Assembly (NCBI GenBank): GCA_963976765.1
Contig: CAXBME010000005.1
Coordinates: forward strand, 1 to 64,000
Length of the DNA stretch: 64,000 nt
Direction of reading: 5' to 3'
DNA from: an uncultured Planctomycetaceae bacterium
GTDB taxonomy: Bacteria; Planctomycetota; Planctomycetia; Planctomycetales; Planctomycetaceae
Shown: in pieces, positions 1-64,000 of the stretch
Numbering within the stretch: the stretch's first letter is position 1
Layout of the letters: every line of letters starts with the position of its first letter
Position numbers and translations under genes: made by a program
Notes under the pieces: generated by a model
The model's database searches: none
Told to the model about the DNA's origin: nothing
What the model saw: the letters and a program-made list of their open reading frames with translations, nothing else

Positions 1-40
1 CCTTACCCAACCCGAACTCTCATAAGCCGTGGTACAGAAA

Positions 41-418
41 TCAGGGGCACTCCACTTCCTCCAGGATGCGTTGAAAATCCTGGCCATGCAGCGAGCACAC
101 TTGGTCGACTTCTGTCGGCCCGGATTCAATGCGATGCCGATCGGCAACTTCCTGCTCGGGCGCCAGAACCGATCGTCATGCACGTCCCCGGCGATGACCC
201 AGACCGCTCAAGCCGGAATGATTAAACCGAGCGATCCACTCCTGGCACACGCGACGAGCCAGACCAGCCGCCACGACTACCGCAGGCGCCGTCCAGCCAT
301 CCATCGCCAGGATGACGATGCGGATTCGCCGAACCCGTTCCGCACTTTTTTCACACCGCTCCAGCCAAGTCAATGCCGACACCGGCAAATGAAACTCAAC
401 CCGCATCATCACCACCAT
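41..418 (-). pseudogene. IS630-family transposase N-terminal HTH remnant with in-frame stop
   Basis: ORF 418-176 (RIRIVILAMDGWTAPAV...VCQEWIARFNHSGLSGL) resembles an IS630 winged HTH. Reading through the TGA at 176-178 continues in frame as RSVLAPEQEV...ESGPTEVDQVCSLHGQDFQRILEE to a stop at 41-43. No DDE domain is present. Confidence 0.7.
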
Positions 419-512
419 GTCATCAGAATGGCGGTGTTATGATCATTCTTCTATTTCCGGAATTGAAGCCGTACCTTGGGCAATGCTTTGAGGAAGTTCA
501 GAAGGGCTCTGT

Positions 513-920
513 GTGCGTCGTGGAAAGCCTCAGAAAGGACTGCCGACAAACCTTGAGCCTCAGTTTGGCAAGATCATCAAGAGAGCAGGCCTGAAGCCGT
601 GGCCGAAAGTCTTTCACAATTTGAGAGCGTCGAGAGAGACTGAGCTGGCCGATGAATACCTGATTCAAGTGGTCTGTGACTGGATTGGAAACTCACCACA
701 AGTTGCGAGTTGCCATTATTTGCAGACGACCGAAGAGCATTTCAAAAAAGCGGTGCAGCAACCGGCGGAAACGGGAAGCAAGGGTCTGAACAAATGCACC
801 CATCCAAAAGGAAAACCCCCGGAAATTCCGGAGGTTTCAACTCTGTGCAGACCATTGCGGCGAACAGAAATGGACGATACTGGACTTGAACCAGTGACCT
901 CCACGATGTCAACGTACTGA
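513..920 (+). pseudogene. C-terminal fragment of a tyrosine integrase (relic of an older element)
   Basis: KIIKRAGLKPWPKVFHNLRASRETEL...WIGNSPQVASCHY contains the HxLR box and the catalytic Tyr region. The N-terminal part is missing and the ORF runs into the tRNA fragment. Confidence 0.8.
871..915 (-). mobile_element. att site: duplicated 3' half of tRNA-Val(GAC)
   Basis: Reverse complement ACG-TTGACAT-CGTGG-AGGTC-ACTGG-TTCAAGT-CCAGT-ATCGTCC-A gives the GAC anticodon loop, T-arm and 3' acceptor strand. The D-arm and 5' acceptor strand are absent. It lies between two integrase genes. Confidence 0.88.
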
Positions 921-960
921 AAAACCAGAAATGTGCATATTTCACAGCGATTATTGATAT

Positions 961-1016
961 TTTGGTGATACCTTTTCCCCTAAACTTGTCCAAAAGGTAT
1001 CACCAAAGGGTATCAC
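961..1016. repeat. Perfect 16-bp inverted repeat plus an extra GGTATCAC copy (candidate integrase arm sites or operator)
   Basis: TTTGGTGATACCTTTT (961-976) and AAAAGGTATCACCAAA (992-1007); GGTATCAC recurs at 1009-1016. It lies between the att core and the integrase ATG. Confidence 0.75.
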
Positions 1017-1034
1017 GCAGACAGGGGAACCGGC

Positions 1035-2582
1035 ATGCCACGCAAACAAAAATTGACATACCAGAAGGGGAGTAGTGGGCGTGGTGGGCGGTGGCGCAAG
1101 AAGTATCGCGGGGCCACCTATTATTTCCCCGCTGGCAATGGAAAGACCGACCGTGCAGCCTATGAGCAGGCGCTGGAGCAGTGGTCGCAGAAGAAGGCGG
1201 AAATTGATGCTCAGGTGGTCAAGCCGCACGAGGACGATTACCGAAACGCCATCATCGAGTGGAATGCCGTACTCAACTGGTCGACTCAGCATGGGGACCA
1301 GCGTCAAGCGAAAGTGGCACGAAGCAAGATGAAGGAACTGCAAGCCGGACTGTGTAACTCAAATCCAAGGCCACTTGCATACGGTGACCGGATTACGGAC
1401 ACGTTTGAGCCGTCACCGGCAGATGTTGAAGCAATTGCCGCGGCCGCGAGGATCGATGAAGAAATCGACTTCTCCACTCTTGAACTTCCGACTGGCATTT
1501 CAAGTCTCATCACTCCCAGGCAACAGCATGCTGACGAAACGGGGATGACGGCAGATCAGTTACTGGCGCGACTCTGGCAGGACCGAATCGACTCTGAGTT
1601 GTTGCTCCAGACCGTACCACGGAGTGCGACAGTTGAGGGAAACTACCAGCGGTTCAAAGAATTCAAAGTAGCAGAAGTCGCCGTCAAAGAAATCAGCGCG
1701 GGGCGATACGCCAATCTCATCCGTCACGTTGACGCACTGGTCGATTTTGTCGGTGGCGCAAACCCTGTCACGGTCTTTAACGAACGCGTCTTGACCGACT
1801 ATAGGACCACGCTCCAGGGACGTATTGGGAAAAGTGAAATCAGTGGTAGTTATGCCAAGGACCGACTCGATGCGGCCAAGCAGTTTGTCCGGTGGTTGTG
1901 GCGACAACGTGTGCTCGAAGACCTGCCGCGCGTGATCGACGACAAGCAATTCAATATCAGTGCGTCTCACGGCAAGATTATGACCTTCACGAAGGAAGAA
2001 ATCCGGCAATTGCTTGGGGCGGCCAGAGGCCGGCATAGGTTGCACATCCTGCTCACGCTGAATTCAGCCTTTACCCAGAAAGACATCAGCGACCTGAAAC
2101 ATTCCGAAGTTTGCTGGAAGAAGGGCACCATTTCTCGCAAGCGATCAAAGACCAGTGATGGCGATAATGTACCAGAAGTTACCTACACACTTTGGCCTGA
2201 GACTCTGCAGCTCCTGAAGGAATTCCGGTCGTCCGATCCAGAGCGGCTGCTTGTCAATGAAAACGGAAGCCCGCTGAAAGTTGAGAGTCTTCGCCCAGAC
2301 GGAAAGCTGTACAAGGTCGATAACATTCAACGCAACTTTGCACGCCTATGCAGACGCCTGAAGATTTCCGGCAGATCATTTACTTGTCTGAAGAAGACGT
2401 CAGCAACTCTGCTGCGTGGCGAGGAAAACTACTCAGGCCTCGAAAGCTACTTTCTCGGGCATGCGCCACGGTCAATGGGTGACAAGCACTATTCCGGTGG
2501 CCCGGACGCGTTACTCGCGAAAGCCTTGAAATGGTTGCGTCGCGAGTTGCAGATCGACAAGTGCCTCACGGACATGGACTAG
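1035..2582 (+). CDS. Tyrosine recombinase/integrase with atypical catalytic boxes
   Basis: 515 aa: arm-binding-like N-terminus (GGRWRKKYRGATYYF), core-binding helices, LLTLNSAFTQKDISDL (box I), RKRSKT, FTCLKKTSATLL (box II), FLGH...DKHY. Adjacent to the att site. Confidence 0.85.
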   Translation: MPRKQKLTYQKGSSGRGGRWRKKYRGATYYFPAGNGKTDRAAYEQALEQWSQKKAEIDAQVVKPHEDDYRNAIIEWNAVLNWSTQHGDQRQAKVARSKMKELQAGLCNSNPRPLAYGDRITDTFEPSPADVEAIAAAARIDEEIDFSTLELPTGISSLITPRQQHADETGMTADQLLARLWQDRIDSELLLQTVPRSATVEGNYQRFKEFKVAEVAVKEISAGRYANLIRHVDALVDFVGGANPVTVFNERVLTDYRTTLQGRIGKSEISGSYAKDRLDAAKQFVRWLWRQRVLEDLPRVIDDKQFNISASHGKIMTFTKEEIRQLLGAARGRHRLHILLTLNSAFTQKDISDLKHSEVCWKKGTISRKRSKTSDGDNVPEVTYTLWPETLQLLKEFRSSDPERLLVNENGSPLKVESLRPDGKLYKVDNIQRNFARLCRRLKISGRSFTCLKKTSATLLRGEENYSGLESYFLGHAPRSMGDKHYSGGPDALLAKALKWLRRELQIDKCLTDMD

Positions 2583-2894
2583 GCCCAAGAGTAGCCCCTG
2601 AACTCCGGAAGCCAGCTTTCGAGGTGCTATTGCGCATTCGCGGCGCAATCTTCGCTCTGTTCCTGTACGGCTTGCTTCGCCCAGAATCGTACTGTTCGGG
2701 CCATACAGCCTCGATCGGAAGCGTCGAAGCGCTGGATGTTGTGGCGGGGTCTCAGGGGACAGGTAATTTCGAATTTCGTTCTCTCGAATTGAACGACTTC
2801 TTATGTCCACCAAACACGGATCAGAGCTCAAATTGTTGTTTGGATTTGAATCCTCCGGCTATTACTGGTGAAATAGACATTTGGGGGCAACGCA

Positions 2895-3527
2895 GTGGAA
2901 GCATCAACCGGGACGCTGGAAATACTGCTCGGCCAGTTACGTGAGGGTGACGATTCCGCTCGCGACGCCATCATCAATCACTCCTGCGAACGACTGCGAA
3001 CTCTCGTTCGGCAGCATTTGCGGCGAGAGTCAGACCTCAAATACGTCGAACAGACTGACGACGTGCTGAACCGTTCGATGCTTCGCTTGCACAAGGCGCT
3101 GTCTGAGATGAAGCCGGAGAACAAACGCGCATTCATCGGGCTAGCAAGTCTCTATGTGCAGCGGGAGCTGACTGACTTGTTCCGCAAGCACTTTATTGGC
3201 CACGGGGTTGGACGTCACCAAAAACTCGACAGCCAGTCTTCTGATGAGGACGCTATCGGTCCAATCCATTTGGCAACGGCGAATGGCCCTGGACCAGGCA
3301 CGCAACTGGTCCAGGCTGAATTGATCGAGAACCTAGGCGCTGCCGTCGATGCACTTCCCGAAGACGAACGCGAGGTCTTTCGGTTGTACTACTATCAGGA
3401 CCTTCCCCAGCAGGAGATTGCTGATCTGCTTCAGATCGACGTAAGGACAGTCAAGAGACGGTGGCGTCGCGCGCGTGAGGGGTTGCAGGGACTGTTGGGC
3501 GATGGCAGTCAGGAGTCGCCCGAGTGA
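2895..3527 (+). CDS. ECF sigma-70 factor (STK-associated type)
   Basis: Region 2 (TDDVLNRSMLRL) and region 4 (LPEDEREVFRLYYYQDLPQQEIADLLQIDVRTVKRRW). Its stop overlaps the kinase GTG. Confidence 0.9.
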   Translation: MEASTGTLEILLGQLREGDDSARDAIINHSCERLRTLVRQHLRRESDLKYVEQTDDVLNRSMLRLHKALSEMKPENKRAFIGLASLYVQRELTDLFRKHFIGHGVGRHQKLDSQSSDEDAIGPIHLATANGPGPGTQLVQAELIENLGAAVDALPEDEREVFRLYYYQDLPQQEIADLLQIDVRTVKRRWRRAREGLQGLLGDGSQESPE

Positions 3528-5557
3528 GTGACGACCACATTGAAGACCTTCTGGACCTCTGGGAAGATCAAGCCGACGCGGGGGAGTTGCCGTCAATCGA
3601 CGCGTTTATCGCAGAGCACTGTCGCAACGATTCGCCCGAGGTTGTCGATCGGTTCCGGCAGCGAGTCCGGAAGCTTGATGCAGTCGATGCCGCACTTGGA
3701 GTCGGACAATCGCCGCCGGCACCGACTCTACGTCTCACGGAAGACGCGGAGCCGTTCGACGGTTACCGGCTTGTATCCAGGATCGGTTCCGGCTCATTTG
3801 GTGAAGTCTGGAGTGCGAACGCTCCGGGTGGGTTCCAGATCGCTTTGAAATTTATCCAATGTTCCTCAGAGGCCGCTCGCGTTGAGCATCGGTCTCTGAA
3901 AGTGATCAAGAGTGTGCGGCATCCGAATCTGCTCGCCCTGTTCGGTGCGTGGAGTCAGCACGGATACCTGATCATCGCCTCCGAACTTGCGGAATCCACA
4001 CTGCTCGACCAGTTCCGAGATTCGGTCGATCGAGGCCTCGATGGAATACCACGTTCGGAACTACTTCAGTACATCGCAGACGCGGCCAGTGGGATCGATC
4101 ATCTTAACCGGAATACGTCCGCCAGCACGCACGGCATTCAACACCGCGACATCAAACCGGCCAACCTGTTTCTGACGGGAGGCCGTGTCAAAGTCGGCGA
4201 CTTCGGCATCGCCCGACCGCTGATGGGAGCCATCGACGAACAAACGGGGCGCATGACGATGAGTTTCGCGCCGCCCGAAGCCTACGGGAAACAACTCGCA
4301 AACACCTCCGACCAGTATTCACTCGCACTGACATACGTCTTCCTTCGGACCGGCAGACTACCGTTCTCTGGCTCACCACTGCAGGTTATGGCTCGAAAGC
4401 AGGACGGCTCTGTAGAGCTTTCTTATCTGACTCCTGGCGAACGCCCGATCCTGATGAAGGCGTTGTCTGCCAATTCGTCTAAGCGCTACGAGTCGTGCAG
4501 CGACTTCGTCAAGAAGCTGCAAAACGTCGGCCAGAGCGACGATCAGCCACAGAACAAACTGAGTTCCAAGATGCGGCGGTATGGTCTCGCCATAACCGCA
4601 GTTGTCTTGCTCGCGATCGGAATGATTGCGACTGTGATCCTGAACACCTCAGAGACCAGCGAGGATGTCGACAATAGTGTCGCCACAGCAGGCCCGCCGG
4701 AAGTTGAAAGCCATTCCAGTCCCCCTGCATTCATCGAAACACTGAAATCGTGGCCGGACATGATACGAATCGTCCGCACCGGCGAAACGGCATACGACGA
4801 GTTTCAGGACCATATCACTATTCCGATCAGACTTTCGGTCGACTCGGACCAGTACCGTGACTGGACACAGCGTCTCATCAGTGAATCACAGGCGACTGCC
4901 GAACATGGTGACGACGTCGTCATGCAAGGAGGAATTCCCGTTTTTGCTGGCTTGAGACATACACCGTCACTCCTGACCGATTGGCACATGGTTAAGGATG
5001 CTGCGGCCCTGTTTGGTCCCGAGTACACTGACTCAGGGGATCGAGTCACGATCTGGTTACTCGCACGGCAGGATGCTGAGGAAACCACAATTCGAGCGAC
5101 ACCCTTTTCGACCGCTGTTGAGCGGCAACACCTAAGCTTTCTGGATTCATCGATCTCTATGAAGGTCGTGATCCACGACGTAAACGGTGAGGCAGTTGTT
5201 GAAGACCTCATCGCGATCAAATGGGAGAAGTGGGGATTAATGAGCCCGCATGAGTCTGAGCAAGTGCTTCCACTGTTGATTGAGACCGCCCTCAGACGGC
5301 CTGAGGGTAAACCAGCAGGCACGTATTATAGCCTGTCTGGTTTTCTCGAAAATGCAAAGCCAGAATTCGGGCCCAGGTACGAAAATTTTGAGGTCAACAT
5401 TCTGTTAGCTCCGTTTGCGCACAAGCTGACATCAAACGGCTCTCGGATGCATCTCTACTGCTCGCCATATCGAGACCTGCTGATTCGGCTTCCAGCGACA
5501 CGAGACGATTTCGATCGAACGGCCGACGTCCAATTTCGGATTACTCGGGAAGAATAA
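3524..5557 (+). CDS. Membrane Ser/Thr protein kinase
   Basis: IGSGSFGEV, IALK, HRDIKPAN, DFG, FAPPE, DQYSLA motifs; one TM segment (YGLAITAVVLLAIGMIATVIL); extracytoplasmic C-terminus. Confidence 0.92.
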   Translation: MSDDHIEDLLDLWEDQADAGELPSIDAFIAEHCRNDSPEVVDRFRQRVRKLDAVDAALGVGQSPPAPTLRLTEDAEPFDGYRLVSRIGSGSFGEVWSANAPGGFQIALKFIQCSSEAARVEHRSLKVIKSVRHPNLLALFGAWSQHGYLIIASELAESTLLDQFRDSVDRGLDGIPRSELLQYIADAASGIDHLNRNTSASTHGIQHRDIKPANLFLTGGRVKVGDFGIARPLMGAIDEQTGRMTMSFAPPEAYGKQLANTSDQYSLALTYVFLRTGRLPFSGSPLQVMARKQDGSVELSYLTPGERPILMKALSANSSKRYESCSDFVKKLQNVGQSDDQPQNKLSSKMRRYGLAITAVVLLAIGMIATVILNTSETSEDVDNSVATAGPPEVESHSSPPAFIETLKSWPDMIRIVRTGETAYDEFQDHITIPIRLSVDSDQYRDWTQRLISESQATAEHGDDVVMQGGIPVFAGLRHTPSLLTDWHMVKDAAALFGPEYTDSGDRVTIWLLARQDAEETTIRATPFSTAVERQHLSFLDSSISMKVVIHDVNGEAVVEDLIAIKWEKWGLMSPHESEQVLPLLIETALRRPEGKPAGTYYSLSGFLENAKPEFGPRYENFEVNILLAPFAHKLTSNGSRMHLYCSPYRDLLIRLPATRDDFDRTADVQFRITREE

Positions 5558-5606
5558 TCTGCTTTTGCTGCTATCCGTTATCGGTAACGTCACACCACCT
5601 TGACTA

Positions 5607-5645
5607 TGAAAGAAACGGGACCCGGTCATCGTGACTCAGGTCCCG
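5607..5645 (-). terminator. Intrinsic terminator for the 5660-6523 gene
   Basis: Minus strand reads CGGGACC-TG-AGTCA-CGA-TGACC-G-GGTCCCG followed by TTTCTTTC, about 15 nt after the stop. Confidence 0.6.
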
Positions 5646-5659
5646 AATGCTCCATCACA

Positions 5660-6523
5660 CTACAGAGCCCAGTAGCGCTCAACGTTCAGGAGACCTTGCT
5701 CGTGGAATGGCTCGATCCGGTTTGGAAGCGGCAATTGCGTCACCGCTCCAGACCACATTGCATCTCCATCTGCGACCACACATTCGTCGTCCAGGTAAAG
5801 ATCGGTCAAAGGGAGGCCAGCGTCCATTAGGTCTGATATCACGTCCTCAACGAACCAGGGACCACTCATCAAGACTGTGGATTTCAGGTCGATTTTGTCA
5901 AAGTAAACCAAATCACCTTCCCAGACGCCACACCGTCCATTTGGGAAGGTGCCAAGCCTGGCTCCATCCGGAGCCACCGCTAGTATGACGCTGAAATCGT
6001 CGCAGCGATAAACCACAGCCGGACGGACGACTCCATCTTCCATCCGGACGTTGATGCGGTGGAAGTCCAGTTTATCCCTTCCGATTAGTGAGCTGCGCCA
6101 GACGACTTCGTTATGAAGTAAGTCCCGAAGCTGACGCGGCGTACATCGCTCAAGTCCGAATGCACCATCGAGATTTTGACTCAGCGACTCAACCTCCCAT
6201 CCCGGTCCCTTTCCGTGGAACTGAGCCGCCAGGAAATGCACCGGCAGTTCTCCTTGCCAGCATTCGTCACACGGCGTGTCAAACGCCTCATGACGCTGGA
6301 CGTCACTTCCTGCCGTTGAATCGGCGTCCTCGATTGTCTGATCCAGAACATCCGATTCAGTGACCAGCATCATTCCCGAGCACTGCGCCAATGATGCGAT
6401 CTCCTCGAAATCGTCATTCACCGCATCGAGCGGCACATCCACTATGGCCTCCAACGTCCGCCGCTCGATGCGGATGATCCTCAACTGACGCGTGGTTGCC
6501 GTGCTCTCGATAGTTTTGATCAT
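5660..6523 (-). CDS. Hypothetical acidic protein
   Basis: Long open frame, probable start MIKTIES with AGGA upstream, followed by a terminator. No recognisable motif. Confidence 0.65.
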   Translation of the reverse strand: MIKTIESTATTRQLRIIRIERRTLEAIVDVPLDAVNDDFEEIASLAQCSGMMLVTESDVLDQTIEDADSTAGSDVQRHEAFDTPCDECWQGELPVHFLAAQFHGKGPGWEVESLSQNLDGAFGLERCTPRQLRDLLHNEVVWRSSLIGRDKLDFHRINVRMEDGVVRPAVVYRCDDFSVILAVAPDGARLGTFPNGRCGVWEGDLVYFDKIDLKSTVLMSGPWFVEDVISDLMDAGLPLTDLYLDDECVVADGDAMWSGAVTQLPLPNRIEPFHEQGLLNVERYWAL

Positions 6524-6783
6524 TTTGATCGTTCCTACTGAAGCGGGGGATGCATGGATTTCGAATTGGCGACGCTCCCCCGTGGTCGCCATTCATCAGG
6601 CGAAGCTCAGAGTGCAAAGGGGACAGCAATTCAACACAAAATCTGGAAGCACACCGCCGACCACAGCAAAATACGGAAGGTGGAGTCACGCGACGACGCG
6701 TTAGCTGTAAGCAACGCGAGCGACTCGCATCGATTCAGAACGGGCCTCTGGCCGGCAAAAAACTCGAAGGGACTCTTTCACAA

Positions 6784-7067
6784 CAGGTATGCTCGTCGCG
6801 CCTTCCAGTAAGCTGCTACCGGCAGCTCGCGGCTGCCATGAAGCTGGCTAATGGGAGGACAGAGGATTCGTCTGTGCCAACAACTCCCACGGTGACGATG
6901 GTCGTAAGCCTTTACCCAAGAAGCACATGTAGCGCATTCGGATGCGCTGCTCGCCCCAGCGCCAATCTGATAAGCATGGTACAGGGGCGGACTGGTTCGT
7001 GCCCGGCGTTCGCGTCGAGAGCACCTTCCAGTGTCGAAGAGCGAGAGACTTGGAGTCGCAATCGCTG
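6784..7067 (+). ncRNA. Putative structured RNA, copy A (diverged direct repeat of 11305-11586)
   Basis: Collinear with copy B over ~268 nt with one 1-nt indel. Hand count 96/140 and 74/108 identities in two blocks. Differences are mostly transitions and keep helices pairable. The repeat is solid; RNA status is inferred. Confidence 0.55.
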
Positions 7068-7259
7068 ATTGATAATCCCGTCACGTGCTGAGTCGTCACC
7101 CCCTCGCCCAAGGGCAGCGCCGCCCAGCGCCGATCGCGCAGAAGTAAAAATCTGGCAAAAAAGATTGTCCCCTGGGCTCCGTCACTTTCGCTTGAGGTCT
7201 CAGTTCGACCAGGCCGCTGGTCGTGATGTCACCTTTTCGTACAGAGTGAGGAACTAAGA

Positions 7260-7367
7260 ATGAAATCGGAAATCGTTGAAATGACGACGGGGCAAAACGT
7301 GATCGTCAAGTCGTCGTGGCCGAAGAAGAAGCTGGCGGACGTGCATTTGGAACCCGTCACGGGATAA
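7260..7367 (+). CDS. Possible 35-aa small protein MKSEIVEMTTGQNVIVKSSWPKKKLADVHLEPVTG
   Basis: GAGGA RBS 7 nt upstream of ATG 7260. Below the ORF-track cutoff. Confidence 0.35.
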   Translation: MKSEIVEMTTGQNVIVKSSWPKKKLADVHLEPVTG

Positions 7368-7489
7368 ATCGTGGTGGGCTCAATGCGAAGGAAAATTAAG
7401 ATGACTATTACCGCTAAAGGTATGTCATTTTGCGGGTTGATTTCGGCCACGAAGTTGCGGGTTAAACCAGCCACCCAATCCAACATAAC

Positions 7490-7537
7490 TTTTCCCCGAA
7501 CGCCCTACACACTTGCTCTGAGGGCGTTTGGGGAAAA
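7490..7537. repeat. 17-bp inverted repeat upstream of the helicase-RT operon
   Basis: TTTTCCCCGAACGCCCT (7490-7506) and AGGGCGTTTGGGGAAAA (7521-7537), with one G-T pair and a 14-nt loop. Confidence 0.7.
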
Positions 7538-7658
7538 AGAGCATCGACTTACCTCAACACGAGTGGCGGGTTTTGCCCGCGAACTGGCAGGTAAGCGTAG
7601 ACGACGTACTCACCGAGCTAATACTGCATTCCAACTGACGGCAGAAAAGCGGTCCACG

Positions 7659-7841
7659 ATGACGATTACATTTGACGAAGTTGACTGCGACGAAGCTGTC
7701 GCTCAGGTGGCAGGCACCCTTCGCACGTTTACCGGAGCACTGCAGCGCCATCACATGGACGGCACGAGTGGCCTCAATAGAGCTAGAGCAGGATTTATTG
7801 TGTTATCGGTCACAGGTCAATCCGCAAGGAGGCTGAGATGA
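7659..7841 (+). CDS. Possible 60-aa leader ORF coupled to the helicase-like gene
   Basis: MTITFDEVDCDEAVAQVAG...; stop overlaps the next start (ATGA 7838-7841). RBS is weak. Confidence 0.3.
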   Translation: MTITFDEVDCDEAVAQVAGTLRTFTGALQRHHMDGTSGLNRARAGFIVLSVTGQSARRLR

Positions 7842-9334
7842 CGGGTGCAGAAACCCAGCGAAGACACCGGGGAATTACCCTGGTGGCGGAACACCGCTTT
7901 GTGCAATTGCCGCTGGTCACGGCTCAGGATGTCCTGCCAGAACTACGGATTCTACAGACGTCCAGGTACCGGGATGTAAGCGGTCGCGCGGAGTCGGTAT
8001 CACAGGTGAATGCGGACGTCTGGTGTGCGGGGCGGGCGTTGATCGGGTTGGCACCGGCGGCGGTCGCACTCCTGCAGCGGCATGGCTACCAGGCTCACTA
8101 CCAGGACGAGACAGACCGGTCGCTGCCGGAGGCGGCGAAAGGTGCGGTGAGCAAGCGTGGGATTCGGGATTCCGCGTTGCTTTGCTTTGTCTCGGGTAAT
8201 GCACCATGTGGGCTGATTGAGTATCGGGACCGTGAGGTTGACCCTGCATGGATCGTGGCCCAGATCGCCCTCGAATGGCCGGATGCCGAGATCATCGTCA
8301 TCTCGGCGACAATTGCCAATGCAGAGCGACTGGCGGCCTGCCTGAAGCGGTATCTCACTGGTTCACAGGTGGGGATGGCAGTCTCAGACGCGAAGTCAGA
8401 TCGACGTCGCGTGACTGTCGTCACGCCCAGAGAGTCGATCCAGGCGGGAATGCTCCGTGCCGACTTCGTGATCGCCCTCGATGCTGTCGAAGCGGTGGGG
8501 CTTCGCCAACAGGAAGCTCTGTTGCAGCCGATGAAGGCGCGAACATTCGGGCTGATGAAGATCGGCCAACGTCTGTCGCGGTATGAGCGGGACATGATCA
8601 CGGCATCCTTTGGCTTCGAACGGCTGCGAATCCATCGTCATGGTGTCACCGCAAGGCCTGTGACGGTCGTCCAGATTGCCGTTCGCGGCGGCGAACGTGT
8701 GGCGAAGAATCTGAACGTGCCGTCGACAAAACAGCGAGCGATCACACAGCACGGTGTTCGCAACCGGCTGATCTGCAGCATCGCCAAGGCGGTCGAGAGT
8801 CAGAATGCTGAGAAACTACACAGCCTCGTGCCGTGGCAGGGCTGGAGCACGCTCGGACGGGCTCGGACAGTGATCCTTGTGGTGTCGGTCGACCATGCCA
8901 TCCAACTGGCGAAGCGTCTCCCACACTGGGCGGTGCTCGCTGGTCAACACGTCGGCCATTATGGCTGGTCCAACCTGGACGGACTCGTAACAGGGGAGTC
9001 GTTGCGGTCGGTGTGGCGTTCGAATCAGAACGTGATCGTGACATTCGAGGGGTTGCGGCGGGCTGAACTTCAGCGCGTTGGTGTTCTGATTCGTGCCGAT
9101 GGTCTGCCGGGGATTCCTGCACCGCTCGTCGAACATTATGTGAGCGGTAACACAAAGTCACGGCTCGTGGTTATTGATCTCGATGATCGGGATCATCACC
9201 CCCTACTTCGTCAATGGACACAAGATCGACGGGATGCAGCACTGGATGCTGGCTGGACGGTGATTCGGTCATCAGGGCAACCCTACACCGACGTGGACCG
9301 CTTTCTGGACTCCCGGAAGGAGGAGGCACGATGA
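7838..9334 (+). CDS. Degenerate superfamily-2 helicase-like protein (no Walker A or DExH)
   Basis: SF2 motif order is recognisable: GLIEYRDREVD at the motif I position, IIVISATIANAERL (Ia), VTVVTPRES (Ib), VIALDAVE (II), RTFGLM (III), RNRLI..VILVVSVDHAIQL (IV), VIVTFEGL (V), and a C-terminal VVIDLDD..LLRQWTQDRR..GWTV. GGAGG RBS. Confidence 0.65.
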   Translation: MTGAETQRRHRGITLVAEHRFVQLPLVTAQDVLPELRILQTSRYRDVSGRAESVSQVNADVWCAGRALIGLAPAAVALLQRHGYQAHYQDETDRSLPEAAKGAVSKRGIRDSALLCFVSGNAPCGLIEYRDREVDPAWIVAQIALEWPDAEIIVISATIANAERLAACLKRYLTGSQVGMAVSDAKSDRRRVTVVTPRESIQAGMLRADFVIALDAVEAVGLRQQEALLQPMKARTFGLMKIGQRLSRYERDMITASFGFERLRIHRHGVTARPVTVVQIAVRGGERVAKNLNVPSTKQRAITQHGVRNRLICSIAKAVESQNAEKLHSLVPWQGWSTLGRARTVILVVSVDHAIQLAKRLPHWAVLAGQHVGHYGWSNLDGLVTGESLRSVWRSNQNVIVTFEGLRRAELQRVGVLIRADGLPGIPAPLVEHYVSGNTKSRLVVIDLDDRDHHPLLRQWTQDRRDAALDAGWTVIRSSGQPYTDVDRFLDSRKEEAR

Positions 9335-10752
9335 GCTACGAGCGAAGCAACTTCGATTTCACTACGCTGGCCAGAGATGGTGGGCGGACCCCAGACAATT
9401 TCTACAGGCACGATTGCCATCCACTCGGCTGCCTGTATGAGGCCGAGTCTGGCTGCACGCCGGACTTCGACGCAATGACGGACCCGGAGCACCTGATGCG
9501 GGTGTTCGGGCTGCAGCAGGAGTTCGGTGAGAAGGCCGCAGGACCGGACGGCGTACATTATCGCGATCTAGGCCGGGCCGAGGTCGCCGCAGCGATGCGA
9601 GACCTCTCAAGGCGGCTGCGGGAAGCGACGTGGGAGGCTGGTCCGGCGAGGACGACGTCGATCGACAAGAAGTCCGGTAACGGGACCAGGCCGCTACGGC
9701 TGCGGAGCGTCTTTACGGCAGTGGTCAGCAAAGTGCTGCACGACACGATGCAGTCGTTCTGGGACAATCGGCTTCTCGACGGGTGCTGTGCGTACCGACC
9801 AGGGCGTGGACCGCATCGGATGCTCGCCGAGATGCTGTGGACCATGAAGACGACCGACTGCTGGGTGGTCGCTCAGGCGGACATCAAAGACGCCTTCGAG
9901 AATGTGGCTGTCGAGGAAGTCGTGCGGCTTCATCGGGAGCTGCTGGCGTGCGACAGGCTGGTCGGAGTGATTGAAACACTGCTGCGGACGGACATCGACG
10001 GACAGAGGGAACGCACCCGAGGGATCGACCAGGGAAGTGCGTATTCGGTCCACTGCCTGAACGCGCGGCTGCACGAAATACATGACGTACACATCAGGGA
10101 TGATGTTCCCGGTTGGTGGCGGTACTCAGACGATCTGACGTACCTCTGCGCAACCGTGTCCGAAGGCGAGGAGACGCTGCACTGCGTCCGGGAACTGTTC
10201 GGTCCAACAGAGTTTACTCTGAAGGATACGCAGCCGGACGGCGGTGTACCTGTCGGCGATCTGAAACGGGGTGATGCAGTGGACCTGCTTGGGTTCCGAA
10301 TCACTCTGCAGGACGATCGTCTACGGTTCGTACCTGGCCCCACTGCATGGGCCGGACTACGCAGTGGACTCCAGAAGGCTCACGAGTCCTCTGACCCACC
10401 CGAATCCGCACTTCAATGTGCACGGGGGTGGATCATGTCTTACGGGCCTGCCTTTGTGGGTGAAGCGAAGCGGTCGATTCTGCAGGAAGTCCAGTGTGTG
10501 ATGCGTGATCTCGGTTTCCGGGATTGCCTCTCTACTGGGGACTTGCTGGGACGGTCGAGCCAGGCATACCGTCACTGGAGGTCCTGTATTCGCAGGGCAA
10601 AGCCTTCAGCGTTGGGACTGTCCGGTCTGGCCGGTAATCGCTCCGCTCTAACCGGCAACGCTGATCAGGGCAAACGCCACGTTGCGTGCCCGACGTCGGA
10701 GTACGGGGGCGAAGGAACGCCCTCGCACTCTGGCTCTTTTTCGAATTCCTAA
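9331..10752 (+). CDS. Reverse transcriptase, group II intron-like, YSDD
   Basis: RT0 KAAGPDGV; RT1-2 IDKKSGNGTRPL; 2a AYRPGRGPH; RT3 ADIKDAFENV; RT4 GIDQGSAYS; RT5 RYSDDL; RT7 DLLGFRI; thumb RGWIMSYG. ATG 9331 has an AGGAGG RBS and overlaps the helicase-like stop. Confidence 0.93.
   Translation: MSYERSNFDFTTLARDGGRTPDNFYRHDCHPLGCLYEAESGCTPDFDAMTDPEHLMRVFGLQQEFGEKAAGPDGVHYRDLGRAEVAAAMRDLSRRLREATWEAGPARTTSIDKKSGNGTRPLRLRSVFTAVVSKVLHDTMQSFWDNRLLDGCCAYRPGRGPHRMLAEMLWTMKTTDCWVVAQADIKDAFENVAVEEVVRLHRELLACDRLVGVIETLLRTDIDGQRERTRGIDQGSAYSVHCLNARLHEIHDVHIRDDVPGWWRYSDDLTYLCATVSEGEETLHCVRELFGPTEFTLKDTQPDGGVPVGDLKRGDAVDLLGFRITLQDDRLRFVPGPTAWAGLRSGLQKAHESSDPPESALQCARGWIMSYGPAFVGEAKRSILQEVQCVMRDLGFRDCLSTGDLLGRSSQAYRHWRSCIRRAKPSALGLSGLAGNRSALTGNADQGKRHVACPTSEYGGEGTPSHSGSFSNS
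10695..10742 (+). terminator. Terminator-like hairpin overlapping the last RT codons
   Basis: GTCGGAGTACGGGGGCG-AAGGAA-CGCCCTCGCACTCTGGC followed by TCTTTTT. Confidence 0.5.
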
Positions 10753-10771
10753 TTCCAGTCGGGAGTCCACA

Positions 10772-11245
10772 GTGCACGATGATTCAACAAGTAGAGCTTT
10801 TGCGTTAGTCGACTTGGAGGAAAATGTCCCCACTAATGAAACTACTCCAAGCCGAAGACCTGCTCCACTGAAACCGTACGGAGTCATGCAGGAGCAATTG
10901 CGACGCTACGAGGAACTCAAGCTGAAAGAAGCAGAGCTCTGGGAACTGCGACGCGAGATAAAGCACTCGCTTGTAGCGGACTCGAATGACGTTGAGCCCG
11001 GGCCACTATCCGGCGAGCTGAAGTCGTTCGGGTATCGTAATCTGACGCATGCGTCGCTGAAGTATCTCGTAGGCGAGGTCGAAGCGGACAGGATTATCAA
11101 CTCAGTACCAAGGACACCAATACTTCACCTCTACGTCCGGCCCGCTGCGGATGTTTTCACACAGCCCGTCGCGCCTCGCCCGGCCGGGCACCCGCTAATA
11201 CATACGGGGAACACCCGTCCTTTCGCAATAACTTCTGACGACTGA
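10772..11245 (+). CDS. Small hypothetical protein (coiled coil plus VEPGPL motif) downstream of the RT
   Basis: GGGAG RBS before GTG 10772; QEQLRRYEELKLKEAELWELRREIK...VEPGPLSGEL. Confidence 0.65.
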   Translation: MHDDSTSRAFALVDLEENVPTNETTPSRRPAPLKPYGVMQEQLRRYEELKLKEAELWELRREIKHSLVADSNDVEPGPLSGELKSFGYRNLTHASLKYLVGEVEADRIINSVPRTPILHLYVRPAADVFTQPVAPRPAGHPLIHTGNTRPFAITSDD

Positions 11246-11304
11246 AGTGAATCGGAAAGTCAGGCGGAGGAAAATACTGGTCCCGAGTAAGGTAGAGCGG
11301 TCCG

Positions 11305-11586
11305 CAGGTACCTTCAGGTGCCTTCCAGAAAGTCGCTTCCGGCGGCGCGCGGCTGTCACGAAGCTGGCTGACGTGAGGACGCAGGGTTCGACCGCGTACA
11401 CACTGTGCTCGGAGTGGATAGCCGTAAGTCTTTGTCGGGGTAAGACATGCAACGAAGTCTGGGCTCAATCCTCGGCTTCACCAACCTGACAGGCTTGGTA
11501 CAGAGTCGGACCGAATCGTGCTCTGCATGCGCGCAGGAATCACATTCCGGCATTGAACAGCAAGACCTCTGGAGCTGCAGTTGCTG
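11305..11586 (+). ncRNA. Putative structured RNA, copy B (diverged direct repeat of 6784-7067)
   Basis: Shares CAGGTA, GCCTTCCAG, GAAGCTGGCT, GAGGAC, CGTAAG, TGGTACAG and TGGAG blocks with copy A at an offset of ~4520. Stems pair in both copies. Confidence 0.55.
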
Positions 11587-11669
11587 GCCGTCGCAACTCT
11601 GGGCTCAACGCCGGCGAATCCTGCGCGGACCAAGCGCATTCTTGCGGTGCGAGGACGCTGTGGAGTGCG

Positions 11670-14468
11670 TCAGGACGAAGCGGTGGCGAGCACTTCCGCC
11701 TCTTGGAGTTGGGGACTGATGGTCGACCAAAAGTCGTCAAGCGCGACAAACCAGCCAGACACTTCGTCCGTCTCATGTTCTCCGGCGAGCGCGTAGCAAT
11801 CCCGCATGTCTGCTGTGACGGCCTGGGTATCGATCGGCGGTGCATTCTTGTCGCTCAGTACTCGCGAGACGCAGTCCTTGGGTATCCACAGCCGTCCGTT
11901 CAGCCGGTCGATATGCAAGTTCATCGACGAGCCGGTCACAGGCACGGGCTCTGACGTCAATGAGAGATCGTCACTCTTGACGAACTTCTTCATCAGTTCC
12001 ATGAAATGCTCAATCGGACGCTGGCTCCCGGCAGGGGTGAGCAATGTCTCCGCCCTTTGGATGACCGTCGAGTTCACCGCGACTTTTTCCAGCCACTTGG
12101 CCATGTCCCTGAAAATGCGTCGAATTGACGGCTCGCCAGGATAGCTCGATGTCAACGGCGGGGATTGCTGCAGGACATGCCTGAGATACTGTGGCATCAG
12201 CTGCTGCGCGGCACTCACAACTTCGCGACGGATGTAGCGAACATGTTCTCGCGAATGGATGATATGCCATCGGCCCTGCGTCCCCAAAGACCGAACGGCA
12301 TTGCGATTGCCGTTGATGATGACGGAGTCAGTTCGCCGACTGCATACGGCGTCGATCTCGGCTTCCGACCAGGTTCTAATCGGCATGAGGGCAGGCAGAC
12401 TGTGCTTCTCGCAGACGTCGACGATGTCATCAGCGGTCATCTTTGTGCGTCGAGACTTGCCGGGGCATCGAAGACAGCCAAGAGCCTCAGCGGCCGCGAA
12501 CCCTGCGGTCGCCGAACTGCCTTCAATGACGACTGGGTGTCGCGTCGCAAATAACAGACTGCTCAGTAATTGTTCAGCGACGCACGCAGCCACTGCCCAC
12601 AGCAGGGCGACGTCGGCGGCACTCTCCGACAGAATCGGGATGGAGTCCTTATCCAGTTGGTCAGAAAACGGTCGCTCCCAATCGACAGCGGGGACAGACT
12701 GTCCGGTGTCGAAGATTGTCGCCCGATTGGTAGCCTCGCCGTGGAGTCCGAGCGAAAACTGAGGAAACGCAAAGCAGCAACTGTCATCGTGCCACCCGAC
12801 GCGATCTGTGCCACGTTCGCTGACCGGTTCACAGAACTGCAGAGCAATGTCCAATGAATCCCTGGCGATTCTTTGAATGAAAATCAGCGGTCGCTCTGAC
12901 TTACGGTCGGCGAGCAAAGTATCACGGACAACTGGCAGCAGCCCATGCTTGTGGACACGATCACTGTCCAGCACAAAGGGCGTCCTGATGTCGGTTCCGT
13001 GGACCTGCGCCCATCCGGAATAGTAGGTTCGACCGGCGTCTGTTCGGACGACACGTTCCACTCGAACCGTTCCGTTGCAGACTTCTTCTTCCGAGTCCTC
13101 AAAGCACCAGGTTCCCGCTGTCTCAATGATGGCACGATTGTTGATGAACGCCCGGCGGCGGCGAACCGCATGCTGATTGAGTCGGTCAATTCGCGACACC
13201 ACATCGAAGTCATCATGCCGCGAAATCCTCTCCTGCTCCCCTGGCGTCAACCTGAGCCCTGACAGCAGATTCTGCGCATCGAGGTCGTCCAGCGAGGTCA
13301 GCTCGTCGGCAAGGGCGTCCGGCCACGGGACGGCATCTTTGGCCAGCTCGTTGAGCACGATTTTCGACGGCATCCCTCCGGTTTGACGACGCATCTGGCT
13401 CGGAGTGATTGATCGTGGCGAGACAGCTCCATCCGCCGCCACGGCCTGTCGGAACAGTTGGTGATCCCGCTTCGGTCCCCAGAGAATCATCCGGCGAGTG
13501 GGAAGCTGGTCGAACACGTGCTCCGTGGAGAACCGTTCGTCGAGCACGCTGCCAACGATGGGCAATGGGTCCGATTTTTCCCGCAGGTGCCGGAGCTGCA
13601 GCCACAGTGCCACGAGCGGGTCAGCAATCACGAACAAGGCGTCACCAAAATCCTTATGCGGCTTTCCGATCAGATTCAGCAGTGAGGAAACTCCGGACTC
13701 GCGTTTGTCGCGACGGCTTCCACCAATGTTCAACGGCTTGAACAACACATCACCGTTCTCCTGATTGGCATCTCGCCCGATAATCAGCAGTGAGCAAACT
13801 CGGCCGGGCAAGTCGTAGTACGGCACAACAAGCACATCATCCCAGCCTTCGCCCTTAAAAAGTCGACGTGCCCCCGGACCTGGCCCGCGACGCTCTGAAG
13901 ACTTGCCGTTCCGATTGCTGCGATTCCGGACTTCGTACGAGCGTGGGTGAAACAGGTCTTCCACCTCGCGACAGCTCGCTCCCCACACCAGCTTCGCTCC
14001 TTGTTCCTGCCAACGCGGCTCACTCACGAACCGCTCGATCTTGAAGTGCCGTAACAGCGAGTGCAGACCGCCGTTTTTGTCTCTCGCAATGCGCTCAATG
14101 GAGTTGTTCTCGAATCTACTCAGCCGCACTCGCTGATCGATGATCTGGTCGAGATAGACATCAATGGCTTCCTCGCTGGTGTCGTGTGGCAGCACTTCCT
14201 CTTGCCGTAATCGCGCCACCGCTTCGACAACTTCGACTCTCCATACTGCGGCGGCAAACTCGATCGTGTCACCGGCGAACCTGCAACTATGGCAATACAG
14301 CCACTCACTGTTCAGCAGAAAGTCCCGGTAGACCCGCAGTTTCCCGTTCTTGCACAGTGGGCAGTCCACCAACGCAGGCAGACTGATTGCCTCATACGTG
14401 AGCCCCAGATGCGGCAGCAGTTGCGTCCAGGGTACGAGTCGCGACAGTGATTCTACGTTGTTCGACAT
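11670..14468 (-). CDS. Large primase-helicase-like protein (Zn finger, DnaG/TOPRIM-like, DUF927-like), catalytic residues degenerate
   Basis: CPLC...YCHSCRFAGDTIEF Zn-binding domain; VVPYYDLPGRVCSLLIIGR (DnaG core-like); LFVIADPLVAL and MILWGPKRD at the TOPRIM positions; RVGWHDD..FAFP; VIEGSSATAG where a P-loop is expected. Confidence 0.6.
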   Translation of the reverse strand: MSNNVESLSRLVPWTQLLPHLGLTYEAISLPALVDCPLCKNGKLRVYRDFLLNSEWLYCHSCRFAGDTIEFAAAVWRVEVVEAVARLRQEEVLPHDTSEEAIDVYLDQIIDQRVRLSRFENNSIERIARDKNGGLHSLLRHFKIERFVSEPRWQEQGAKLVWGASCREVEDLFHPRSYEVRNRSNRNGKSSERRGPGPGARRLFKGEGWDDVLVVPYYDLPGRVCSLLIIGRDANQENGDVLFKPLNIGGSRRDKRESGVSSLLNLIGKPHKDFGDALFVIADPLVALWLQLRHLREKSDPLPIVGSVLDERFSTEHVFDQLPTRRMILWGPKRDHQLFRQAVAADGAVSPRSITPSQMRRQTGGMPSKIVLNELAKDAVPWPDALADELTSLDDLDAQNLLSGLRLTPGEQERISRHDDFDVVSRIDRLNQHAVRRRRAFINNRAIIETAGTWCFEDSEEEVCNGTVRVERVVRTDAGRTYYSGWAQVHGTDIRTPFVLDSDRVHKHGLLPVVRDTLLADRKSERPLIFIQRIARDSLDIALQFCEPVSERGTDRVGWHDDSCCFAFPQFSLGLHGEATNRATIFDTGQSVPAVDWERPFSDQLDKDSIPILSESAADVALLWAVAACVAEQLLSSLLFATRHPVVIEGSSATAGFAAAEALGCLRCPGKSRRTKMTADDIVDVCEKHSLPALMPIRTWSEAEIDAVCSRRTDSVIINGNRNAVRSLGTQGRWHIIHSREHVRYIRREVVSAAQQLMPQYLRHVLQQSPPLTSSYPGEPSIRRIFRDMAKWLEKVAVNSTVIQRAETLLTPAGSQRPIEHFMELMKKFVKSDDLSLTSEPVPVTGSSMNLHIDRLNGRLWIPKDCVSRVLSDKNAPPIDTQAVTADMRDCYALAGEHETDEVSGWFVALDDFWSTISPQLQEAEVLATASS

Positions 14469-14575
14469 TTCTATCTCCGTACAGGTTGGCTCGTGTTATC
14501 CGTAACATAGTGCAATGATTAATGTGAGTCGACGATGGCTCCCGGAATTGGCACTCCGGCGGACTCGTAGTCACG

Positions 14576-15060
14576 ATGGAGTCAGCGACGTCGCTGGCAC
14601 GCGGCGATTTCGCCTTCTCCGAGTTCGAGCTCGTGGAGACCAGCCAGTACGTTTATGGGCTGTACTGCGAACGGTGCCGAGGCGCCGGGAACTCGTCTGA
14701 GAAGAAGCCGTCACGTCAGCGGTGTCCAGACGGGGACGGTCGACGACCGCGAGTCGACGATTGGAGGCGTTGAGCGTCCAGTCGACGTTGTCCCGCGATG
14801 ACGTAGTGTGGTGGCTGGACTCGGCACTGATTACGACAGGCATGACCGAGATGCTGCTGGAAGTCCGACTGCACGCCATCGCGCAGGGCCGCTACATGCT
14901 CGGAGAGTGCGTCGAGACGATCTATGTCGAGCACTTCCGGCCCGTATGGCTCGCAGCGCCATCGACCAAGCTGCCGCATCGGAACGTGAACCTGTTCGCA
15001 GACCTTAAAACGTGCTGTGGCGAGTCTCGCGCGGAAGCTGTGGCATGTTGCGGTACTTGA
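14576..15060 (+). pseudogene. Possibly frameshifted hypothetical gene
   Basis: Two overlapping protein-like ORFs, 14576-14773 and 14722-15060, in different frames. Confidence 0.25.
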
Positions 15061-15365
15061 AAGGGACGCATGGTCGGCGCCTCGCAGGAGGCCAAGAATG
15101 GGGTCGCTGTCGTGGCTGAGTCGTGTAAGGATTGTGGACTTGATGTCTGAACGTCTAACTCGACCAGTACGATTTGGGGTGTGGAACCTCGGAGTGTCAC
15201 AACTCGGATTGTACCACTCGGTGGCGGCAGCAGGGTTGTAAAATAATGTTTACATTCGGCAGTGCCCGTTCTTCGTCGGAAGTGAGATATCACTGAGGTT
15301 TTTTAGAGGTAACTCTGAATTCTCACGGTAACCATCACTCTGGATTCCATTATTTACCACCACAA

Positions 15366-15434
15366 CCCCCTCTCTCGAAGAGAAAGGGAGAGGGGGCGGG
15401 CTACAGGAGCCCCTCCTACTATCAAAGATAGTAG
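15366..15434. promoter_or_regulatory. Hairpin cluster, candidate replication/transfer origin
   Basis: CCCCCTCTCTC/GGGAGAGGGGG (15366-15396), GGGCT/AGCCC, and perfect CTACTATC-AAA-GATAGTAG (15416-15434), in an AT-richer intergenic stretch before a Rep-like gene. Confidence 0.45.
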
Positions 15435-15588
15435 ATAAGATAACGCCGTTAGATTATGCTGTTCATCCTTCTCGACCATCTACCGATTCACGATAAAACT
15501 TACCCATCTTTCGGAAGTCACTTACGGCACGTTCACAGCGAAGCCGTACGGACTAGGAATGTTGGCGACGCGTCAACAAAATGCATAA

Positions 15589-16707
15589 ATGAGTAGATTT
15601 GTTTACCGTGCTGCGGCAGTGCCGATGCGATACCCTGACCAAGTTCAGCAGGAATCCACGTTGTACGCACTGATGGGTTGGCCGAAGAAGCCTTCCAGCG
15701 CAGCCGAATTTACAATGGAGCTACGAAAGAAACAGGTCGCGTCGAAAGCTGGCGACTTATACGGAATGTGGCAGAACCGCGTCGCGGAGCTGGGCGATGC
15801 CGGTTGGTCCGTCGCTGCGAATACTTCTAAGGGGTTGCGGGACAGGGCGGGAGCCCAACGGTGTCGCCCGACTTTTTTTATTCCGAAAGGGGCGACTGGC
15901 TTCCACGCGAACCAGGCCCGCGGGCGTGAGTCCTTCCGGACCTGCAACCGTACGGCGGTTTGCCCCTTTTGTTACGCTCGCGGGGTGCGTGACCTATGGC
16001 AGCGAGTCGACTTTGCATTGTTCCATGCCCCCGAGGCGCTGGGCCGCCGAGAGACCGAAGCTGCCGTAATTCAGCAACAGATGGAAGATTCGGACGTTTC
16101 TGGCCAGAGCCAAGAGTTACTCCTTGGCACTGACCACGAGTCAGAAAACACAGAGGCCCAAGTTCTCACACAAAACCTGGGTGTGGACCTGGTGTGGTGG
16201 TGGGACCAGCGGCTAGTGGAACCGGACGACGCGAACAACAGCGAGTTGCAGCGACAGTTATTCGACCTCGTTCGAGTAGAATGGCCGGCGATGATGAACA
16301 TGAAAGCGCCGTCGCCGCTCAGCAAGATCACTGGAGGCCTGCAGAGTCTCTCGGTCGAACCGTACACGCGGGATGGGAAGCGGAAGTTCCTGCTGACAAT
16401 TCGCCGGCTGATGATCGCCCCGCGCGGTGGTGTGACCGCTAACACAAATGAGACGATTGCCAAATGCGTCAAGATGGAGATCAAGTTGCTGCGGCAGCCG
16501 ACTCGTAAGCTGGTGGTGAAAGAGTTTGCGAAGCTGATGCGATACCCGACCGGGTTGATGCGGAGCGATGTACCGCTGACCGTGGCTGCATTGCACGCAT
16601 CTAAGTACGAGAACTTTGCCGGACGTGTCTCTTCGTTGCGGCTGCTCAGCACCACGGGCAGCATCCTGGCAGCCAACAAAGAATTGCAGGTACGTGGGGC
16701 TAAATGA
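15589..16707 (+). CDS. Hypothetical protein with a Rep-like Cys motif
   Basis: RC...CNRTAVCPFCYAR resembles the CxxRxCPxCxxR Zn motif of rolling-circle Rep proteins. No HUH motif is visible. Confidence 0.55.
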   Translation: MSRFVYRAAAVPMRYPDQVQQESTLYALMGWPKKPSSAAEFTMELRKKQVASKAGDLYGMWQNRVAELGDAGWSVAANTSKGLRDRAGAQRCRPTFFIPKGATGFHANQARGRESFRTCNRTAVCPFCYARGVRDLWQRVDFALFHAPEALGRRETEAAVIQQQMEDSDVSGQSQELLLGTDHESENTEAQVLTQNLGVDLVWWWDQRLVEPDDANNSELQRQLFDLVRVEWPAMMNMKAPSPLSKITGGLQSLSVEPYTRDGKRKFLLTIRRLMIAPRGGVTANTNETIAKCVKMEIKLLRQPTRKLVVKEFAKLMRYPTGLMRSDVPLTVAALHASKYENFAGRVSSLRLLSTTGSILAANKELQVRGAK

Positions 16708-17101
16708 CAAATAGAGTGATCTGCAACAACGGTGGCTGCGGTGCATCAGCGCAGACGATTGGACAATACAGCCTGTGGTTAACGCCGACATCAGCGGGCG
16801 TGAATTCAACAATGCTTTCTGATACTTCAAGGTGAAACCGGGCATCCATACGGGGCTCCGTTGTTCCCTGACGCTGCTGAAGGTCACCTGTCATTCTGAC
16901 GCGGTTGACGGCGCTGGCCAGCGAGTCGTGGCTGCCAGAGAAAACGGCCCCGACGGATGGAGAGCCAGTGCCATGATTGGCTCTGTGTGGCCGGTGCATC
17001 GGGCGAGAATCCGTACGGTGTCGATGTCACGCGGCGGAATTCTGAGTTCACCAGGACTGAAATGCGTCATCGATCGTTGTAGAATCTCGGACGCTATCTG
17101 A
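16704..17101 (+). pseudogene. Probable disrupted small gene
   Basis: ATG overlaps the previous stop. A protein-like frame DDWTIQPVVNADISGREFNNAF*YFKVKPG... carries an internal TGA and needs a frameshift from the start. Confidence 0.25.
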
Positions 17102-17476
17102 AAACATCCGATTCCTTGAGGAGTAAGCCGGAAAAGACATATCCGACGGCCAGGAGCTGTCACCAACACAATTTGATTGACGCGTGAAGCGTCAGCGTTG
17201 CTTTATCCAAAACCGCCAACCTGAGCCCTCGGGCTCTTGAACGACAGAAGCAGCACTGAAGCCACGTCTCCGTATGGGGGCGTCGGCCGGTGTTGTTCTG
17301 TCGTGCCTCTTGGCGGAGGTTGGATGAGCGGCCTTGGTTCGGCGCCCTCTGCTATGCGCTGACCACTGTGACCTCTTCCTGCCCCGGCCGGAACCCTGTC
17401 TCAGGACGTTGATCGCTCACACTTTTTAGAGCGACGGAATCGCTGAATGCGGTTCCCCTGACAGGAGAACGAACAG

Positions 17477-18325
17477 ATGTCTGAGCAAGTTACAGCCACC
17501 GATCTTCCACAGTCCGACGGTGGCTTCCGTCGGCCGTGGGTTATGTTTGGTGGAACGCTGTTGGCAGGTGGGGTCGCCGTTAATGCCCTGAATGATCTGG
17601 CGACGCTGACCGGGCTCACGGAACGTGACGGTGTGCTGAATGTAATCGGAGGTCTATCGGTGACCGCCGGCCTGTTCATGTCACTGTATGGAGCAATGGA
17701 CAAGGTTTGGTTCAATCGTGGCAAGGCTGTGAAACCTCAACCTCGACTACGAATGGCGCTGCTGGGACTGATCGGCCTAGCGGTTGTACTGATTCTGCTG
17801 TCGCTGCTTGTGCCAGCAATTTCAGCTGCGACACAGGCTGCGAAGGACACGGCTGCCGCGGAGCCGAGTGTCCTGCAGAGTGCCGACGGGTTCTGCGAAA
17901 TGACTGTACCAGGCGGCTGGGGGCCGAATGCAGACCTGGCTGCTCTGCAACCAACACCGGCGATGCAAGTGTCCGATCCAGCCGGGAACATCGCACTGAT
18001 CGTTCGCCACGAAGCAAAGATCGACCTGCGGACAATGACGTTGGATGAGTACACGAGCCTCAACATCAAGAGCATCACTGACGTCCTGTCAGATGTCACG
18101 CAGAGTCGCATTCTCACGGTGGAGCTCGGTCTCCACATGGCAAGAACAGTCGAGATCACAGGGACCGAAGGGGACAATCGAGTGACATATCGCTTGTCGA
18201 CGGTTGAGGCCCCCGATCGTTACTTCGTCATCCTGGGATGGTCAGCACCGTCACACGCCGATGACGCCCGGAACAGATTCAACTCGATCATTTCGCGGTT
18301 CCGCGTGCTCAATTCTGCTCGCTGA
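17477..18325 (+). CDS. Membrane protein with a C-terminal PsbP/DcrB-like domain
   Basis: Three TM segments ending in ILLSLLVPAISAATQAAK, then MTVPGGW...FNSIISRFR, a PsbP-like pattern. AGGAG RBS. Confidence 0.7.
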   Translation: MSEQVTATDLPQSDGGFRRPWVMFGGTLLAGGVAVNALNDLATLTGLTERDGVLNVIGGLSVTAGLFMSLYGAMDKVWFNRGKAVKPQPRLRMALLGLIGLAVVLILLSLLVPAISAATQAAKDTAAAEPSVLQSADGFCEMTVPGGWGPNADLAALQPTPAMQVSDPAGNIALIVRHEAKIDLRTMTLDEYTSLNIKSITDVLSDVTQSRILTVELGLHMARTVEITGTEGDNRVTYRLSTVEAPDRYFVILGWSAPSHADDARNRFNSIISRFRVLNSAR

Positions 18326-18427
18326 TTCGCGCCGCACATACGCAGCTGCCACAACCAAACTCTGCTTGATCGACAGGTGGAATTCCGTTGTCTGCATATG
18401 AGGTTGGCAAGACAGGAAGACTTAACG

Positions 18428-19552
18428 ATGAACGAGCATTACGATGACATTCAGGCTGGCGCCGGCAAACTTTCAGCAGACAGTGAGACGCCGTCAACCA
18501 CTCGACAGAAGATTGCGAGCATCGCGAGAACCATATTCGGGTTCTTCATACTCGTGAGTGGTCTTGGCTATATCGTGTTGGGGGTGATTTTACTTACCAC
18601 CATCGAATGGACCTGGCCGCACCTCGCTTTGTTTCTGGCAGCGGGAGTTGGACTTTCCTTTGTAGTTGGGCTAATCGCCAATTTAGTTGACAGCTTCGAG
18701 TCGCCGCAACTCCATTTGATGCCGTGGGACCGGCCGTGGCGGTTTCTGCTCAGCTACCCGCTGTGGACGACGATTGCTTTCACCTGCATCGGGGGCAGCT
18801 ACGGCTTCTTTCGAGACGGGGCGTCGTTAAGCACTCTTCGGTGGCCCGTCTACAGTGCGGTCGCCGGGATGTTCTCGACGCCGTTCTGGTGTTTTCAACT
18901 TCCGTGGCTACGAGCTTTCTTCCGGATACCACACGTCACGATGATGGTGTCGATACAGGGCGCAGGCATTGCCATTGGCGTGTGGTTTGTCAGTGACTCA
19001 CTGCCGCAGGCTGCGTGGGTAGGTCTTTGCGGGTTCGTCTTCAGTTTCATGACGTCCACAAGATCGAAGGATGCCGTTGCCGATCCCGACAAAGTCAGGC
19101 CGATCATCGCTGACCTGCTGGCAGCAGGCGGAGAATCAACCCGCTCGGCGGCGATACTCATCAACACCGCAATTGAGCCGCACCCACACGACGCCTGGCT
19201 CCTCTACGCCCGAGCTGTCGTTCTCACGAGCAACTGCCCGCCGAGTCTCGGCTTCAGCGGCTACTCACCCAGCCTCACCAACCGAAAGGCAGCGATCGAC
19301 GACCTGGACCTCGCGATCGATCTCGACGCCTCACTGCCAGACGCATGGCTGCTCCGAGCACGGCAGAAGATATTCTTCATGGACATCAACGCTTCGAAGC
19401 CAGAAGACTCGCCAGCCTTCGATGACGAGAACATCCTCGCCGACTTCGATCAGGCCGTGAAGCTGGCTCCGAACCGAACCTACGTCCTCGACGCACGCTG
19501 CCAGTTTCTGGAGAACCGATTCAACGAAGACTCCGGAGCCGAGGTCAACTAA
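18428..19552 (+). CDS. Multi-pass membrane protein with TPR-like C-terminus
   Basis: About 6 TM segments; AIDDLDLAIDLD..AWLLRA and LADFDQAVKLAP are TPR-like. Confidence 0.75.
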   Translation: MNEHYDDIQAGAGKLSADSETPSTTRQKIASIARTIFGFFILVSGLGYIVLGVILLTTIEWTWPHLALFLAAGVGLSFVVGLIANLVDSFESPQLHLMPWDRPWRFLLSYPLWTTIAFTCIGGSYGFFRDGASLSTLRWPVYSAVAGMFSTPFWCFQLPWLRAFFRIPHVTMMVSIQGAGIAIGVWFVSDSLPQAAWVGLCGFVFSFMTSTRSKDAVADPDKVRPIIADLLAAGGESTRSAAILINTAIEPHPHDAWLLYARAVVLTSNCPPSLGFSGYSPSLTNRKAAIDDLDLAIDLDASLPDAWLLRARQKIFFMDINASKPEDSPAFDDENILADFDQAVKLAPNRTYVLDARCQFLENRFNEDSGAEVN

Positions 19553-19781
19553 TCGACAGGAAGCGAATTTGCCGAACCACATGCCGACTACACACTGGCT
19601 CGTGGCCAGCTACGGTTGGCACAGGATGAGATAAAGGCAATCAGAGATTTCACTCGGGGCATGCAGCCTGATGCTCGTAGTGTGAGTCAGTCGGAAAGAT
19701 TGGTTTGCTACTTTTCTTTCAGAGGGCTGGACGTTCACGGTGCGAGCCTTTTGGGGCATTGTCTGATTGGGACGAGCCGAC

Positions 19782-22700
19782 CTATGGTGATTCCGGCTCA
19801 TTGCGTTTCTGAGCCCCTTTGGCAGCAGCGTCATCTACTATTTCGCCACTTCCAGAAGCAAATGCTGGCTTTCGTCTGAATTTTCGGAGGACGACGTAGA
19901 AGACTGGTGTGAGGAACAGGCCGAAGATGGTGACGCCGAGCATGCCGCTGAAGACGGCCGTTCCGAGTGCCTGACGCATTTCTGATCCGGCTCCGGTAGC
20001 GATCAACAGGGGGATCACGCCGAGGATGAACGAGAACGCGGTCATCAGGATGGGGCGGAGTCGGAGTCGGCAAGCTTCGATGGCAGCATCGAATCGGTTC
20101 TTCCCGGCGTCTTCCTCGGCTTTGGCGAATTCGACAATCAGGATGGCGTTTTTGCATGCCAGACCGACGAGCACTACGAAGCCGATTTGCGTCAGGATGT
20201 TGTTGTCCATGCCTCGCAGCCATACGCCGAAGATCGCGAACAGCAGGCACATTGGCACGATCAAAACGACGGCCAGTGGAAGCAGCCAGCTTTCGTACTG
20301 AGCGGACAACGCCAGAAACACGAACAACACGCATAGCGGGAAGATGTAGATCGCTGTGTTGCCGGCTGCTTGTTGCTGGAAGGCGATGTCCGTCCATTCG
20401 TAGCCGAATCCTGGCGGGAGATGTTCCGTGGCGAGTTGTTCCATGCGGGCGATGGCCTGACCGCTGCTGTACCCCGGCAGCGTGTCGCCATTGATGTCTG
20501 CGGCTGGGTAGAGATTGTACCGAACGACTCGGTCGGGAGCCGTCGTTTCCCGCATGGTGACCAGTGATCCGAGAGGCACGATCGCCCCGTTGTTGCTGCG
20601 AGTTCGCAGGCGGCTGATGTCGCTGCCTTCATCGCGAAAGCGGGCGTCGGCCTGAGCGGTCACTCGGTAAGTGCGGCCGAGGAAGTTGAAGTCGTTGACA
20701 TAAGCTGAGCCCAGATAAATCTGCAATGTTTCAAACACGTTGTTCAGCGGAACGTCCATCATTCGCACTTTGGTCCGATCGATGTCGGCGTAGAATTGCG
20801 GCGTGCCGGAATTGTAATTGCTGAAAACCTGCACCATGCCGGGTTCCTGTCGAGCAGCGGCGACCAGCTTGTTCGTCGCTTCCTCGAGGGCCGCCAGTCC
20901 GGCTCCCGACTTATCCTGCACCTGCATTTTGAAACCGCCGCCGGTCCCGATGCCTCGCACGGGCGGAGGCGGGATCACGAAGACAAACGCGTCTTCCACG
21001 GTGGCCACTTTCTGGCGAAGTTCGCCCAGCACCACATCCAGCGTTCTGCCTTTCGTAGCTCTGAATTTGGCGTCTTCGAGGACCGGGAAGATCGCGGCGG
21101 CGTTGGAACTGTTGGCTCGTGTTGCGCCGGAAAATCCGACAAACGACACAGCATCTTTCACGCCATCAATTTCGACGGCCAGCTTCGAGACTCGACGAGT
21201 CACTTCATCCGTTCGTTCAAGGTTGGCTCCCGGCGGAAGTTGTATTGCCACGATAAGGTAGCCCTGATCCTGAGCCGGAATAAATCCCGTCGGAACCTTC
21301 GTGAAGCCAAAGTACGTCAGGACAAGCAGTCCGCCGTACATTACGAAGACGGCAAGACCCATCCGGACGACTCGACCGATGACACACGCATATCGTTCGC
21401 TGGTGAAGTCGAACGCGGCGTTGAACATGCGGAATGGCAAGCCGAGCACTTTCTCGATGAGCTGTCCGACTCGTCCCTTCTTCGCTTGCTGAGGTTTCAG
21501 CAACAAGGCACAAAGGGCCGGAGTCAGCGTCAACGAAACGAAGGTTGAGATCGCTGTCGACACGGCAATCGTGATGGAAAACTGGCTGTAAAACTGGCCG
21601 CTGATGCCAGCGATAAAGGCTGTCGGGACGAACACCGCAATCAGAACCAGCGTCGTCGCGATCAACGCCGAGCCGACTTCATCCATCGCCTTACGAGTGG
21701 CATCTCGCGGCGAAAGTCCTTCGGCGATCAACCGCTCAACGTTCTCGACGACGACGATGGCATCATCCACGACGATCCCGATTGCCAGGACCAGGCCGAA
21801 CAGCGAGAGATTGTTCAGGCTGAAACCAATTCCCTGCATGACGGCGAAGGTGCCGACCAGCGAAATGGGGATTGCGATTACGGGAACGATCGTCGACCGC
21901 CAGTTCTGCAGGAAGATGAACACGGTCAGAATCACCAGGACTCCGGCCTGCCACAGCGTCGTGAAGACTTCGTCGATCGATTGCTCAACGAACGCCGTCG
22001 GGTTGTAGGCAACCTGATAGTCGAGTCCCGGAGGAAAGTCCTTCTTCAGTTCGGCCATCGTGTCCAGGATTCGTTCGGCGGTCGCGATTGCGTTCGAGCC
22101 TGGCCGCTGGAACATTGCCAGGGCCACTGCGTTCTTGTCACGCAAGTAGCTGCGAACGGAATAGTCGACGGCTCCGAGTTCGATGCGTGCTACATCGCTG
22201 AGTCGCACCAGTCGGCCCGCTTCGCCGGACTTCAGAATGATCTCGCCGAACTCTTCCGGCGTCTGCAAACGGCCCAGCGTGTTGACGTTTACCTGGAAGC
22301 CGCCCTTGGGTTCTCCCAGCGGCTGTTGACCAATGATGCCCGCTGCGACCTGCACATTCTGGCCGCGCATGGCCTCAACGGCGTCGCCAGGTGTCATGTC
22401 CAGCGCGGCCAGTCTTTCGACATCCAGCCAGACTCGCATGCTGTATTCGGTGCCGCCGAAAACGGTGATGTCCCCAACGCCGTCCTGCCGAGCCAGCACG
22501 TCGCGGATTTGCAGGTACGCATAGTTGCCGATGTAAAGCTGGTCGCGAGAATCGTCCGGCGAAAACAGATGGACGACGAGCATCAGATCGGGAGAACTTT
22601 TGCGAGTTGTCACGCCGATCTGACGCACTTCGCTCGGTAGTCGCGGTTCAGCAATCGACACGCGGTTTTGGACGAGCACCTGGGCGGCGTCGATGTCGGT

Positions 22701-22997
22701 TCCGAGTGCGAACGTGATCGTAATCAGCAGCGAACCGTCGGCCGTCGCCTGCGATTCCATGTAGAGCATGTTCTCGACGCCGTTGATCTCTTGCTCCAGC
22801 GGCGTGCCGACAGTTTTGGAAATCGTTTCTGCCGTTGCCCCAGGATAGCTGGCGCGGACCGTGACTGTCGGCAGAGCCACTTCGGGATACTGACCAACGG
22901 GAAGCTGGAAGTAAGCGATCGAGCCAACCAGCACGACAACCGTGGACAGCACCGTGGCAAAGATCGGTCGGTCGATGAAGAAGTGAGGGAACTTCAT
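19782..22997 (-). CDS. RND efflux permease (HAE1, AcrB/BepE-like)
   Basis: FFIDRPIFATVLS, LAIGIVVDDAIVVVENVER, KNAILIVEFA, RLRPILMT. Confidence 0.97.
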   Translation of the reverse strand: MKFPHFFIDRPIFATVLSTVVVLVGSIAYFQLPVGQYPEVALPTVTVRASYPGATAETISKTVGTPLEQEINGVENMLYMESQATADGSLLITITFALGTDIDAAQVLVQNRVSIAEPRLPSEVRQIGVTTRKSSPDLMLVVHLFSPDDSRDQLYIGNYAYLQIRDVLARQDGVGDITVFGGTEYSMRVWLDVERLAALDMTPGDAVEAMRGQNVQVAAGIIGQQPLGEPKGGFQVNVNTLGRLQTPEEFGEIILKSGEAGRLVRLSDVARIELGAVDYSVRSYLRDKNAVALAMFQRPGSNAIATAERILDTMAELKKDFPPGLDYQVAYNPTAFVEQSIDEVFTTLWQAGVLVILTVFIFLQNWRSTIVPVIAIPISLVGTFAVMQGIGFSLNNLSLFGLVLAIGIVVDDAIVVVENVERLIAEGLSPRDATRKAMDEVGSALIATTLVLIAVFVPTAFIAGISGQFYSQFSITIAVSTAISTFVSLTLTPALCALLLKPQQAKKGRVGQLIEKVLGLPFRMFNAAFDFTSERYACVIGRVVRMGLAVFVMYGGLLVLTYFGFTKVPTGFIPAQDQGYLIVAIQLPPGANLERTDEVTRRVSKLAVEIDGVKDAVSFVGFSGATRANSSNAAAIFPVLEDAKFRATKGRTLDVVLGELRQKVATVEDAFVFVIPPPPVRGIGTGGGFKMQVQDKSGAGLAALEEATNKLVAAARQEPGMVQVFSNYNSGTPQFYADIDRTKVRMMDVPLNNVFETLQIYLGSAYVNDFNFLGRTYRVTAQADARFRDEGSDISRLRTRSNNGAIVPLGSLVTMRETTAPDRVVRYNLYPAADINGDTLPGYSSGQAIARMEQLATEHLPPGFGYEWTDIAFQQQAAGNTAIYIFPLCVLFVFLALSAQYESWLLPLAVVLIVPMCLLFAIFGVWLRGMDNNILTQIGFVVLVGLACKNAILIVEFAKAEEDAGKNRFDAAIEACRLRLRPILMTAFSFILGVIPLLIATGAGSEMRQALGTAVFSGMLGVTIFGLFLTPVFYVVLRKFRRKPAFASGSGEIVDDAAAKGAQKRNEPESP

Positions 22998-24427
22998 GAC
23001 TCACTCCTTTCTGGCTGATTCGGTGTTCCATTGCTCGGCTCCTTGTACGGTTCGGCATTGGATTCCACGTCGGTCGGAACTTCGGCAGGCTGCCGCGACA
23101 GCCACTCGTCTTTGGGAACCGGCTTGTATTCATCCGGCAGGTCTTTGTCCTTCACCGCTTCAATCGTTTCTTCCGTTGGCTTGACGGTCACACCGGGCCG
23201 AATTTGCTGAAGTCCGCGAGTCACAATCCGCTCCGAACCGTCCAGTCCAGCGCGAATGACACGCAACCCATGAGACAGCGGACCTGGCGTAATTTTCTTT
23301 CGCTCGACCGATCCATCTTCACCGACGGCATACACAAACTTTTCCGACTGATCGCTGCCGATGGCGCTGTCAGGGATCAACACGGCGTCGTACCGACCGC
23401 TGCCTGGCAGTCGGACTCTGGCGAACAGTCCTGGAGTGAGCAGCCCGTCTTCGTTGGCAAGGATCGCTCGGCCGCGCATCGTTCCGGTGTTGGGGTCAAT
23501 CTGGTTATCGACAAAATCCATGTGGCCTGTGTGCGGGTAACCTTCTTCGTCGACCAGTGCCAGAAAGACCGGATTCTTGACGTCGCGTGAGCTTTCCCGC
23601 TTTCCTTCACGAGCGAGCCGGACGTACTTCAGGAAGTCCTGTTCGTTGGCATCAAAGTAGCAATGGATCGGGCTGGTCGAAACGATCGTCGTCAGCAAGG
23701 TTGACTGATTCGATCCTCCGCTGATCAGGTTGCCTTCCGTCACATATCGGCGACTGATCCGACCGCCCACCGGTGCGCGGACCTGCGTATATTGAAGATT
23801 CAGAGAAGCCGTCTCGACGTTCGCTTTGGCCGTTTCGATGGCCGCCGTTGCTGTCGCGATGCCCGCATTCGCCGATTCGACTTTTGCGTTGGCTGCTTCG
23901 ATCGCGGCGGCGGCCTGAAGCTGCTCGCTTTCAATGACGTCGACCTCGTCTTTGGAAATCGCGTTGCTTTCAAGGAGTTTCATTGCTCGTTCGAGACGGC
24001 TATTGGCAAGATTCAGTTGTGCGTCCGAGTCAGCTTTTTCTGCCAGAGCCTGCTTCTTCAGCGAATGGGCTTCCGATAGCCGTGCCGTCGCTTCTTCCAG
24101 CCGTGCCTTCGCTCCGTTGAGTTCAGCTCTGAAAGGTCGCGGATCAATGATGGCAAGCAGATCGCCTTTCTCGACCATCTGCCCCTCGTGGAAGTGCGTT
24201 GTTCCCAGATAGCCACTGACTCGTGCCCGCACCTCGACGGAATCAATGGCGTCCAGTCGCCCGGTGTACTCATCCCATTCGACAATCGGCATAACGACAG
24301 GCCGTGCAACGGTCACAGGAGTCGGCGGTGGAGCTGCAGCGGGACTTCCGGCCTCCTGGTTGCAACCCGCAATGCCTATGACGAGGACAGTAGAAAATAA
24401 GAATAGCGGAGTTCGAATATTATTCAT
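22994..24427 (-). CDS. RND periplasmic adaptor (MFP), lipoprotein
   Basis: Lipobox IAGC; VEVRARVSGYL, VRAPVGGRISR, DFVDNQIDPNTGT. Confidence 0.95.
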   Translation of the reverse strand: MNNIRTPLFLFSTVLVIGIAGCNQEAGSPAAAPPPTPVTVARPVVMPIVEWDEYTGRLDAIDSVEVRARVSGYLGTTHFHEGQMVEKGDLLAIIDPRPFRAELNGAKARLEEATARLSEAHSLKKQALAEKADSDAQLNLANSRLERAMKLLESNAISKDEVDVIESEQLQAAAAIEAANAKVESANAGIATATAAIETAKANVETASLNLQYTQVRAPVGGRISRRYVTEGNLISGGSNQSTLLTTIVSTSPIHCYFDANEQDFLKYVRLAREGKRESSRDVKNPVFLALVDEEGYPHTGHMDFVDNQIDPNTGTMRGRAILANEDGLLTPGLFARVRLPGSGRYDAVLIPDSAIGSDQSEKFVYAVGEDGSVERKKITPGPLSHGLRVIRAGLDGSERIVTRGLQQIRPGVTVKPTEETIEAVKDKDLPDEYKPVPKDEWLSRQPAEVPTDVESNAEPYKEPSNGTPNQPERSES

Positions 24428-24768
24428 GATGTGGTTCTTTTCGTTGCGAGATGACCGGGCGACGTTCTCTGACCTGGCATTTTTTCGTTGTCGCACTCCG
24501 GAGCAGCCTGGCGGCAACGAGGCGAAAGTTTCTGCGGAGTCGGTTCAAGCCAGTCCGCAAAGAGTCGGCTCAGGGCCGGCATGATCACGTAGGTAAGCAA
24601 CCCAACCATCGACGGAACCAGAATCGCGGCCTTCAGCGGCGACGGAGCATTGCCAATCCAGGGGTCGAGAACGGTAAGCAGCACGATGATTGTTGGGTAG
24701 GCTCCGGCCATCGTCAGAACTGCCAGACGATGGCGAGAAACATCAGGTGCGGTTTGAGTCTTCATCAT
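24424..24768 (-). CDS. Small membrane protein leading the RND operon
   Basis: Two TM segments (…LLTYVIMPALSRLFADWL); stop overlaps the MFP ATG. Confidence 0.7.
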   Translation of the reverse strand: MMKTQTAPDVSRHRLAVLTMAGAYPTIIVLLTVLDPWIGNAPSPLKAAILVPSMVGLLTYVIMPALSRLFADWLEPTPQKLSPRCRQAAPECDNEKMPGQRTSPGHLATKRTTS

Positions 24769-24871
24769 AGGATTTCGTCGCAAATTCAGTAGTCGGTCGC
24801 CGATGCCGTGTGACCGAACTTGAGCGTCAAAGGCGTCGTTGAACCATGTATTTTTCCGTGCTTCACGGGGG

Positions 24872-24899
24872 TGGACACGAAAGCGATGGCAACCTTACA
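24872..24899 (-). promoter_or_regulatory. ECF-type promoter TGTAAGG-N15-TGTCCA (RND operon)
   Basis: One of four copies with identical 15-nt spacing. Confidence 0.7.
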
Positions 24900-24931
24900 G
24901 ATAAATTGGTGATCTTATTTTTAATAATCGC

Positions 24932-24959
24932 TGTAAGGACTTCCGAGCTGTCACGTACT
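24932..24959 (+). promoter_or_regulatory. ECF-type promoter TGTAAGG-N15-CGTACT (SDR genes)
   Basis: Divergent partner of the 24872-24899 copy. Confidence 0.7.
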
Positions 24960-25017
24960 CCCTTCCAGCAGCCACAATCGTGGTGAATCAAGCAAGTCCC
25001 GAATCAAGGAAAATGTG

Positions 25018-25767
25018 ATGAACTTCGAAGTCGAGAACAGAACGGTATTAGTCACAGGCGCCAACCGAGGCATTGGAAAAGCAATTCTGGAAGAGGCTCT
25101 GCACCGCGGCGCCACCCGAGTTTACGCGGCTGTGCGAAACGTTGATTCAGCCAGTCCGCTGGTCGCTGAGCATGGTGACCGAGTGGTCCCAATTCGCCTC
25201 GATCTGGACGATTCCGCCTCGATCATCGCTGCCGCTGAATCAGCTACCGATGTCGAAGTCGTCGTCAACAACGCAGGCGTGCTGAAGATGTCCAGCGCTG
25301 TCGCCGACGACGCGATTGAATCGCTGGAGTTTGAAATGAACGCGAATGTCTACGGGCTGATCCGAGTCGCTCATGCATTCGCCCCGGTCTTGAAGGCCAA
25401 CGGCGGCGGAGCCCTGGTGCAGCTCAACAGCGTCGCCTCCGTCAAAACATTCGCAGACTTCGCCACGTACTGCGCATCCAAGGCGGCAAGCTATTCGATC
25501 ACTCAGGGGTTGCGGGAGTCGCTGAAGGAACAGGGCACGCACGTCGTAAGCGTTCATCCGGGGCCGATTCAAACGGACATGGGAGATGCAGCCGGCTTCG
25601 GAGACATGGCCGAATCTCCTTCCCTCGTCGCGAATGCGATTTTCGACGCGATCGCCGAAGGTCGCTTTCACGCCTGGCCCGATTCAATGGCCACCCAGGT
25701 CGGCGATGCCTATCAAAGCTTCGCCGAAAACGTCGTCGAAGCAGACATGCAGGAAAGCGTCGCGTGA
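25018..25767 (+). CDS. Short-chain dehydrogenase/reductase
   Basis: TGANRGIG, NNAG, YCASK, HPGPIQTDM. Confidence 0.95.
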   Translation: MNFEVENRTVLVTGANRGIGKAILEEALHRGATRVYAAVRNVDSASPLVAEHGDRVVPIRLDLDDSASIIAAAESATDVEVVVNNAGVLKMSSAVADDAIESLEFEMNANVYGLIRVAHAFAPVLKANGGGALVQLNSVASVKTFADFATYCASKAASYSITQGLRESLKEQGTHVVSVHPGPIQTDMGDAAGFGDMAESPSLVANAIFDAIAEGRFHAWPDSMATQVGDAYQSFAENVVEADMQESVA

Positions 25768-25942
25768 CCGCGTTCTCTTTGTCGGGCGGTGGTGTTTGGT
25801 TGCCAGAATAAGTCGCCAAATTCGTTCGCCGAGAAACTTTGCCAGACCTGCCAATCCTGACCGGATGGCTAACGTGGCCGTCCTGCCCGACGAGGCAGTG
25901 CTGGTTGCTTTTTCATAAACAAGTAGTTCATGAGTTATTTGA

Positions 25943-26650
25943 ATGTCCAATGAAAATAAAGTCGCCGTGATCACGGCTGGTGGCTCCGGCATGGGGGCCG
26001 GGGCAGCACGCAAACTGTCTGCCGACGGTTTCAATGTCGCTATCCTGTCCTCATCCGGCAAAGGCGAGGCGTTGGCCAGCGAGCTTGGCGGCGTTGGTGT
26101 TACGGGCTCAAATCAGTCGAACGACGATCTGAAGCGTCTGATCGACGAGGCGATGCAACGGTGGAGCCGAGTCGACGTGCTCGTAAACAGCGCCGGGCAT
26201 GGACCACGGGCACCGGTGCTTGAGCTGTCCGACGATGACTGGCATCGCGGGATGGACGTGTACTTTTTGAACGTGGTCCGCCCGACTCGGCTTGTAACGC
26301 CGATCATGCAGAAGCAGCAAAGCGGCGTCATCATCAACATATCCACATTCGCGGCCTTCGAACCCGATCCCGTTTTTCCGACATCCGGCGTGTTCCGTGC
26401 CGGACTGGCCGCCTTTACGAAACTGTTTTCGGACAAGTACGCCGCCGACAACATCCGCATGAACAACGTACTGCCCGGCTTCATCGACAGCCTCCCCGAG
26501 AAGGAAGAGTTCAGACAACGTATCCCGATGGGCCGCTACGGAAAGACACAGGAAATCGCCGACGTGATTGCGTTTCTGGCTTCCGACGGAGCAGCCTATA
26601 TGACCGGACAGAACATTCGCGTCGACGGCGGAATCACGAGGTCAGTCTGA
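25943..26650 (+). CDS. SDR family oxidoreductase
   Basis: TAGGSGMG, VNSAG, PGFIDS, TGQNIRVDGG. Confidence 0.95.
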   Translation: MSNENKVAVITAGGSGMGAGAARKLSADGFNVAILSSSGKGEALASELGGVGVTGSNQSNDDLKRLIDEAMQRWSRVDVLVNSAGHGPRAPVLELSDDDWHRGMDVYFLNVVRPTRLVTPIMQKQQSGVIINISTFAAFEPDPVFPTSGVFRAGLAAFTKLFSDKYAADNIRMNNVLPGFIDSLPEKEEFRQRIPMGRYGKTQEIADVIAFLASDGAAYMTGQNIRVDGGITRSV

Positions 26651-26725
26651 GACTTCTTTTCCGATCGTCGAAGAGGATGGCAAGCTGAAGTCACAACCAG
26701 CGACAAAACATACGGAAGTAGAACA

Positions 26726-27145
26726 ATGAACGAACCCACCACAGTTTCAAAACACGTTCGTCATCCGAAGCTTGCGACACCGGCGAGGTTTCTGTTCGCC
26801 TTGTTCCTCGTGTCGACGGGCCTGATGACGATCATGTTTGGCGTTCAGGGCTACCCGCTCCCCGACGATCCATCACCATTCCGCGACTTCATGAAGGCGC
26901 TGGCCGACACTGGCTACATCATCTTCTGGGTTGGGCTGGTCAAGTTAATCGCGGGCAGTCTGTTGTTCGTACGTCGAACCACACCGTTGGCCTTGTTGAT
27001 TGCGCTGCCGTACACCGTCAACATTCTGCTGTACTGTATATTCATCGCAAACCAGTACCTGCTGCTGGGGATTCCTGACTTTCTCTGTAACACATTTCTT
27101 ATCTACGCATGGTTCGACTGGTACAAAGGCAGCTTTGAAGATTGA
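26726..27145 (+). CDS. DoxX-like membrane protein
   Basis: Four TM segments; FMKALADTGYI...PLALLIALPYTVNILLY. Confidence 0.75.
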   Translation: MNEPTTVSKHVRHPKLATPARFLFALFLVSTGLMTIMFGVQGYPLPDDPSPFRDFMKALADTGYIIFWVGLVKLIAGSLLFVRRTTPLALLIALPYTVNILLYCIFIANQYLLLGIPDFLCNTFLIYAWFDWYKGSFED

Positions 27146-27209
27146 CGCCACGTACGGCAACGTCCAGCTTCTCGACAAGTCTGACACAATGTCCTTTGCG
27201 ACAAACCAG

Positions 27210-27770
27210 TCACGAATGCGACTTTCCCGTCGATCCCCAGTTGTCACGATTGAATTCCTCCGACTCACCGCGAGGAATCGTCAGGACAGTCCAACTGTCG
27301 CCGACGTGAAGTCGAGCGATCAAGACAATCTGTCCGATGTGATAACAGGTGTGGCCCAGGGAACGTTCGATGGCCAGCGGCACGGAATGCGGGACGCCCC
27401 GAATTTTCACCGTTTCCGATACGTCGTCAATCGAGAGACTGTTGAGTGCGGAAAACAGGCACTGCCAGCCCGATTCCCAGCACTCCATCACTTCGTCACG
27501 GCTTTGAAACGAATCGATGAATTCATCATCGCGCTGACGCCATGGTTTCTCTCCGTCCGACTCAAGAAAGTCGGTCCATCTCGTACGGAGATTCCCCGCA
27601 ATGTGCTTCATGATGACCGCAATTGAGTTCGTTTCAGCGTGTAGCGAACGTCCGAGCAGTTCATCCGACACTTGCTCAACCGCCCGCTCACACAGTTTTT
27701 TGTTCGCCTGAAACGTATCGAGCGTCGATGAAACAAACTCAATTTCGACAGCAGCGTTTTCGTCAGTCAT
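27210..27770 (-). CDS. DUF1572 / DinB-like protein
   Basis: NSIAVIMKHIAGNLRTRWTDFL..DGEKPWRQRDDEF; HTCYHIGQI. Confidence 0.9.
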   Translation of the reverse strand: MTDENAAVEIEFVSSTLDTFQANKKLCERAVEQVSDELLGRSLHAETNSIAVIMKHIAGNLRTRWTDFLESDGEKPWRQRDDEFIDSFQSRDEVMECWESGWQCLFSALNSLSIDDVSETVKIRGVPHSVPLAIERSLGHTCYHIGQIVLIARLHVGDSWTVLTIPRGESEEFNRDNWGSTGKSHS

Positions 27771-27983
27771 GATTGGCTCACACTTGGTGGTGACGCGATG
27801 TTGAATCTCTGTGATGGCATTTCTCAGCAGGACAGCCTGTTTGGCGAGCAGGCTCGTCGGGTCGTTCCGTTTGCTTGTCGACCACCTCGCAGTGCCTGAC
27901 TATCCCTTAGCAACCAGCCAACTACCACCAGGTTACGCACTTCAGGCGCTGGTGTATTTCCGAAAGCAGAATCGACACGACGA

Positions 27984-30900
27984 CTACACTTTCTTCAGTG
28001 AGTACAGGACAGGAACGACGATCAACGTTAGTAGCGTCGCGAAGCTGAGTCCCGAAACCAGTAGCCAGGCCATGCCTTCCCATAACGGACCTCCGGCGAG
28101 CGCGAGTGGGATCAGGCCGCCGACTGTCGTGGCTGTTGTCAGGAAGATTGCCATCAGCCGTTGTTGACCTGCGGCGACGATGGCGGCGTGGAAGTTTTCT
28201 CTCTTTGTCGCGGCGGTTTCGGTTGTGGTGATTTTCGGCTGATCGTCCGCATTACGTTCTGCGACAGACATGTCGGCGAATTCGACGAACAGGATGGCGG
28301 CATTGAGCACGATTCCGAACAGAGCTAACACGCCGAGTTGCGGCATGAATCCGAAGGCACTGTTCGTCAGCCAAAGTCCCAGCAACGCGCCTGCGACGGC
28401 GAGGGGCAGCGTGGCGACGATGATTGTCGTGCGGAAGACGCTGCTGAATTGCACGATCAGCAGGATGATGATTGCGACAAATGACATGCCGAATGATTTG
28501 AGCATCTTCCCCTGAGCCTTCTGCGATTCTTCCAGCGAACCCCCGACTTCGATTTTGAACTCATCGGGCAACTCCGCTTTCAACACCTGCATCTCGGGCG
28601 AGTTGAAAACTTTTTTCGTGATGTCGTTGCCGGACGCGCCAAACTTCACTTGCGAACGAACCTCGATCGTTCGGTTGCCATCGCGGCGGTCGATCAGTGC
28701 CGGACGCCATTGGGGAATCACCTTTGCAACGGATGCGAGTGGAAGTTTGCCGTGTCGCGTTTCCACATGTGCATTCTCGATCGCTGAAAGAGAACGACTG
28801 TCGGGTTCCAGTCGAAAGTAAACCGGAATCTGGTGCTCGCCTTCACGAAAGTAAGTCAGCAGTCGACCCGAAAAGTAGGTGTCCAGAGTCGACGCGATTT
28901 CGGCATTGCGAACGCGTGCCAGGTTTGCGCGATCGGACTCAACATCGACGAACAATTGCTGACCGTTGACACCCCACGAATCACTGACCGAGATCGTGTC
29001 TGGTTCGGAATCAACCAACTCTTTGACGCGGTTGGCTGTCGTTCTGAGTTTGCTCATGTCGGCAAATCCGTCGCCAACAACTCGCAGCACCACCGGGTCT
29101 GCGGGCGGTCCAAGGAACAATTCAATCGGAACAACTCGGGCACCCACGATCGGTTGCAGACCGAGTTCTTCGTCGCCGTGCACGATCACTCGTCGCAGTT
29201 CTTCAGCGAAATCGTGTGTGAAGCGGCCGTCAGTCGTATGAATCAGTATCTCTGCGAAGTTAGGTTTCGGAGCTTCTGGTTCCCACGACAGATACCAGCG
29301 TGCTCCACCACCGCCAACGATCGATCGCATGTTGAGCAAACGTTCCTGCGACTGCCCGCTTTCATTGGTGAAAGCGCTGCAGCGTCGAATCATATTCTCG
29401 ACCTGCCGAGTGATCTGGTCGGTTTGTTCGATCGACGACGATTCCGGCAACCAGACTTCCACCGCAAATTGATCGCGTTGAGTCAGCGGAAAGAATTCCG
29501 CCGAGATCGGCAATTGCGTGGTCAGCAGAAGCACTGCGAACGCACCAGCTAAGGTGACGAATCGGTGTTTCAATGCCCAACGCAGGATGTTTCCGTACCA
29601 GCGAAACAGCACGCCGCGAGATTCCAATTCATTCGACTCAGCTCGATTGGCGGCGGCATGGTCGTTTCTTTTTCGAAAGGAAATGGAACTAAGTTTCGTC
29701 ATCAGCCACGGCAAAGGTGCTGATGGTTTTGACGGGTCTTTCGGGGGCCGAATAAACCACGCTGCGAGGATCACGCAGAACGTCATGGCCAGCAGCCAGC
29801 TCACCGCCAGCATGACCGAAAGCGTCGTGGGCAGGCTGTAGATGAACTCGCGATTCACTCCGTCCATCGCAATCAACATTGGGATGAACGCGGCGATGGT
29901 AGTTAGCGTTCCGTTCAGCATTGAGGCGCCCAGCGTTTGTGCTCCTGAAACTGCCGCGTCTCGGGGATTCATTCCGGCGATCTGATTGGTGCGAGTCTGG
30001 TCGCATATCTGGACAGCATTGTCGACCAGCAATCCCAGCGAAATGATCATCGACGCCAGTGACATTTGCTCCAGTTGGACGCCAAACAAGGTCACGATCG
30101 CCAGCGACGAAAGCACAACGAAGGGAATGTTCGCGGCCATCACGGCAGCCGTCCGAAACCCGACAACGAGGTACACGACGACGACGACAATCACGATTGC
30201 AGAGATGATATTGACGACGACTTCGCGAAGTCGTTGATTCACACTGTCTGATTGATCGGAAATAATCGACACCGCAAGATCGGGAGGGAGTGATCCATTG
30301 CTTTGAAGTTCGGCGATCCGATTCTTCGCGCCCGTGCAGATGTCGACGATGTTTGCTCCCGACTTCATCGCGACGGCTACGACATTGGCCGACGCTTCCT
30401 GTTGCGTGTCGCCGTAGCGGCAAATCCGAGTCGGCGGATCGACATAGCCTCGCCGTACCCGCAGTCCCATATCTTCCAGGTGGATCGGGCTGACGCCGCC
30501 TTTCGACGGCACCGCACTCACGACCAGACGGTTGATTTCGGCGACGGCATTCACTTCGCCGCCGGGCTTCACAAAATATCGACCGTCGTCGGCATCAAGG
30601 CGTCCGCCCGGTTCGACAATATTTTGCGACTGTGCCAGAGCGGCGATTTGATCGGTCGTCAATTGGAGCTGTGACCAGTTGCGTTCGTCGGTTTCGATGT
30701 AGATCGCTTCTTCCCGGACGCCGTGGCGTTCGACCTTGGCAACGCCGGGCAACAGCCGAAGTGCGTCTCGAATGCGTTCGGAATAAATGTCGAGTTCCCG
30801 GTGCGAGTATTCAAACTGAGGCTCGACCGCGTCGTGACCTTCCACCGGTTGTTGATGAACGGCGAACAGGATCACGCTGGTGTCAGCAAATTCGTCATTC

Positions 30901-31289
30901 ACAAACGGAACGATGGACGGATCGGGCATCTGCACGTTCTCGACACGCGCCCGCACTCGATCCCAGGCGTCATCGATCTTGGCACCGGGTAGCCACTCTT
31001 CGAGTTCGACAAAGATCACCGACTGCTCGCTGCTGGATGTCGAGCGAATCAGACGTACTTCTTCCATTCCGTCGATCGCCTCTTCGAGCGGATCGGTAAC
31101 CAACTCTTCCATTTTTTCAGCGGAAGCACCGGGCCAGCGAGTTCCCACAACGGCAATCTTCAGTGTGAACTCCGGGTCTTCTCGACGCGGCATCGTGAAT
31201 GCACTGAAGACGCCCCAGCAAACAAACATCAAGACAAACGCGATCACGACCGTCGGTCGCGCAACGGCGAAAGCAGGCAACCGATTCAT
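27984..31289 (-). CDS. RND efflux permease (AcrB/AcrD/AcrF family)
   Basis: PRREDPEF, LGLLVDNAVQ, GIVLNAAIL, IFLTTATTVGGLIPL. Confidence 0.93.
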   Translation of the reverse strand: MNRLPAFAVARPTVVIAFVLMFVCWGVFSAFTMPRREDPEFTLKIAVVGTRWPGASAEKMEELVTDPLEEAIDGMEEVRLIRSTSSSEQSVIFVELEEWLPGAKIDDAWDRVRARVENVQMPDPSIVPFVNDEFADTSVILFAVHQQPVEGHDAVEPQFEYSHRELDIYSERIRDALRLLPGVAKVERHGVREEAIYIETDERNWSQLQLTTDQIAALAQSQNIVEPGGRLDADDGRYFVKPGGEVNAVAEINRLVVSAVPSKGGVSPIHLEDMGLRVRRGYVDPPTRICRYGDTQQEASANVVAVAMKSGANIVDICTGAKNRIAELQSNGSLPPDLAVSIISDQSDSVNQRLREVVVNIISAIVIVVVVVYLVVGFRTAAVMAANIPFVVLSSLAIVTLFGVQLEQMSLASMIISLGLLVDNAVQICDQTRTNQIAGMNPRDAAVSGAQTLGASMLNGTLTTIAAFIPMLIAMDGVNREFIYSLPTTLSVMLAVSWLLAMTFCVILAAWFIRPPKDPSKPSAPLPWLMTKLSSISFRKRNDHAAANRAESNELESRGVLFRWYGNILRWALKHRFVTLAGAFAVLLLTTQLPISAEFFPLTQRDQFAVEVWLPESSSIEQTDQITRQVENMIRRCSAFTNESGQSQERLLNMRSIVGGGGARWYLSWEPEAPKPNFAEILIHTTDGRFTHDFAEELRRVIVHGDEELGLQPIVGARVVPIELFLGPPADPVVLRVVGDGFADMSKLRTTANRVKELVDSEPDTISVSDSWGVNGQQLFVDVESDRANLARVRNAEIASTLDTYFSGRLLTYFREGEHQIPVYFRLEPDSRSLSAIENAHVETRHGKLPLASVAKVIPQWRPALIDRRDGNRTIEVRSQVKFGASGNDITKKVFNSPEMQVLKAELPDEFKIEVGGSLEESQKAQGKMLKSFGMSFVAIIILLIVQFSSVFRTTIIVATLPLAVAGALLGLWLTNSAFGFMPQLGVLALFGIVLNAAILFVEFADMSVAERNADDQPKITTTETAATKRENFHAAIVAAGQQRLMAIFLTTATTVGGLIPLALAGGPLWEGMAWLLVSGLSFATLLTLIVVPVLYSLKKV

Positions 31290-33064
31290 CGACCGCCCTC
31301 CGACGCTCGCTGAGTCGGTACGATTCTCACGCTGTCGCCGTCGTTAACGTAGTGAGTGCCTCCGACAACGACCTGCGCGCCTTCCTGCAACTCGCCAGCG
31401 TTCGATGGCTCAATTCGCAACATCAGCGATTCATCGGCAACCGAATTTTCCGAGGACACGTTCACCATGACTCGGAGAACCGTCGTATCCACCTGTGAAG
31501 ACTTCGCCGCCGAACCATCTGCCTGCCCATCATTGACGACGTGAATGAACGTGTTCCCGTTCTCGCGACGGACAGCTTTCATCGGCACGTAAAAACCAGT
31601 CGCGGAGCTTTCAGGCATGATGGCGACTCGCACCGTGTCGCCGGCACGCAGCATCCAGCGAGTTTGTTCGAGCAGAACTCGATTGCCTTTCCAACTGCTG
31701 AGCGGTGTTGAATCCACCGAAGGATCGTCGTTGAAAAACAGCCTTCCCGTGATCAGGTCCTGTTCGGTATCGACCTTCCTGGAGCCGTCCGGCGAACCGT
31801 TTGCAAATTCGATCGCCACAAAATTCCATGAACCCAGGAATGGGATCACCTCACTGGTGACGTTCACTTTGAGTCGTTCGACGATGAGTTCACGATCTTC
31901 GCCATGAGAGATTTTGCCCCATGAACGATTGGTGATTCGCCAAACGAAATCGTCGTTGCCAATGTGGTGGATGGCACTCTGTTCGACCAGCAGCCGGTCG
32001 TCACCCGTCACGATCGGGCCAAGGTTCAAGGGGAAGATGTCTTTCGTTCTCGCGACGACTTCGTTCGTCGCGAGGGTTCCAACACGGCGCTCCCGTTGAT
32101 TTCGAACATGCAGCGACACTGTGAACGTTCTGTTGTTGGCATCCGCGATTGTGTCGACGGTATAGACCATCCCGGTCAACACTCGTTGCTGGCCGTTGTG
32201 ATCGGTGACGCTGACTTCGAGCGTATCTCCACGCTGGTAGCGGCGAGAGTTGGCGGCCGTCACTTCAAACTCAACCAGCATCGGATCGACCATCTGGACG
32301 GTGACAATCGGATCGCCTTCTTTGACGTACGTTCCAGGCACCGCGTGAATTGCTGTCACCTGGCCGGGAAACGAACTGAACAGCACGGAGTTCTTCAGAC
32401 TCCGTTCAGCCTCAGCGAGTCGTTGTGTCGCCTGTTGAACCTGAGCATCCAACGCAAGCTGTTCTGCGTTTGCCTGCGCCAGTTCCGCCTTCGCACTGGC
32501 TACGCGCAGAAGAGCCGTCGACGCACGCGTGCGAGCCGTCTCAAACTCAGACTCAGAAAGCGAGTTCGAAGTTGCCAGCCGTTTCGCGCGAGCCAGTTCC
32601 GATTCAGCAAGCTGTTGTTCCGCCTGCTCCGTCTTGATCTGAGCCGGCAGGCGTTGCTCGATCGCGATCAGATTCGATTCACGTCGGCGCTGTGCAACCG
32701 CTGCATCGGCTCGGGCAGCATCCACTGCAATCCGAAACTGCTCATCATCCAGTCTCGCCAGAGGCATACTGGTGGCTCGGTCACCGGGGCCTTTCACCAT
32801 CTCATTGGGCTCGATCACCTGCACGACACGCCCCGGTTGCTCAAAACCAATTCGTTCGGCTTTCCACGGAGCGACCGATGCCGTCGTGTGATGCTGAAAC
32901 GACGGAGCGCTGCGTTTCAACACCATTATTGAAACCGGCTTGGGCGGCTTCACGACGAGGGCCGCATCCTGTTTCGAATCGCCGGAACATCCCCCAACCG
33001 CGAAAGCCAACATGGCAACGCATGCCAAAAACACGCAGTTTGCCGACTGGAAACGAAGACTCAT
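31286..33064 (-). CDS. RND periplasmic adaptor (long), lipoprotein
   Basis: Lipobox VGGC; IGFEQPGRV; coiled coil; LFSSFPGQV. Confidence 0.88.
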   Translation of the reverse strand: MSLRFQSANCVFLACVAMLAFAVGGCSGDSKQDAALVVKPPKPVSIMVLKRSAPSFQHHTTASVAPWKAERIGFEQPGRVVQVIEPNEMVKGPGDRATSMPLARLDDEQFRIAVDAARADAAVAQRRRESNLIAIEQRLPAQIKTEQAEQQLAESELARAKRLATSNSLSESEFETARTRASTALLRVASAKAELAQANAEQLALDAQVQQATQRLAEAERSLKNSVLFSSFPGQVTAIHAVPGTYVKEGDPIVTVQMVDPMLVEFEVTAANSRRYQRGDTLEVSVTDHNGQQRVLTGMVYTVDTIADANNRTFTVSLHVRNQRERRVGTLATNEVVARTKDIFPLNLGPIVTGDDRLLVEQSAIHHIGNDDFVWRITNRSWGKISHGEDRELIVERLKVNVTSEVIPFLGSWNFVAIEFANGSPDGSRKVDTEQDLITGRLFFNDDPSVDSTPLSSWKGNRVLLEQTRWMLRAGDTVRVAIMPESSATGFYVPMKAVRRENGNTFIHVVNDGQADGSAAKSSQVDTTVLRVMVNVSSENSVADESLMLRIEPSNAGELQEGAQVVVGGTHYVNDGDSVRIVPTQRASEGGR

Positions 33065-33275
33065 CGAGGCGGGTTCCTGAATAATGTGAAGTGCAAATGC
33101 AGGCCGAAACCAATGCGTCGCACTGCATGTTTCTCTCGAATTCTCTGTGGCTTGAGAATCGTAGCTTCCCTGTATGGTCGATTCTACTCAATTGACGAAG
33201 GATCGTGCGGCACGCGACAACTTGGGACGTTCCGCGTTCCTACTCCAACCGCCGCAACGGTCACTCGGGCTTTCC

Positions 33276-34613
33276 CTATTCACGAAGTTCGCGGGCGACT
33301 GTGAGGTAGTAGTTACGTGCGGTTGCGTTGACCATATTGTCGGCGAGCTTCGTTAGAGCATCTGCTTTGATTTCTTTCGCCGCTGCGTCGTCCTTGTCAA
33401 TCGCCAGCAGATGGTCGGCGAGTTGTGCGGCCCATTGGTTGTCGTCGTCGGCAAGTGCTGCTCTGGCGCCAGCGACCAGCTTGTCTTTTCCTCCAGCAAG
33501 TTTGGCCATTCGTTGCGCTTCGGCCCTGGGCGGCAATGGGAACAGGTTGGATGGATTGCCATCAAACCAACCGAGGTAGTAGTTGAAGGTCGTGCGGACG
33601 CCCCAGTCCGGATGTCCGTAGAACGGTTGTAAGTGGTCTTTGCTGGCGATCCTTTCAGGAAGCTGCACGTACTCGACCAACTCGTCCGGCGTCAGTCCTT
33701 TGTTGATTCCTTCAACCGTTTTGTCATGGATGAACTGCACCGCGTCGCGGTAGTCGTTCAGAACTTGCTTGACCTGGTCGGCCCCGACTACCGGGTTCGT
33801 GTGACCGCCGACAAGAGCCTCCGCATTCGTGTCGGCCATCTTGCCGAGGCTTTCAGCCCATAGTCGGGTGCTGCGATTGGGGGTGCCGCGAATTGCATAC
33901 AGGTTAGGAAACGATCGGTAGAAGTTGTCGCCCGCGAACAGGACTTTGCCTTCAGGATACCAGACGAAGATTTCATCGTTGGTCTCGCCCGGCGCCGCAA
34001 CGAGTTCGATTTCCACGTCGCCGATGTTGACTGATATGCGCTCGCCTTCGAGGAAGTGAGTCGGCATGGTTTCTTTGCCGGATGAAAAAACAGCTCCACC
34101 GCGTTTGGGATAACGAGCCGGAGCGACACCGTTGTTGATTCGTTGATCAGGTGGCAGCTTGAATCCAGCTTGTCGCGCACCGCGCACATTCTGAAACGTC
34201 AAACCACCGGCTTTCCACGGACTGGCTTCGCTGCCAAAATTCTTGTGTGCCCAAATCTGCGGACGTTCACTTCCCAGAAATGCTGCCGCGCCGCCGGTGT
34301 GGTCGCCGTGAGAGTGCGTGAAAACAATCGCCTTGATCGGCTTGCCGCTGATCTTGCGAAATTCAGCCGCGATGCGATTGGCATCACCCACCATCATTCC
34401 CGTGTCAACGATGACGACGCCATCGTCGCCAACAATCATCGAGACGTTCGAAACACTGAAGCCGACCGCCGTGTAGACGTTGTCAGCAACCTTGATGACT
34501 TGTTCCTCAAACTGTTTGGATTGCTCCGTCAGCTTTCGCGTCGCGGCATTGTCCTGGGCGAACAGCGGAGTCGCCACGAGCAGCATGGCCATTGGCAGGT
34601 GCAGTCGTGTCAT
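33276..34613 (-). CDS. Alkyl/aryl sulfatase, metallo-beta-lactamase fold (SdsA1-like)
   Basis: Signal peptide; THSHGDH, APGET, FPNLYAIRG, YLGWFDGNP. Confidence 0.9.
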   Translation of the reverse strand: MTRLHLPMAMLLVATPLFAQDNAATRKLTEQSKQFEEQVIKVADNVYTAVGFSVSNVSMIVGDDGVVIVDTGMMVGDANRIAAEFRKISGKPIKAIVFTHSHGDHTGGAAAFLGSERPQIWAHKNFGSEASPWKAGGLTFQNVRGARQAGFKLPPDQRINNGVAPARYPKRGGAVFSSGKETMPTHFLEGERISVNIGDVEIELVAAPGETNDEIFVWYPEGKVLFAGDNFYRSFPNLYAIRGTPNRSTRLWAESLGKMADTNAEALVGGHTNPVVGADQVKQVLNDYRDAVQFIHDKTVEGINKGLTPDELVEYVQLPERIASKDHLQPFYGHPDWGVRTTFNYYLGWFDGNPSNLFPLPPRAEAQRMAKLAGGKDKLVAGARAALADDDNQWAAQLADHLLAIDKDDAAAKEIKADALTKLADNMVNATARNYYLTVARELRE

Positions 34614-34670
34614 GTTGGTGCTCCTTGATTTTTAGTGGAATCTCTGACAGGTCAGGACAGAGTTCTTGTG

Positions 34671-34732
34671 GTAACCCGACGCGTAAGGGAGGAACTTGGG
34701 CAGAAACAGTCCGCGCTTATACCTTGGATTAC
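34671..34732. repeat. Decayed inverted repeat, REP-like intergenic element
   Basis: GTAACCCGACGCGTAAGGGAGGA versus the reverse complement of 34710-34732, GTAATCCAAGGTATAAGCGCGGA: 16/23 identical. Confidence 0.4.
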
Positions 34733-35719
34733 TCAGTTTTCGACAACCACCTTGCCCATTGCCTGTCCGCTTTCCAGGCGAGCGTGAGCTTTCCCGGCTT
34801 GGTCGAGCGAAAAGTGCGTTTCATCAAGCACGGGTTTCAGTGCGCCAGACTCGGCGATCTGTGCCAGGTTGCGGAGGATTTCTGCGTGTTCTTCTCGCCG
34901 GAAGTTGTGGAGCATCGGAATCAGCATGAACACGACATGCAGCGACAAGCCCTTGAAGTGAGCTGGCGTCAAATCCAGCTCGCACATCGAAACCGTCGTG
35001 GCGATTTGACCGTTCAGCGCGGCGGCCTCGAATGAATTCGCGAGGTTAGCTCCGCCAACCGAATCTAAAACGATGTCGAACCCAGCCCCGTCCGTGTGCT
35101 TGGCAACGTACTGCTCAACCGATTCGGTCTTGTAGTTGATGGCCGTTGCGCCGAGTTGTTCGATCAATGCCAGTTGCTTCTCACCGCCGCCGGTTGAGTA
35201 GACATCGGCGCCAAAATGTCTGGCAAGCTGGACGGCAACATGACCAACTCCGCCCGATCCTCCGTGTACAAGAACTTTCTGGCCTTCCTTAATCCCTGCG
35301 CGAGTCAGACCTTCGTAAGCTGTAATCGCCACCAACGGCAACGCGGCGGCTTCCTTCATCGACAAGTTCGTTGGCTTATGGGCAATCAACTTGCTGTCGG
35401 CCACGATGAACTCCGCCAATGTGCCGGGCAAATCTGCCAATCCGCCTGCACAGCCATAGACTTCATCGCCGACTGAAAAATTATCAACGCCGTCGCCGAC
35501 TGCTTCGACTGTGCCCGCAAAGTCCATTCCGAGAATAGCTGGCGTGGCGGGCGAAAGAGGTAACTCCTCGCCCATCTTGCGAATCATTGTGTCCACGGTG
35601 TTCACGCTCGATGCTGCGATTTTCACCAGAACGTGACCGGCTTTGGCGGACGGTTTCTCGACTTCCGCCGCTTCAAAGACTGCGTCTTCGCCATACGTGT
35701 TGATAATCATCGCCTTCAT
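34733..35719 (-). CDS. NADPH:quinone oxidoreductase / MDR family
   Basis: ILGMDFAG, HGGSGGVG, GKVVV. Confidence 0.93.
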   Translation of the reverse strand: MKAMIINTYGEDAVFEAAEVEKPSAKAGHVLVKIAASSVNTVDTMIRKMGEELPLSPATPAILGMDFAGTVEAVGDGVDNFSVGDEVYGCAGGLADLPGTLAEFIVADSKLIAHKPTNLSMKEAAALPLVAITAYEGLTRAGIKEGQKVLVHGGSGGVGHVAVQLARHFGADVYSTGGGEKQLALIEQLGATAINYKTESVEQYVAKHTDGAGFDIVLDSVGGANLANSFEAAALNGQIATTVSMCELDLTPAHFKGLSLHVVFMLIPMLHNFRREEHAEILRNLAQIAESGALKPVLDETHFSLDQAGKAHARLESGQAMGKVVVEN

Positions 35720-35767
35720 GAATCTTGTCCTTCTTCTTGTCGATAGAATGAAAAATCGATGCTGGAG

Positions 35768-36619
35768 CTACTTCTCGTTTTTCGAGTCACCACCAGCAGC
35801 GGACGGCGTCTCATCGCGTCGTAGCAGTTTCACAAGCTCTGCCAGGTCGCTTACGACATAGTCCGGTCGTGCGACGTTGGGATAAAGCGTTTTTCCGGGG
35901 CGTCTGACGAAGGCTGTTTGCAGTCCTACGTTCCTGGCTCCGGCTAGGTCCCAGGCATGAGCGGCGACCATCAACACTTCTGCTGGCTGGACGCCCAGAT
36001 CGCTGAGGACCATGCGGTATGTGTCAGGGTGCGGCTTGTACTTCCTGACGGTCTCAATCGTGTACCGCTTTTCAAACACGTCGGTCAGACCAGCGTTCTT
36101 GAATTGTGTTTCAACTCCGACTGCCGATGAATTCGTCAGGCTCACGATGCGGAAACCGTCCTCATTGAGTGCCTTCAGTCCCGCAATCACGTCCGGATGC
36201 GGCGGCAACGAGCGAAGCGGTGTCACGATCGCTTCCCTGGCGTCTTCATGCAGAAGTTCAATGCCTTGCGTTTCGGCGACCATCATCAAAGCGGCAGTGC
36301 CGATTTCGCCGAAACTGTGGTAGTTGTCGCTCAACGTTTCCACCAGCGAGTAGTGCAGCATCGTCGAAAACCACAACGGCAAAAGGTCTTCCCGCCCGTT
36401 GAGTGCTTTCCCGACGGAAGTTTTCAACGGAGTAAGATCAAGCAGCGTTTCATTGACGTCAAAGATGATCACTTTGGGGCGAGGCTGGGAATTGTTTGAC
36501 ATGGTCTTGTCCTGATTGCTCTGTGACGTTGAAGGTGGAGTTTCCTGGGCGTTTGCGAATGTCGCCGCAACCATAATAAGGGACAACGTGAACAGTCGGC
36601 GTGAACGTGAGTCCGTCAT
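35768..36619 (-). CDS. Haloacid dehalogenase type II with N-terminal signal-like extension
   Basis: IFDVNETLLD, LTNS, YKPHP, VAAHAWD. Confidence 0.9.
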   Translation of the reverse strand: MTDSRSRRLFTLSLIMVAATFANAQETPPSTSQSNQDKTMSNNSQPRPKVIIFDVNETLLDLTPLKTSVGKALNGREDLLPLWFSTMLHYSLVETLSDNYHSFGEIGTAALMMVAETQGIELLHEDAREAIVTPLRSLPPHPDVIAGLKALNEDGFRIVSLTNSSAVGVETQFKNAGLTDVFEKRYTIETVRKYKPHPDTYRMVLSDLGVQPAEVLMVAAHAWDLAGARNVGLQTAFVRRPGKTLYPNVARPDYVVSDLAELVKLLRRDETPSAAGGDSKNEK

Positions 36620-36664
36620 TTTATCTCCGAATGTTTGGGTGATGTCGTTGTACGAGCCACGTTT

Positions 36665-37165
36665 CTACTCGCTGAAATGTCTGATGTAGATCGCGGCGTC
36701 GCGAATGTCGAACACGAATGAAATCAGAATCACGCAGGTCATGACTGCTGACCAGATACGGAACCACCGACCCTCGTCTCTATCGAAAAACGGACGTTTG
36801 ATAAGTAACAGCACCAATGCGGGCGTCCAGCAGACGACATGACAGATCGCAATCGAACCCGACAACATCGGCAGACCAAGTGCTTGGAAAACCGCGTGAC
36901 CCGTGAGCATCGAAACGACAATCCCGCCTGTTGCCCACCGAGCGATGGGATGCTTCCGTGCGAACAAGAGTCCGGCTGCAAAAGTCAGCAACATAAAGAC
37001 AAGCCACGACTTGACCGCCAGCGGTAAACCGACGAATGCCTGGCCATCAAACACGTCCAACGCACCATAGCCACTTGTGAACTCTTCAGCGGCGTCGGCT
37101 GTCGCGGCGAATAGCATTGTCGACAACACAACGCTGGCTGAGAGTATTCGGGCACGTGTTTTCAT
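36665..37165 (-). CDS. Membrane hypothetical protein
   Basis: Signal peptide plus 4 TM segments; HVVCWTP, SFVFDIRD. Confidence 0.75.
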   Translation of the reverse strand: MKTRARILSASVVLSTMLFAATADAAEEFTSGYGALDVFDGQAFVGLPLAVKSWLVFMLLTFAAGLLFARKHPIARWATGGIVVSMLTGHAVFQALGLPMLSGSIAICHVVCWTPALVLLLIKRPFFDRDEGRWFRIWSAVMTCVILISFVFDIRDAAIYIRHFSE

Positions 37166-37260
37166 ATCAATGTTTCACTTTTGATTGGCAATCGACATCG
37201 CCAGACCGGTGATGATGTTTTCCACTCGTCCAAACTCTTGCGAGTTCCTCCGCATGATCT

Positions 37261-37743
37261 TCAGGAAAGGGCGACGGCTGCTTTGGTTTGCCCATCCCGC
37301 TGGTTGCAGGCTGCCGTCATGCGGTGATCGAGACTGAAACGTCCTCCACCAAGAACAATCGTGGCGATCGACAACAGCGTGACCATGATGGGGAGCGGTA
37401 CCGGCGGCACGAAGGGAATCGCAGTCAGTCCGCCGGGCAGCGTTTCAGTCGTCAATCCAGCAATCTGGATTGTCGCGTAGATTGCCAGCAACATCGTGGC
37501 CACACCCAGAAGTCCGCCAACTCGCGTCAGCAAGCCACTCAGCAGCAGAACGCCTGCTATAAACTCAACTGCCGTCGCGGCATAGACATTTGCGTCAACC
37601 ATCGGGAATCCAGCGGCAGTCAGAATATCTCGGAAGTGTCCCGGGTTCATGAAGTGCATGATGCTGAAGACAGTCAGGATTCCGCCCGCAATCAGACGAG
37701 GTAACAGTGGATACGCGAAGTTCGAGGTTCGTTGAAGCTTCAT
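37261..37743 (-). CDS. DoxX family membrane protein
   Basis: VEFIAGVLLLSGLLTR...GGGRFSLD. Confidence 0.88.
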   Translation of the reverse strand: MKLQRTSNFAYPLLPRLIAGGILTVFSIMHFMNPGHFRDILTAAGFPMVDANVYAATAVEFIAGVLLLSGLLTRVGGLLGVATMLLAIYATIQIAGLTTETLPGGLTAIPFVPPVPLPIMVTLLSIATIVLGGGRFSLDHRMTAACNQRDGQTKAAVALS

Positions 37744-37809
37744 GACACTCTCCCGCATGAGGTGAAGGGGTGTTGTTTTCTTGAAGGCTTTTGTGATTTG
37801 TTTCTGGCA

Positions 37810-38376
37810 TCAGTCAACCGGCTGTGGCTCGGCACTCCATGCGTTCTTGGCGAACGGTTTGTCGAGCGGGGTTTCGGCGACGTGGTTTGTGTAGTTGGAC
37901 AGAACCTTGTAAGCCGTTCCGACGACCACATCGAAAACTGTTTGCTTTGTGTACCCGGCAGCAAGCAACGCTTCGATGTCGCGTTCGCCTGTCCAGCCTC
38001 GGCTGATGTTGACCTTCTCCGCGTAGACTCGCAGAGCTTCCAGTTTCGGGTCGGCGATCGGCGTGCCGTCTCGCAGCGAGGTGACGACATCTTCGGGCAC
38101 CTTCGCCCCCTGCATGATCGACGTGTGAGCCGCCATGCAATACTCGCAACCGTTGAGTCGGTTGTTGGTCATGAGAATAATCTGGCGTTCGGTTTCGCTG
38201 AGATTTGTCTTTCCGAAGGTTTTCGAAATCGTTGTGTACGCTTCCAGCATGGCTGGCGATTCGGCCATCACGGCGTACAGGTTCGGCACAAAGCCGTTTG
38301 TTTTCTTTGCATTTTCCAGAGTCTGTCGAGCGTCTGTGGGAGCGGTTTCGGTCGTGTGAAGGGTAAAGTCTGTCAT
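37810..38376 (-). CDS. Carboxymuconolactone decarboxylase / AhpD-like peroxidase-related protein
   Basis: GFVPNLYAVMAESP, NGCEYCMAAH, SNYTNH. Confidence 0.92.
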   Translation of the reverse strand: MTDFTLHTTETAPTDARQTLENAKKTNGFVPNLYAVMAESPAMLEAYTTISKTFGKTNLSETERQIILMTNNRLNGCEYCMAAHTSIMQGAKVPEDVVTSLRDGTPIADPKLEALRVYAEKVNISRGWTGERDIEALLAAGYTKQTVFDVVVGTAYKVLSNYTNHVAETPLDKPFAKNAWSAEPQPVD

Positions 38377-38462
38377 TTCTGTTCTCCGTCGGTTGTGAAT
38401 ACCTGGTTAATTGAGAGTTCAGGACCATGCCGAGCTGACCTGCTTGTCACTTATCCGGCCGG

Positions 38463-38490
38463 GAGACGTGAGACTGGCACTCGCCTTACA
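38463..38490 (-). promoter_or_regulatory. ECF-type promoter TGTAAGG-N15-CGTCTC (AhpD-led operon)
   Basis: Third copy, same spacing, divergent from the sigma gene. Confidence 0.75.
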
Positions 38491-38685
38491 CGGATTGTGA
38501 GAAAGTTTTCGGAAAGTCTGCGGTCGGATTCAGCGTCTGGCCGAGTCGAGCGATATCAGCTCCTGAAACACCCACCCGGCACGCCGTTTCGCTGGATTCT
38601 TTACGGCTTCGATTCGTGATAAACTCGAACCGTGCGGCCAGCGGCTGTCTTCTGGTCACGACTCCCAACCCAAAACTTGACGAAC

Positions 38686-39267
38686 ATGGCTGCCTTGAAT
38701 CCCGACATCTGGGTCGATGAGTACAGCGACTACCTCTACCGGTACGCGAAGTCGCGTTTGCGTGATTCTGTCGCCGCAGAAGAAGTGGTGCAGGAGACTT
38801 TTCTGGCTGGCGTTCGGTACTCCGAGCAGTTCGAAGGTCGCGGGTCTGAACGCGGCTGGTTGATGGGGATTCTGAAACGCAAGATCGTCGACCAGGTACG
38901 ACTCCGAGCCAAACACCGCGAAGAGTCACCTTACGAAGACGAGCACGATCCGTCCGAGCAGCTTTTTGATGCCAACGGAAACTGGAAGCCCGGCGCGGTC
39001 AACTGGTCTGCGGCGCCCGACCAGCAAATCGAAATGGAGGAGTTGCAGCTTGTCGTTCGAGATTGCCTGCAGACTCTGCCGGAAAGTCAGGCGGCTGTCT
39101 TTGTTCTCAGCGTGATGGAAGAACTCGACTCCGACGACGTTTGTCGTGAATTGGAGATCACGCCCGCGAACATGTGGGTCAGAATGCACCGTGCCCGAGC
39201 CGGTCTGGCAAGCTGTGTGGGAGCGAAGTGGCATGCCGGTGAGGAGGTCAGCCAACATGCCAAATGA
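38686..39267 (+). CDS. ECF sigma-70 factor
   Basis: YLYRYAKSRLRD..AEEVVQETFLA, WLMGILKRKIVD, FDANGNW, ANMWVRMHRAR. Confidence 0.93.
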   Translation: MAALNPDIWVDEYSDYLYRYAKSRLRDSVAAEEVVQETFLAGVRYSEQFEGRGSERGWLMGILKRKIVDQVRLRAKHREESPYEDEHDPSEQLFDANGNWKPGAVNWSAAPDQQIEMEELQLVVRDCLQTLPESQAAVFVLSVMEELDSDDVCRELEITPANMWVRMHRARAGLASCVGAKWHAGEEVSQHAK

Positions 39268-41341
39268 CAAAGAAATCAGCCAGCTCATTTCGCAATCGCT
39301 GCGACGCATGTTGAACGAAAACGAATCGGCGGTCGTCGAGAACCATCTTCGCGAGAATGATGAAGCTCGGAAATTCGCCGAGCTGTCGACGCTGATTCAA
39401 ACTTCTGTGTCCGGAACATCAATGGCCGAAGCAAGCGATCGGGAAGATGGTCTTTCTCAACAGTCGAAGCAGAAACTCAGGGATTCGATTCGTGGAGCCG
39501 TCCAGGAGAAGCTGAGTCTTTCTCAGGCCGGTCTGCTGGGACCGACAGTCCTGGTTGAGAAATCTGACGGTGCTCGAACTCTGGCTCCGCAGCCAACCGG
39601 CGACCGACGACAATTGCAGTCGCGATTTCGTTTGATTCGCAAACTTGGACAGGGCGGCCTGGGAAACGTCTGGCTGGCTCAAGACGAAAAACTGAACCGC
39701 ACGATCGCCATTAAGGAAATGAATGCGGCGGCGTTGGCGGCTCCGGATTCCTGGCACCGTTTTCACCGCGAAGCGGAGATCACCGGACACCTCGAACACC
39801 CGAACGTCGTGCCGCTCTACCTTTACGGGACCGACAGCAACACCGGCGAACCGTTTTACGCGATGCGTTTTGTCGGCAAGCGAACTCTGGCCAACGCCAT
39901 CGAAGAGTACCACGATCGCATGGAAGCTGGCGAAACCGGAGCGGTCTGCCTTCATCGTCTATTGTCAGTCTTTCTGGATATCTGCCAGGCAGTGGCGTAC
40001 GCCCATTCTCGCGGAGTGGTACATCGCGACCTCAAACCGGACAACGTCGCGCTGGACAATTTTGGCCAGGTGATTGTCATTGATTGGGGGCTGGCCAAAG
40101 TTCTCGAAGACGGCGAGCTGGCGACTAAGTTGACATCGGACGCGCTGCTCAGCGAATCGGCTCTGCTTCAGACGATGCAGGGAGAGGCCATCGGAACCCC
40201 GCTTTATATGTCGCCCGAACAGGCCGCTGGCGATCTCGACAAGATCGACTACCGCACCGACGTCTATGGACTGGGCGCGATCTTGTTTTCAATCCTGACC
40301 GGAAAAGCTCCTCACGAAAACAGCGTGGCAGGCAAAGCATCAGACCTGGTATCCGTCTTAAAGGTCATTGCCGCGTCCGAACCACCATCCGCCAGCGACT
40401 ACGGAAAATGCGTCCCCAAAGAGCTGGAACAAATCTGCCTCAAGGCGATGGCAAGAAAACAGCACATGCGGTTTCGCTCGGCAGAGAATCTCGCAAGCGC
40501 CCTTGAAAGCTGGATGGCTGGCCAGAACGGAAATCAGGCGGCCTATGACGCGCTCCGTATGGAAGGCCGCGAATTGCGAGCCGACATGCAGGCGACCGCT
40601 CGCGACATGGAACGCAACATCCGATTCGCAGCCGGAATGCCTCCCATCGAACAACTGATGCACGCCGAAACCGACGAGGACAAAAAGGTTTGGCGCGAAC
40701 GAATGGCGATCATCTTTCAGGGCCTGCTCAAAGCCACGCCGTACTTTCGGAGTTTCGCTTACACCCGAATCATAGACGGTCAGTTTACGGAACTGGTTCG
40801 AGTCGAACGGCACAGCAGCGATTCATCCAGCATCCGAGTTGTCCCTCGCAGCCTCCTGAAGAACGGCCCGGTCGGCAACTTCCTGCAACGTGTCACTCAA
40901 CAAAAACCCGATGAGGTCTACACATCCATCGTCACCGACCCCTACGCCGAACCTGAAGACCGATGCCCGACGGACATGAGTCTGTTATCCGGCGTTCCCG
41001 TCTACGATTCACAAAGCGAGGACATATTCGGTTGCCTCTTGATTGACTGCGACATCAACCAGTTGCTCCGACGGCAGATGGACCGCAACTCAACAGCGGA
41101 CGAAATCGTCGTGGCCTGCACCAAGTCATCCAGCGTCGCCCTGCAATCCAAAGCGGGCCAGATCGTCGACACCAAATCAATCAAACTCGTGTCAGACACT
41201 TCGCCCCACTTCGTGCCAGCCATCGAAGCCCTCCAGTCAGACGCAGACTTCATCGACGAACAGAACGCCGACATCTTCGGCGCCTCTCTCTGGTTCGTCC
41301 CCCACGAATGCGGAATCAGCTACCTGCTAAAACGCAAGTAG
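39257..41341 (+). CDS. Anti-sigma-like / Ser-Thr kinase / Cache-like fusion protein
   Basis: N-terminus KEISQLISQSL..VENHLRENDEARKF (zf-HC2-like without Cys); kinase LGQGGLG, HRDLKPDN, DWG, YMSPE; C-terminus FQGLLKATPYFRS..ELVRVER is dCache-like. No TM segment. Confidence 0.85.
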   Translation: MPNDKEISQLISQSLRRMLNENESAVVENHLRENDEARKFAELSTLIQTSVSGTSMAEASDREDGLSQQSKQKLRDSIRGAVQEKLSLSQAGLLGPTVLVEKSDGARTLAPQPTGDRRQLQSRFRLIRKLGQGGLGNVWLAQDEKLNRTIAIKEMNAAALAAPDSWHRFHREAEITGHLEHPNVVPLYLYGTDSNTGEPFYAMRFVGKRTLANAIEEYHDRMEAGETGAVCLHRLLSVFLDICQAVAYAHSRGVVHRDLKPDNVALDNFGQVIVIDWGLAKVLEDGELATKLTSDALLSESALLQTMQGEAIGTPLYMSPEQAAGDLDKIDYRTDVYGLGAILFSILTGKAPHENSVAGKASDLVSVLKVIAASEPPSASDYGKCVPKELEQICLKAMARKQHMRFRSAENLASALESWMAGQNGNQAAYDALRMEGRELRADMQATARDMERNIRFAAGMPPIEQLMHAETDEDKKVWRERMAIIFQGLLKATPYFRSFAYTRIIDGQFTELVRVERHSSDSSSIRVVPRSLLKNGPVGNFLQRVTQQKPDEVYTSIVTDPYAEPEDRCPTDMSLLSGVPVYDSQSEDIFGCLLIDCDINQLLRRQMDRNSTADEIVVACTKSSSVALQSKAGQIVDTKSIKLVSDTSPHFVPAIEALQSDADFIDEQNADIFGASLWFVPHECGISYLLKRK

Positions 41342-41367
41342 CTATCCTTCCCGACGGAAGAGATTCG

Positions 41368-42360
41368 TCAGGCGTTCACGTCAACCACGATGCGGCCTTT
41401 GATCTGGCCTTTCAGGATATCGGCGGCCAGCGTGGGCACTTCGGCCAACGTCGCCGGGCGAATCATTGTGTCAAGTTTCTCCCGCGGCAGATCGGTCGCA
41501 ATGCGTTGCCAGGCTCGTACTCGTTTTTCAAACGGATGCAACACGGTGTCGATCCCTAACAGGTTGACGCCTCGAAGCAGAAATGGGATCACTGAAGCCG
41601 GCAGCGTGGCTCCACCGGCGAGTCCGACAGCGGCAACCGATGCACCGTATTTCAACTGCCCGAGCACGCGAGCCAGCATCTCGCCGCCAACGGCATCGAT
41701 ACACCCCGCCCAGGTTTCGCGTTCAAGCGGCTTTTTTGAGACTGTGCCGATCTCATCTCGGGCAACGATCCGGTTTGCACCAAGCGATTTCAAATAATCC
41801 GATGTTTCTGGTCGACCGGTCACCGCTGCGACTTCGTAGCCGAGATCGCTGAGCATCGCCATCGCGATGGAGCCGACTCCTCCCGCCGCACCAGTGACAA
41901 GCACTTCTCCTTGATCCGGTTTGAGACCGTGATCTTCCAAGGCGATCACGGCGAGCCCCGCTGCAAAGCCAGCCGTTCCAATTGCCATCGCCTGACTTGT
42001 TGTCAGACCATCCGGCAACGGCACCAGCCAATCGGCGTTGACGCGAGCCTTCTGCGAATAACCACCCCAATGAGTCTCGCCCACTCGCCAGCCAGTCAGA
42101 ACGACTTTGTCGCCAGGCTTGTAGCGAGAATTGTCAGACGACTCGACTGTTCCCGCAAAGTCGATCCCCGGCACATGAGGATAATCGCGCACCAACTGGC
42201 TGTTCGCCTGCATGCACAGACCATCTTTGTAGTTGACCGTCGAGTATTCGACTGCGACCGTCACGTCGCCAGCCGGCAATCGATCCTCAGTCAACTCCTG
42301 AACCGCAGCAGAAACTTCTGCCTGATCGTTCTTCTCAAGAATTAGGGCATTGAATGTCAT
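41368..42360 (-). CDS. acuI: Acrylyl-CoA reductase (YhdH/AcuI family)
   Basis: YSTVNYKDGL, VPGIDFAG, AIGTAG, PFLLRGVNLLGID. Confidence 0.85.
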   Translation of the reverse strand: MTFNALILEKNDQAEVSAAVQELTEDRLPAGDVTVAVEYSTVNYKDGLCMQANSQLVRDYPHVPGIDFAGTVESSDNSRYKPGDKVVLTGWRVGETHWGGYSQKARVNADWLVPLPDGLTTSQAMAIGTAGFAAGLAVIALEDHGLKPDQGEVLVTGAAGGVGSIAMAMLSDLGYEVAAVTGRPETSDYLKSLGANRIVARDEIGTVSKKPLERETWAGCIDAVGGEMLARVLGQLKYGASVAAVGLAGGATLPASVIPFLLRGVNLLGIDTVLHPFEKRVRAWQRIATDLPREKLDTMIRPATLAEVPTLAADILKGQIKGRIVVDVNA

Positions 42361-42518
42361 CGTGCTTCTCGCGTGAATTATGAGTTCTTCGATTGTGCAA
42401 ATTCGCAGGCCGGATCAAGCGCAGCGCCGCTCCGGCAGTTTAAGGTTCTCTGCGGCGATTCAAGTTGCCGGAACATCGTCGCTACGCTCCTCGGTTCGGC
42501 CTACGATTTGTTGCGATC

Positions 42519-43535
42519 TCAGTCCCAATCCTGCAAAACAATCTTACCGATGGCTCGCCCCGCTTCGAGTGTTGCATGAGCCGCCCGCAGGTTCTCGGCA
42601 TTGATTGGTGAGATGACGTCGCTCGCCGTCCCCTGGATGCGACCTTCGTCAATCCAGGCAGCAATTCGATTGAGCAAGCGGTGCTGCTCGATCATGTCCG
42701 GCGTCTGGAACATCGAACGAGTAAACATGAACTCCCACGAGAACGTGGCCGCTTTCAGCTTCATCTGGGTCTGTTCCAAGGGCTCCTTGTTCTCGACGAT
42801 CGTGACGATGTGGCCTTGAGGGCGAATCAAATCGACGGCTGAATTCCAATGCCCATCGGTGTCGTTGAACAGCGCAACGTAGTCGACGTTCTCCATGCCG
42901 AGGGATTCGATCTGTGGACGCAACGCTTCACGATGATTGATGACGTGATCGGCTCCCAGCTTTGTCACCCATTCTGAAGATTCCGGCCGCGACGCAGTCG
43001 TGATCACGGTCAGACCCGCAATCTTTGCAAGTTGAATGGCAATGGACCCGACGCCGCCCGCTCCGCCGACAATCAGAATCGTTTCGCCCTTATTCGCACC
43101 GTCAACGTCGATACCAAGCCGCTCGAAGAACGCTTCGTAGGCAGTGATCGACGTTAACGGAAACGCGGCTGCGTGGGCGAAGTCCAGCGACTTTGGCTTC
43201 GCTCCAACGATCCGCTCGTCAATCAGTTGAAACTCTGAATTGGAGCCTTGGCGAGTGATATCTCCAGCATAAAAGACCTCGTCGCCCGCCTTGAACAAAG
43301 TGACGTCAGAGCCAACAGCTTCGACAACGCCCGACGCATCCCAACCAAGAACTTTCGGCGAAGACTCAACACCATCTTTCGGAGCACGAACTTTGTAGTC
43401 GACCGGATTGACGGCGATCGCCTTGACCGCAATCAGCAGGTCGCGGCCAGTCGGAGTCGGCTTATCCAACTCAACATCCATCAGAGATTCTGGATTGTCG
43501 ATGGGCAAATATCGTGTAAGTGCAACAGCTTTCAT
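42519..43535 (-). CDS. Zinc-type alcohol dehydrogenase-like protein (MDR)
   Basis: VNPVDYKVR, LGWDASG, YAGDITRQG, WEFMFTRSMF. Confidence 0.92.
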   Translation of the reverse strand: MKAVALTRYLPIDNPESLMDVELDKPTPTGRDLLIAVKAIAVNPVDYKVRAPKDGVESSPKVLGWDASGVVEAVGSDVTLFKAGDEVFYAGDITRQGSNSEFQLIDERIVGAKPKSLDFAHAAAFPLTSITAYEAFFERLGIDVDGANKGETILIVGGAGGVGSIAIQLAKIAGLTVITTASRPESSEWVTKLGADHVINHREALRPQIESLGMENVDYVALFNDTDGHWNSAVDLIRPQGHIVTIVENKEPLEQTQMKLKAATFSWEFMFTRSMFQTPDMIEQHRLLNRIAAWIDEGRIQGTASDVISPINAENLRAAHATLEAGRAIGKIVLQDWD

Positions 43536-43673
43536 GGTTCTTTTTCCTTTAGGTATGCCGAGACCGGGGGCCCGTGAGTCGATGTCGCTGAAGTGCCGAA
43601 TTTGTGTGTACCAAGTCTGGCTTCAACTCGACTCGAAGCCCTGCGTTCGCCTGTGACCGGCATTTCCGAGCAG

Positions 43674-43701
43674 TGGACGTGGACAATACACAATCCTTAC
43701 A
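43674..43701 (-). promoter_or_regulatory. ECF-type promoter TGTAAGG-N15-CGTCCA (MDR-acuI)
   Basis: Fourth copy, same spacing, at the right edge of the cargo block. Confidence 0.75.
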
Positions 43702-43895
43702 ACGTTTTTTGAAAAAAGTCAGTCTTCGCGTGTGTGCAGCACTGGGCCCGTCGAGATTCAGGCCAGGACACTGCCGAGAAACGCGATTCACGATAGAATC
43801 GCGGTTTCAGTAGTCTCGCCAATTTGCGAGGTGTCACCCGGTTTCTCTGATTCAGTCTTCACGAATCACACAGGATATGGGACCGCACAAGGGGT

Positions 43896-46800
43896 GTGTT
43901 GAAGTTGAGTAACAGCTACGTCCAGCTTGATCGCAGATTTTCTCCGTTTACGGACGAGTTCGTCACAGAGGATGTGATCGTCAGAAGCTATTCGGAGTCG
44001 CTTTTCTACGCGCGCTCAACATTATCATGGGAAGAACTTCTGCACCGTCGCCTTACTGTAGTGCTCGGCGAACAAGGGAGTGGCAAGACCGAAGAGTTTC
44101 GACGACAGGCTGAACGTCTTTGCGAGCGGGGTGAAGCCGCTTTCTTCATACCGCTCGAAAACCTGGTGAACAACGAACTGCGGAAAGTTCTTTCCGAGTC
44201 TGATGAGCGGAGATTCAGTGAATGGTTCAAGTTCGGCGAGGCCGCAGTGTTCTTTCTTGATTCTGTTGATGAATCGAAACTCGTCAAGCCGGGCGATTTC
44301 GAAGTCGCGTTGCGACAGTTTGCAAAAGACGTCACATCGACCGGACTCAGGCGAGCAAAGATCGTGTTGAGTTCTCGGGTTAGTAAGTGGAGCCCGGCCA
44401 CTGACGCAGAGCGAGTAGCCCGATGCCTTGACATGCCGCAGTCGCGAGCCGGTGACGGTGATTCATCCGACGAAGAATTCGACAAGCTGCACGTCGTCCG
44501 GCTTCTCCCACTTGATGAGTCAATGGTCTTGTGTCTGCTCAATGGCTGCGGCTTCAAAAATGCGTCGCGCATCAAGAGCCTGTTCGATGACCGTCATCTC
44601 TGGGGGTTCGTCCGACGTCCTGTTGATGCTCTTCGGTATGCCAGATCGGTCGAGGACGGAATCGAAGTCGAAAGTCTGACAGATGTTCTGGTACACGACG
44701 TTGCCGAGCGTCTGCGCGAATCGCCTGATCGAGAGCAGAATGATCCACTCACACCGACACAGGCTCTCGGCGGTGCGCGCACTCTCGCCGCTGCCGTCGT
44801 GTTCACACGGCGTCGTGCGTTGCTGGTTCGCGATCCGGAAACTGCCGGGGAACGTAGCGTTGTCGACCCGGTGAAATGCTTGTCGACCGATTGGTCACCT
44901 TCAAGAGTTCAGTCGCTGCTCGGACGGTCGCTTTTCGACGGGGCGTCTCTTGGCACAATTCGCTTTCATGATCCACGTGTGCGTGACTTCCTCGCAGCTC
45001 AGTGGTTACAGGATCGGTTCTCGCAGGGATGCCCAATCGAAACGGTGAAAGAGTTGCTATGCGCTGAGTTTCCAGATGGTCTTGTTGTTCGTGAAGAGAT
45101 GGAATCAGTGCTGGCGTGGGTCGCATGTGGCGACTCATATTTGTCGCAGGAAGCCAGAACGTGGGTGCTGAAAGCATCCCCCGAACTATTCTTCTCACAA
45201 GGCGATCCGGGATGCCTGCCGATCGACTACCGCCGGCAACTACTCGATGCGTATATCGATCGATGCACTGGCTGCGACTACTCAGGGACAGCGACTAATC
45301 CTGAGTCCCTCGCGAGGTTTGCCGAGAACGCGTTTGACCCTGATTTGAATCGAATCGCGGCTGATTCTACATTGGGACTGGACGCTCGTTTGCTGGCTTT
45401 GCGGTTAATGAGGCACGGTCGCCTCACGAGATGTAGTGAGACTGCGCTGACTCTCGCTACGGATTCTGCAGAGAGTATTGAACTGCGAACGTCAGCAATT
45501 GCTGCAATCCGCGACGCCTCGGACGATCTGTACCGGGAACGGCTCGCTCAATGGGGCCGCGATGCGATAAGCATCCCCGAGAAGCTGCTTGGGATTCTGA
45601 TCGAAGCGGTGTTTCCGACCGTAGCCAGTGCTGACGACGTGGCATCATTCGTCGACAAAACCGAATCTAAATCGAATTCTGAAGAACGGACAGATAGATC
45701 GCACTGGCTGGTTTCGCATTTCGAAGAGTGTTTGACCTCTCGAAATGCACTCGATCTCCTGCTTGCTCTCGCGCCTCTGGCAGAACAGACGCCACGGGTA
45801 ACATTGAGCGACATCCCGCTGAGGCTGTCAGTCGAGTTTCAGTGGCTTGGCCCGTGGTTCCCACCTCTGCTTGGTAACGCCGTTCGGGAGCCAACACTTA
45901 GCCCGACAGATTTTGAGGTCGTCGCTCGTGTTTGGGCGTGGCTCGAAGAGTTCAGCGCATCCACAAACGGGATATCGTCGCTACCGGATGACTTTGTTGA
46001 AAACACAAAGCAACACCCACAACTAAGGCGGGAATATTTCTGGCTTCGGTACCAGGATCATTTGGACCGGCGAGAAGGTGAGCCTCGCCGGGCATTTCAG
46101 TTTCTTGGTTTTCGAGGTCACGGCGGCTTTGAAGCGTCAGCGACCGACATGGACTGGCTGCAGGTCGATGTTGAACGACAATCTTCCCCTACGAGGAAGA
46201 AGATGGCCCTCAATACATGGATCGACATCTGGCAGCGAAACGGTCGGCTTGCGGCACAAACTAAACGCGTTCGATCTGTCGTTTCAGGGGATCAACTGCT
46301 CACCGAGCAGCTCGGCGAGCGACTTCGCCAGGCACGGTTTTCGCGGCTAAAGCATTTCTGGTACGGGATTGTCCGCCAGAAGTTGCTGGATGGATACACG
46401 TGGCGTCGGCGCTGGTGGTCCCTGCAGCAGCGCTATGGAGAATTAAGAGACACGCTGTGGCTGCACATGCACCTTCGACTACTCCGGTCAGGGAAGCGTG
46501 CTGACGTTCTGTCCAAACTGGCACGAGAGGCCGTCAAGGGCGACGGGTCAACTCGCGTTGCCCCCATGACGTGGGACGGCCTTCGCAAAAAACGCGGGCG
46601 ACGGATCGCAGACGCGGTCAGTGCTGGATGCCGGCAGGTGTGGATGGACTACGAACCACATCTGCCTCATGAAAGAGAGGCGGCCAATACCAACACTTCC
46701 GGCGACCGCGCAGGGCTTTCAGGATTGTCGACGGGAATCGTTAGCGGCGAGATCAACATCGTGTCCCTTTCGGAGTCGGATGTTGAGAAGGCAATCCGCT

Positions 46801-48191
46801 ATGCCGCGACAGAACTGAATGGCTTCCCCGAGTGGTTTAGTCCACTTGTTGAGTGTCACTCAGATATCGTGCGCGGAGTGTTGTCTCAGGCCGTCTCTGG
46901 TGAATGGAATTGGACCGGCGATCACGTCTCATTCGGCGTGCTGCACGATATTCGATGGGGCGAAGCGACTCTGCGCGAATTACTCGCAGGCGACATCGTC
47001 GAACTGCTTGAAAAATCGGAACCATCCGATCCACGAATGTTGTCGCTTGTGCTGCAATGTCTGGTCGACGCTCCAGCGGATGTTCTTCAGCGACTGTCTG
47101 AACTGTCTACGAGAACACTCAATAATTGCCCGACGCACGGTGCCCGCTTTACGCATTGGTGTGTAGCTGAAATTCAGCTGAACCCGTCCAGCGCGCTGAG
47201 CCGCCTTGAAAGCCTGTCACCCCTTGACGCCCGCGATCGCGAAACTACTCTGGAATTCGTTGCGACACTGAGCGGTGAAGACATCAATTCCCGGTCGCAG
47301 TCGTTCCGGCACGCGCAACCTTGGTCCCCGGAGCAGATGAAACGGCTGCTTTTGCAATGCCATCGCCTCATCAAGACTGTTGACGACATCAAACGGCAAG
47401 GAGCGTATTCGCCGACGAGTCGTGATCACGCCCAACGATTCCGTGACTCATTGATCACACAACTTGCCAACAATGAAAGCAGCGAAACACCGTCAGTCCT
47501 TCGATCTCTCCTCAATGAATCCGAGTTGAGTAACTACCGAGACTATGTCCTTGATTTGATCGCACGAAGACGTCGCATCGACGCTGCCAGTGCCCCTTGG
47601 AAGGAATCGGACGTCGTTAATTTCGCCACGGAATTCGAAACTGAGCCGAAATCGGGGGAAGAACTCTACCTGATTACTCGACGGCGACTGACTCAGCTTC
47701 GATATGACGTCGAAGAATCCGACAACAGTCTCCGTGACGAAGTACGCGCCGATCACGATGAGAAGGCACTGTGTCGCTGGATCGCACGAAATCTCAGTGA
47801 CCATTCGAGGGGTCGGTATGTCACGACGCTTGAAGTGGAAATTGATCAGGCGGAACGCCCGGACGTGCGCACCGAGCACCCTGGACTTCCTCCGGTTCCC
47901 ATTGAGGTGAAATGGGCTGAAAATTGGTCTTACAACAAGCTTGTTGAGCGTCTTGAGAATCAGCTTTTCGGGCAGTACCTCCGAGCACGCGACAATCGCT
48001 ACGGCTTCTTCCTGCTCGGCTACGCCGATGCCGCTAAGAAAGAACACTGGAAGAAAGACACGGGGGAGTTACTGACCTTCTCCGAACTGGTCTCAGACCT
48101 TCAGTCCATTGCGGACGGGCTGGTAGAATGCAGCCCAGCAGTGAATGCCGTCACCGTCATCGGAATCGACTACCGGAACCCGAAGTCATGA
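43896..48191 (+). CDS. STAND/NACHT-type NTPase with helical middle and C-terminal PD-(D/E)XK nuclease (candidate antiphage)
   Basis: Walker A GEQGSGKT, Walker B FFLDSVDE, VLSSR, RFHDPRVRDFLAA; C-terminal ERPDVR..IEVKWAENWS..LENQLFGQYL. Confidence 0.85.
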   Translation: MLKLSNSYVQLDRRFSPFTDEFVTEDVIVRSYSESLFYARSTLSWEELLHRRLTVVLGEQGSGKTEEFRRQAERLCERGEAAFFIPLENLVNNELRKVLSESDERRFSEWFKFGEAAVFFLDSVDESKLVKPGDFEVALRQFAKDVTSTGLRRAKIVLSSRVSKWSPATDAERVARCLDMPQSRAGDGDSSDEEFDKLHVVRLLPLDESMVLCLLNGCGFKNASRIKSLFDDRHLWGFVRRPVDALRYARSVEDGIEVESLTDVLVHDVAERLRESPDREQNDPLTPTQALGGARTLAAAVVFTRRRALLVRDPETAGERSVVDPVKCLSTDWSPSRVQSLLGRSLFDGASLGTIRFHDPRVRDFLAAQWLQDRFSQGCPIETVKELLCAEFPDGLVVREEMESVLAWVACGDSYLSQEARTWVLKASPELFFSQGDPGCLPIDYRRQLLDAYIDRCTGCDYSGTATNPESLARFAENAFDPDLNRIAADSTLGLDARLLALRLMRHGRLTRCSETALTLATDSAESIELRTSAIAAIRDASDDLYRERLAQWGRDAISIPEKLLGILIEAVFPTVASADDVASFVDKTESKSNSEERTDRSHWLVSHFEECLTSRNALDLLLALAPLAEQTPRVTLSDIPLRLSVEFQWLGPWFPPLLGNAVREPTLSPTDFEVVARVWAWLEEFSASTNGISSLPDDFVENTKQHPQLRREYFWLRYQDHLDRREGEPRRAFQFLGFRGHGGFEASATDMDWLQVDVERQSSPTRKKMALNTWIDIWQRNGRLAAQTKRVRSVVSGDQLLTEQLGERLRQARFSRLKHFWYGIVRQKLLDGYTWRRRWWSLQQRYGELRDTLWLHMHLRLLRSGKRADVLSKLAREAVKGDGSTRVAPMTWDGLRKKRGRRIADAVSAGCRQVWMDYEPHLPHEREAANTNTSGDRAGLSGLSTGIVSGEINIVSLSESDVEKAIRYAATELNGFPEWFSPLVECHSDIVRGVLSQAVSGEWNWTGDHVSFGVLHDIRWGEATLRELLAGDIVELLEKSEPSDPRMLSLVLQCLVDAPADVLQRLSELSTRTLNNCPTHGARFTHWCVAEIQLNPSSALSRLESLSPLDARDRETTLEFVATLSGEDINSRSQSFRHAQPWSPEQMKRLLLQCHRLIKTVDDIKRQGAYSPTSRDHAQRFRDSLITQLANNESSETPSVLRSLLNESELSNYRDYVLDLIARRRRIDAASAPWKESDVVNFATEFETEPKSGEELYLITRRRLTQLRYDVEESDNSLRDEVRADHDEKALCRWIARNLSDHSRGRYVTTLEVEIDQAERPDVRTEHPGLPPVPIEVKWAENWSYNKLVERLENQLFGQYLRARDNRYGFFLLGYADAAKKEHWKKDTGELLTFSELVSDLQSIADGLVECSPAVNAVTVIGIDYRNPKS

Positions 48192-48283
48192 CTATGACAC
48201 CCTTGGAGCAATCGGCTCTTCTTAGCATTAGCGACGCACATCGAGCACTCGGTCCGTGCGAACTTGTACGTCGCTGGACGCGG

Positions 48284-49594
48284 TCAATCGGCGTGTTGCT
48301 TGAACAGGGCCTCAACTTCATCAACTGTCGTGGAGAACCATTCCCGCCCCGGAGAATTGAGTTTTCGTCCTGAATCTCTGATGTGCTTTTGAATCTTCCC
48401 TTCGACTTTCCGGCCCTCGCTGCACCTGCCGATGAACTGAAGCCGCGCGTCATCTGCGATTGCTGCCGGGAACTGGCCGACAATTCGCTGTAAAGCACCG
48501 TCTACGCCACTGGTGTACCCGATTTTCATCGGATAGTTGGAATGTCCGGATTCAGCGGCTCGTTCGACGCAACTGCGGAAGGTGTAGGCATAAACTTCGT
48601 CCAGCCCGCGACCGATGATCCGAGTCTCAGCGGGGATGTAAAACGGGAAGTCTCGGGTCCATGTGCCGGCTACCGACGTATCCGCATCGAACGGTGTCCC
48701 ACGAAAGTGATCAATCATTTTTTGAGAGAGCGCGGCTGCGGCGTCTTCTCTGATGAAATCGATCCAGTAGACGTTGACGTTGAGCTGCACATCCGAGTCA
48801 AACGTGACCGCCACCTGAAGACTGCTTCCGCCTTTCTTGATCGAGAATCCCCGGTCCGGATCGGTCCAGCCGAGCTGCCCTTTGAACAGCGAATCATCAA
48901 CGCGACGAAGGTCTTCTGTCAGTACCACTCGTTCGCGGCTCTCCTGCCGACCTCTACCGTCATTCTTGATCGACTTCTTCAGGTCGTACGCCCAGCGGCC
49001 AGTGCGCAGAGGACTGAGTTCATCCTCACCGGGGTAGTATCCCGCAAACTGCGGCTCAGGAATATCGGCCAGCGAAATCGAGACGCTGCTGCCACCAGAT
49101 CGTGACATGACTTGAAACGGAGGCAGCGGCATCAAACATACCTCGCCGACTGCATCGAGAAGTTCCGTGACGTCGGCTCTTAGCCACCGCTCAGCTTCAA
49201 TCAGCCCACTGTCCAGTCGATCGAACTTTTCCAGTCTCTGCCACAATCGACTCCAGAATTCAGGGCCGTTGTCTGTAGCGACGATCGCCAGCAACTTCAC
49301 CGGTTCAACCAGCCCGGTGGTGTCATTGCTGAATCGAGTTCGCAAGTGCCCGATTGCCGGCGATTCTTCGGGCACGTAGTCCGGAAAATGGATTCCGAAC
49401 TGAATTCCGACTGGGCACTCGAACTCAGGTCGCCGTTGAGCACAACGCAGATATCGACCAAATGAGTAGACGGCGAATTCGTGCCTGCCTTCGCCAAGAA
49501 ACACGCAATCCGACACGTCGACAAGCGACGCATCGCTGTCTCCGACCCGATACGTTGGCCAGCGTGTCCTGATAATTTCCCAATTCGAGTTCAT
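48284..49594 (-). CDS. Protein with C-terminal GIY-YIG (T5orf172-like) domain
   Basis: VYAY...MKIGYT...QRI...EGKIQ...GREWF. Confidence 0.75.
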   Translation of the reverse strand: MNSNWEIIRTRWPTYRVGDSDASLVDVSDCVFLGEGRHEFAVYSFGRYLRCAQRRPEFECPVGIQFGIHFPDYVPEESPAIGHLRTRFSNDTTGLVEPVKLLAIVATDNGPEFWSRLWQRLEKFDRLDSGLIEAERWLRADVTELLDAVGEVCLMPLPPFQVMSRSGGSSVSISLADIPEPQFAGYYPGEDELSPLRTGRWAYDLKKSIKNDGRGRQESRERVVLTEDLRRVDDSLFKGQLGWTDPDRGFSIKKGGSSLQVAVTFDSDVQLNVNVYWIDFIREDAAAALSQKMIDHFRGTPFDADTSVAGTWTRDFPFYIPAETRIIGRGLDEVYAYTFRSCVERAAESGHSNYPMKIGYTSGVDGALQRIVGQFPAAIADDARLQFIGRCSEGRKVEGKIQKHIRDSGRKLNSPGREWFSTTVDEVEALFKQHAD

Positions 49595-49789
49595 TCAACT
49601 AACCAGTGAATCCTGAAGCGATGCCAACCTGATCGGAGACCGTTGATGAAGTGGTAAGCTTGGCAGACATCCTGGTCACCGACCGACACAAACGTTGTTT
49701 GTTCAGAGTATCATCTTGATCTAACCGACGAATCTGCCACCTCGGCAGCCGCGTGGCCGGCTGCATTGCAATTTGCAAGATGCTAGGCC

Positions 49790-50701
49790 TCACAAATTTG
49801 CCAAAGAAATTGCCAGGTTGATATTGTTGCAGACTGTGTAGAGCATGTGGTCGGCCAGTTCTTTTGTTGCCGGGTATTCTGCAACTGGCCCCTTTCCGTG
49901 TGCATCACCCACCTTGTTGCGGATCGTGGCCACGCCTTCCAGGATTGGCTTGTAGAACGGATGAAACAGGCCATGCTGACGACAAACTTCAAGCAGTTTT
50001 GAGCACGTATCTCGTTCTTTGTCATACGGCCAGCCTTTCTCTGTGCATATGATCTTCAACACACTTTCAAAGGCCGATCCTGCGTCGGTCACTGCATCTC
50101 CGAACTTGCCCTGCCGGTATTCATCGAACGCTCCCAGCAGTTCTGCACTTGGCGTCGAAAACCGTTGATCGCTCAGGACTTCAAGGCACGGCTTCACAGC
50201 TTTCGCGTGTAGTGTTTTTTCGTCCTTCCTCACAACTTTGGGCAGGTGTGGGCGGATAGTCTTACCCTTTGGGTTGAAGTGCCCGAACAGCGTCGCTCCT
50301 TCGGTTTGAGTCTCGGTATATGGCGTTAACTCGTATCCGATGTTTTCCTCTTCAAGAACCTTGTTGATGGCTTCGACCGTTGGTTGTCCTCCAAGATGCC
50401 ACTGTGTCTCGAAGCACATCTGCAGGAAGTCGATCAATTCTTCATCCTTGCATCGAAAGAAATGTTCAACGACAGGATTATCACTGATTCTTGCAGCCTC
50501 ATAGGATGATTGGTGAAACCCTCCCAGTCTCTGAAGAATCTTGTCGTGCATTTCGTCGAGGACATCCCCAATGCCATGATTCTGGCCTCGGGATTCCAAA
50601 CACCCTCGAATTGTGTGGAACAATCGATTCCGGACGGGTTCTGGGATTTGGTATCGGTAGGTGTCAGCCTCTGGACTATGCCGACGTGAAAACAAAGTCA
50701 T
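49790..50701 (-). CDS. AbiJ-like protein (N-terminal domain plus Abi-C/HEPN)
   Basis: MTLFSRR..YQIPEPVRNRL; DAGSAFESVLKII; IRNKVGDAHG (HEPN RxxxxxxH). Confidence 0.8.
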   Translation of the reverse strand: MTLFSRRHSPEADTYRYQIPEPVRNRLFHTIRGCLESRGQNHGIGDVLDEMHDKILQRLGGFHQSSYEAARISDNPVVEHFFRCKDEELIDFLQMCFETQWHLGGQPTVEAINKVLEEENIGYELTPYTETQTEGATLFGHFNPKGKTIRPHLPKVVRKDEKTLHAKAVKPCLEVLSDQRFSTPSAELLGAFDEYRQGKFGDAVTDAGSAFESVLKIICTEKGWPYDKERDTCSKLLEVCRQHGLFHPFYKPILEGVATIRNKVGDAHGKGPVAEYPATKELADHMLYTVCNNINLAISLANL

Positions 50702-50790
50702 GTGTGCCATCTCCATCAAGATATTCTTGCCAGGACTTAGTCGCGCACAATTGTCAGTTAGCAAAGTAAGAAAATGATGCTACTCGTAAT

Positions 50791-52599
50791 TCAAAGGCCG
50801 ATTTCATCGTCTGCATTGCGAGAGTCCTTGCCTCTAACGTGTCCTATCACGACCAGACGCAAGATCAGCCACCAGGTGTAAACTGCCGTTGGGCTATGGA
50901 AGGCCTCAGCTTCCAGTAACCCATGCGCGAGAAGATTTCGAACATTGCAGGACTCCTGAATGACAAGCAGGCCGCGAAGGTCGAATATCGTGTCCGGGCC
51001 GAACACTGCATCTAACTCAGCTTCAAAACTGTTGAACAGCCGACCGAGCAAATGCTCTTGTTGAATGCCGTTAGAACGAAGACTTGAGACAATTACTTCT
51101 TGTGACTCCAACACGTGCCGAATCGCATGTTCGAGTTGAGGAACCAACAGGTGCAGCGCGAGCAGGAAGTCCCCGTGCATTCCCGCGCAAAGTCCGCGGG
51201 CGAATAAATACTCGCGTCCATGTGGGATCAACGGATTGAATTGCACAACGTCCAGAAACGAGTGGATTCTAACTGCGTGTTCTCGAATGATCGTCCGTCG
51301 CATCGGATCGATGCGCCCGATAACAGCGATATCCCTGTGTCGACGCGCCAGCGAATGCATCTCCCGAAGTACAACGGAATCATCTGGCGCGTCGGAATTC
51401 GGAGAGACACCGGAGTGTTGGGCGATGGTTTTTCCCGTACTGCTTACAATTGTCGACGGCCAGAGGAACGAAAGGGGGAAATCGCGAATAAGTTCAGTCG
51501 AGGTCTTTCGAAGTTCGCCTCGATCAGGGCTGCGGCCGGAAAGTGCCAGAATCCTTAGTGATTGTGCGAACGACTTGCCGGTAACTTCGTCACTGGCTAT
51601 CTGCAAGTGCTCGCTGATTTCTGTTCCACCAGCTTTGTTGGAGAACATTTCCCGCGACATCTGCTTCTGGTGTTGAAGCAACTGCTGGTGGAGTTCGTCA
51701 CGACGGTTCTCGGTTCCAGCTATCTGCCGATACGCCTGAACGGCCCTTTCCAGAAATTGAGCCGCCACAGCGTGTCCTCCATACGGACGTTCCAGGACCT
51801 CACTAGCTTGCGAAACGAATGATTCAGCATGACTGATCGCGGCGGAGCGTGATTCATCCTTCAGACGCGATCGCCGAAAGCACTTGGCAGCAAGTCCATA
51901 GAAACGTTCCCGCCATATCAGAGTTGATTCCGGACGCTCGGACATCTCGATGGCGCGATCCGCGATCGCTCGTTCCAGGTCGCGAGAGTACGTATGCAGG
52001 AGTTGTATCGCTGTTGCAACAGCGTGCGCTTCGGTGTCCTGCTGAAGGGCCAGCGTGCGAAGGGCATCTTCTGCAGAATCCTGAAGTGAGGCCTGATTCA
52101 GGCTTCTTGCGATCTGGAGCCCGCGTTCAAACCGTTCTGCCCAGTTCAACGAGTGGTCTGATGTGAGGATGACCCTACCGGCTTCTATGTATGCCAGAAC
52201 GGCTTGGTTTGCCAGATGCTGATTTCGACGACGAATCCAACAGATGTCGCACAGCCGGGCGCGCAAATCAGGATCGTTTGGGACCGAAGCATTCTGCTCA
52301 ACAATATCAAGCAGACGTTGTGGCAAGTCGTCAACGACGGCCGTTCTGGATTCTGAAGTGACCATCCCAGGCTGAAACGGGTCTTCCGGGTCATCTGGAT
52401 CGAGTCGCAACGTCGCGACAATCGAAAGAAGCCGAAAGGCGTTTGAGGCATCAGAGTCGATGTCTGACAATTCAGATGATCGTTGGCCGAACGGAATGAC
52501 GTAATCAGAGCAGTCACGAGAGTCCTGTGCGTCGTGGACTCCATCTTGGATTGCTGCCTTGAGCGCGTTCTTGGAAATGCTCAAATCTGTAAGGTCCAC
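50791..52599 (-). CDS. DUF4209-type HEPN domain protein
   Basis: LRARLCDICW; HLLVPQLEHAIR; NVRNLLAHG (RxxxxH). Confidence 0.8.
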   Translation of the reverse strand: MDLTDLSISKNALKAAIQDGVHDAQDSRDCSDYVIPFGQRSSELSDIDSDASNAFRLLSIVATLRLDPDDPEDPFQPGMVTSESRTAVVDDLPQRLLDIVEQNASVPNDPDLRARLCDICWIRRRNQHLANQAVLAYIEAGRVILTSDHSLNWAERFERGLQIARSLNQASLQDSAEDALRTLALQQDTEAHAVATAIQLLHTYSRDLERAIADRAIEMSERPESTLIWRERFYGLAAKCFRRSRLKDESRSAAISHAESFVSQASEVLERPYGGHAVAAQFLERAVQAYRQIAGTENRRDELHQQLLQHQKQMSREMFSNKAGGTEISEHLQIASDEVTGKSFAQSLRILALSGRSPDRGELRKTSTELIRDFPLSFLWPSTIVSSTGKTIAQHSGVSPNSDAPDDSVVLREMHSLARRHRDIAVIGRIDPMRRTIIREHAVRIHSFLDVVQFNPLIPHGREYLFARGLCAGMHGDFLLALHLLVPQLEHAIRHVLESQEVIVSSLRSNGIQQEHLLGRLFNSFEAELDAVFGPDTIFDLRGLLVIQESCNVRNLLAHGLLEAEAFHSPTAVYTWWLILRLVVIGHVRGKDSRNADDEIGL

Positions 52600-52800
52600 G
52601 GCAAATTATCTCTTGCTGCCAAAGTAACACTGGTGTTTTCGTATAGAGCAACATCATTGCAACCAGGTTCGGAATTGTCAGCTCCCGGTCAACACTAGTC
52701 CTGATAGCTAAAAAGAAGGCATGATGCTTTGGTTTTCCGTTCTGAAGAGAATGACGCCCGCCACGGCAAAAGTGCGTGGCGAGCGTTTGCAGCTCCGGCT

Positions 52801-52980
52801 TCATCGATGCCGGTTCTGTTGTTTCAGGCGGATTTCGCCGCTGAGGGCTGATGTTGCTGTCAGGATGGCGGCGGTGAGGATGAAGACGTTCCAGGATTGG
52901 CCGATCGCGCCGAGGAGGCCGGCGATGATCAGGGAACCGTGGATGTAGGCGGCGTTCAGCTTATGACGTGCTGATGGCAA
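52801..52980 (-). CDS. Small 2-TM protein MPSARHKLNAAYIHGSLIIAGLLGAIGQSWNVFIL...
   Basis: TTG start with GGAG RBS, 59 aa. Last gene of the backbone operon; absent from the ORF track. Confidence 0.65.
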   Translation of the reverse strand: MPSARHKLNAAYIHGSLIIAGLLGAIGQSWNVFILTAAILTATSALSGEIRLKQQNRHR

Positions 52981-53019
52981 GTCGTGTCTCCGTTGAGGGG
53001 TTGGATGAGAGTGCGACAG

Positions 53020-53853
53020 TCAGTTGCCGGTCCAGGCGTTGCACTCGGATCGGAACGGGCAGGTTGGACAGTTCATGGGGCTGGGGGCCGGGTAGAAGTG
53101 GCCGGCCTCGATGGCTCGCCAGGTGTGCTCGACGGCTTTGGTGATGCGATGAACCCGGTGCTGACTGACGGCGACGTCGAATGATTCGACGTTTGGCGTC
53201 TTTGTTTTGGTCAGCACGAGGAAACGCAGCTTTACTTTCCAACCGGGAAGCAGACGCCGGGCGAGTTCGCTGTAGAGCAGCAGTTGTGACGACGAGTTTT
53301 CGGCCTGCCCCTGAGACCAGCGACTGCGGGCTGTTTTGAAGTCGGTAATGACCAGCGCGTCGCTGGTAGTCGTAAGCAGGTCTATGCGGGCGAGCAGGTC
53401 TGGCACGCCGGGGATCAGTTCGCCGCGCAACTCTTCTTCGATGCCAATGACGGTATCGTTGGTTGTGAAGTCAGGGCTTTCGCGGTAGGCGGTGAGCATC
53501 CGATCGGCAAGGGCACTGAGTGAGTTGTGGTCCTCGCTCTTGCCGAAGCGAATGTCTTCGTAGTCGACAACTCGCCCACGCCAGGCTTCCTGAAATACAT
53601 CCAGTAGTTGGTCCTGCGATGGTGGCTCGTTTCCACACAGCCGCTCGGTGAAGTGAAACTCCAGTGCTGAGTGGATCGCGCCGCCAAAGATCAGATTCGA
53701 CGAAACAAATCGCTCGGGGATGCCATCGACGTACTTGAACCGATAGCGCAGTGGACACTGCTGGTAAGTCGTGATGGCCGAATGCGAGATGTAGTCACGT
53801 TCCTTGCCGACGACACTGAGCGGTGAGCCTCTTTGATCGACGCTCGCGATCAT
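53020..53853 (-). CDS. PD-(D/E)XK nuclease, RecB/Cas4-like with Fe-S cysteines
   Basis: ISHSAITTYQQCPLRY, RIDLL, ITDFKT, QLLLY, CPTCPFRSEC. Confidence 0.9.
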   Translation of the reverse strand: MIASVDQRGSPLSVVGKERDYISHSAITTYQQCPLRYRFKYVDGIPERFVSSNLIFGGAIHSALEFHFTERLCGNEPPSQDQLLDVFQEAWRGRVVDYEDIRFGKSEDHNSLSALADRMLTAYRESPDFTTNDTVIGIEEELRGELIPGVPDLLARIDLLTTTSDALVITDFKTARSRWSQGQAENSSSQLLLYSELARRLLPGWKVKLRFLVLTKTKTPNVESFDVAVSQHRVHRITKAVEHTWRAIEAGHFYPAPSPMNCPTCPFRSECNAWTGN

Positions 53854-54362
53854 CGTGACGCTCCGGCCTGTGCCGACTTCAGTTCATCGATCAGCGTGCT
53901 GGCGTCGGAAATCGACAGATCGTCGGGACGCTGCACGTTGAATCGATCCTTCACCAACCTCCCCACATCAATGCGGTTGCGGCTTGCGATGGCGTGGATG
54001 GCTTTGACCTGGGAACTGGTTGCCTGCCGTGGACCGCCTCCGTCGGTTGAGCGACCGTTGCCGTTGCTCGAACCGTTTCCGTTCATGCGGTACTGGTCAA
54101 GGCCCCGACCGTTGTTCTGGTCATGGTTGCGATTGTTTCCTTGACCGTTACTCACAGCAGGCTGCTGGCCGGCTCCGTTTAATTCTTCGTCGACGGATGC
54201 CTTGGCCAGTTGATAGAGCTGCCGGATGCGGTCACGGAGACGCTCCGGCTGCTCGACCAGTGAATTATCGAGTTCGAGTTCCAGGTTCACGCTGGCTCCG
54301 CGTGATCCGTAGTTGGGTTCGCCGACTTTCCGGCTGAGGCCCACGTTCAGTTTCATCGGCAT
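53850..54362 (-). CDS. Conserved hypothetical protein
   Basis: KLNVGLSRKVGEPNYGSRGAS; N/G-rich linker; ATSSQVKAI..ASTLIDELK. Confidence 0.8.
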   Translation of the reverse strand: MPMKLNVGLSRKVGEPNYGSRGASVNLELELDNSLVEQPERLRDRIRQLYQLAKASVDEELNGAGQQPAVSNGQGNNRNHDQNNGRGLDQYRMNGNGSSNGNGRSTDGGGPRQATSSQVKAIHAIASRNRIDVGRLVKDRFNVQRPDDLSISDASTLIDELKSAQAGASR

Positions 54363-54413
54363 GAAGTCCCTCCTGTTGAGGTTGAAGTTTGGGGCAGTGG
54401 TCGTCGTAGGCTG

Positions 54414-55817
54414 TCAGACTTCGATCGTTTCGAGTTGTCGTAGCGACTTCAGCGCTGACTGAACCGAACGCGATGCCTTCTGCTGTTGTTTGAGCGTCGT
54501 GATCAGGTTCCGAGTATCGGCCAGAGCCGTCTGGAGCGACTGTCGCAACGACTCGGCGCGATCGATGAGCGATGGAGAGTTGTCGGGCTGTGTGTCCGGT
54601 GCCGGCGTAGTGCTTCGCGTTTGCTTTGCGGGTTTCATGGGTGTTGGTTTCCTTGTTGAGTTTGGGATTGCGGTCGTTGAGGTTTCGGTAGTTTGGGCAG
54701 CCGTCGCAGCCGACTCGATACGGATCGCCTGTTTCGATGGTTTGACGGCCCCCTCTTCGCCGAGCAGCATCCAGACGTATTTTCGCTCGCCCCGAATGCA
54801 CAGAACGGGACTGTCCGGACCGAATACGTGCAGCGCGTCGAAACCAAGCTGCATTGCCCGAGCGAGCAGTTTGCGGTTGGTACAGAAGCGGACGGGATCG
54901 CCCGTGCGGCTGGACTGTGTCAGCACCAGTTCTGTGGGAATCTTTGCTCCAGCGGTAACAGCACGGACCGCGATGCTGCCGTTGAGATCGACGGTAACCG
55001 GCGAGTGCTGTTCATCGTTGGCAGGAAGTTGCTTGACGACTCGGGCCAGAAAGTCGCCATCGCTTTGGGGAATGCTGACTGTGCCGATAGCGGCGTCGAT
55101 GTTCGGGATGGCGTGGTCGATCTCAGGGAAACGCCGTTCCTTTTCGATCGACATCCACGCTGTCCATGCCCCGACTCTGACAGAAACGACGTCGTCAGCT
55201 CGTCCGATTCCAAAGGTATCATCCGTCCGGAATTCGCGGTGAGTGAACAGCTTGCCGCCGGGGATCAGCACGTTGTCGTCCCACGGAAATTGAAAACCGC
55301 CCTCTATCAGAAGTTGATGACTGTCCGTGGCGGCAACCTCACCCGTCTCGCCACGAAGCTGAATGCAGCCCAGCGCGAAGCGGTGCTGATTGTGATCGCA
55401 AGTTCGAGCTGCTTCCGACAAGGCGACGAGCTGCTCCGGTGGATTGTCGGTGAAGTCGACTTCCGGAAGTGTGATCGCGTCTGGAGCATTCTCAACGTGA
55501 AAGGTTCTTGTTTGCGGCACACTGTCGACGACCCATTGGATATCGACACCGCCAGGTTTGGGATCGATCAGAACGGCATCGTTCCGGTTTCCCTCGACTT
55601 GCTTGAGGAATTCGAAGGGCAGCCAGAATTCGTGTTCAGGGTACGAGCCGTCGAGGCGGTATCGAATCCCCAGCCCGAACATGGCCGCCGAGATAACCAG
55701 ACCGTCTGGTCCGGTCTTCACATGCAGCGGCGTCCCGTTCGACTGGGCCGACAGACCCAACGCAGCACGAAACACGCTGCGTAGGGTCTTGACAAGTTTT
55801 CGCGTGATGGGAATCAA
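54414..55817 (-). CDS. Beta-sliding-clamp (DnaN)-like protein with C-terminal coiled coil
   Basis: ALGCIQL...AATDSHQL, RFPEIDHAIP, SPVLC..YVWML, matching the beta-clamp pattern. Confidence 0.6.
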   Translation of the reverse strand: MIPITRKLVKTLRSVFRAALGLSAQSNGTPLHVKTGPDGLVISAAMFGLGIRYRLDGSYPEHEFWLPFEFLKQVEGNRNDAVLIDPKPGGVDIQWVVDSVPQTRTFHVENAPDAITLPEVDFTDNPPEQLVALSEAARTCDHNQHRFALGCIQLRGETGEVAATDSHQLLIEGGFQFPWDDNVLIPGGKLFTHREFRTDDTFGIGRADDVVSVRVGAWTAWMSIEKERRFPEIDHAIPNIDAAIGTVSIPQSDGDFLARVVKQLPANDEQHSPVTVDLNGSIAVRAVTAGAKIPTELVLTQSSRTGDPVRFCTNRKLLARAMQLGFDALHVFGPDSPVLCIRGERKYVWMLLGEEGAVKPSKQAIRIESAATAAQTTETSTTAIPNSTRKPTPMKPAKQTRSTTPAPDTQPDNSPSLIDRAESLRQSLQTALADTRNLITTLKQQQKASRSVQSALKSLRQLETIEV

Positions 55818-55865
55818 GCAGCTCTCCTTGTGTTGGGAAAAGGCCGGTGACAGGTACGCCAGTCA

Positions 55866-56063
55866 TCACCGGGGCACACGGGGGAGATTGCGTGACGGCA
55901 ATACCGCCACGCTGCGGGACTGATCGAGCCAGTCCCAGTCGATCGGTTCGAGGCCGCAGTCGTATGGGTCATCAGGCAACGAGCTGAAGCCACGGGAAGA
56001 GATTTCGCTGACGGTTTCGCCGGTGGCGCAGGCGACAGCGCGGTTGAGTTCGTTCTGGGTCAT
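55866..56063 (-). CDS. Small hypothetical protein
   Basis: MTQNELNRAVACATGETVSEISSRGFS; GGAG RBS. Confidence 0.7.
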   Translation of the reverse strand: MTQNELNRAVACATGETVSEISSRGFSSLPDDPYDCGLEPIDWDWLDQSRSVAVLPSRNLPRVPR

Positions 56064-56189
56064 CGCATTCTCCGAGTAGATATCTGGAAAAGAGACGACC
56101 GCCCCGAGCACCGAGGCGGTCGTGGTAAAGGCACAACCGCCCACGAAGGGCGCAAGCAGTTCGGCGTGGATATCGCCGACGAAGTCAGA

Positions 56190-56438
56190 TCACGTCGCAG
56201 CAGGTGCAGAGGCAAGGCGGTTTGTGTGGAGCCAATCGGCTTCCGCCTGCAGTGCGTCACTGCGCCGCACAAAAGGGCCAAGCACCGGCCCGTCGATCAT
56301 TGATGCGAACCACTGACCGGAGTCGTCCGGTTCAACGTGGGAGGCTCGTGAGATGGTGAGTGTTCCAAGTGCCCCAAGGTCGATGTCTTCACCATAGAGA
56401 CACCGTGCGGAACCGTCGGAGCCAATAATAAGCTGCAT
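56190..56438 (-). CDS. Small conserved hypothetical protein
   Basis: CLYGEDIDL..RASHVEPD..GPVLGPF..EADWL. Confidence 0.8.
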   Translation of the reverse strand: MQLIIGSDGSARCLYGEDIDLGALGTLTISRASHVEPDDSGQWFASMIDGPVLGPFVRRSDALQAEADWLHTNRLASAPAAT

Positions 56439-56449
56439 GGCGGGCTCCG

Positions 56450-57400
56450 TCAGCGAGGCTTGCGGATGATGTTGCGGCGGGGACGGTCGACCAGCAGGCC
56501 GTCCAGCACCGACTGCACACCAGACAGTTTGGTCGCGACGTTCTGCCGCAGCTCCGAATTGTCCCGCAGACTCTGCGGCCGCACTCCACTGACAACCTGT
56601 TGAGCCTGAACAACCAGTCGATCCAGCTCAACGTTAGTCCCGACGTTGAGCGACCGGAACCGCTCGAAAAAGTCCCGCAGGTTGTCCACCGCCGAATTCC
56701 GGAAGACCTTCTGACGGCCTCCAGCTTCGCCGTTGAGCCGCTCACACAGATGCGAGACCAGTTGAGCGAACTCGTCCGTGAAGGCCGTCTCAGCAAGCCG
56801 GACGGCTTCGTCGAAGCGACTCCGCACCCGTTCGCATTCCTGCTCGTAAAGTTCCGGATTGAGACGCCGCAGGTACTCCGGCGGCTCGACCGATGGGAAA
56901 TCCCAATCCACCGAAAACAACCCCTGCAACGAGGTCGGGTAGTCCGCAGCAGAGTAGAGACTTCCCAGTCGTTGCCGGGCTGCCTGGGTCAATTCGTCGT
57001 AGTGTTCATCGAGCAGGACGACAGCATCTTCCAGTTCCTGTCGCAGCCTCCCCATGTGGCGAGCGAACTCGTCGATGGCATCCTGCTTGATGAGCCGAAT
57101 GCCGGTTTCGGGGTACGGCAGACTGAGTCCCTTCCAGTAGTTCATCGTGCGAGACCGGACCGCTGTGACAGCCCGAAACTTTGGATGCTGCGTGTCAATC
57201 AGCTTCTTACCAGCCGACAGAAATTGGCCTTCCGCTCCGAACGAATCTGCGGCTTGTTCCTTCTGTTCTTTGGTGAGACTTTTGCGGACGCCGAACCAGG
57301 TGAAGCTGAGTCGGGCGGCTGTCATTGTGGTGCGCATCCGATGCGCAGCGTCTGTGCCGATATCCGTTTCGGGCACGTCGAGAAGTGTGGTCATGGGCAA
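56450..57400 (-). CDS. DUF3150-like protein
   Basis: LSAGKKLID, SLPYPETGIRLI, DYP..L..LFSVDWDF; helical C-terminus. Sits in the AAA operon. Confidence 0.7.
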   Translation of the reverse strand: MPMTTLLDVPETDIGTDAAHRMRTTMTAARLSFTWFGVRKSLTKEQKEQAADSFGAEGQFLSAGKKLIDTQHPKFRAVTAVRSRTMNYWKGLSLPYPETGIRLIKQDAIDEFARHMGRLRQELEDAVVLLDEHYDELTQAARQRLGSLYSAADYPTSLQGLFSVDWDFPSVEPPEYLRRLNPELYEQECERVRSRFDEAVRLAETAFTDEFAQLVSHLCERLNGEAGGRQKVFRNSAVDNLRDFFERFRSLNVGTNVELDRLVVQAQQVVSGVRPQSLRDNSELRQNVATKLSGVQSVLDGLLVDRPRRNIIRKPR

Positions 57401-57475
57401 AATACTCCTGTGGCCTGCGAATCAACGCAGGCCGGGTTAGAGATTCAGTAAGCAGTGCAAACGTCATTGCGTGCG

Positions 57476-57889
57476 TCAGTTCGAGACACACTCAACTGGT
57501 GTCGCAGGCTTCGGCAGTTGAGAAGTCGATGGCTCTTCGGCATCCACCACGTCCGGGCACTCGCCCGAACGGAGCATCCACGGAGCCGGAACCAGCTGCG
57601 AAAGCCAGTCCTGAACCGTGGGAATGCGGCCGAGGTCTTCCTTGACGTGCTGCTCGCCAATAAAGCGGGTTGGCACGTCGCGACCGGACGAGTTGCGGAT
57701 TACCGGTCCGAACAAACGCTCGGCCAGAAAGATGCCTTCGGCGTGGTGTCGCAATGCCCGGTGCCGCAGGTCGGGCAGAAACGCTTTGGATTCATCGAAC
57801 CACTGGTGCAGTTCGAGATAGTCATCAGGTTCGCCACCGTAACGGGCGGCACTCGATTGGGCATGATGCCAGGGATTCAAAGTTGCCAC
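57476..57889 (-). CDS. DUF6915-like protein
   Basis: HHAQSSAARYGG..HQWFDESK..RHRALRHHAEG..EQHVKED. Confidence 0.8.
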   Translation of the reverse strand: MATLNPWHHAQSSAARYGGEPDDYLELHQWFDESKAFLPDLRHRALRHHAEGIFLAERLFGPVIRNSSGRDVPTRFIGEQHVKEDLGRIPTVQDWLSQLVPAPWMLRSGECPDVVDAEEPSTSQLPKPATPVECVSN

Positions 57890-58281
57890 TCCTCTTCTGA
57901 GTAATCACAAGATTCAATTCTCCAGTTGTGCTCGCGCACGACGCGACGATCAGCCACGTGCAGAATCAGTTCGCCAAACGCACCGGCGTCGTTCTCCCAG
58001 CCAAGCGGCAGAATCTGCTCAGCGACGGCAGCGAGCTGCTCATTCAGCCCGGCATCGAGTTCGACTTCGCTCTCGTCAGAGTAGGCTTTCACGCTCTCGA
58101 CGCAGCCGGAGTCGCCATAGCCGTCGTACGTGACTACCACGCGATCGGCTCCAAGACTCGCCAGTTGCGTGAAGGCTGCAGCCAGTGTGGCGAGTGCTTT
58201 CTGTCGTCCCTGTTCACGGCGTTTCTCAATGTTGGACAACAGTTCGTCAAATGCGATCCCACCGTCGGTGAGCTTTGTCAT
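57877..58281 (-). CDS. DUF6878-like protein
   Basis: YDGYGDSGCVE, GWENDAGAFG. Confidence 0.75.
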   Translation of the reverse strand: MTKLTDGGIAFDELLSNIEKRREQGRQKALATLAAAFTQLASLGADRVVVTYDGYGDSGCVESVKAYSDESEVELDAGLNEQLAAVAEQILPLGWENDAGAFGELILHVADRRVVREHNWRIESCDYSEEEWQL

Positions 58282-58343
58282 GGGCAGGATGTCTCCTGAT
58301 TAGAGAGTGGGATGGATGTGTTACCGCGCACAACGGTGAGCGG

Positions 58344-59837
58344 TCAGTTGAGGGAATCACGGCGTGTTACCGAACGGCGACGTCCAGGCTTGCGAGACGG
58401 CTCGCAGGAGTAGATGCCGGCTTCGTGAGCCGACAGGCAGCGACCGTCGGACCATTGCCGGAGTCGATCGACCGATTCCGCCGCCGTAACGGCCACGGGG
58501 ACGATGTTGCTCGCCGCCTGCGTCAGTGGAATGTCGAGCAGCGCCGCCAGACGGCAGCACGAGCGAATTTCCGCTCCCGTCCATTTGTCGTCGGGCGGCA
58601 GTAGCTGGTCGCTATCCAGCTCGAACTGCTGGAGGTAGAGCTGCCAGATCGCCGCCTTCTCGGTATCGGTGGGCAGGTCGAGAAAGAAGATGCCGTCGAA
58701 GCGCTCGGACCTTGAGAACTCCGGCGGCAGCTTCGAGATGTCGTTGCTGGTGGCAATGAAGTAGACGTCAGAAGTGTGGTCGTTGAGCCACGTCAGCAGT
58801 GACGAGAACAGCCGCGCCGACACACCGGAATCAGTCTGCCCGGAACTCGCCACACCGCTGAGCCCCTTTTCGATCTCGTCCACAAACAGGATGCACGGAG
58901 CCATCGCGTCGGCGATGCGCAGAGCCTGCCGAATGTTGTTTTCGGTTTGCCCCACGAGCGACCCCATCATCGCACCCACGTCGAGGATCAACGCGGGACG
59001 ACCGGTCTCTCGACCAAGTGCTTTGGCAAACGCCGACTTGCCGGTGCCGGGAACTCCCAGCAGTAACGCGCCACGAGGACGCTTCAACGGATTTCCTCGT
59101 CCCGGCTGCAGCAGCGACCGCTTGCAGAACGACTTCAGCGAGTTGAGTCCGCCGAGCGCCTCGAAATCATCCTGCCCACGATGCAGCTCCAGCAGTCCCG
59201 ACTTCTTCAACATCCCGGACTTCAGTTCCCACACCGCCTCACTGGTAATGCGGTTGTGCCTGACCAGCGAAAGGCTGAACGCGTTCTCGGCCTCGTACCG
59301 CGTCAACCCGCAGGCCGCATCCAGCACGGTGTCGAGTTCTGTGCCGGTTGGCAGCTCACCGTCTTCGGCAGCAATCCCCGTCGCGATGTCGTGCAGTTGC
59401 TCACGGTTTGGCAGCAGGTGCTCGACCACCACGAACAATTTTTCGAGTTCCACCGGAATGGCGACGACCGGCGAGAGCACGACGACGAACGTCCTTGTCT
59501 GCTTCCCGGCCACAAGCTGCTCGGCCAGAGCCTGCACAATCTCGGCACTGTTCAGGAACCGGTGAAAGTTCGACAGCACCAGCAGCGTCGCCGTATCGCC
59601 AGAAGCCGACCGCAACGTGCGGATCGCAGCCAGCGGGTCGGACGCCGATTGCTCGACGTCATCGGACTGCCCACTTGCTGACAGCCCCGCGTCGATGTTC
59701 CAGGTCATGAGCTGCCAGTCCTGCTCAGCACATAGCTGAGCCATCTCCCGCAGCGCATCCTCATGTTCATGAGATTCAATCCACAGCCCGGTGAAGCACG
59801 CGCGCACGTACTCCGCAAGGCGCTCTTTGAGCGTCAT
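58344..59837 (-). CDS. AAA+ ATPase (Ycf46-like)
   Basis: GVPGTGKS, FVDEIEK, ATSN..LPPEFSR..RFD, WTGAEI. Confidence 0.92.
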   Translation of the reverse strand: MTLKERLAEYVRACFTGLWIESHEHEDALREMAQLCAEQDWQLMTWNIDAGLSASGQSDDVEQSASDPLAAIRTLRSASGDTATLLVLSNFHRFLNSAEIVQALAEQLVAGKQTRTFVVVLSPVVAIPVELEKLFVVVEHLLPNREQLHDIATGIAAEDGELPTGTELDTVLDAACGLTRYEAENAFSLSLVRHNRITSEAVWELKSGMLKKSGLLELHRGQDDFEALGGLNSLKSFCKRSLLQPGRGNPLKRPRGALLLGVPGTGKSAFAKALGRETGRPALILDVGAMMGSLVGQTENNIRQALRIADAMAPCILFVDEIEKGLSGVASSGQTDSGVSARLFSSLLTWLNDHTSDVYFIATSNDISKLPPEFSRSERFDGIFFLDLPTDTEKAAIWQLYLQQFELDSDQLLPPDDKWTGAEIRSCCRLAALLDIPLTQAASNIVPVAVTAAESVDRLRQWSDGRCLSAHEAGIYSCEPSRKPGRRRSVTRRDSLN

Positions 59838-59921
59838 ACAAGTCTCCCAATGGTTGGTGTTCTGATGGGTAAGTAGAGAGATCGCTCCAAACGACACAGT
59901 CGTGAGCGAGTTGGCTGCGGA

Positions 59922-60126
59922 TCACACGTCCGCAGCGGGCGATTCGGCAGAAGCAGTCTGTTCGACGCTCACAACGCGGCGACGGGCTGCCGATTCATCG
60001 CAGTTGTTGGAGCCATCATCGCCACGCAGTGCAGCTCGACGGACTTGGTGTTCGTCATCAGCGACGACGTCAAACAATCCTGTGGACGCAAACAGTCCGG
60101 GTGAGGTGAACGCGGTATTCCGACAT
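59922..60126 (-). pseudogene. Small gene with a +1 frameshift
   Basis: MSEYRVHLTRTV.. then, in a shifted frame, GLFDVVADDEHQVRRAAL..ADV*. The span is 205 nt (3n+1). Confidence 0.35.
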
Positions 60127-60133
60127 GGCTCGG

Positions 60134-60340
60134 TTACCGCTGCTGCGTGGTCTGCTGAGTGCCGGCCACGCTCTGATGGAACTCCGATGTCAACTGCTCA
60201 GAGGCTCGTGAGCCGAGTGCCTTCTCGATGAACTCACTGGCTACCCGACATTCGCTGTCGGCAAAGCCCTTCGTCTCAAGCGACGTCGAGCCGTCGGACT
60301 TCACGATGATTTCGATGGTCTTCGATGAGGTCCCGGTCAT
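60134..60340 (-). CDS. DUF2997 family protein
   Basis: IEIIVKSDG..ETKGF..C..ASEFIEKALG..TSEF. Confidence 0.85.
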   Translation of the reverse strand: MTGTSSKTIEIIVKSDGSTSLETKGFADSECRVASEFIEKALGSRASEQLTSEFHQSVAGTQQTTQQR

Positions 60341-60705
60341 ACGGCACCTCCCACCTGCACGGTCAGCTTGATCGCACCGTCGGCCAGGCTCTGCTCCGTG
60401 ACTGAGTGCCCCTTTCGACGAGCCTCAATCTTCGTCTGCTCAACGGCATAAGCCTGCAGAAACTGATCCAGCCGAGACTGATCACCCCACCGACCGCCGT
60501 AGTTGTCGAACTGGGCTTCGCCAGTGGCTGTCTGGAAGACCACTGGATACCGCCAATCCTGTAGCCGGACTGCCAGGCCTTCCACCTCGCGACTGAAGAG
60601 TTTCGACTTACCCTCAACCGGCGGCTCCAGTCGCAGCCGATCGCAGGCCGCACGGACACCGGCGGCGTCCCGTACTTCAGTTCTGATCTCCACAATGTGT
60701 GACAA
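60337..60705 (-). CDS. DUF1257 (Ycf35-like) protein
   Basis: TTG start with GGGAGG RBS; SHIVEIRTEVRD..WRYPVV..FDNYGGRWG..QAYAVE. Confidence 0.85.
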   Translation of the reverse strand: MSHIVEIRTEVRDAAGVRAACDRLRLEPPVEGKSKLFSREVEGLAVRLQDWRYPVVFQTATGEAQFDNYGGRWGDQSRLDQFLQAYAVEQTKIEARRKGHSVTEQSLADGAIKLTVQVGGAV

Positions 60706-60967
60706 GACAAGCCTCCCGGAAACGAGTGCAAATACTGGCCTGAGACTGCAAATCACCACAGAAACGGTGTCCCTGATGAGTAGGCAGCCTCCCCAACTAA
60801 CTATGCCCCGTTTCGCGGCAGAATTTAGCAGGAAGGCGTCCAGGTGCCTCCCGTCACACCGCAGGCGGCTTCTGAACTGATTTGTTTGTCTACTGAAGCA
60901 TTGGTAAGGTTCTGCAATGCTGATGGAGCACAATTCCTGAGCCATATCCGAGGAGATTTCGAGAACC

Positions 60968-61180
60968 ATGAGCGTTCGCGAGCAGTATCTGACCGTCAAA
61001 CAGGCGGCTGCGAGACTGGGGATCGCTCCCAACACTCTGAGGGCCTGGGGAGCGTCCGGAAAGATTCCCGAGTATCGGCATCCGGTGAACAACTACCGGC
61101 TGTTCAAACCTGAGGATGTTGAGCACATCCTTCAGGAAATCGAGGCGTCAGTTTCGACGACTCGTCGCAAACCACGCTGA
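60968..61180 (+). CDS. MerR-type HTH DNA-binding protein (excisionase-like)
   Basis: YLTVKQAAARLGIAPNTLRAW..GKI..RHPVNNYRLF; AGGAG RBS. Confidence 0.85.
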   Translation: MSVREQYLTVKQAAARLGIAPNTLRAWGASGKIPEYRHPVNNYRLFKPEDVEHILQEIEASVSTTRRKPR

Positions 61181-61273
61181 CGATTCTTCAGGCGAATCGT
61201 GGCGCAGTTATTGAGAACATGACCAGAACATTAATGCACGCCTGAAATCAGGCGACTTGTCGCGGACCAGCGA

Positions 61274-64000
61274 ATGGCACAGTCGAAGCGGGCGAAAAAC
61301 TGGATTGTCCACACCGAGTCAGGTTTTCCGTGGGAACGGGAAGCTCTTGAATTTGTCCGCACGCAGTTTCCCTCGCACGAGCCTTACCGGGCATGGGCCA
61401 ACTTCGAGTTCATCGGCGACGATGGCAGCATCAACGAAGTCGACCTGCTGGTTTTTACGCCTCAGGGCTTCTTCCTGATCGAGATCAAGAGCCGACCGGG
61501 ACGCCTGCGCGGCGATGCGGGGACCTGGCGATGGGAGACCGACGGCAAGCCAACGGCCACGGTCGACAACCCTCTGTTTCTGGCCAACTCGAAAGCGAAG
61601 AAGCTGCGGTCGCTGCTGAGCCGGCAGAAGGCAGCGAAGAAGCACGGCAGTATTTCCTGGGTCGATGCGGTTGTCTTCTGCTCGGCACCGGACCTGCAAT
61701 GCGATCTGGTGGACACCGCAGCCCACAACGTCGTACTGCGGGACACCGAGCACCGCTCGGGTGTTATGGGGCTGATTCGACGTCGCGAATGTCCCGGCCT
61801 GAGGCAACACCTCTCTGACCGATACGACAAGCCTGCCTGTCGCATCGTCACGCAGGCGATGGATCAGGCGGGGATTCGGCCCTCCCAGCGCAGCCGCAAG
61901 GTCAGCGACTATGTGCTCGACCACCTGATCAACGAAGGTCCCGGTTACCAGGACTGGCAGGCGACACATACAACTCTGAAGAGCATTCGCCGTCGCGTCC
62001 GCATCTACAACGTCCGAACGGGAGCCAGTCAGGACGAACGCGACACCATCGAACGTGCGGCTCATCGCGAGGCCGAGCTGCTGGAGTCGCTGCAGCATCC
62101 GGGCATTCTTCGCCGCGAGGGATACACGCAGCACGAACTCGGTCCTGCTCTGATCTTCGAGCATGATCCCTTGATGATGCGGCTGGATCATTTCCTGGCC
62201 GAACGGCACGAGCGACTCGGGCTGGACGAGCGGCTGGACCTGGTCCGGCAACTCGCCGAGGTCGTCCGATTCGCCCATCAGCGGCGAGTCGTGCATCGTG
62301 CCCTGTCGCCTCAGAGCGTGCTGGTCAGTGAAGGCGCAGGAAGTCGGCTGCAGCTCAAAGTCTTCAACTGGCAGGTCGGCTATCGCGATCCGTCATCCAC
62401 AACCGACGAATCCCGAGGTGTCACGGCGACGTCGCATGTGGACCGGCTCGTGGAAGATGTCAGTACCGCGTACATCGCACCCGAGGCGATGTCCGGGGAA
62501 GACAACACCGGCGAGCACCTCGATGTGTTCTCGCTGGGGGCAATTGCGTGGCACGTCTTCACAGGGCAACCACCCGCAGCCAACGGTCTGGAACTGAGCA
62601 ATCGGCTGCACGAGACCAACGGTCTGCAGATCAGCTCGGTGCTGAACGGAGCCGGTGAGAACCTGCAGGAACTCATTCAGTGGAGCACTCACGCGGACGT
62701 CGGCTTGCGGCTCGACACAGCGGACGAGTTCCTGACGCTGCTCGAAAAGGTCGAAGACGAAGCCACAGCTCCCGATGCCGAACACTCGGTCGAAGACCCG
62801 AATCAGGCCCGCAAAGACGACATCCTGCCGGGTGGCCTGCGAGTGATTAAACGACTGGGTCGCGGCAGTTGCTCAATCGTGCTGCTGGTCGAGCGGGATG
62901 GCGAAGAGTTCGTGCTGAAGGCGGCCAGCGATCCCGAGCACAATGCCCGGCTGAAGGATGAAGTCGATGTGCTGTCGCGGCTGCATCACAACCACATCGT
63001 CGTGCAGTGCGGAACCGTCGAGATTGGCGACCACTTCGGCTTCCTGATGCGTCCCGTCTTCGCCGAACGCGAGAAACGCACGATCGAGACACTGCGGGAC
63101 CGGCTGCGGAGCGAAGGTCGTCTGCATGTTGATCTGCTGCAGCGATTCGGTAACGACCTGCTGGACGTCGTGCGGTATCTGGAAGAGGAAGCCGGCATCC
63201 CGCATCGCGACCTCAAGCCGGACAACATCGCCATTGGTCAGATCAAACGCGGCCAGAAGCTGCACCTGGTGCTGTTTGACTTCTCGCTGTCACGATCTTC
63301 GACCGAGTCGCTCCGGGCTGGCACGAACGGCTACATCGACCCCATGCTGCCGCTGCGCAAGAACAAACGCTGGGACCTGCACGCCGAACGCTACGCCGCC
63401 GCCGCGACGCTGTACGAACTGGCGGCAGGGCCGGGGATTCTGCCGAAGTGGGGTGACGGAGCCAGTCTGCCGTCGCTCACTAAAGACGAGGCGACGATCG
63501 ACGGCGACCGATTCGATCCGTCACTGCGGGAGCCGCTGACCGCGTTCTTTGTTCGAGCCTTTCAGCGAGACCCGCAGCAGCGCTTCGACAATGCCGAACA
63601 GATGCGCGACGCGTGGCGAGACTGCTTCATCGGCATCGAGGACTCATCGCCGCTGTCGGACCACGACGATGACACCGATCTGCGAGCCCTGCTGGATTCG
63701 GCGACGTTCGACACGCAGATTCCGGAACTCGGCCTGGGCACACGGACGACCAACGCACTCGATAAGGCCAACGTGCTGACCGTCGAAGACCTGCTGACCG
63801 TTCCCGTGCGACGCCTGATGAAGCTGCGGGGCGTCGGCAACAAGACGCGACGCGAAATCCTGGACGTCGTCCGCATCCTGCGTGAACGTCTCGGACGCCC
63901 GCAGCAGTCCGACGTGCCGGAAGTCGAGGAAGAAGTCGTCGAAACGGAAGTCACGGACGTCGGCAGCCTCAGCGTGGACCTGCTGGCTCAGCGAGTGACG
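61274..64000 (+). CDS. pglW: BREX type 2 / Pgl kinase PglW (3'-truncated by the window edge)
   Basis: Translated by hand, since it is missing from the ORF track for lack of a stop: NERD (SGFPWEREAL..YRAWANFEF..EVDLL..IEIKS), kinase 1 (VHRALSP), kinase 2 (LGRGS, HRDLKPDN, DFSL), and RNAP-alpha-CTD-like LGTRTTNALDKANVLTVEDLL..LRGVGNKT. Confidence 0.92.
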   Translation, partial: MAQSKRAKNWIVHTESGFPWEREALEFVRTQFPSHEPYRAWANFEFIGDDGSINEVDLLVFTPQGFFLIEIKSRPGRLRGDAGTWRWETDGKPTATVDNPLFLANSKAKKLRSLLSRQKAAKKHGSISWVDAVVFCSAPDLQCDLVDTAAHNVVLRDTEHRSGVMGLIRRRECPGLRQHLSDRYDKPACRIVTQAMDQAGIRPSQRSRKVSDYVLDHLINEGPGYQDWQATHTTLKSIRRRVRIYNVRTGASQDERDTIERAAHREAELLESLQHPGILRREGYTQHELGPALIFEHDPLMMRLDHFLAERHERLGLDERLDLVRQLAEVVRFAHQRRVVHRALSPQSVLVSEGAGSRLQLKVFNWQVGYRDPSSTTDESRGVTATSHVDRLVEDVSTAYIAPEAMSGEDNTGEHLDVFSLGAIAWHVFTGQPPAANGLELSNRLHETNGLQISSVLNGAGENLQELIQWSTHADVGLRLDTADEFLTLLEKVEDEATAPDAEHSVEDPNQARKDDILPGGLRVIKRLGRGSCSIVLLVERDGEEFVLKAASDPEHNARLKDEVDVLSRLHHNHIVVQCGTVEIGDHFGFLMRPVFAEREKRTIETLRDRLRSEGRLHVDLLQRFGNDLLDVVRYLEEEAGIPHRDLKPDNIAIGQIKRGQKLHLVLFDFSLSRSSTESLRAGTNGYIDPMLPLRKNKRWDLHAERYAAAATLYELAAGPGILPKWGDGASLPSLTKDEATIDGDRFDPSLREPLTAFFVRAFQRDPQQRFDNAEQMRDAWRDCFIGIEDSSPLSDHDDDTDLRALLDSATFDTQIPELGLGTRTTNALDKANVLTVEDLLTVPVRRLMKLRGVGNKTRREILDVVRILRERLGRPQQSDVPEVEEEVVETEVTDVGSLSVDLLAQRVT

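Follow-up and report, generated by a model that had tools for sequence, protein, structure and literature searches.

A diverged direct repeat around a group-II-like reverse transcriptase module in a probable planctomycete mobile element

Why does a bacterial mobile element carry two diverged, co-oriented copies of a sequence of about 270 nt, one on each side of a helicase-like gene and a reverse transcriptase (RT) gene? In the window, the whole stretch of 64,000 nucleotides of an uncultured Planctomycetaceae bacterium that was analysed (contig CAXBME010000005.1), the repeat (Table 1) had led to the original prediction of an unannotated non-coding RNA of ~270 nt with compensatory changes, co-oriented with the RT. 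This claim is only partly supported. The repeat is mostly non-coding, matches no Rfam family and is predicted to fold into a plus-strand hairpin over its first ~51 nt; no support was obtained for a covarying 270-nt structure, for a link with the RT or for a 3' part (215 nt) conserved beyond the background. The G2L5-like module between the copies is the more interesting result.

Table 1. Features of the window around the repeat and the RT module
Feature	Position	Strand	Remarks
Tyrosine integrase-like gene of the surrounding element	1035..2582	+	
310-aa ORF, no known family	5660..6592	-	divergent from copy 1; absent at the G510 site
Repeat copy 1	6801..7067	+	267 nt
Core of copy 1	6801..6851	+	interrupted hairpin by prediction (z -3.8); likewise a frame of 16 codons with terminal stop
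Radical-SAM gene, upstream region and truncated start	7166..7367	+	longer in G510
SF2 helicase-fold protein, 498 aa	7838..9334	+	no Walker A; stop overlaps RT start
Group-II-like RT, 473 aa, YSDD	9331..10752	+	nested in a mostly YxDN clade fitting the G2L5 description
Degenerate three-hairpin 3' element with T-run	10618..10745	+	within the RT's C-terminal extension; assignment based on position, motif and fold
Small ORF, no known family	10682..11245	+	true start uncertain
Repeat copy 2	11321..11586	+	266 nt; adjoins the primase-like gene, as does the single G510 copy (L160:10431-10697)
Core of copy 2	11321..11371	+	matches in 7/7 contigs start at 11310-11322; three end at 11371
Primase-like gene, 932 aa	11670..14468	-	weak CHC2 zinc finger/DnaG matches; converges on copy 2

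Copies of the repeat and their surroundings

The diverged direct repeat itself was borne out, with 66.5% identity over 269 columns by blastn (6800-7067 vs 11320-11586; E 1.7e-13) and a local score of 216 compared with a maximum of 58.5 across 2000 dinucleotide shuffles. The identities counted earlier by hand were near right, as a global alignment with one gap of 1 nt gives 96/141 on its 5' side and 80/125 on its 3' side. No third copy occurs in the 8.57-Mb genome, and blastn of 398 family genomes added one further full copy of 267 nt, in genome G510 (Table 1), besides five matches of 25-38 nt that were judged to be chance. A truncated copy, consisting of the first ~110 nt, follows a small ORF at locus L007, where three GTAG-type palindromic repeats come after it (L007:2056-2663); locus L006 is identical to the window and so not an independent case. 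A first pattern, 26 nt long, gave four genome hits that agree in the pattern alone and no viral hit, a pattern of the core gave one genome contig (G510) and no viral contig, and model R1 retrieved four matches in 78 sources, all of them already known.

The 5' edge of the repeat is sharp. In all seven contigs aligned, derived from four runs, the match starts at 11310-11322 (in one case at the edge of the sequence compared) and ends at 11371 in three contigs and at 11390 or 11428 in the others. The upstream sequences of these contigs are of at least two kinds; once copy 1 and G510 are included, the unrelated contexts that abut the core on its upstream side number at least four. The 3' part is gone after ~11428 in L007 and one X9 contig. 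A plus-strand gene ends 65-200 nt before the core in copy 2, L007 and G510, and copy 1 has no plus-strand gene immediately upstream. Copy 2 adjoins the primase-like gene on its 3' side, the same position as in G510, which shares the sigma, kinase and primase-like genes with the window and lacks window 5630-11320, so that its copy sits between convergent genes. In G510, the element is thus present without the RT module of the window; a distant helicase-like/RT pair lies ~4 kb from the repeat copy on the opposite strand.

The surroundings of the repeats, which also include an ECF sigma factor and a kinase-like ORF, appear to be an integrative element. As for a P4-like origin beside the primase gene, no repeat copy lies near 13 primase-like matches, which are distant (30% identity). 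The 372-aa ORF at 15589-16707, which matches no family, contains a CxxC-like cluster and is conserved (47%) next to the primase-like gene of G510, is possibly a replication or transposition protein. The palindromic segment of ~145 nt at 7423-7567, 90% identical to an unrelated G516 site and with loose contig ends at both edges, is likely a small mobile insertion, which makes the ORF at 7371-7841 doubtful. Relatives of the small ORF follow the RT in L007, L013 and L023/L024 and lie near the module in L008, L080 and L103. MerR-type HTH and ParB-like genes recur upstream of the module (L080, L103, L110, L136-L138, L141), often with a primase-like gene, and a CRISPR-like array with a period of ~73 nt starts ~170 nt past the RT stop at L010:2305-3800.

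A short constrained core in a probably drifting segment

One ORF spanning the repeat was ruled out by 1-nt indels and stops, and beyond base 51 the sequence is taken as non-coding on account of 1-nt indels and the absence of codon bias there. An Rfam scan gave no hit at gathering thresholds over the 64 kb and none at E<=10 over 6500-11800, ARAGORN listed neither tRNA nor tmRNA, a sigma-70/terminator scan marked nothing at copy 1 or copy 2 and no upstream promoter region is conserved across the copies. The 18 sequencing runs listed include no RNA run, a result that has no bearing on expression.

The helices proposed from the two window copies were compared with G510, which played no part in deriving them. 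The motifs of the first helix lie where they had been placed, and helices 1 and 2 are paired in 43 of 45 cells over copy 1, copy 2 and G510, with four one-sided and zero two-sided changes and an A-A mismatch in copy 1; a 10-mer held to be invariant differs in G510 and L007. Helix 3 (7004-7017 vs 11523-11536), for which a double change had been claimed, is interrupted by an A-C mismatch in copy 2 and once more in G510, where one of the three pairs of helix 4 (GGG/CCC vs GAG/CTC) and two of the six of helix 5 (TTCCAG/TTGGAG vs TTCCGG/CTGGAG) are broken as well. Overall, 91.7% of the 28 proposed pairs are formed over the three copies, G510 keeping 23 and breaking 5, and their covariation score was reached by 214 of 500 shuffles, at the low power of only three full copies. 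The consensus fold of these copies is unremarkable over the whole length (z -0.75, SCI 0.56, 150 column shuffles) with an unfavourable covariation term of +4.0, and the single-copy folds reach z -1.9, +0.6 and +1.2. The signal resides in columns 1-62 (z -2.2, 5/150 shuffles, SCI 0.88), as compared with z -0.5 for the tail beyond them, where no helix of more than 4 bp is compatible with all three copies.

The divergence of the repeat is at background level. Copy 2 and G510 share 68.8% identity; the 204 fourfold sites of the neighbouring primase-like gene reach 70.1%, and the values for the sigma and kinase genes are 80-83%. Invariant columns number 141 of 263 with 139 expected under uniform rates, and the tail identity of 66.5% falls within the 63-75% of four other shared spacers. 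The background divergence itself is uneven, since the spacer upstream of sigma is 99% identical. Conservation above the neutral background was not found for the whole 267 nt and was reached only in the first 50 columns.

That the whole ~267 nt constitute one structured non-coding RNA of the element family, with a loose connection to the RT or none, is unlikely on these data. Such an RNA would account for the nearly constant copy lengths (267/266/267) and the few indels, with 2 gap openings per 87 mismatches between copies 1 and 2 where ~6 are expected from the four other spacers (16 gap openings for 227 mismatches), as well as for the sharp 5' edge in the seven contigs, the 23 pairs kept by G510 and the short invariant blocks scattered along the tail. 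It is at odds with the whole-length and single-copy folds, the covariation term, the background level of divergence, the lack of a conserved upstream promoter region and the truncations in L007 and X9. As three full copies provide low power, the whole-length RNA is weakened rather than refuted by these results; the 3' ~215 nt have likely drifted.

The first 51 nt alone are conserved above background and are likely a small plus-strand RNA hairpin. Of the first 50 gap-free columns, 38 do not vary among the three copies (binomial p 7e-4), and the same plus-strand hairpin is the minimum free energy structure in four of four copies. The minus strand of the core folds poorly in copy 2 and G510, in support of the plus-strand call for the 5' hairpin. 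Compared with shuffles, only copy 1 is more stable (z -3.8; the others -0.6, +0.95 and -0.6), the proposed helix within the core shows zero two-sided changes, and breaks of one pair occur in G510, in copy 1, in L007 and in one X7 contig. The hairpin lacks a following T-run and is absent from the output of the terminator scan.

A codon-like bias in the core is left unexplained by the hairpin. Counted by hand, in a window and phase picked after seeing the data, 9 of 16 third positions are variable as compared with 4 of 32 first and second positions (Fisher p 0.004; ~0.012 after three phases), and in 8 of the 9 variable third-position columns the change is synonymous. The core may thus be a short frame of 16 codons and a stop, which would serve as leader peptide or as a C-terminal cassette that lacks a start, with the hairpin incidental, a reading of low probability. 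The stop is present in three of four copies (TAA/TGA/TGA), and the match of three contigs ends exactly at its last base, as this reading would have it. On the other hand, the stop is lost in L007 and one X9 contig, the start codon is not conserved, with the upstream frame open for 5-30 codons, and in X13 a stop interrupts the frame and a canonical start is absent. Furthermore, no host gene ends in the core peptide, the best score elsewhere in the genome being 37 as compared with 75-87; for this reason an attachment site that restores the end of a host gene was rejected.

Both copies could also be functionless remnants, with the identity of the core due to recent gene conversion, in line with the neutral expectation for the overall invariants and a runs test p of 0.10. 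This is barely credible given the conservation of the core over four upstream contexts and several runs, and conversion would yield neither the third-position bias nor the shared fold.

The account that is tentatively preferred, at somewhat less than even confidence, regards the repeat as a backbone segment with a short constrained hairpin, which is present twice as the G2L5-like module brought its own copy. The two copies would be homologous non-coding segments of the integrative element, in which the 51-nt hairpin works and ~215 nt have drifted. To judge from its position, the hairpin may act in cis as a signal where a variable cargo region has its fixed edge, and would there most likely end or protect the transcript arriving from the upstream cargo. 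Copy 1 would have come from a related element along with the helicase-like/RT module; by this origin the flanking layout would be historical, and the copies neither long terminal repeats (LTRs) nor the dedicated RNA of the RT.

The reverse transcriptase, its partner and a 3' element

What, then, is the module? A profile from 29 RT relatives matched 63 of the 398 family genomes at E<=1e-50 and gave 108 loci scoring >=200 bits, of which 96 are non-redundant; the related-locus search of genome or viral contigs contained no RT relative. Simon & Zimmerly (2008) characterized G2L5 by a DD-to-DN change, an N-terminal extension of ~500 aa and no RNA structure, and considered it probably inactive, assigning no fold to the extension in the available text (PMC2602772). 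Examples from Gimesia maris are placed in transposons in the accessible part of the myRT paper (PMC8934634). The present module fits the G2L5 description, on which its proposed membership is based. Domain 5 of a group II ribozyme is absent by Rfam from the window and seven related loci, the extension corresponds to a separate, overlapping gene of 498 aa, and DN occurs in 59 of 92 RTs, to which the YSDD of the window does not conform. As regards the domain X maturase motif of G2L5, the match to TIGR04416, at 96.7 bits far under the cut-off of 300, reaches position 270 of 353 in the window and 333-343 in two relatives. Named relatives of both module proteins are planctomycetes.

In the RT tree, a basal DD group, mostly with a C-terminal extension of ~150-220 aa, stands beside a DN group with DD on about six branches. 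The YSDD subclade of the window is nested among DN relatives (local support 0.77), which suggests a reversion to DD.

The partner gene lies upstream of the RT in 69 of 76 loci with at least 1 kb of flank, by a profile built from these same loci, and is fused to it in five (L009, L091-L093, L102). Its structural model (pLDDT 89) has two RecA-like domains with XPB and UvsW as best matches (E about 1e-13 to 1e-11, TM 0.27-0.36; Atlas 0.96); the G2L5 extension thus models as a degenerate SF2 helicase fold. A Walker A motif (GxGK[TS]) occurs in none of 53 partner sequences, and a DExH/D string appears anywhere in 9 of the 53 and at motif II in none of the 14 listed; by the missing Walker A, the partner is likely ATPase-dead. 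In a mainly open-access body of literature, no paper that connects G2L5 with an SF2 fold or with a 3' RNA element was listed, and the partner gene may already be recorded in the G2L neighbourhood tables of PMC8632793 or Toro et al. (2019).

In G510, a radical-SAM, helicase-like and long RT cassette is inverted at a site matching window 2748 (L160:2496-7425), with the RT frame crossing the junction, which suggests that the helicase-like/RT module moves. A second helicase-like and RT pair of the window's own genome (L003:13200-17218, G000:C27), with YVDD and a 641-aa open frame, has integrase fragments and a 49% relative of ORF 15589-16707 in its vicinity, and no repeat copy.

The clade has an RNA-like element of its own. 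A C-T-(N)-C-C-G loop was found within 120 nt past the RT core in 54 of 82 loci, the 54 being selected on the loop alone. Of the pairs that flank it, the second is Watson-Crick in 42 of the 54, with four pair types; where the motif occurs within the coding sequence of RTs, as a control, this holds for 44 of 200. The hairpin version occurs in 59 of 82 loci, as compared with a shuffle expectation of 16.8 and a reverse-strand count of 18. Past the first hairpin come two others, in many cases with a T-run. In 16 loci of one subtype, hand-picked from 51 candidates with 8 dropped by hand, the first two helices beat all 500 shuffles on three of five measures, a result that relatedness can inflate. RNAalifold gave no structure because of poor alignment, and covariance model R2, itself poorly aligned and weak, with three matches in 51 sources and none significant in window 1-20000, did not find 10618-10745, which folds with z -2.9 and a weak first hairpin. 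In several related pairs homology stops 70-140 nt past the first hairpin, which may be the end of the module or merely a terminator.

The element (e.g. L013:1077-1187, L081:11157-11267) keeps a fixed distance after the RT core, also inside a C-terminal extension or fusion, and its minus-strand loop reads GRA/GRNA. Loci L108 and L109 have an 8-nt tandem repeat of variable number between RT stop and 3' element, and spacers after the RT stop are T-rich in several relatives (32% T vs 22% further downstream, 15 loci). As the RNA signal of the RT family, the three-hairpin element is a better candidate than the 267-nt repeat; at 10618-10745 it would be the cis RNA bound by the RT and its ATPase-dead SF2 partner.

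Could the repeats be templates or targets of the RT, with the DD-regained subclade recognizing the core by a loop that resembles the one in the first hairpin of the clade? The co-oriented copies flank the module, YSDD is nested among YADN relatives, variable sequence adjoins the 5' edge of the core, and the core carries C-T-W-C-C-G on top of an alternative 5-bp stem in which one change is two-sided, a motif short enough to occur by chance. Yet the element exists in G510 without this module, and a repeat copy accompanies only the window's own among 96 non-redundant RT groups; the other 95, other DD members included, have none, in a survey in which many loci are short (76 with at least 1 kb upstream) and remote copies could be missed. 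In addition, the copies are 33% diverged, unlike fresh LTRs, their differences involve all bases with no adenine-specific pattern, and the core is unscored by the weak model R2. This use of the repeats is highly unlikely. Only slightly less doubtful is a wider proposal, by which the DD-regained G2L5 lineage and its ATPase-dead SF2 partner would form a new RT-RNA system of planctomycete integrative elements that recognizes UCC-loop hairpins, in its own 3' element and in the repeat core, and copies or inserts cargo beside them.

Significance and comparison with known systems

No function has been assigned to G2L5 RTs since 2008, when they were taken as probably inactive, their 500-aa extension lacked an explanation and an associated RNA was absent. 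Three testable handles arise: the extension as a predicted degenerate SF2 helicase fold, a covarying RNA-like element fixed after the RT core, and several sublineages, including that of the window, which appear DD-regained and can be compared with their DN relatives. The 267-nt repeat is of lesser weight unless shown to be a transcript or an RT substrate.

DRT2 systems have an RNA of a few hundred bases next to the RT gene, and the repeat resembles them and retrons as a structured stretch of such a size adjoining an RT gene. Unlike here, where 95 of 96 RT groups are without a copy and G510 has a copy without the module, their RNA accompanies the RT family-wide; furthermore, the RT of the window is group-II-like and neither of the UG nor of the retron type. 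As LTRs, the copies should be near-identical, whereas their identity is 66%, and no comparable flanking repeat occurs at the other loci scanned. With group II introns the module shares the RT similarity to TIGR04416, below the cut-off, and no Rfam intron match occurs in the window or the seven related loci. Read on the minus strand, the first hairpin of the clade resembles the target hairpin of diversity-generating retroelements (DGRs), in that its loop is GRA or GRNA and its stem GC-rich. In the available descriptions the DGR hairpin has a GRNA loop on the sense strand and a stem of 7-10 bp beside VR (PMC3240598, PMC4372165), whereas here the loop is antisense and the upper stem comprises 3-6 bp; a TR/VR pair differing at adenines is absent, and neither copy lies within a conserved ORF.

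The closest likeness is to G2L5, with a group-II-like RT, no ribozyme match, the DD-to-DN change in most relatives, an N-terminal partner of ~500 aa, planctomycete relatives and a mobile-element context. Unlike G2L5 as described, the RT of the window has YSDD and its partner is a separate gene, and whereas the accessible text of PMC2602772 reports neither an RNA structure nor a fold of the extension, the present clade combines an SF2-like model of the partner with a three-hairpin 3' element.
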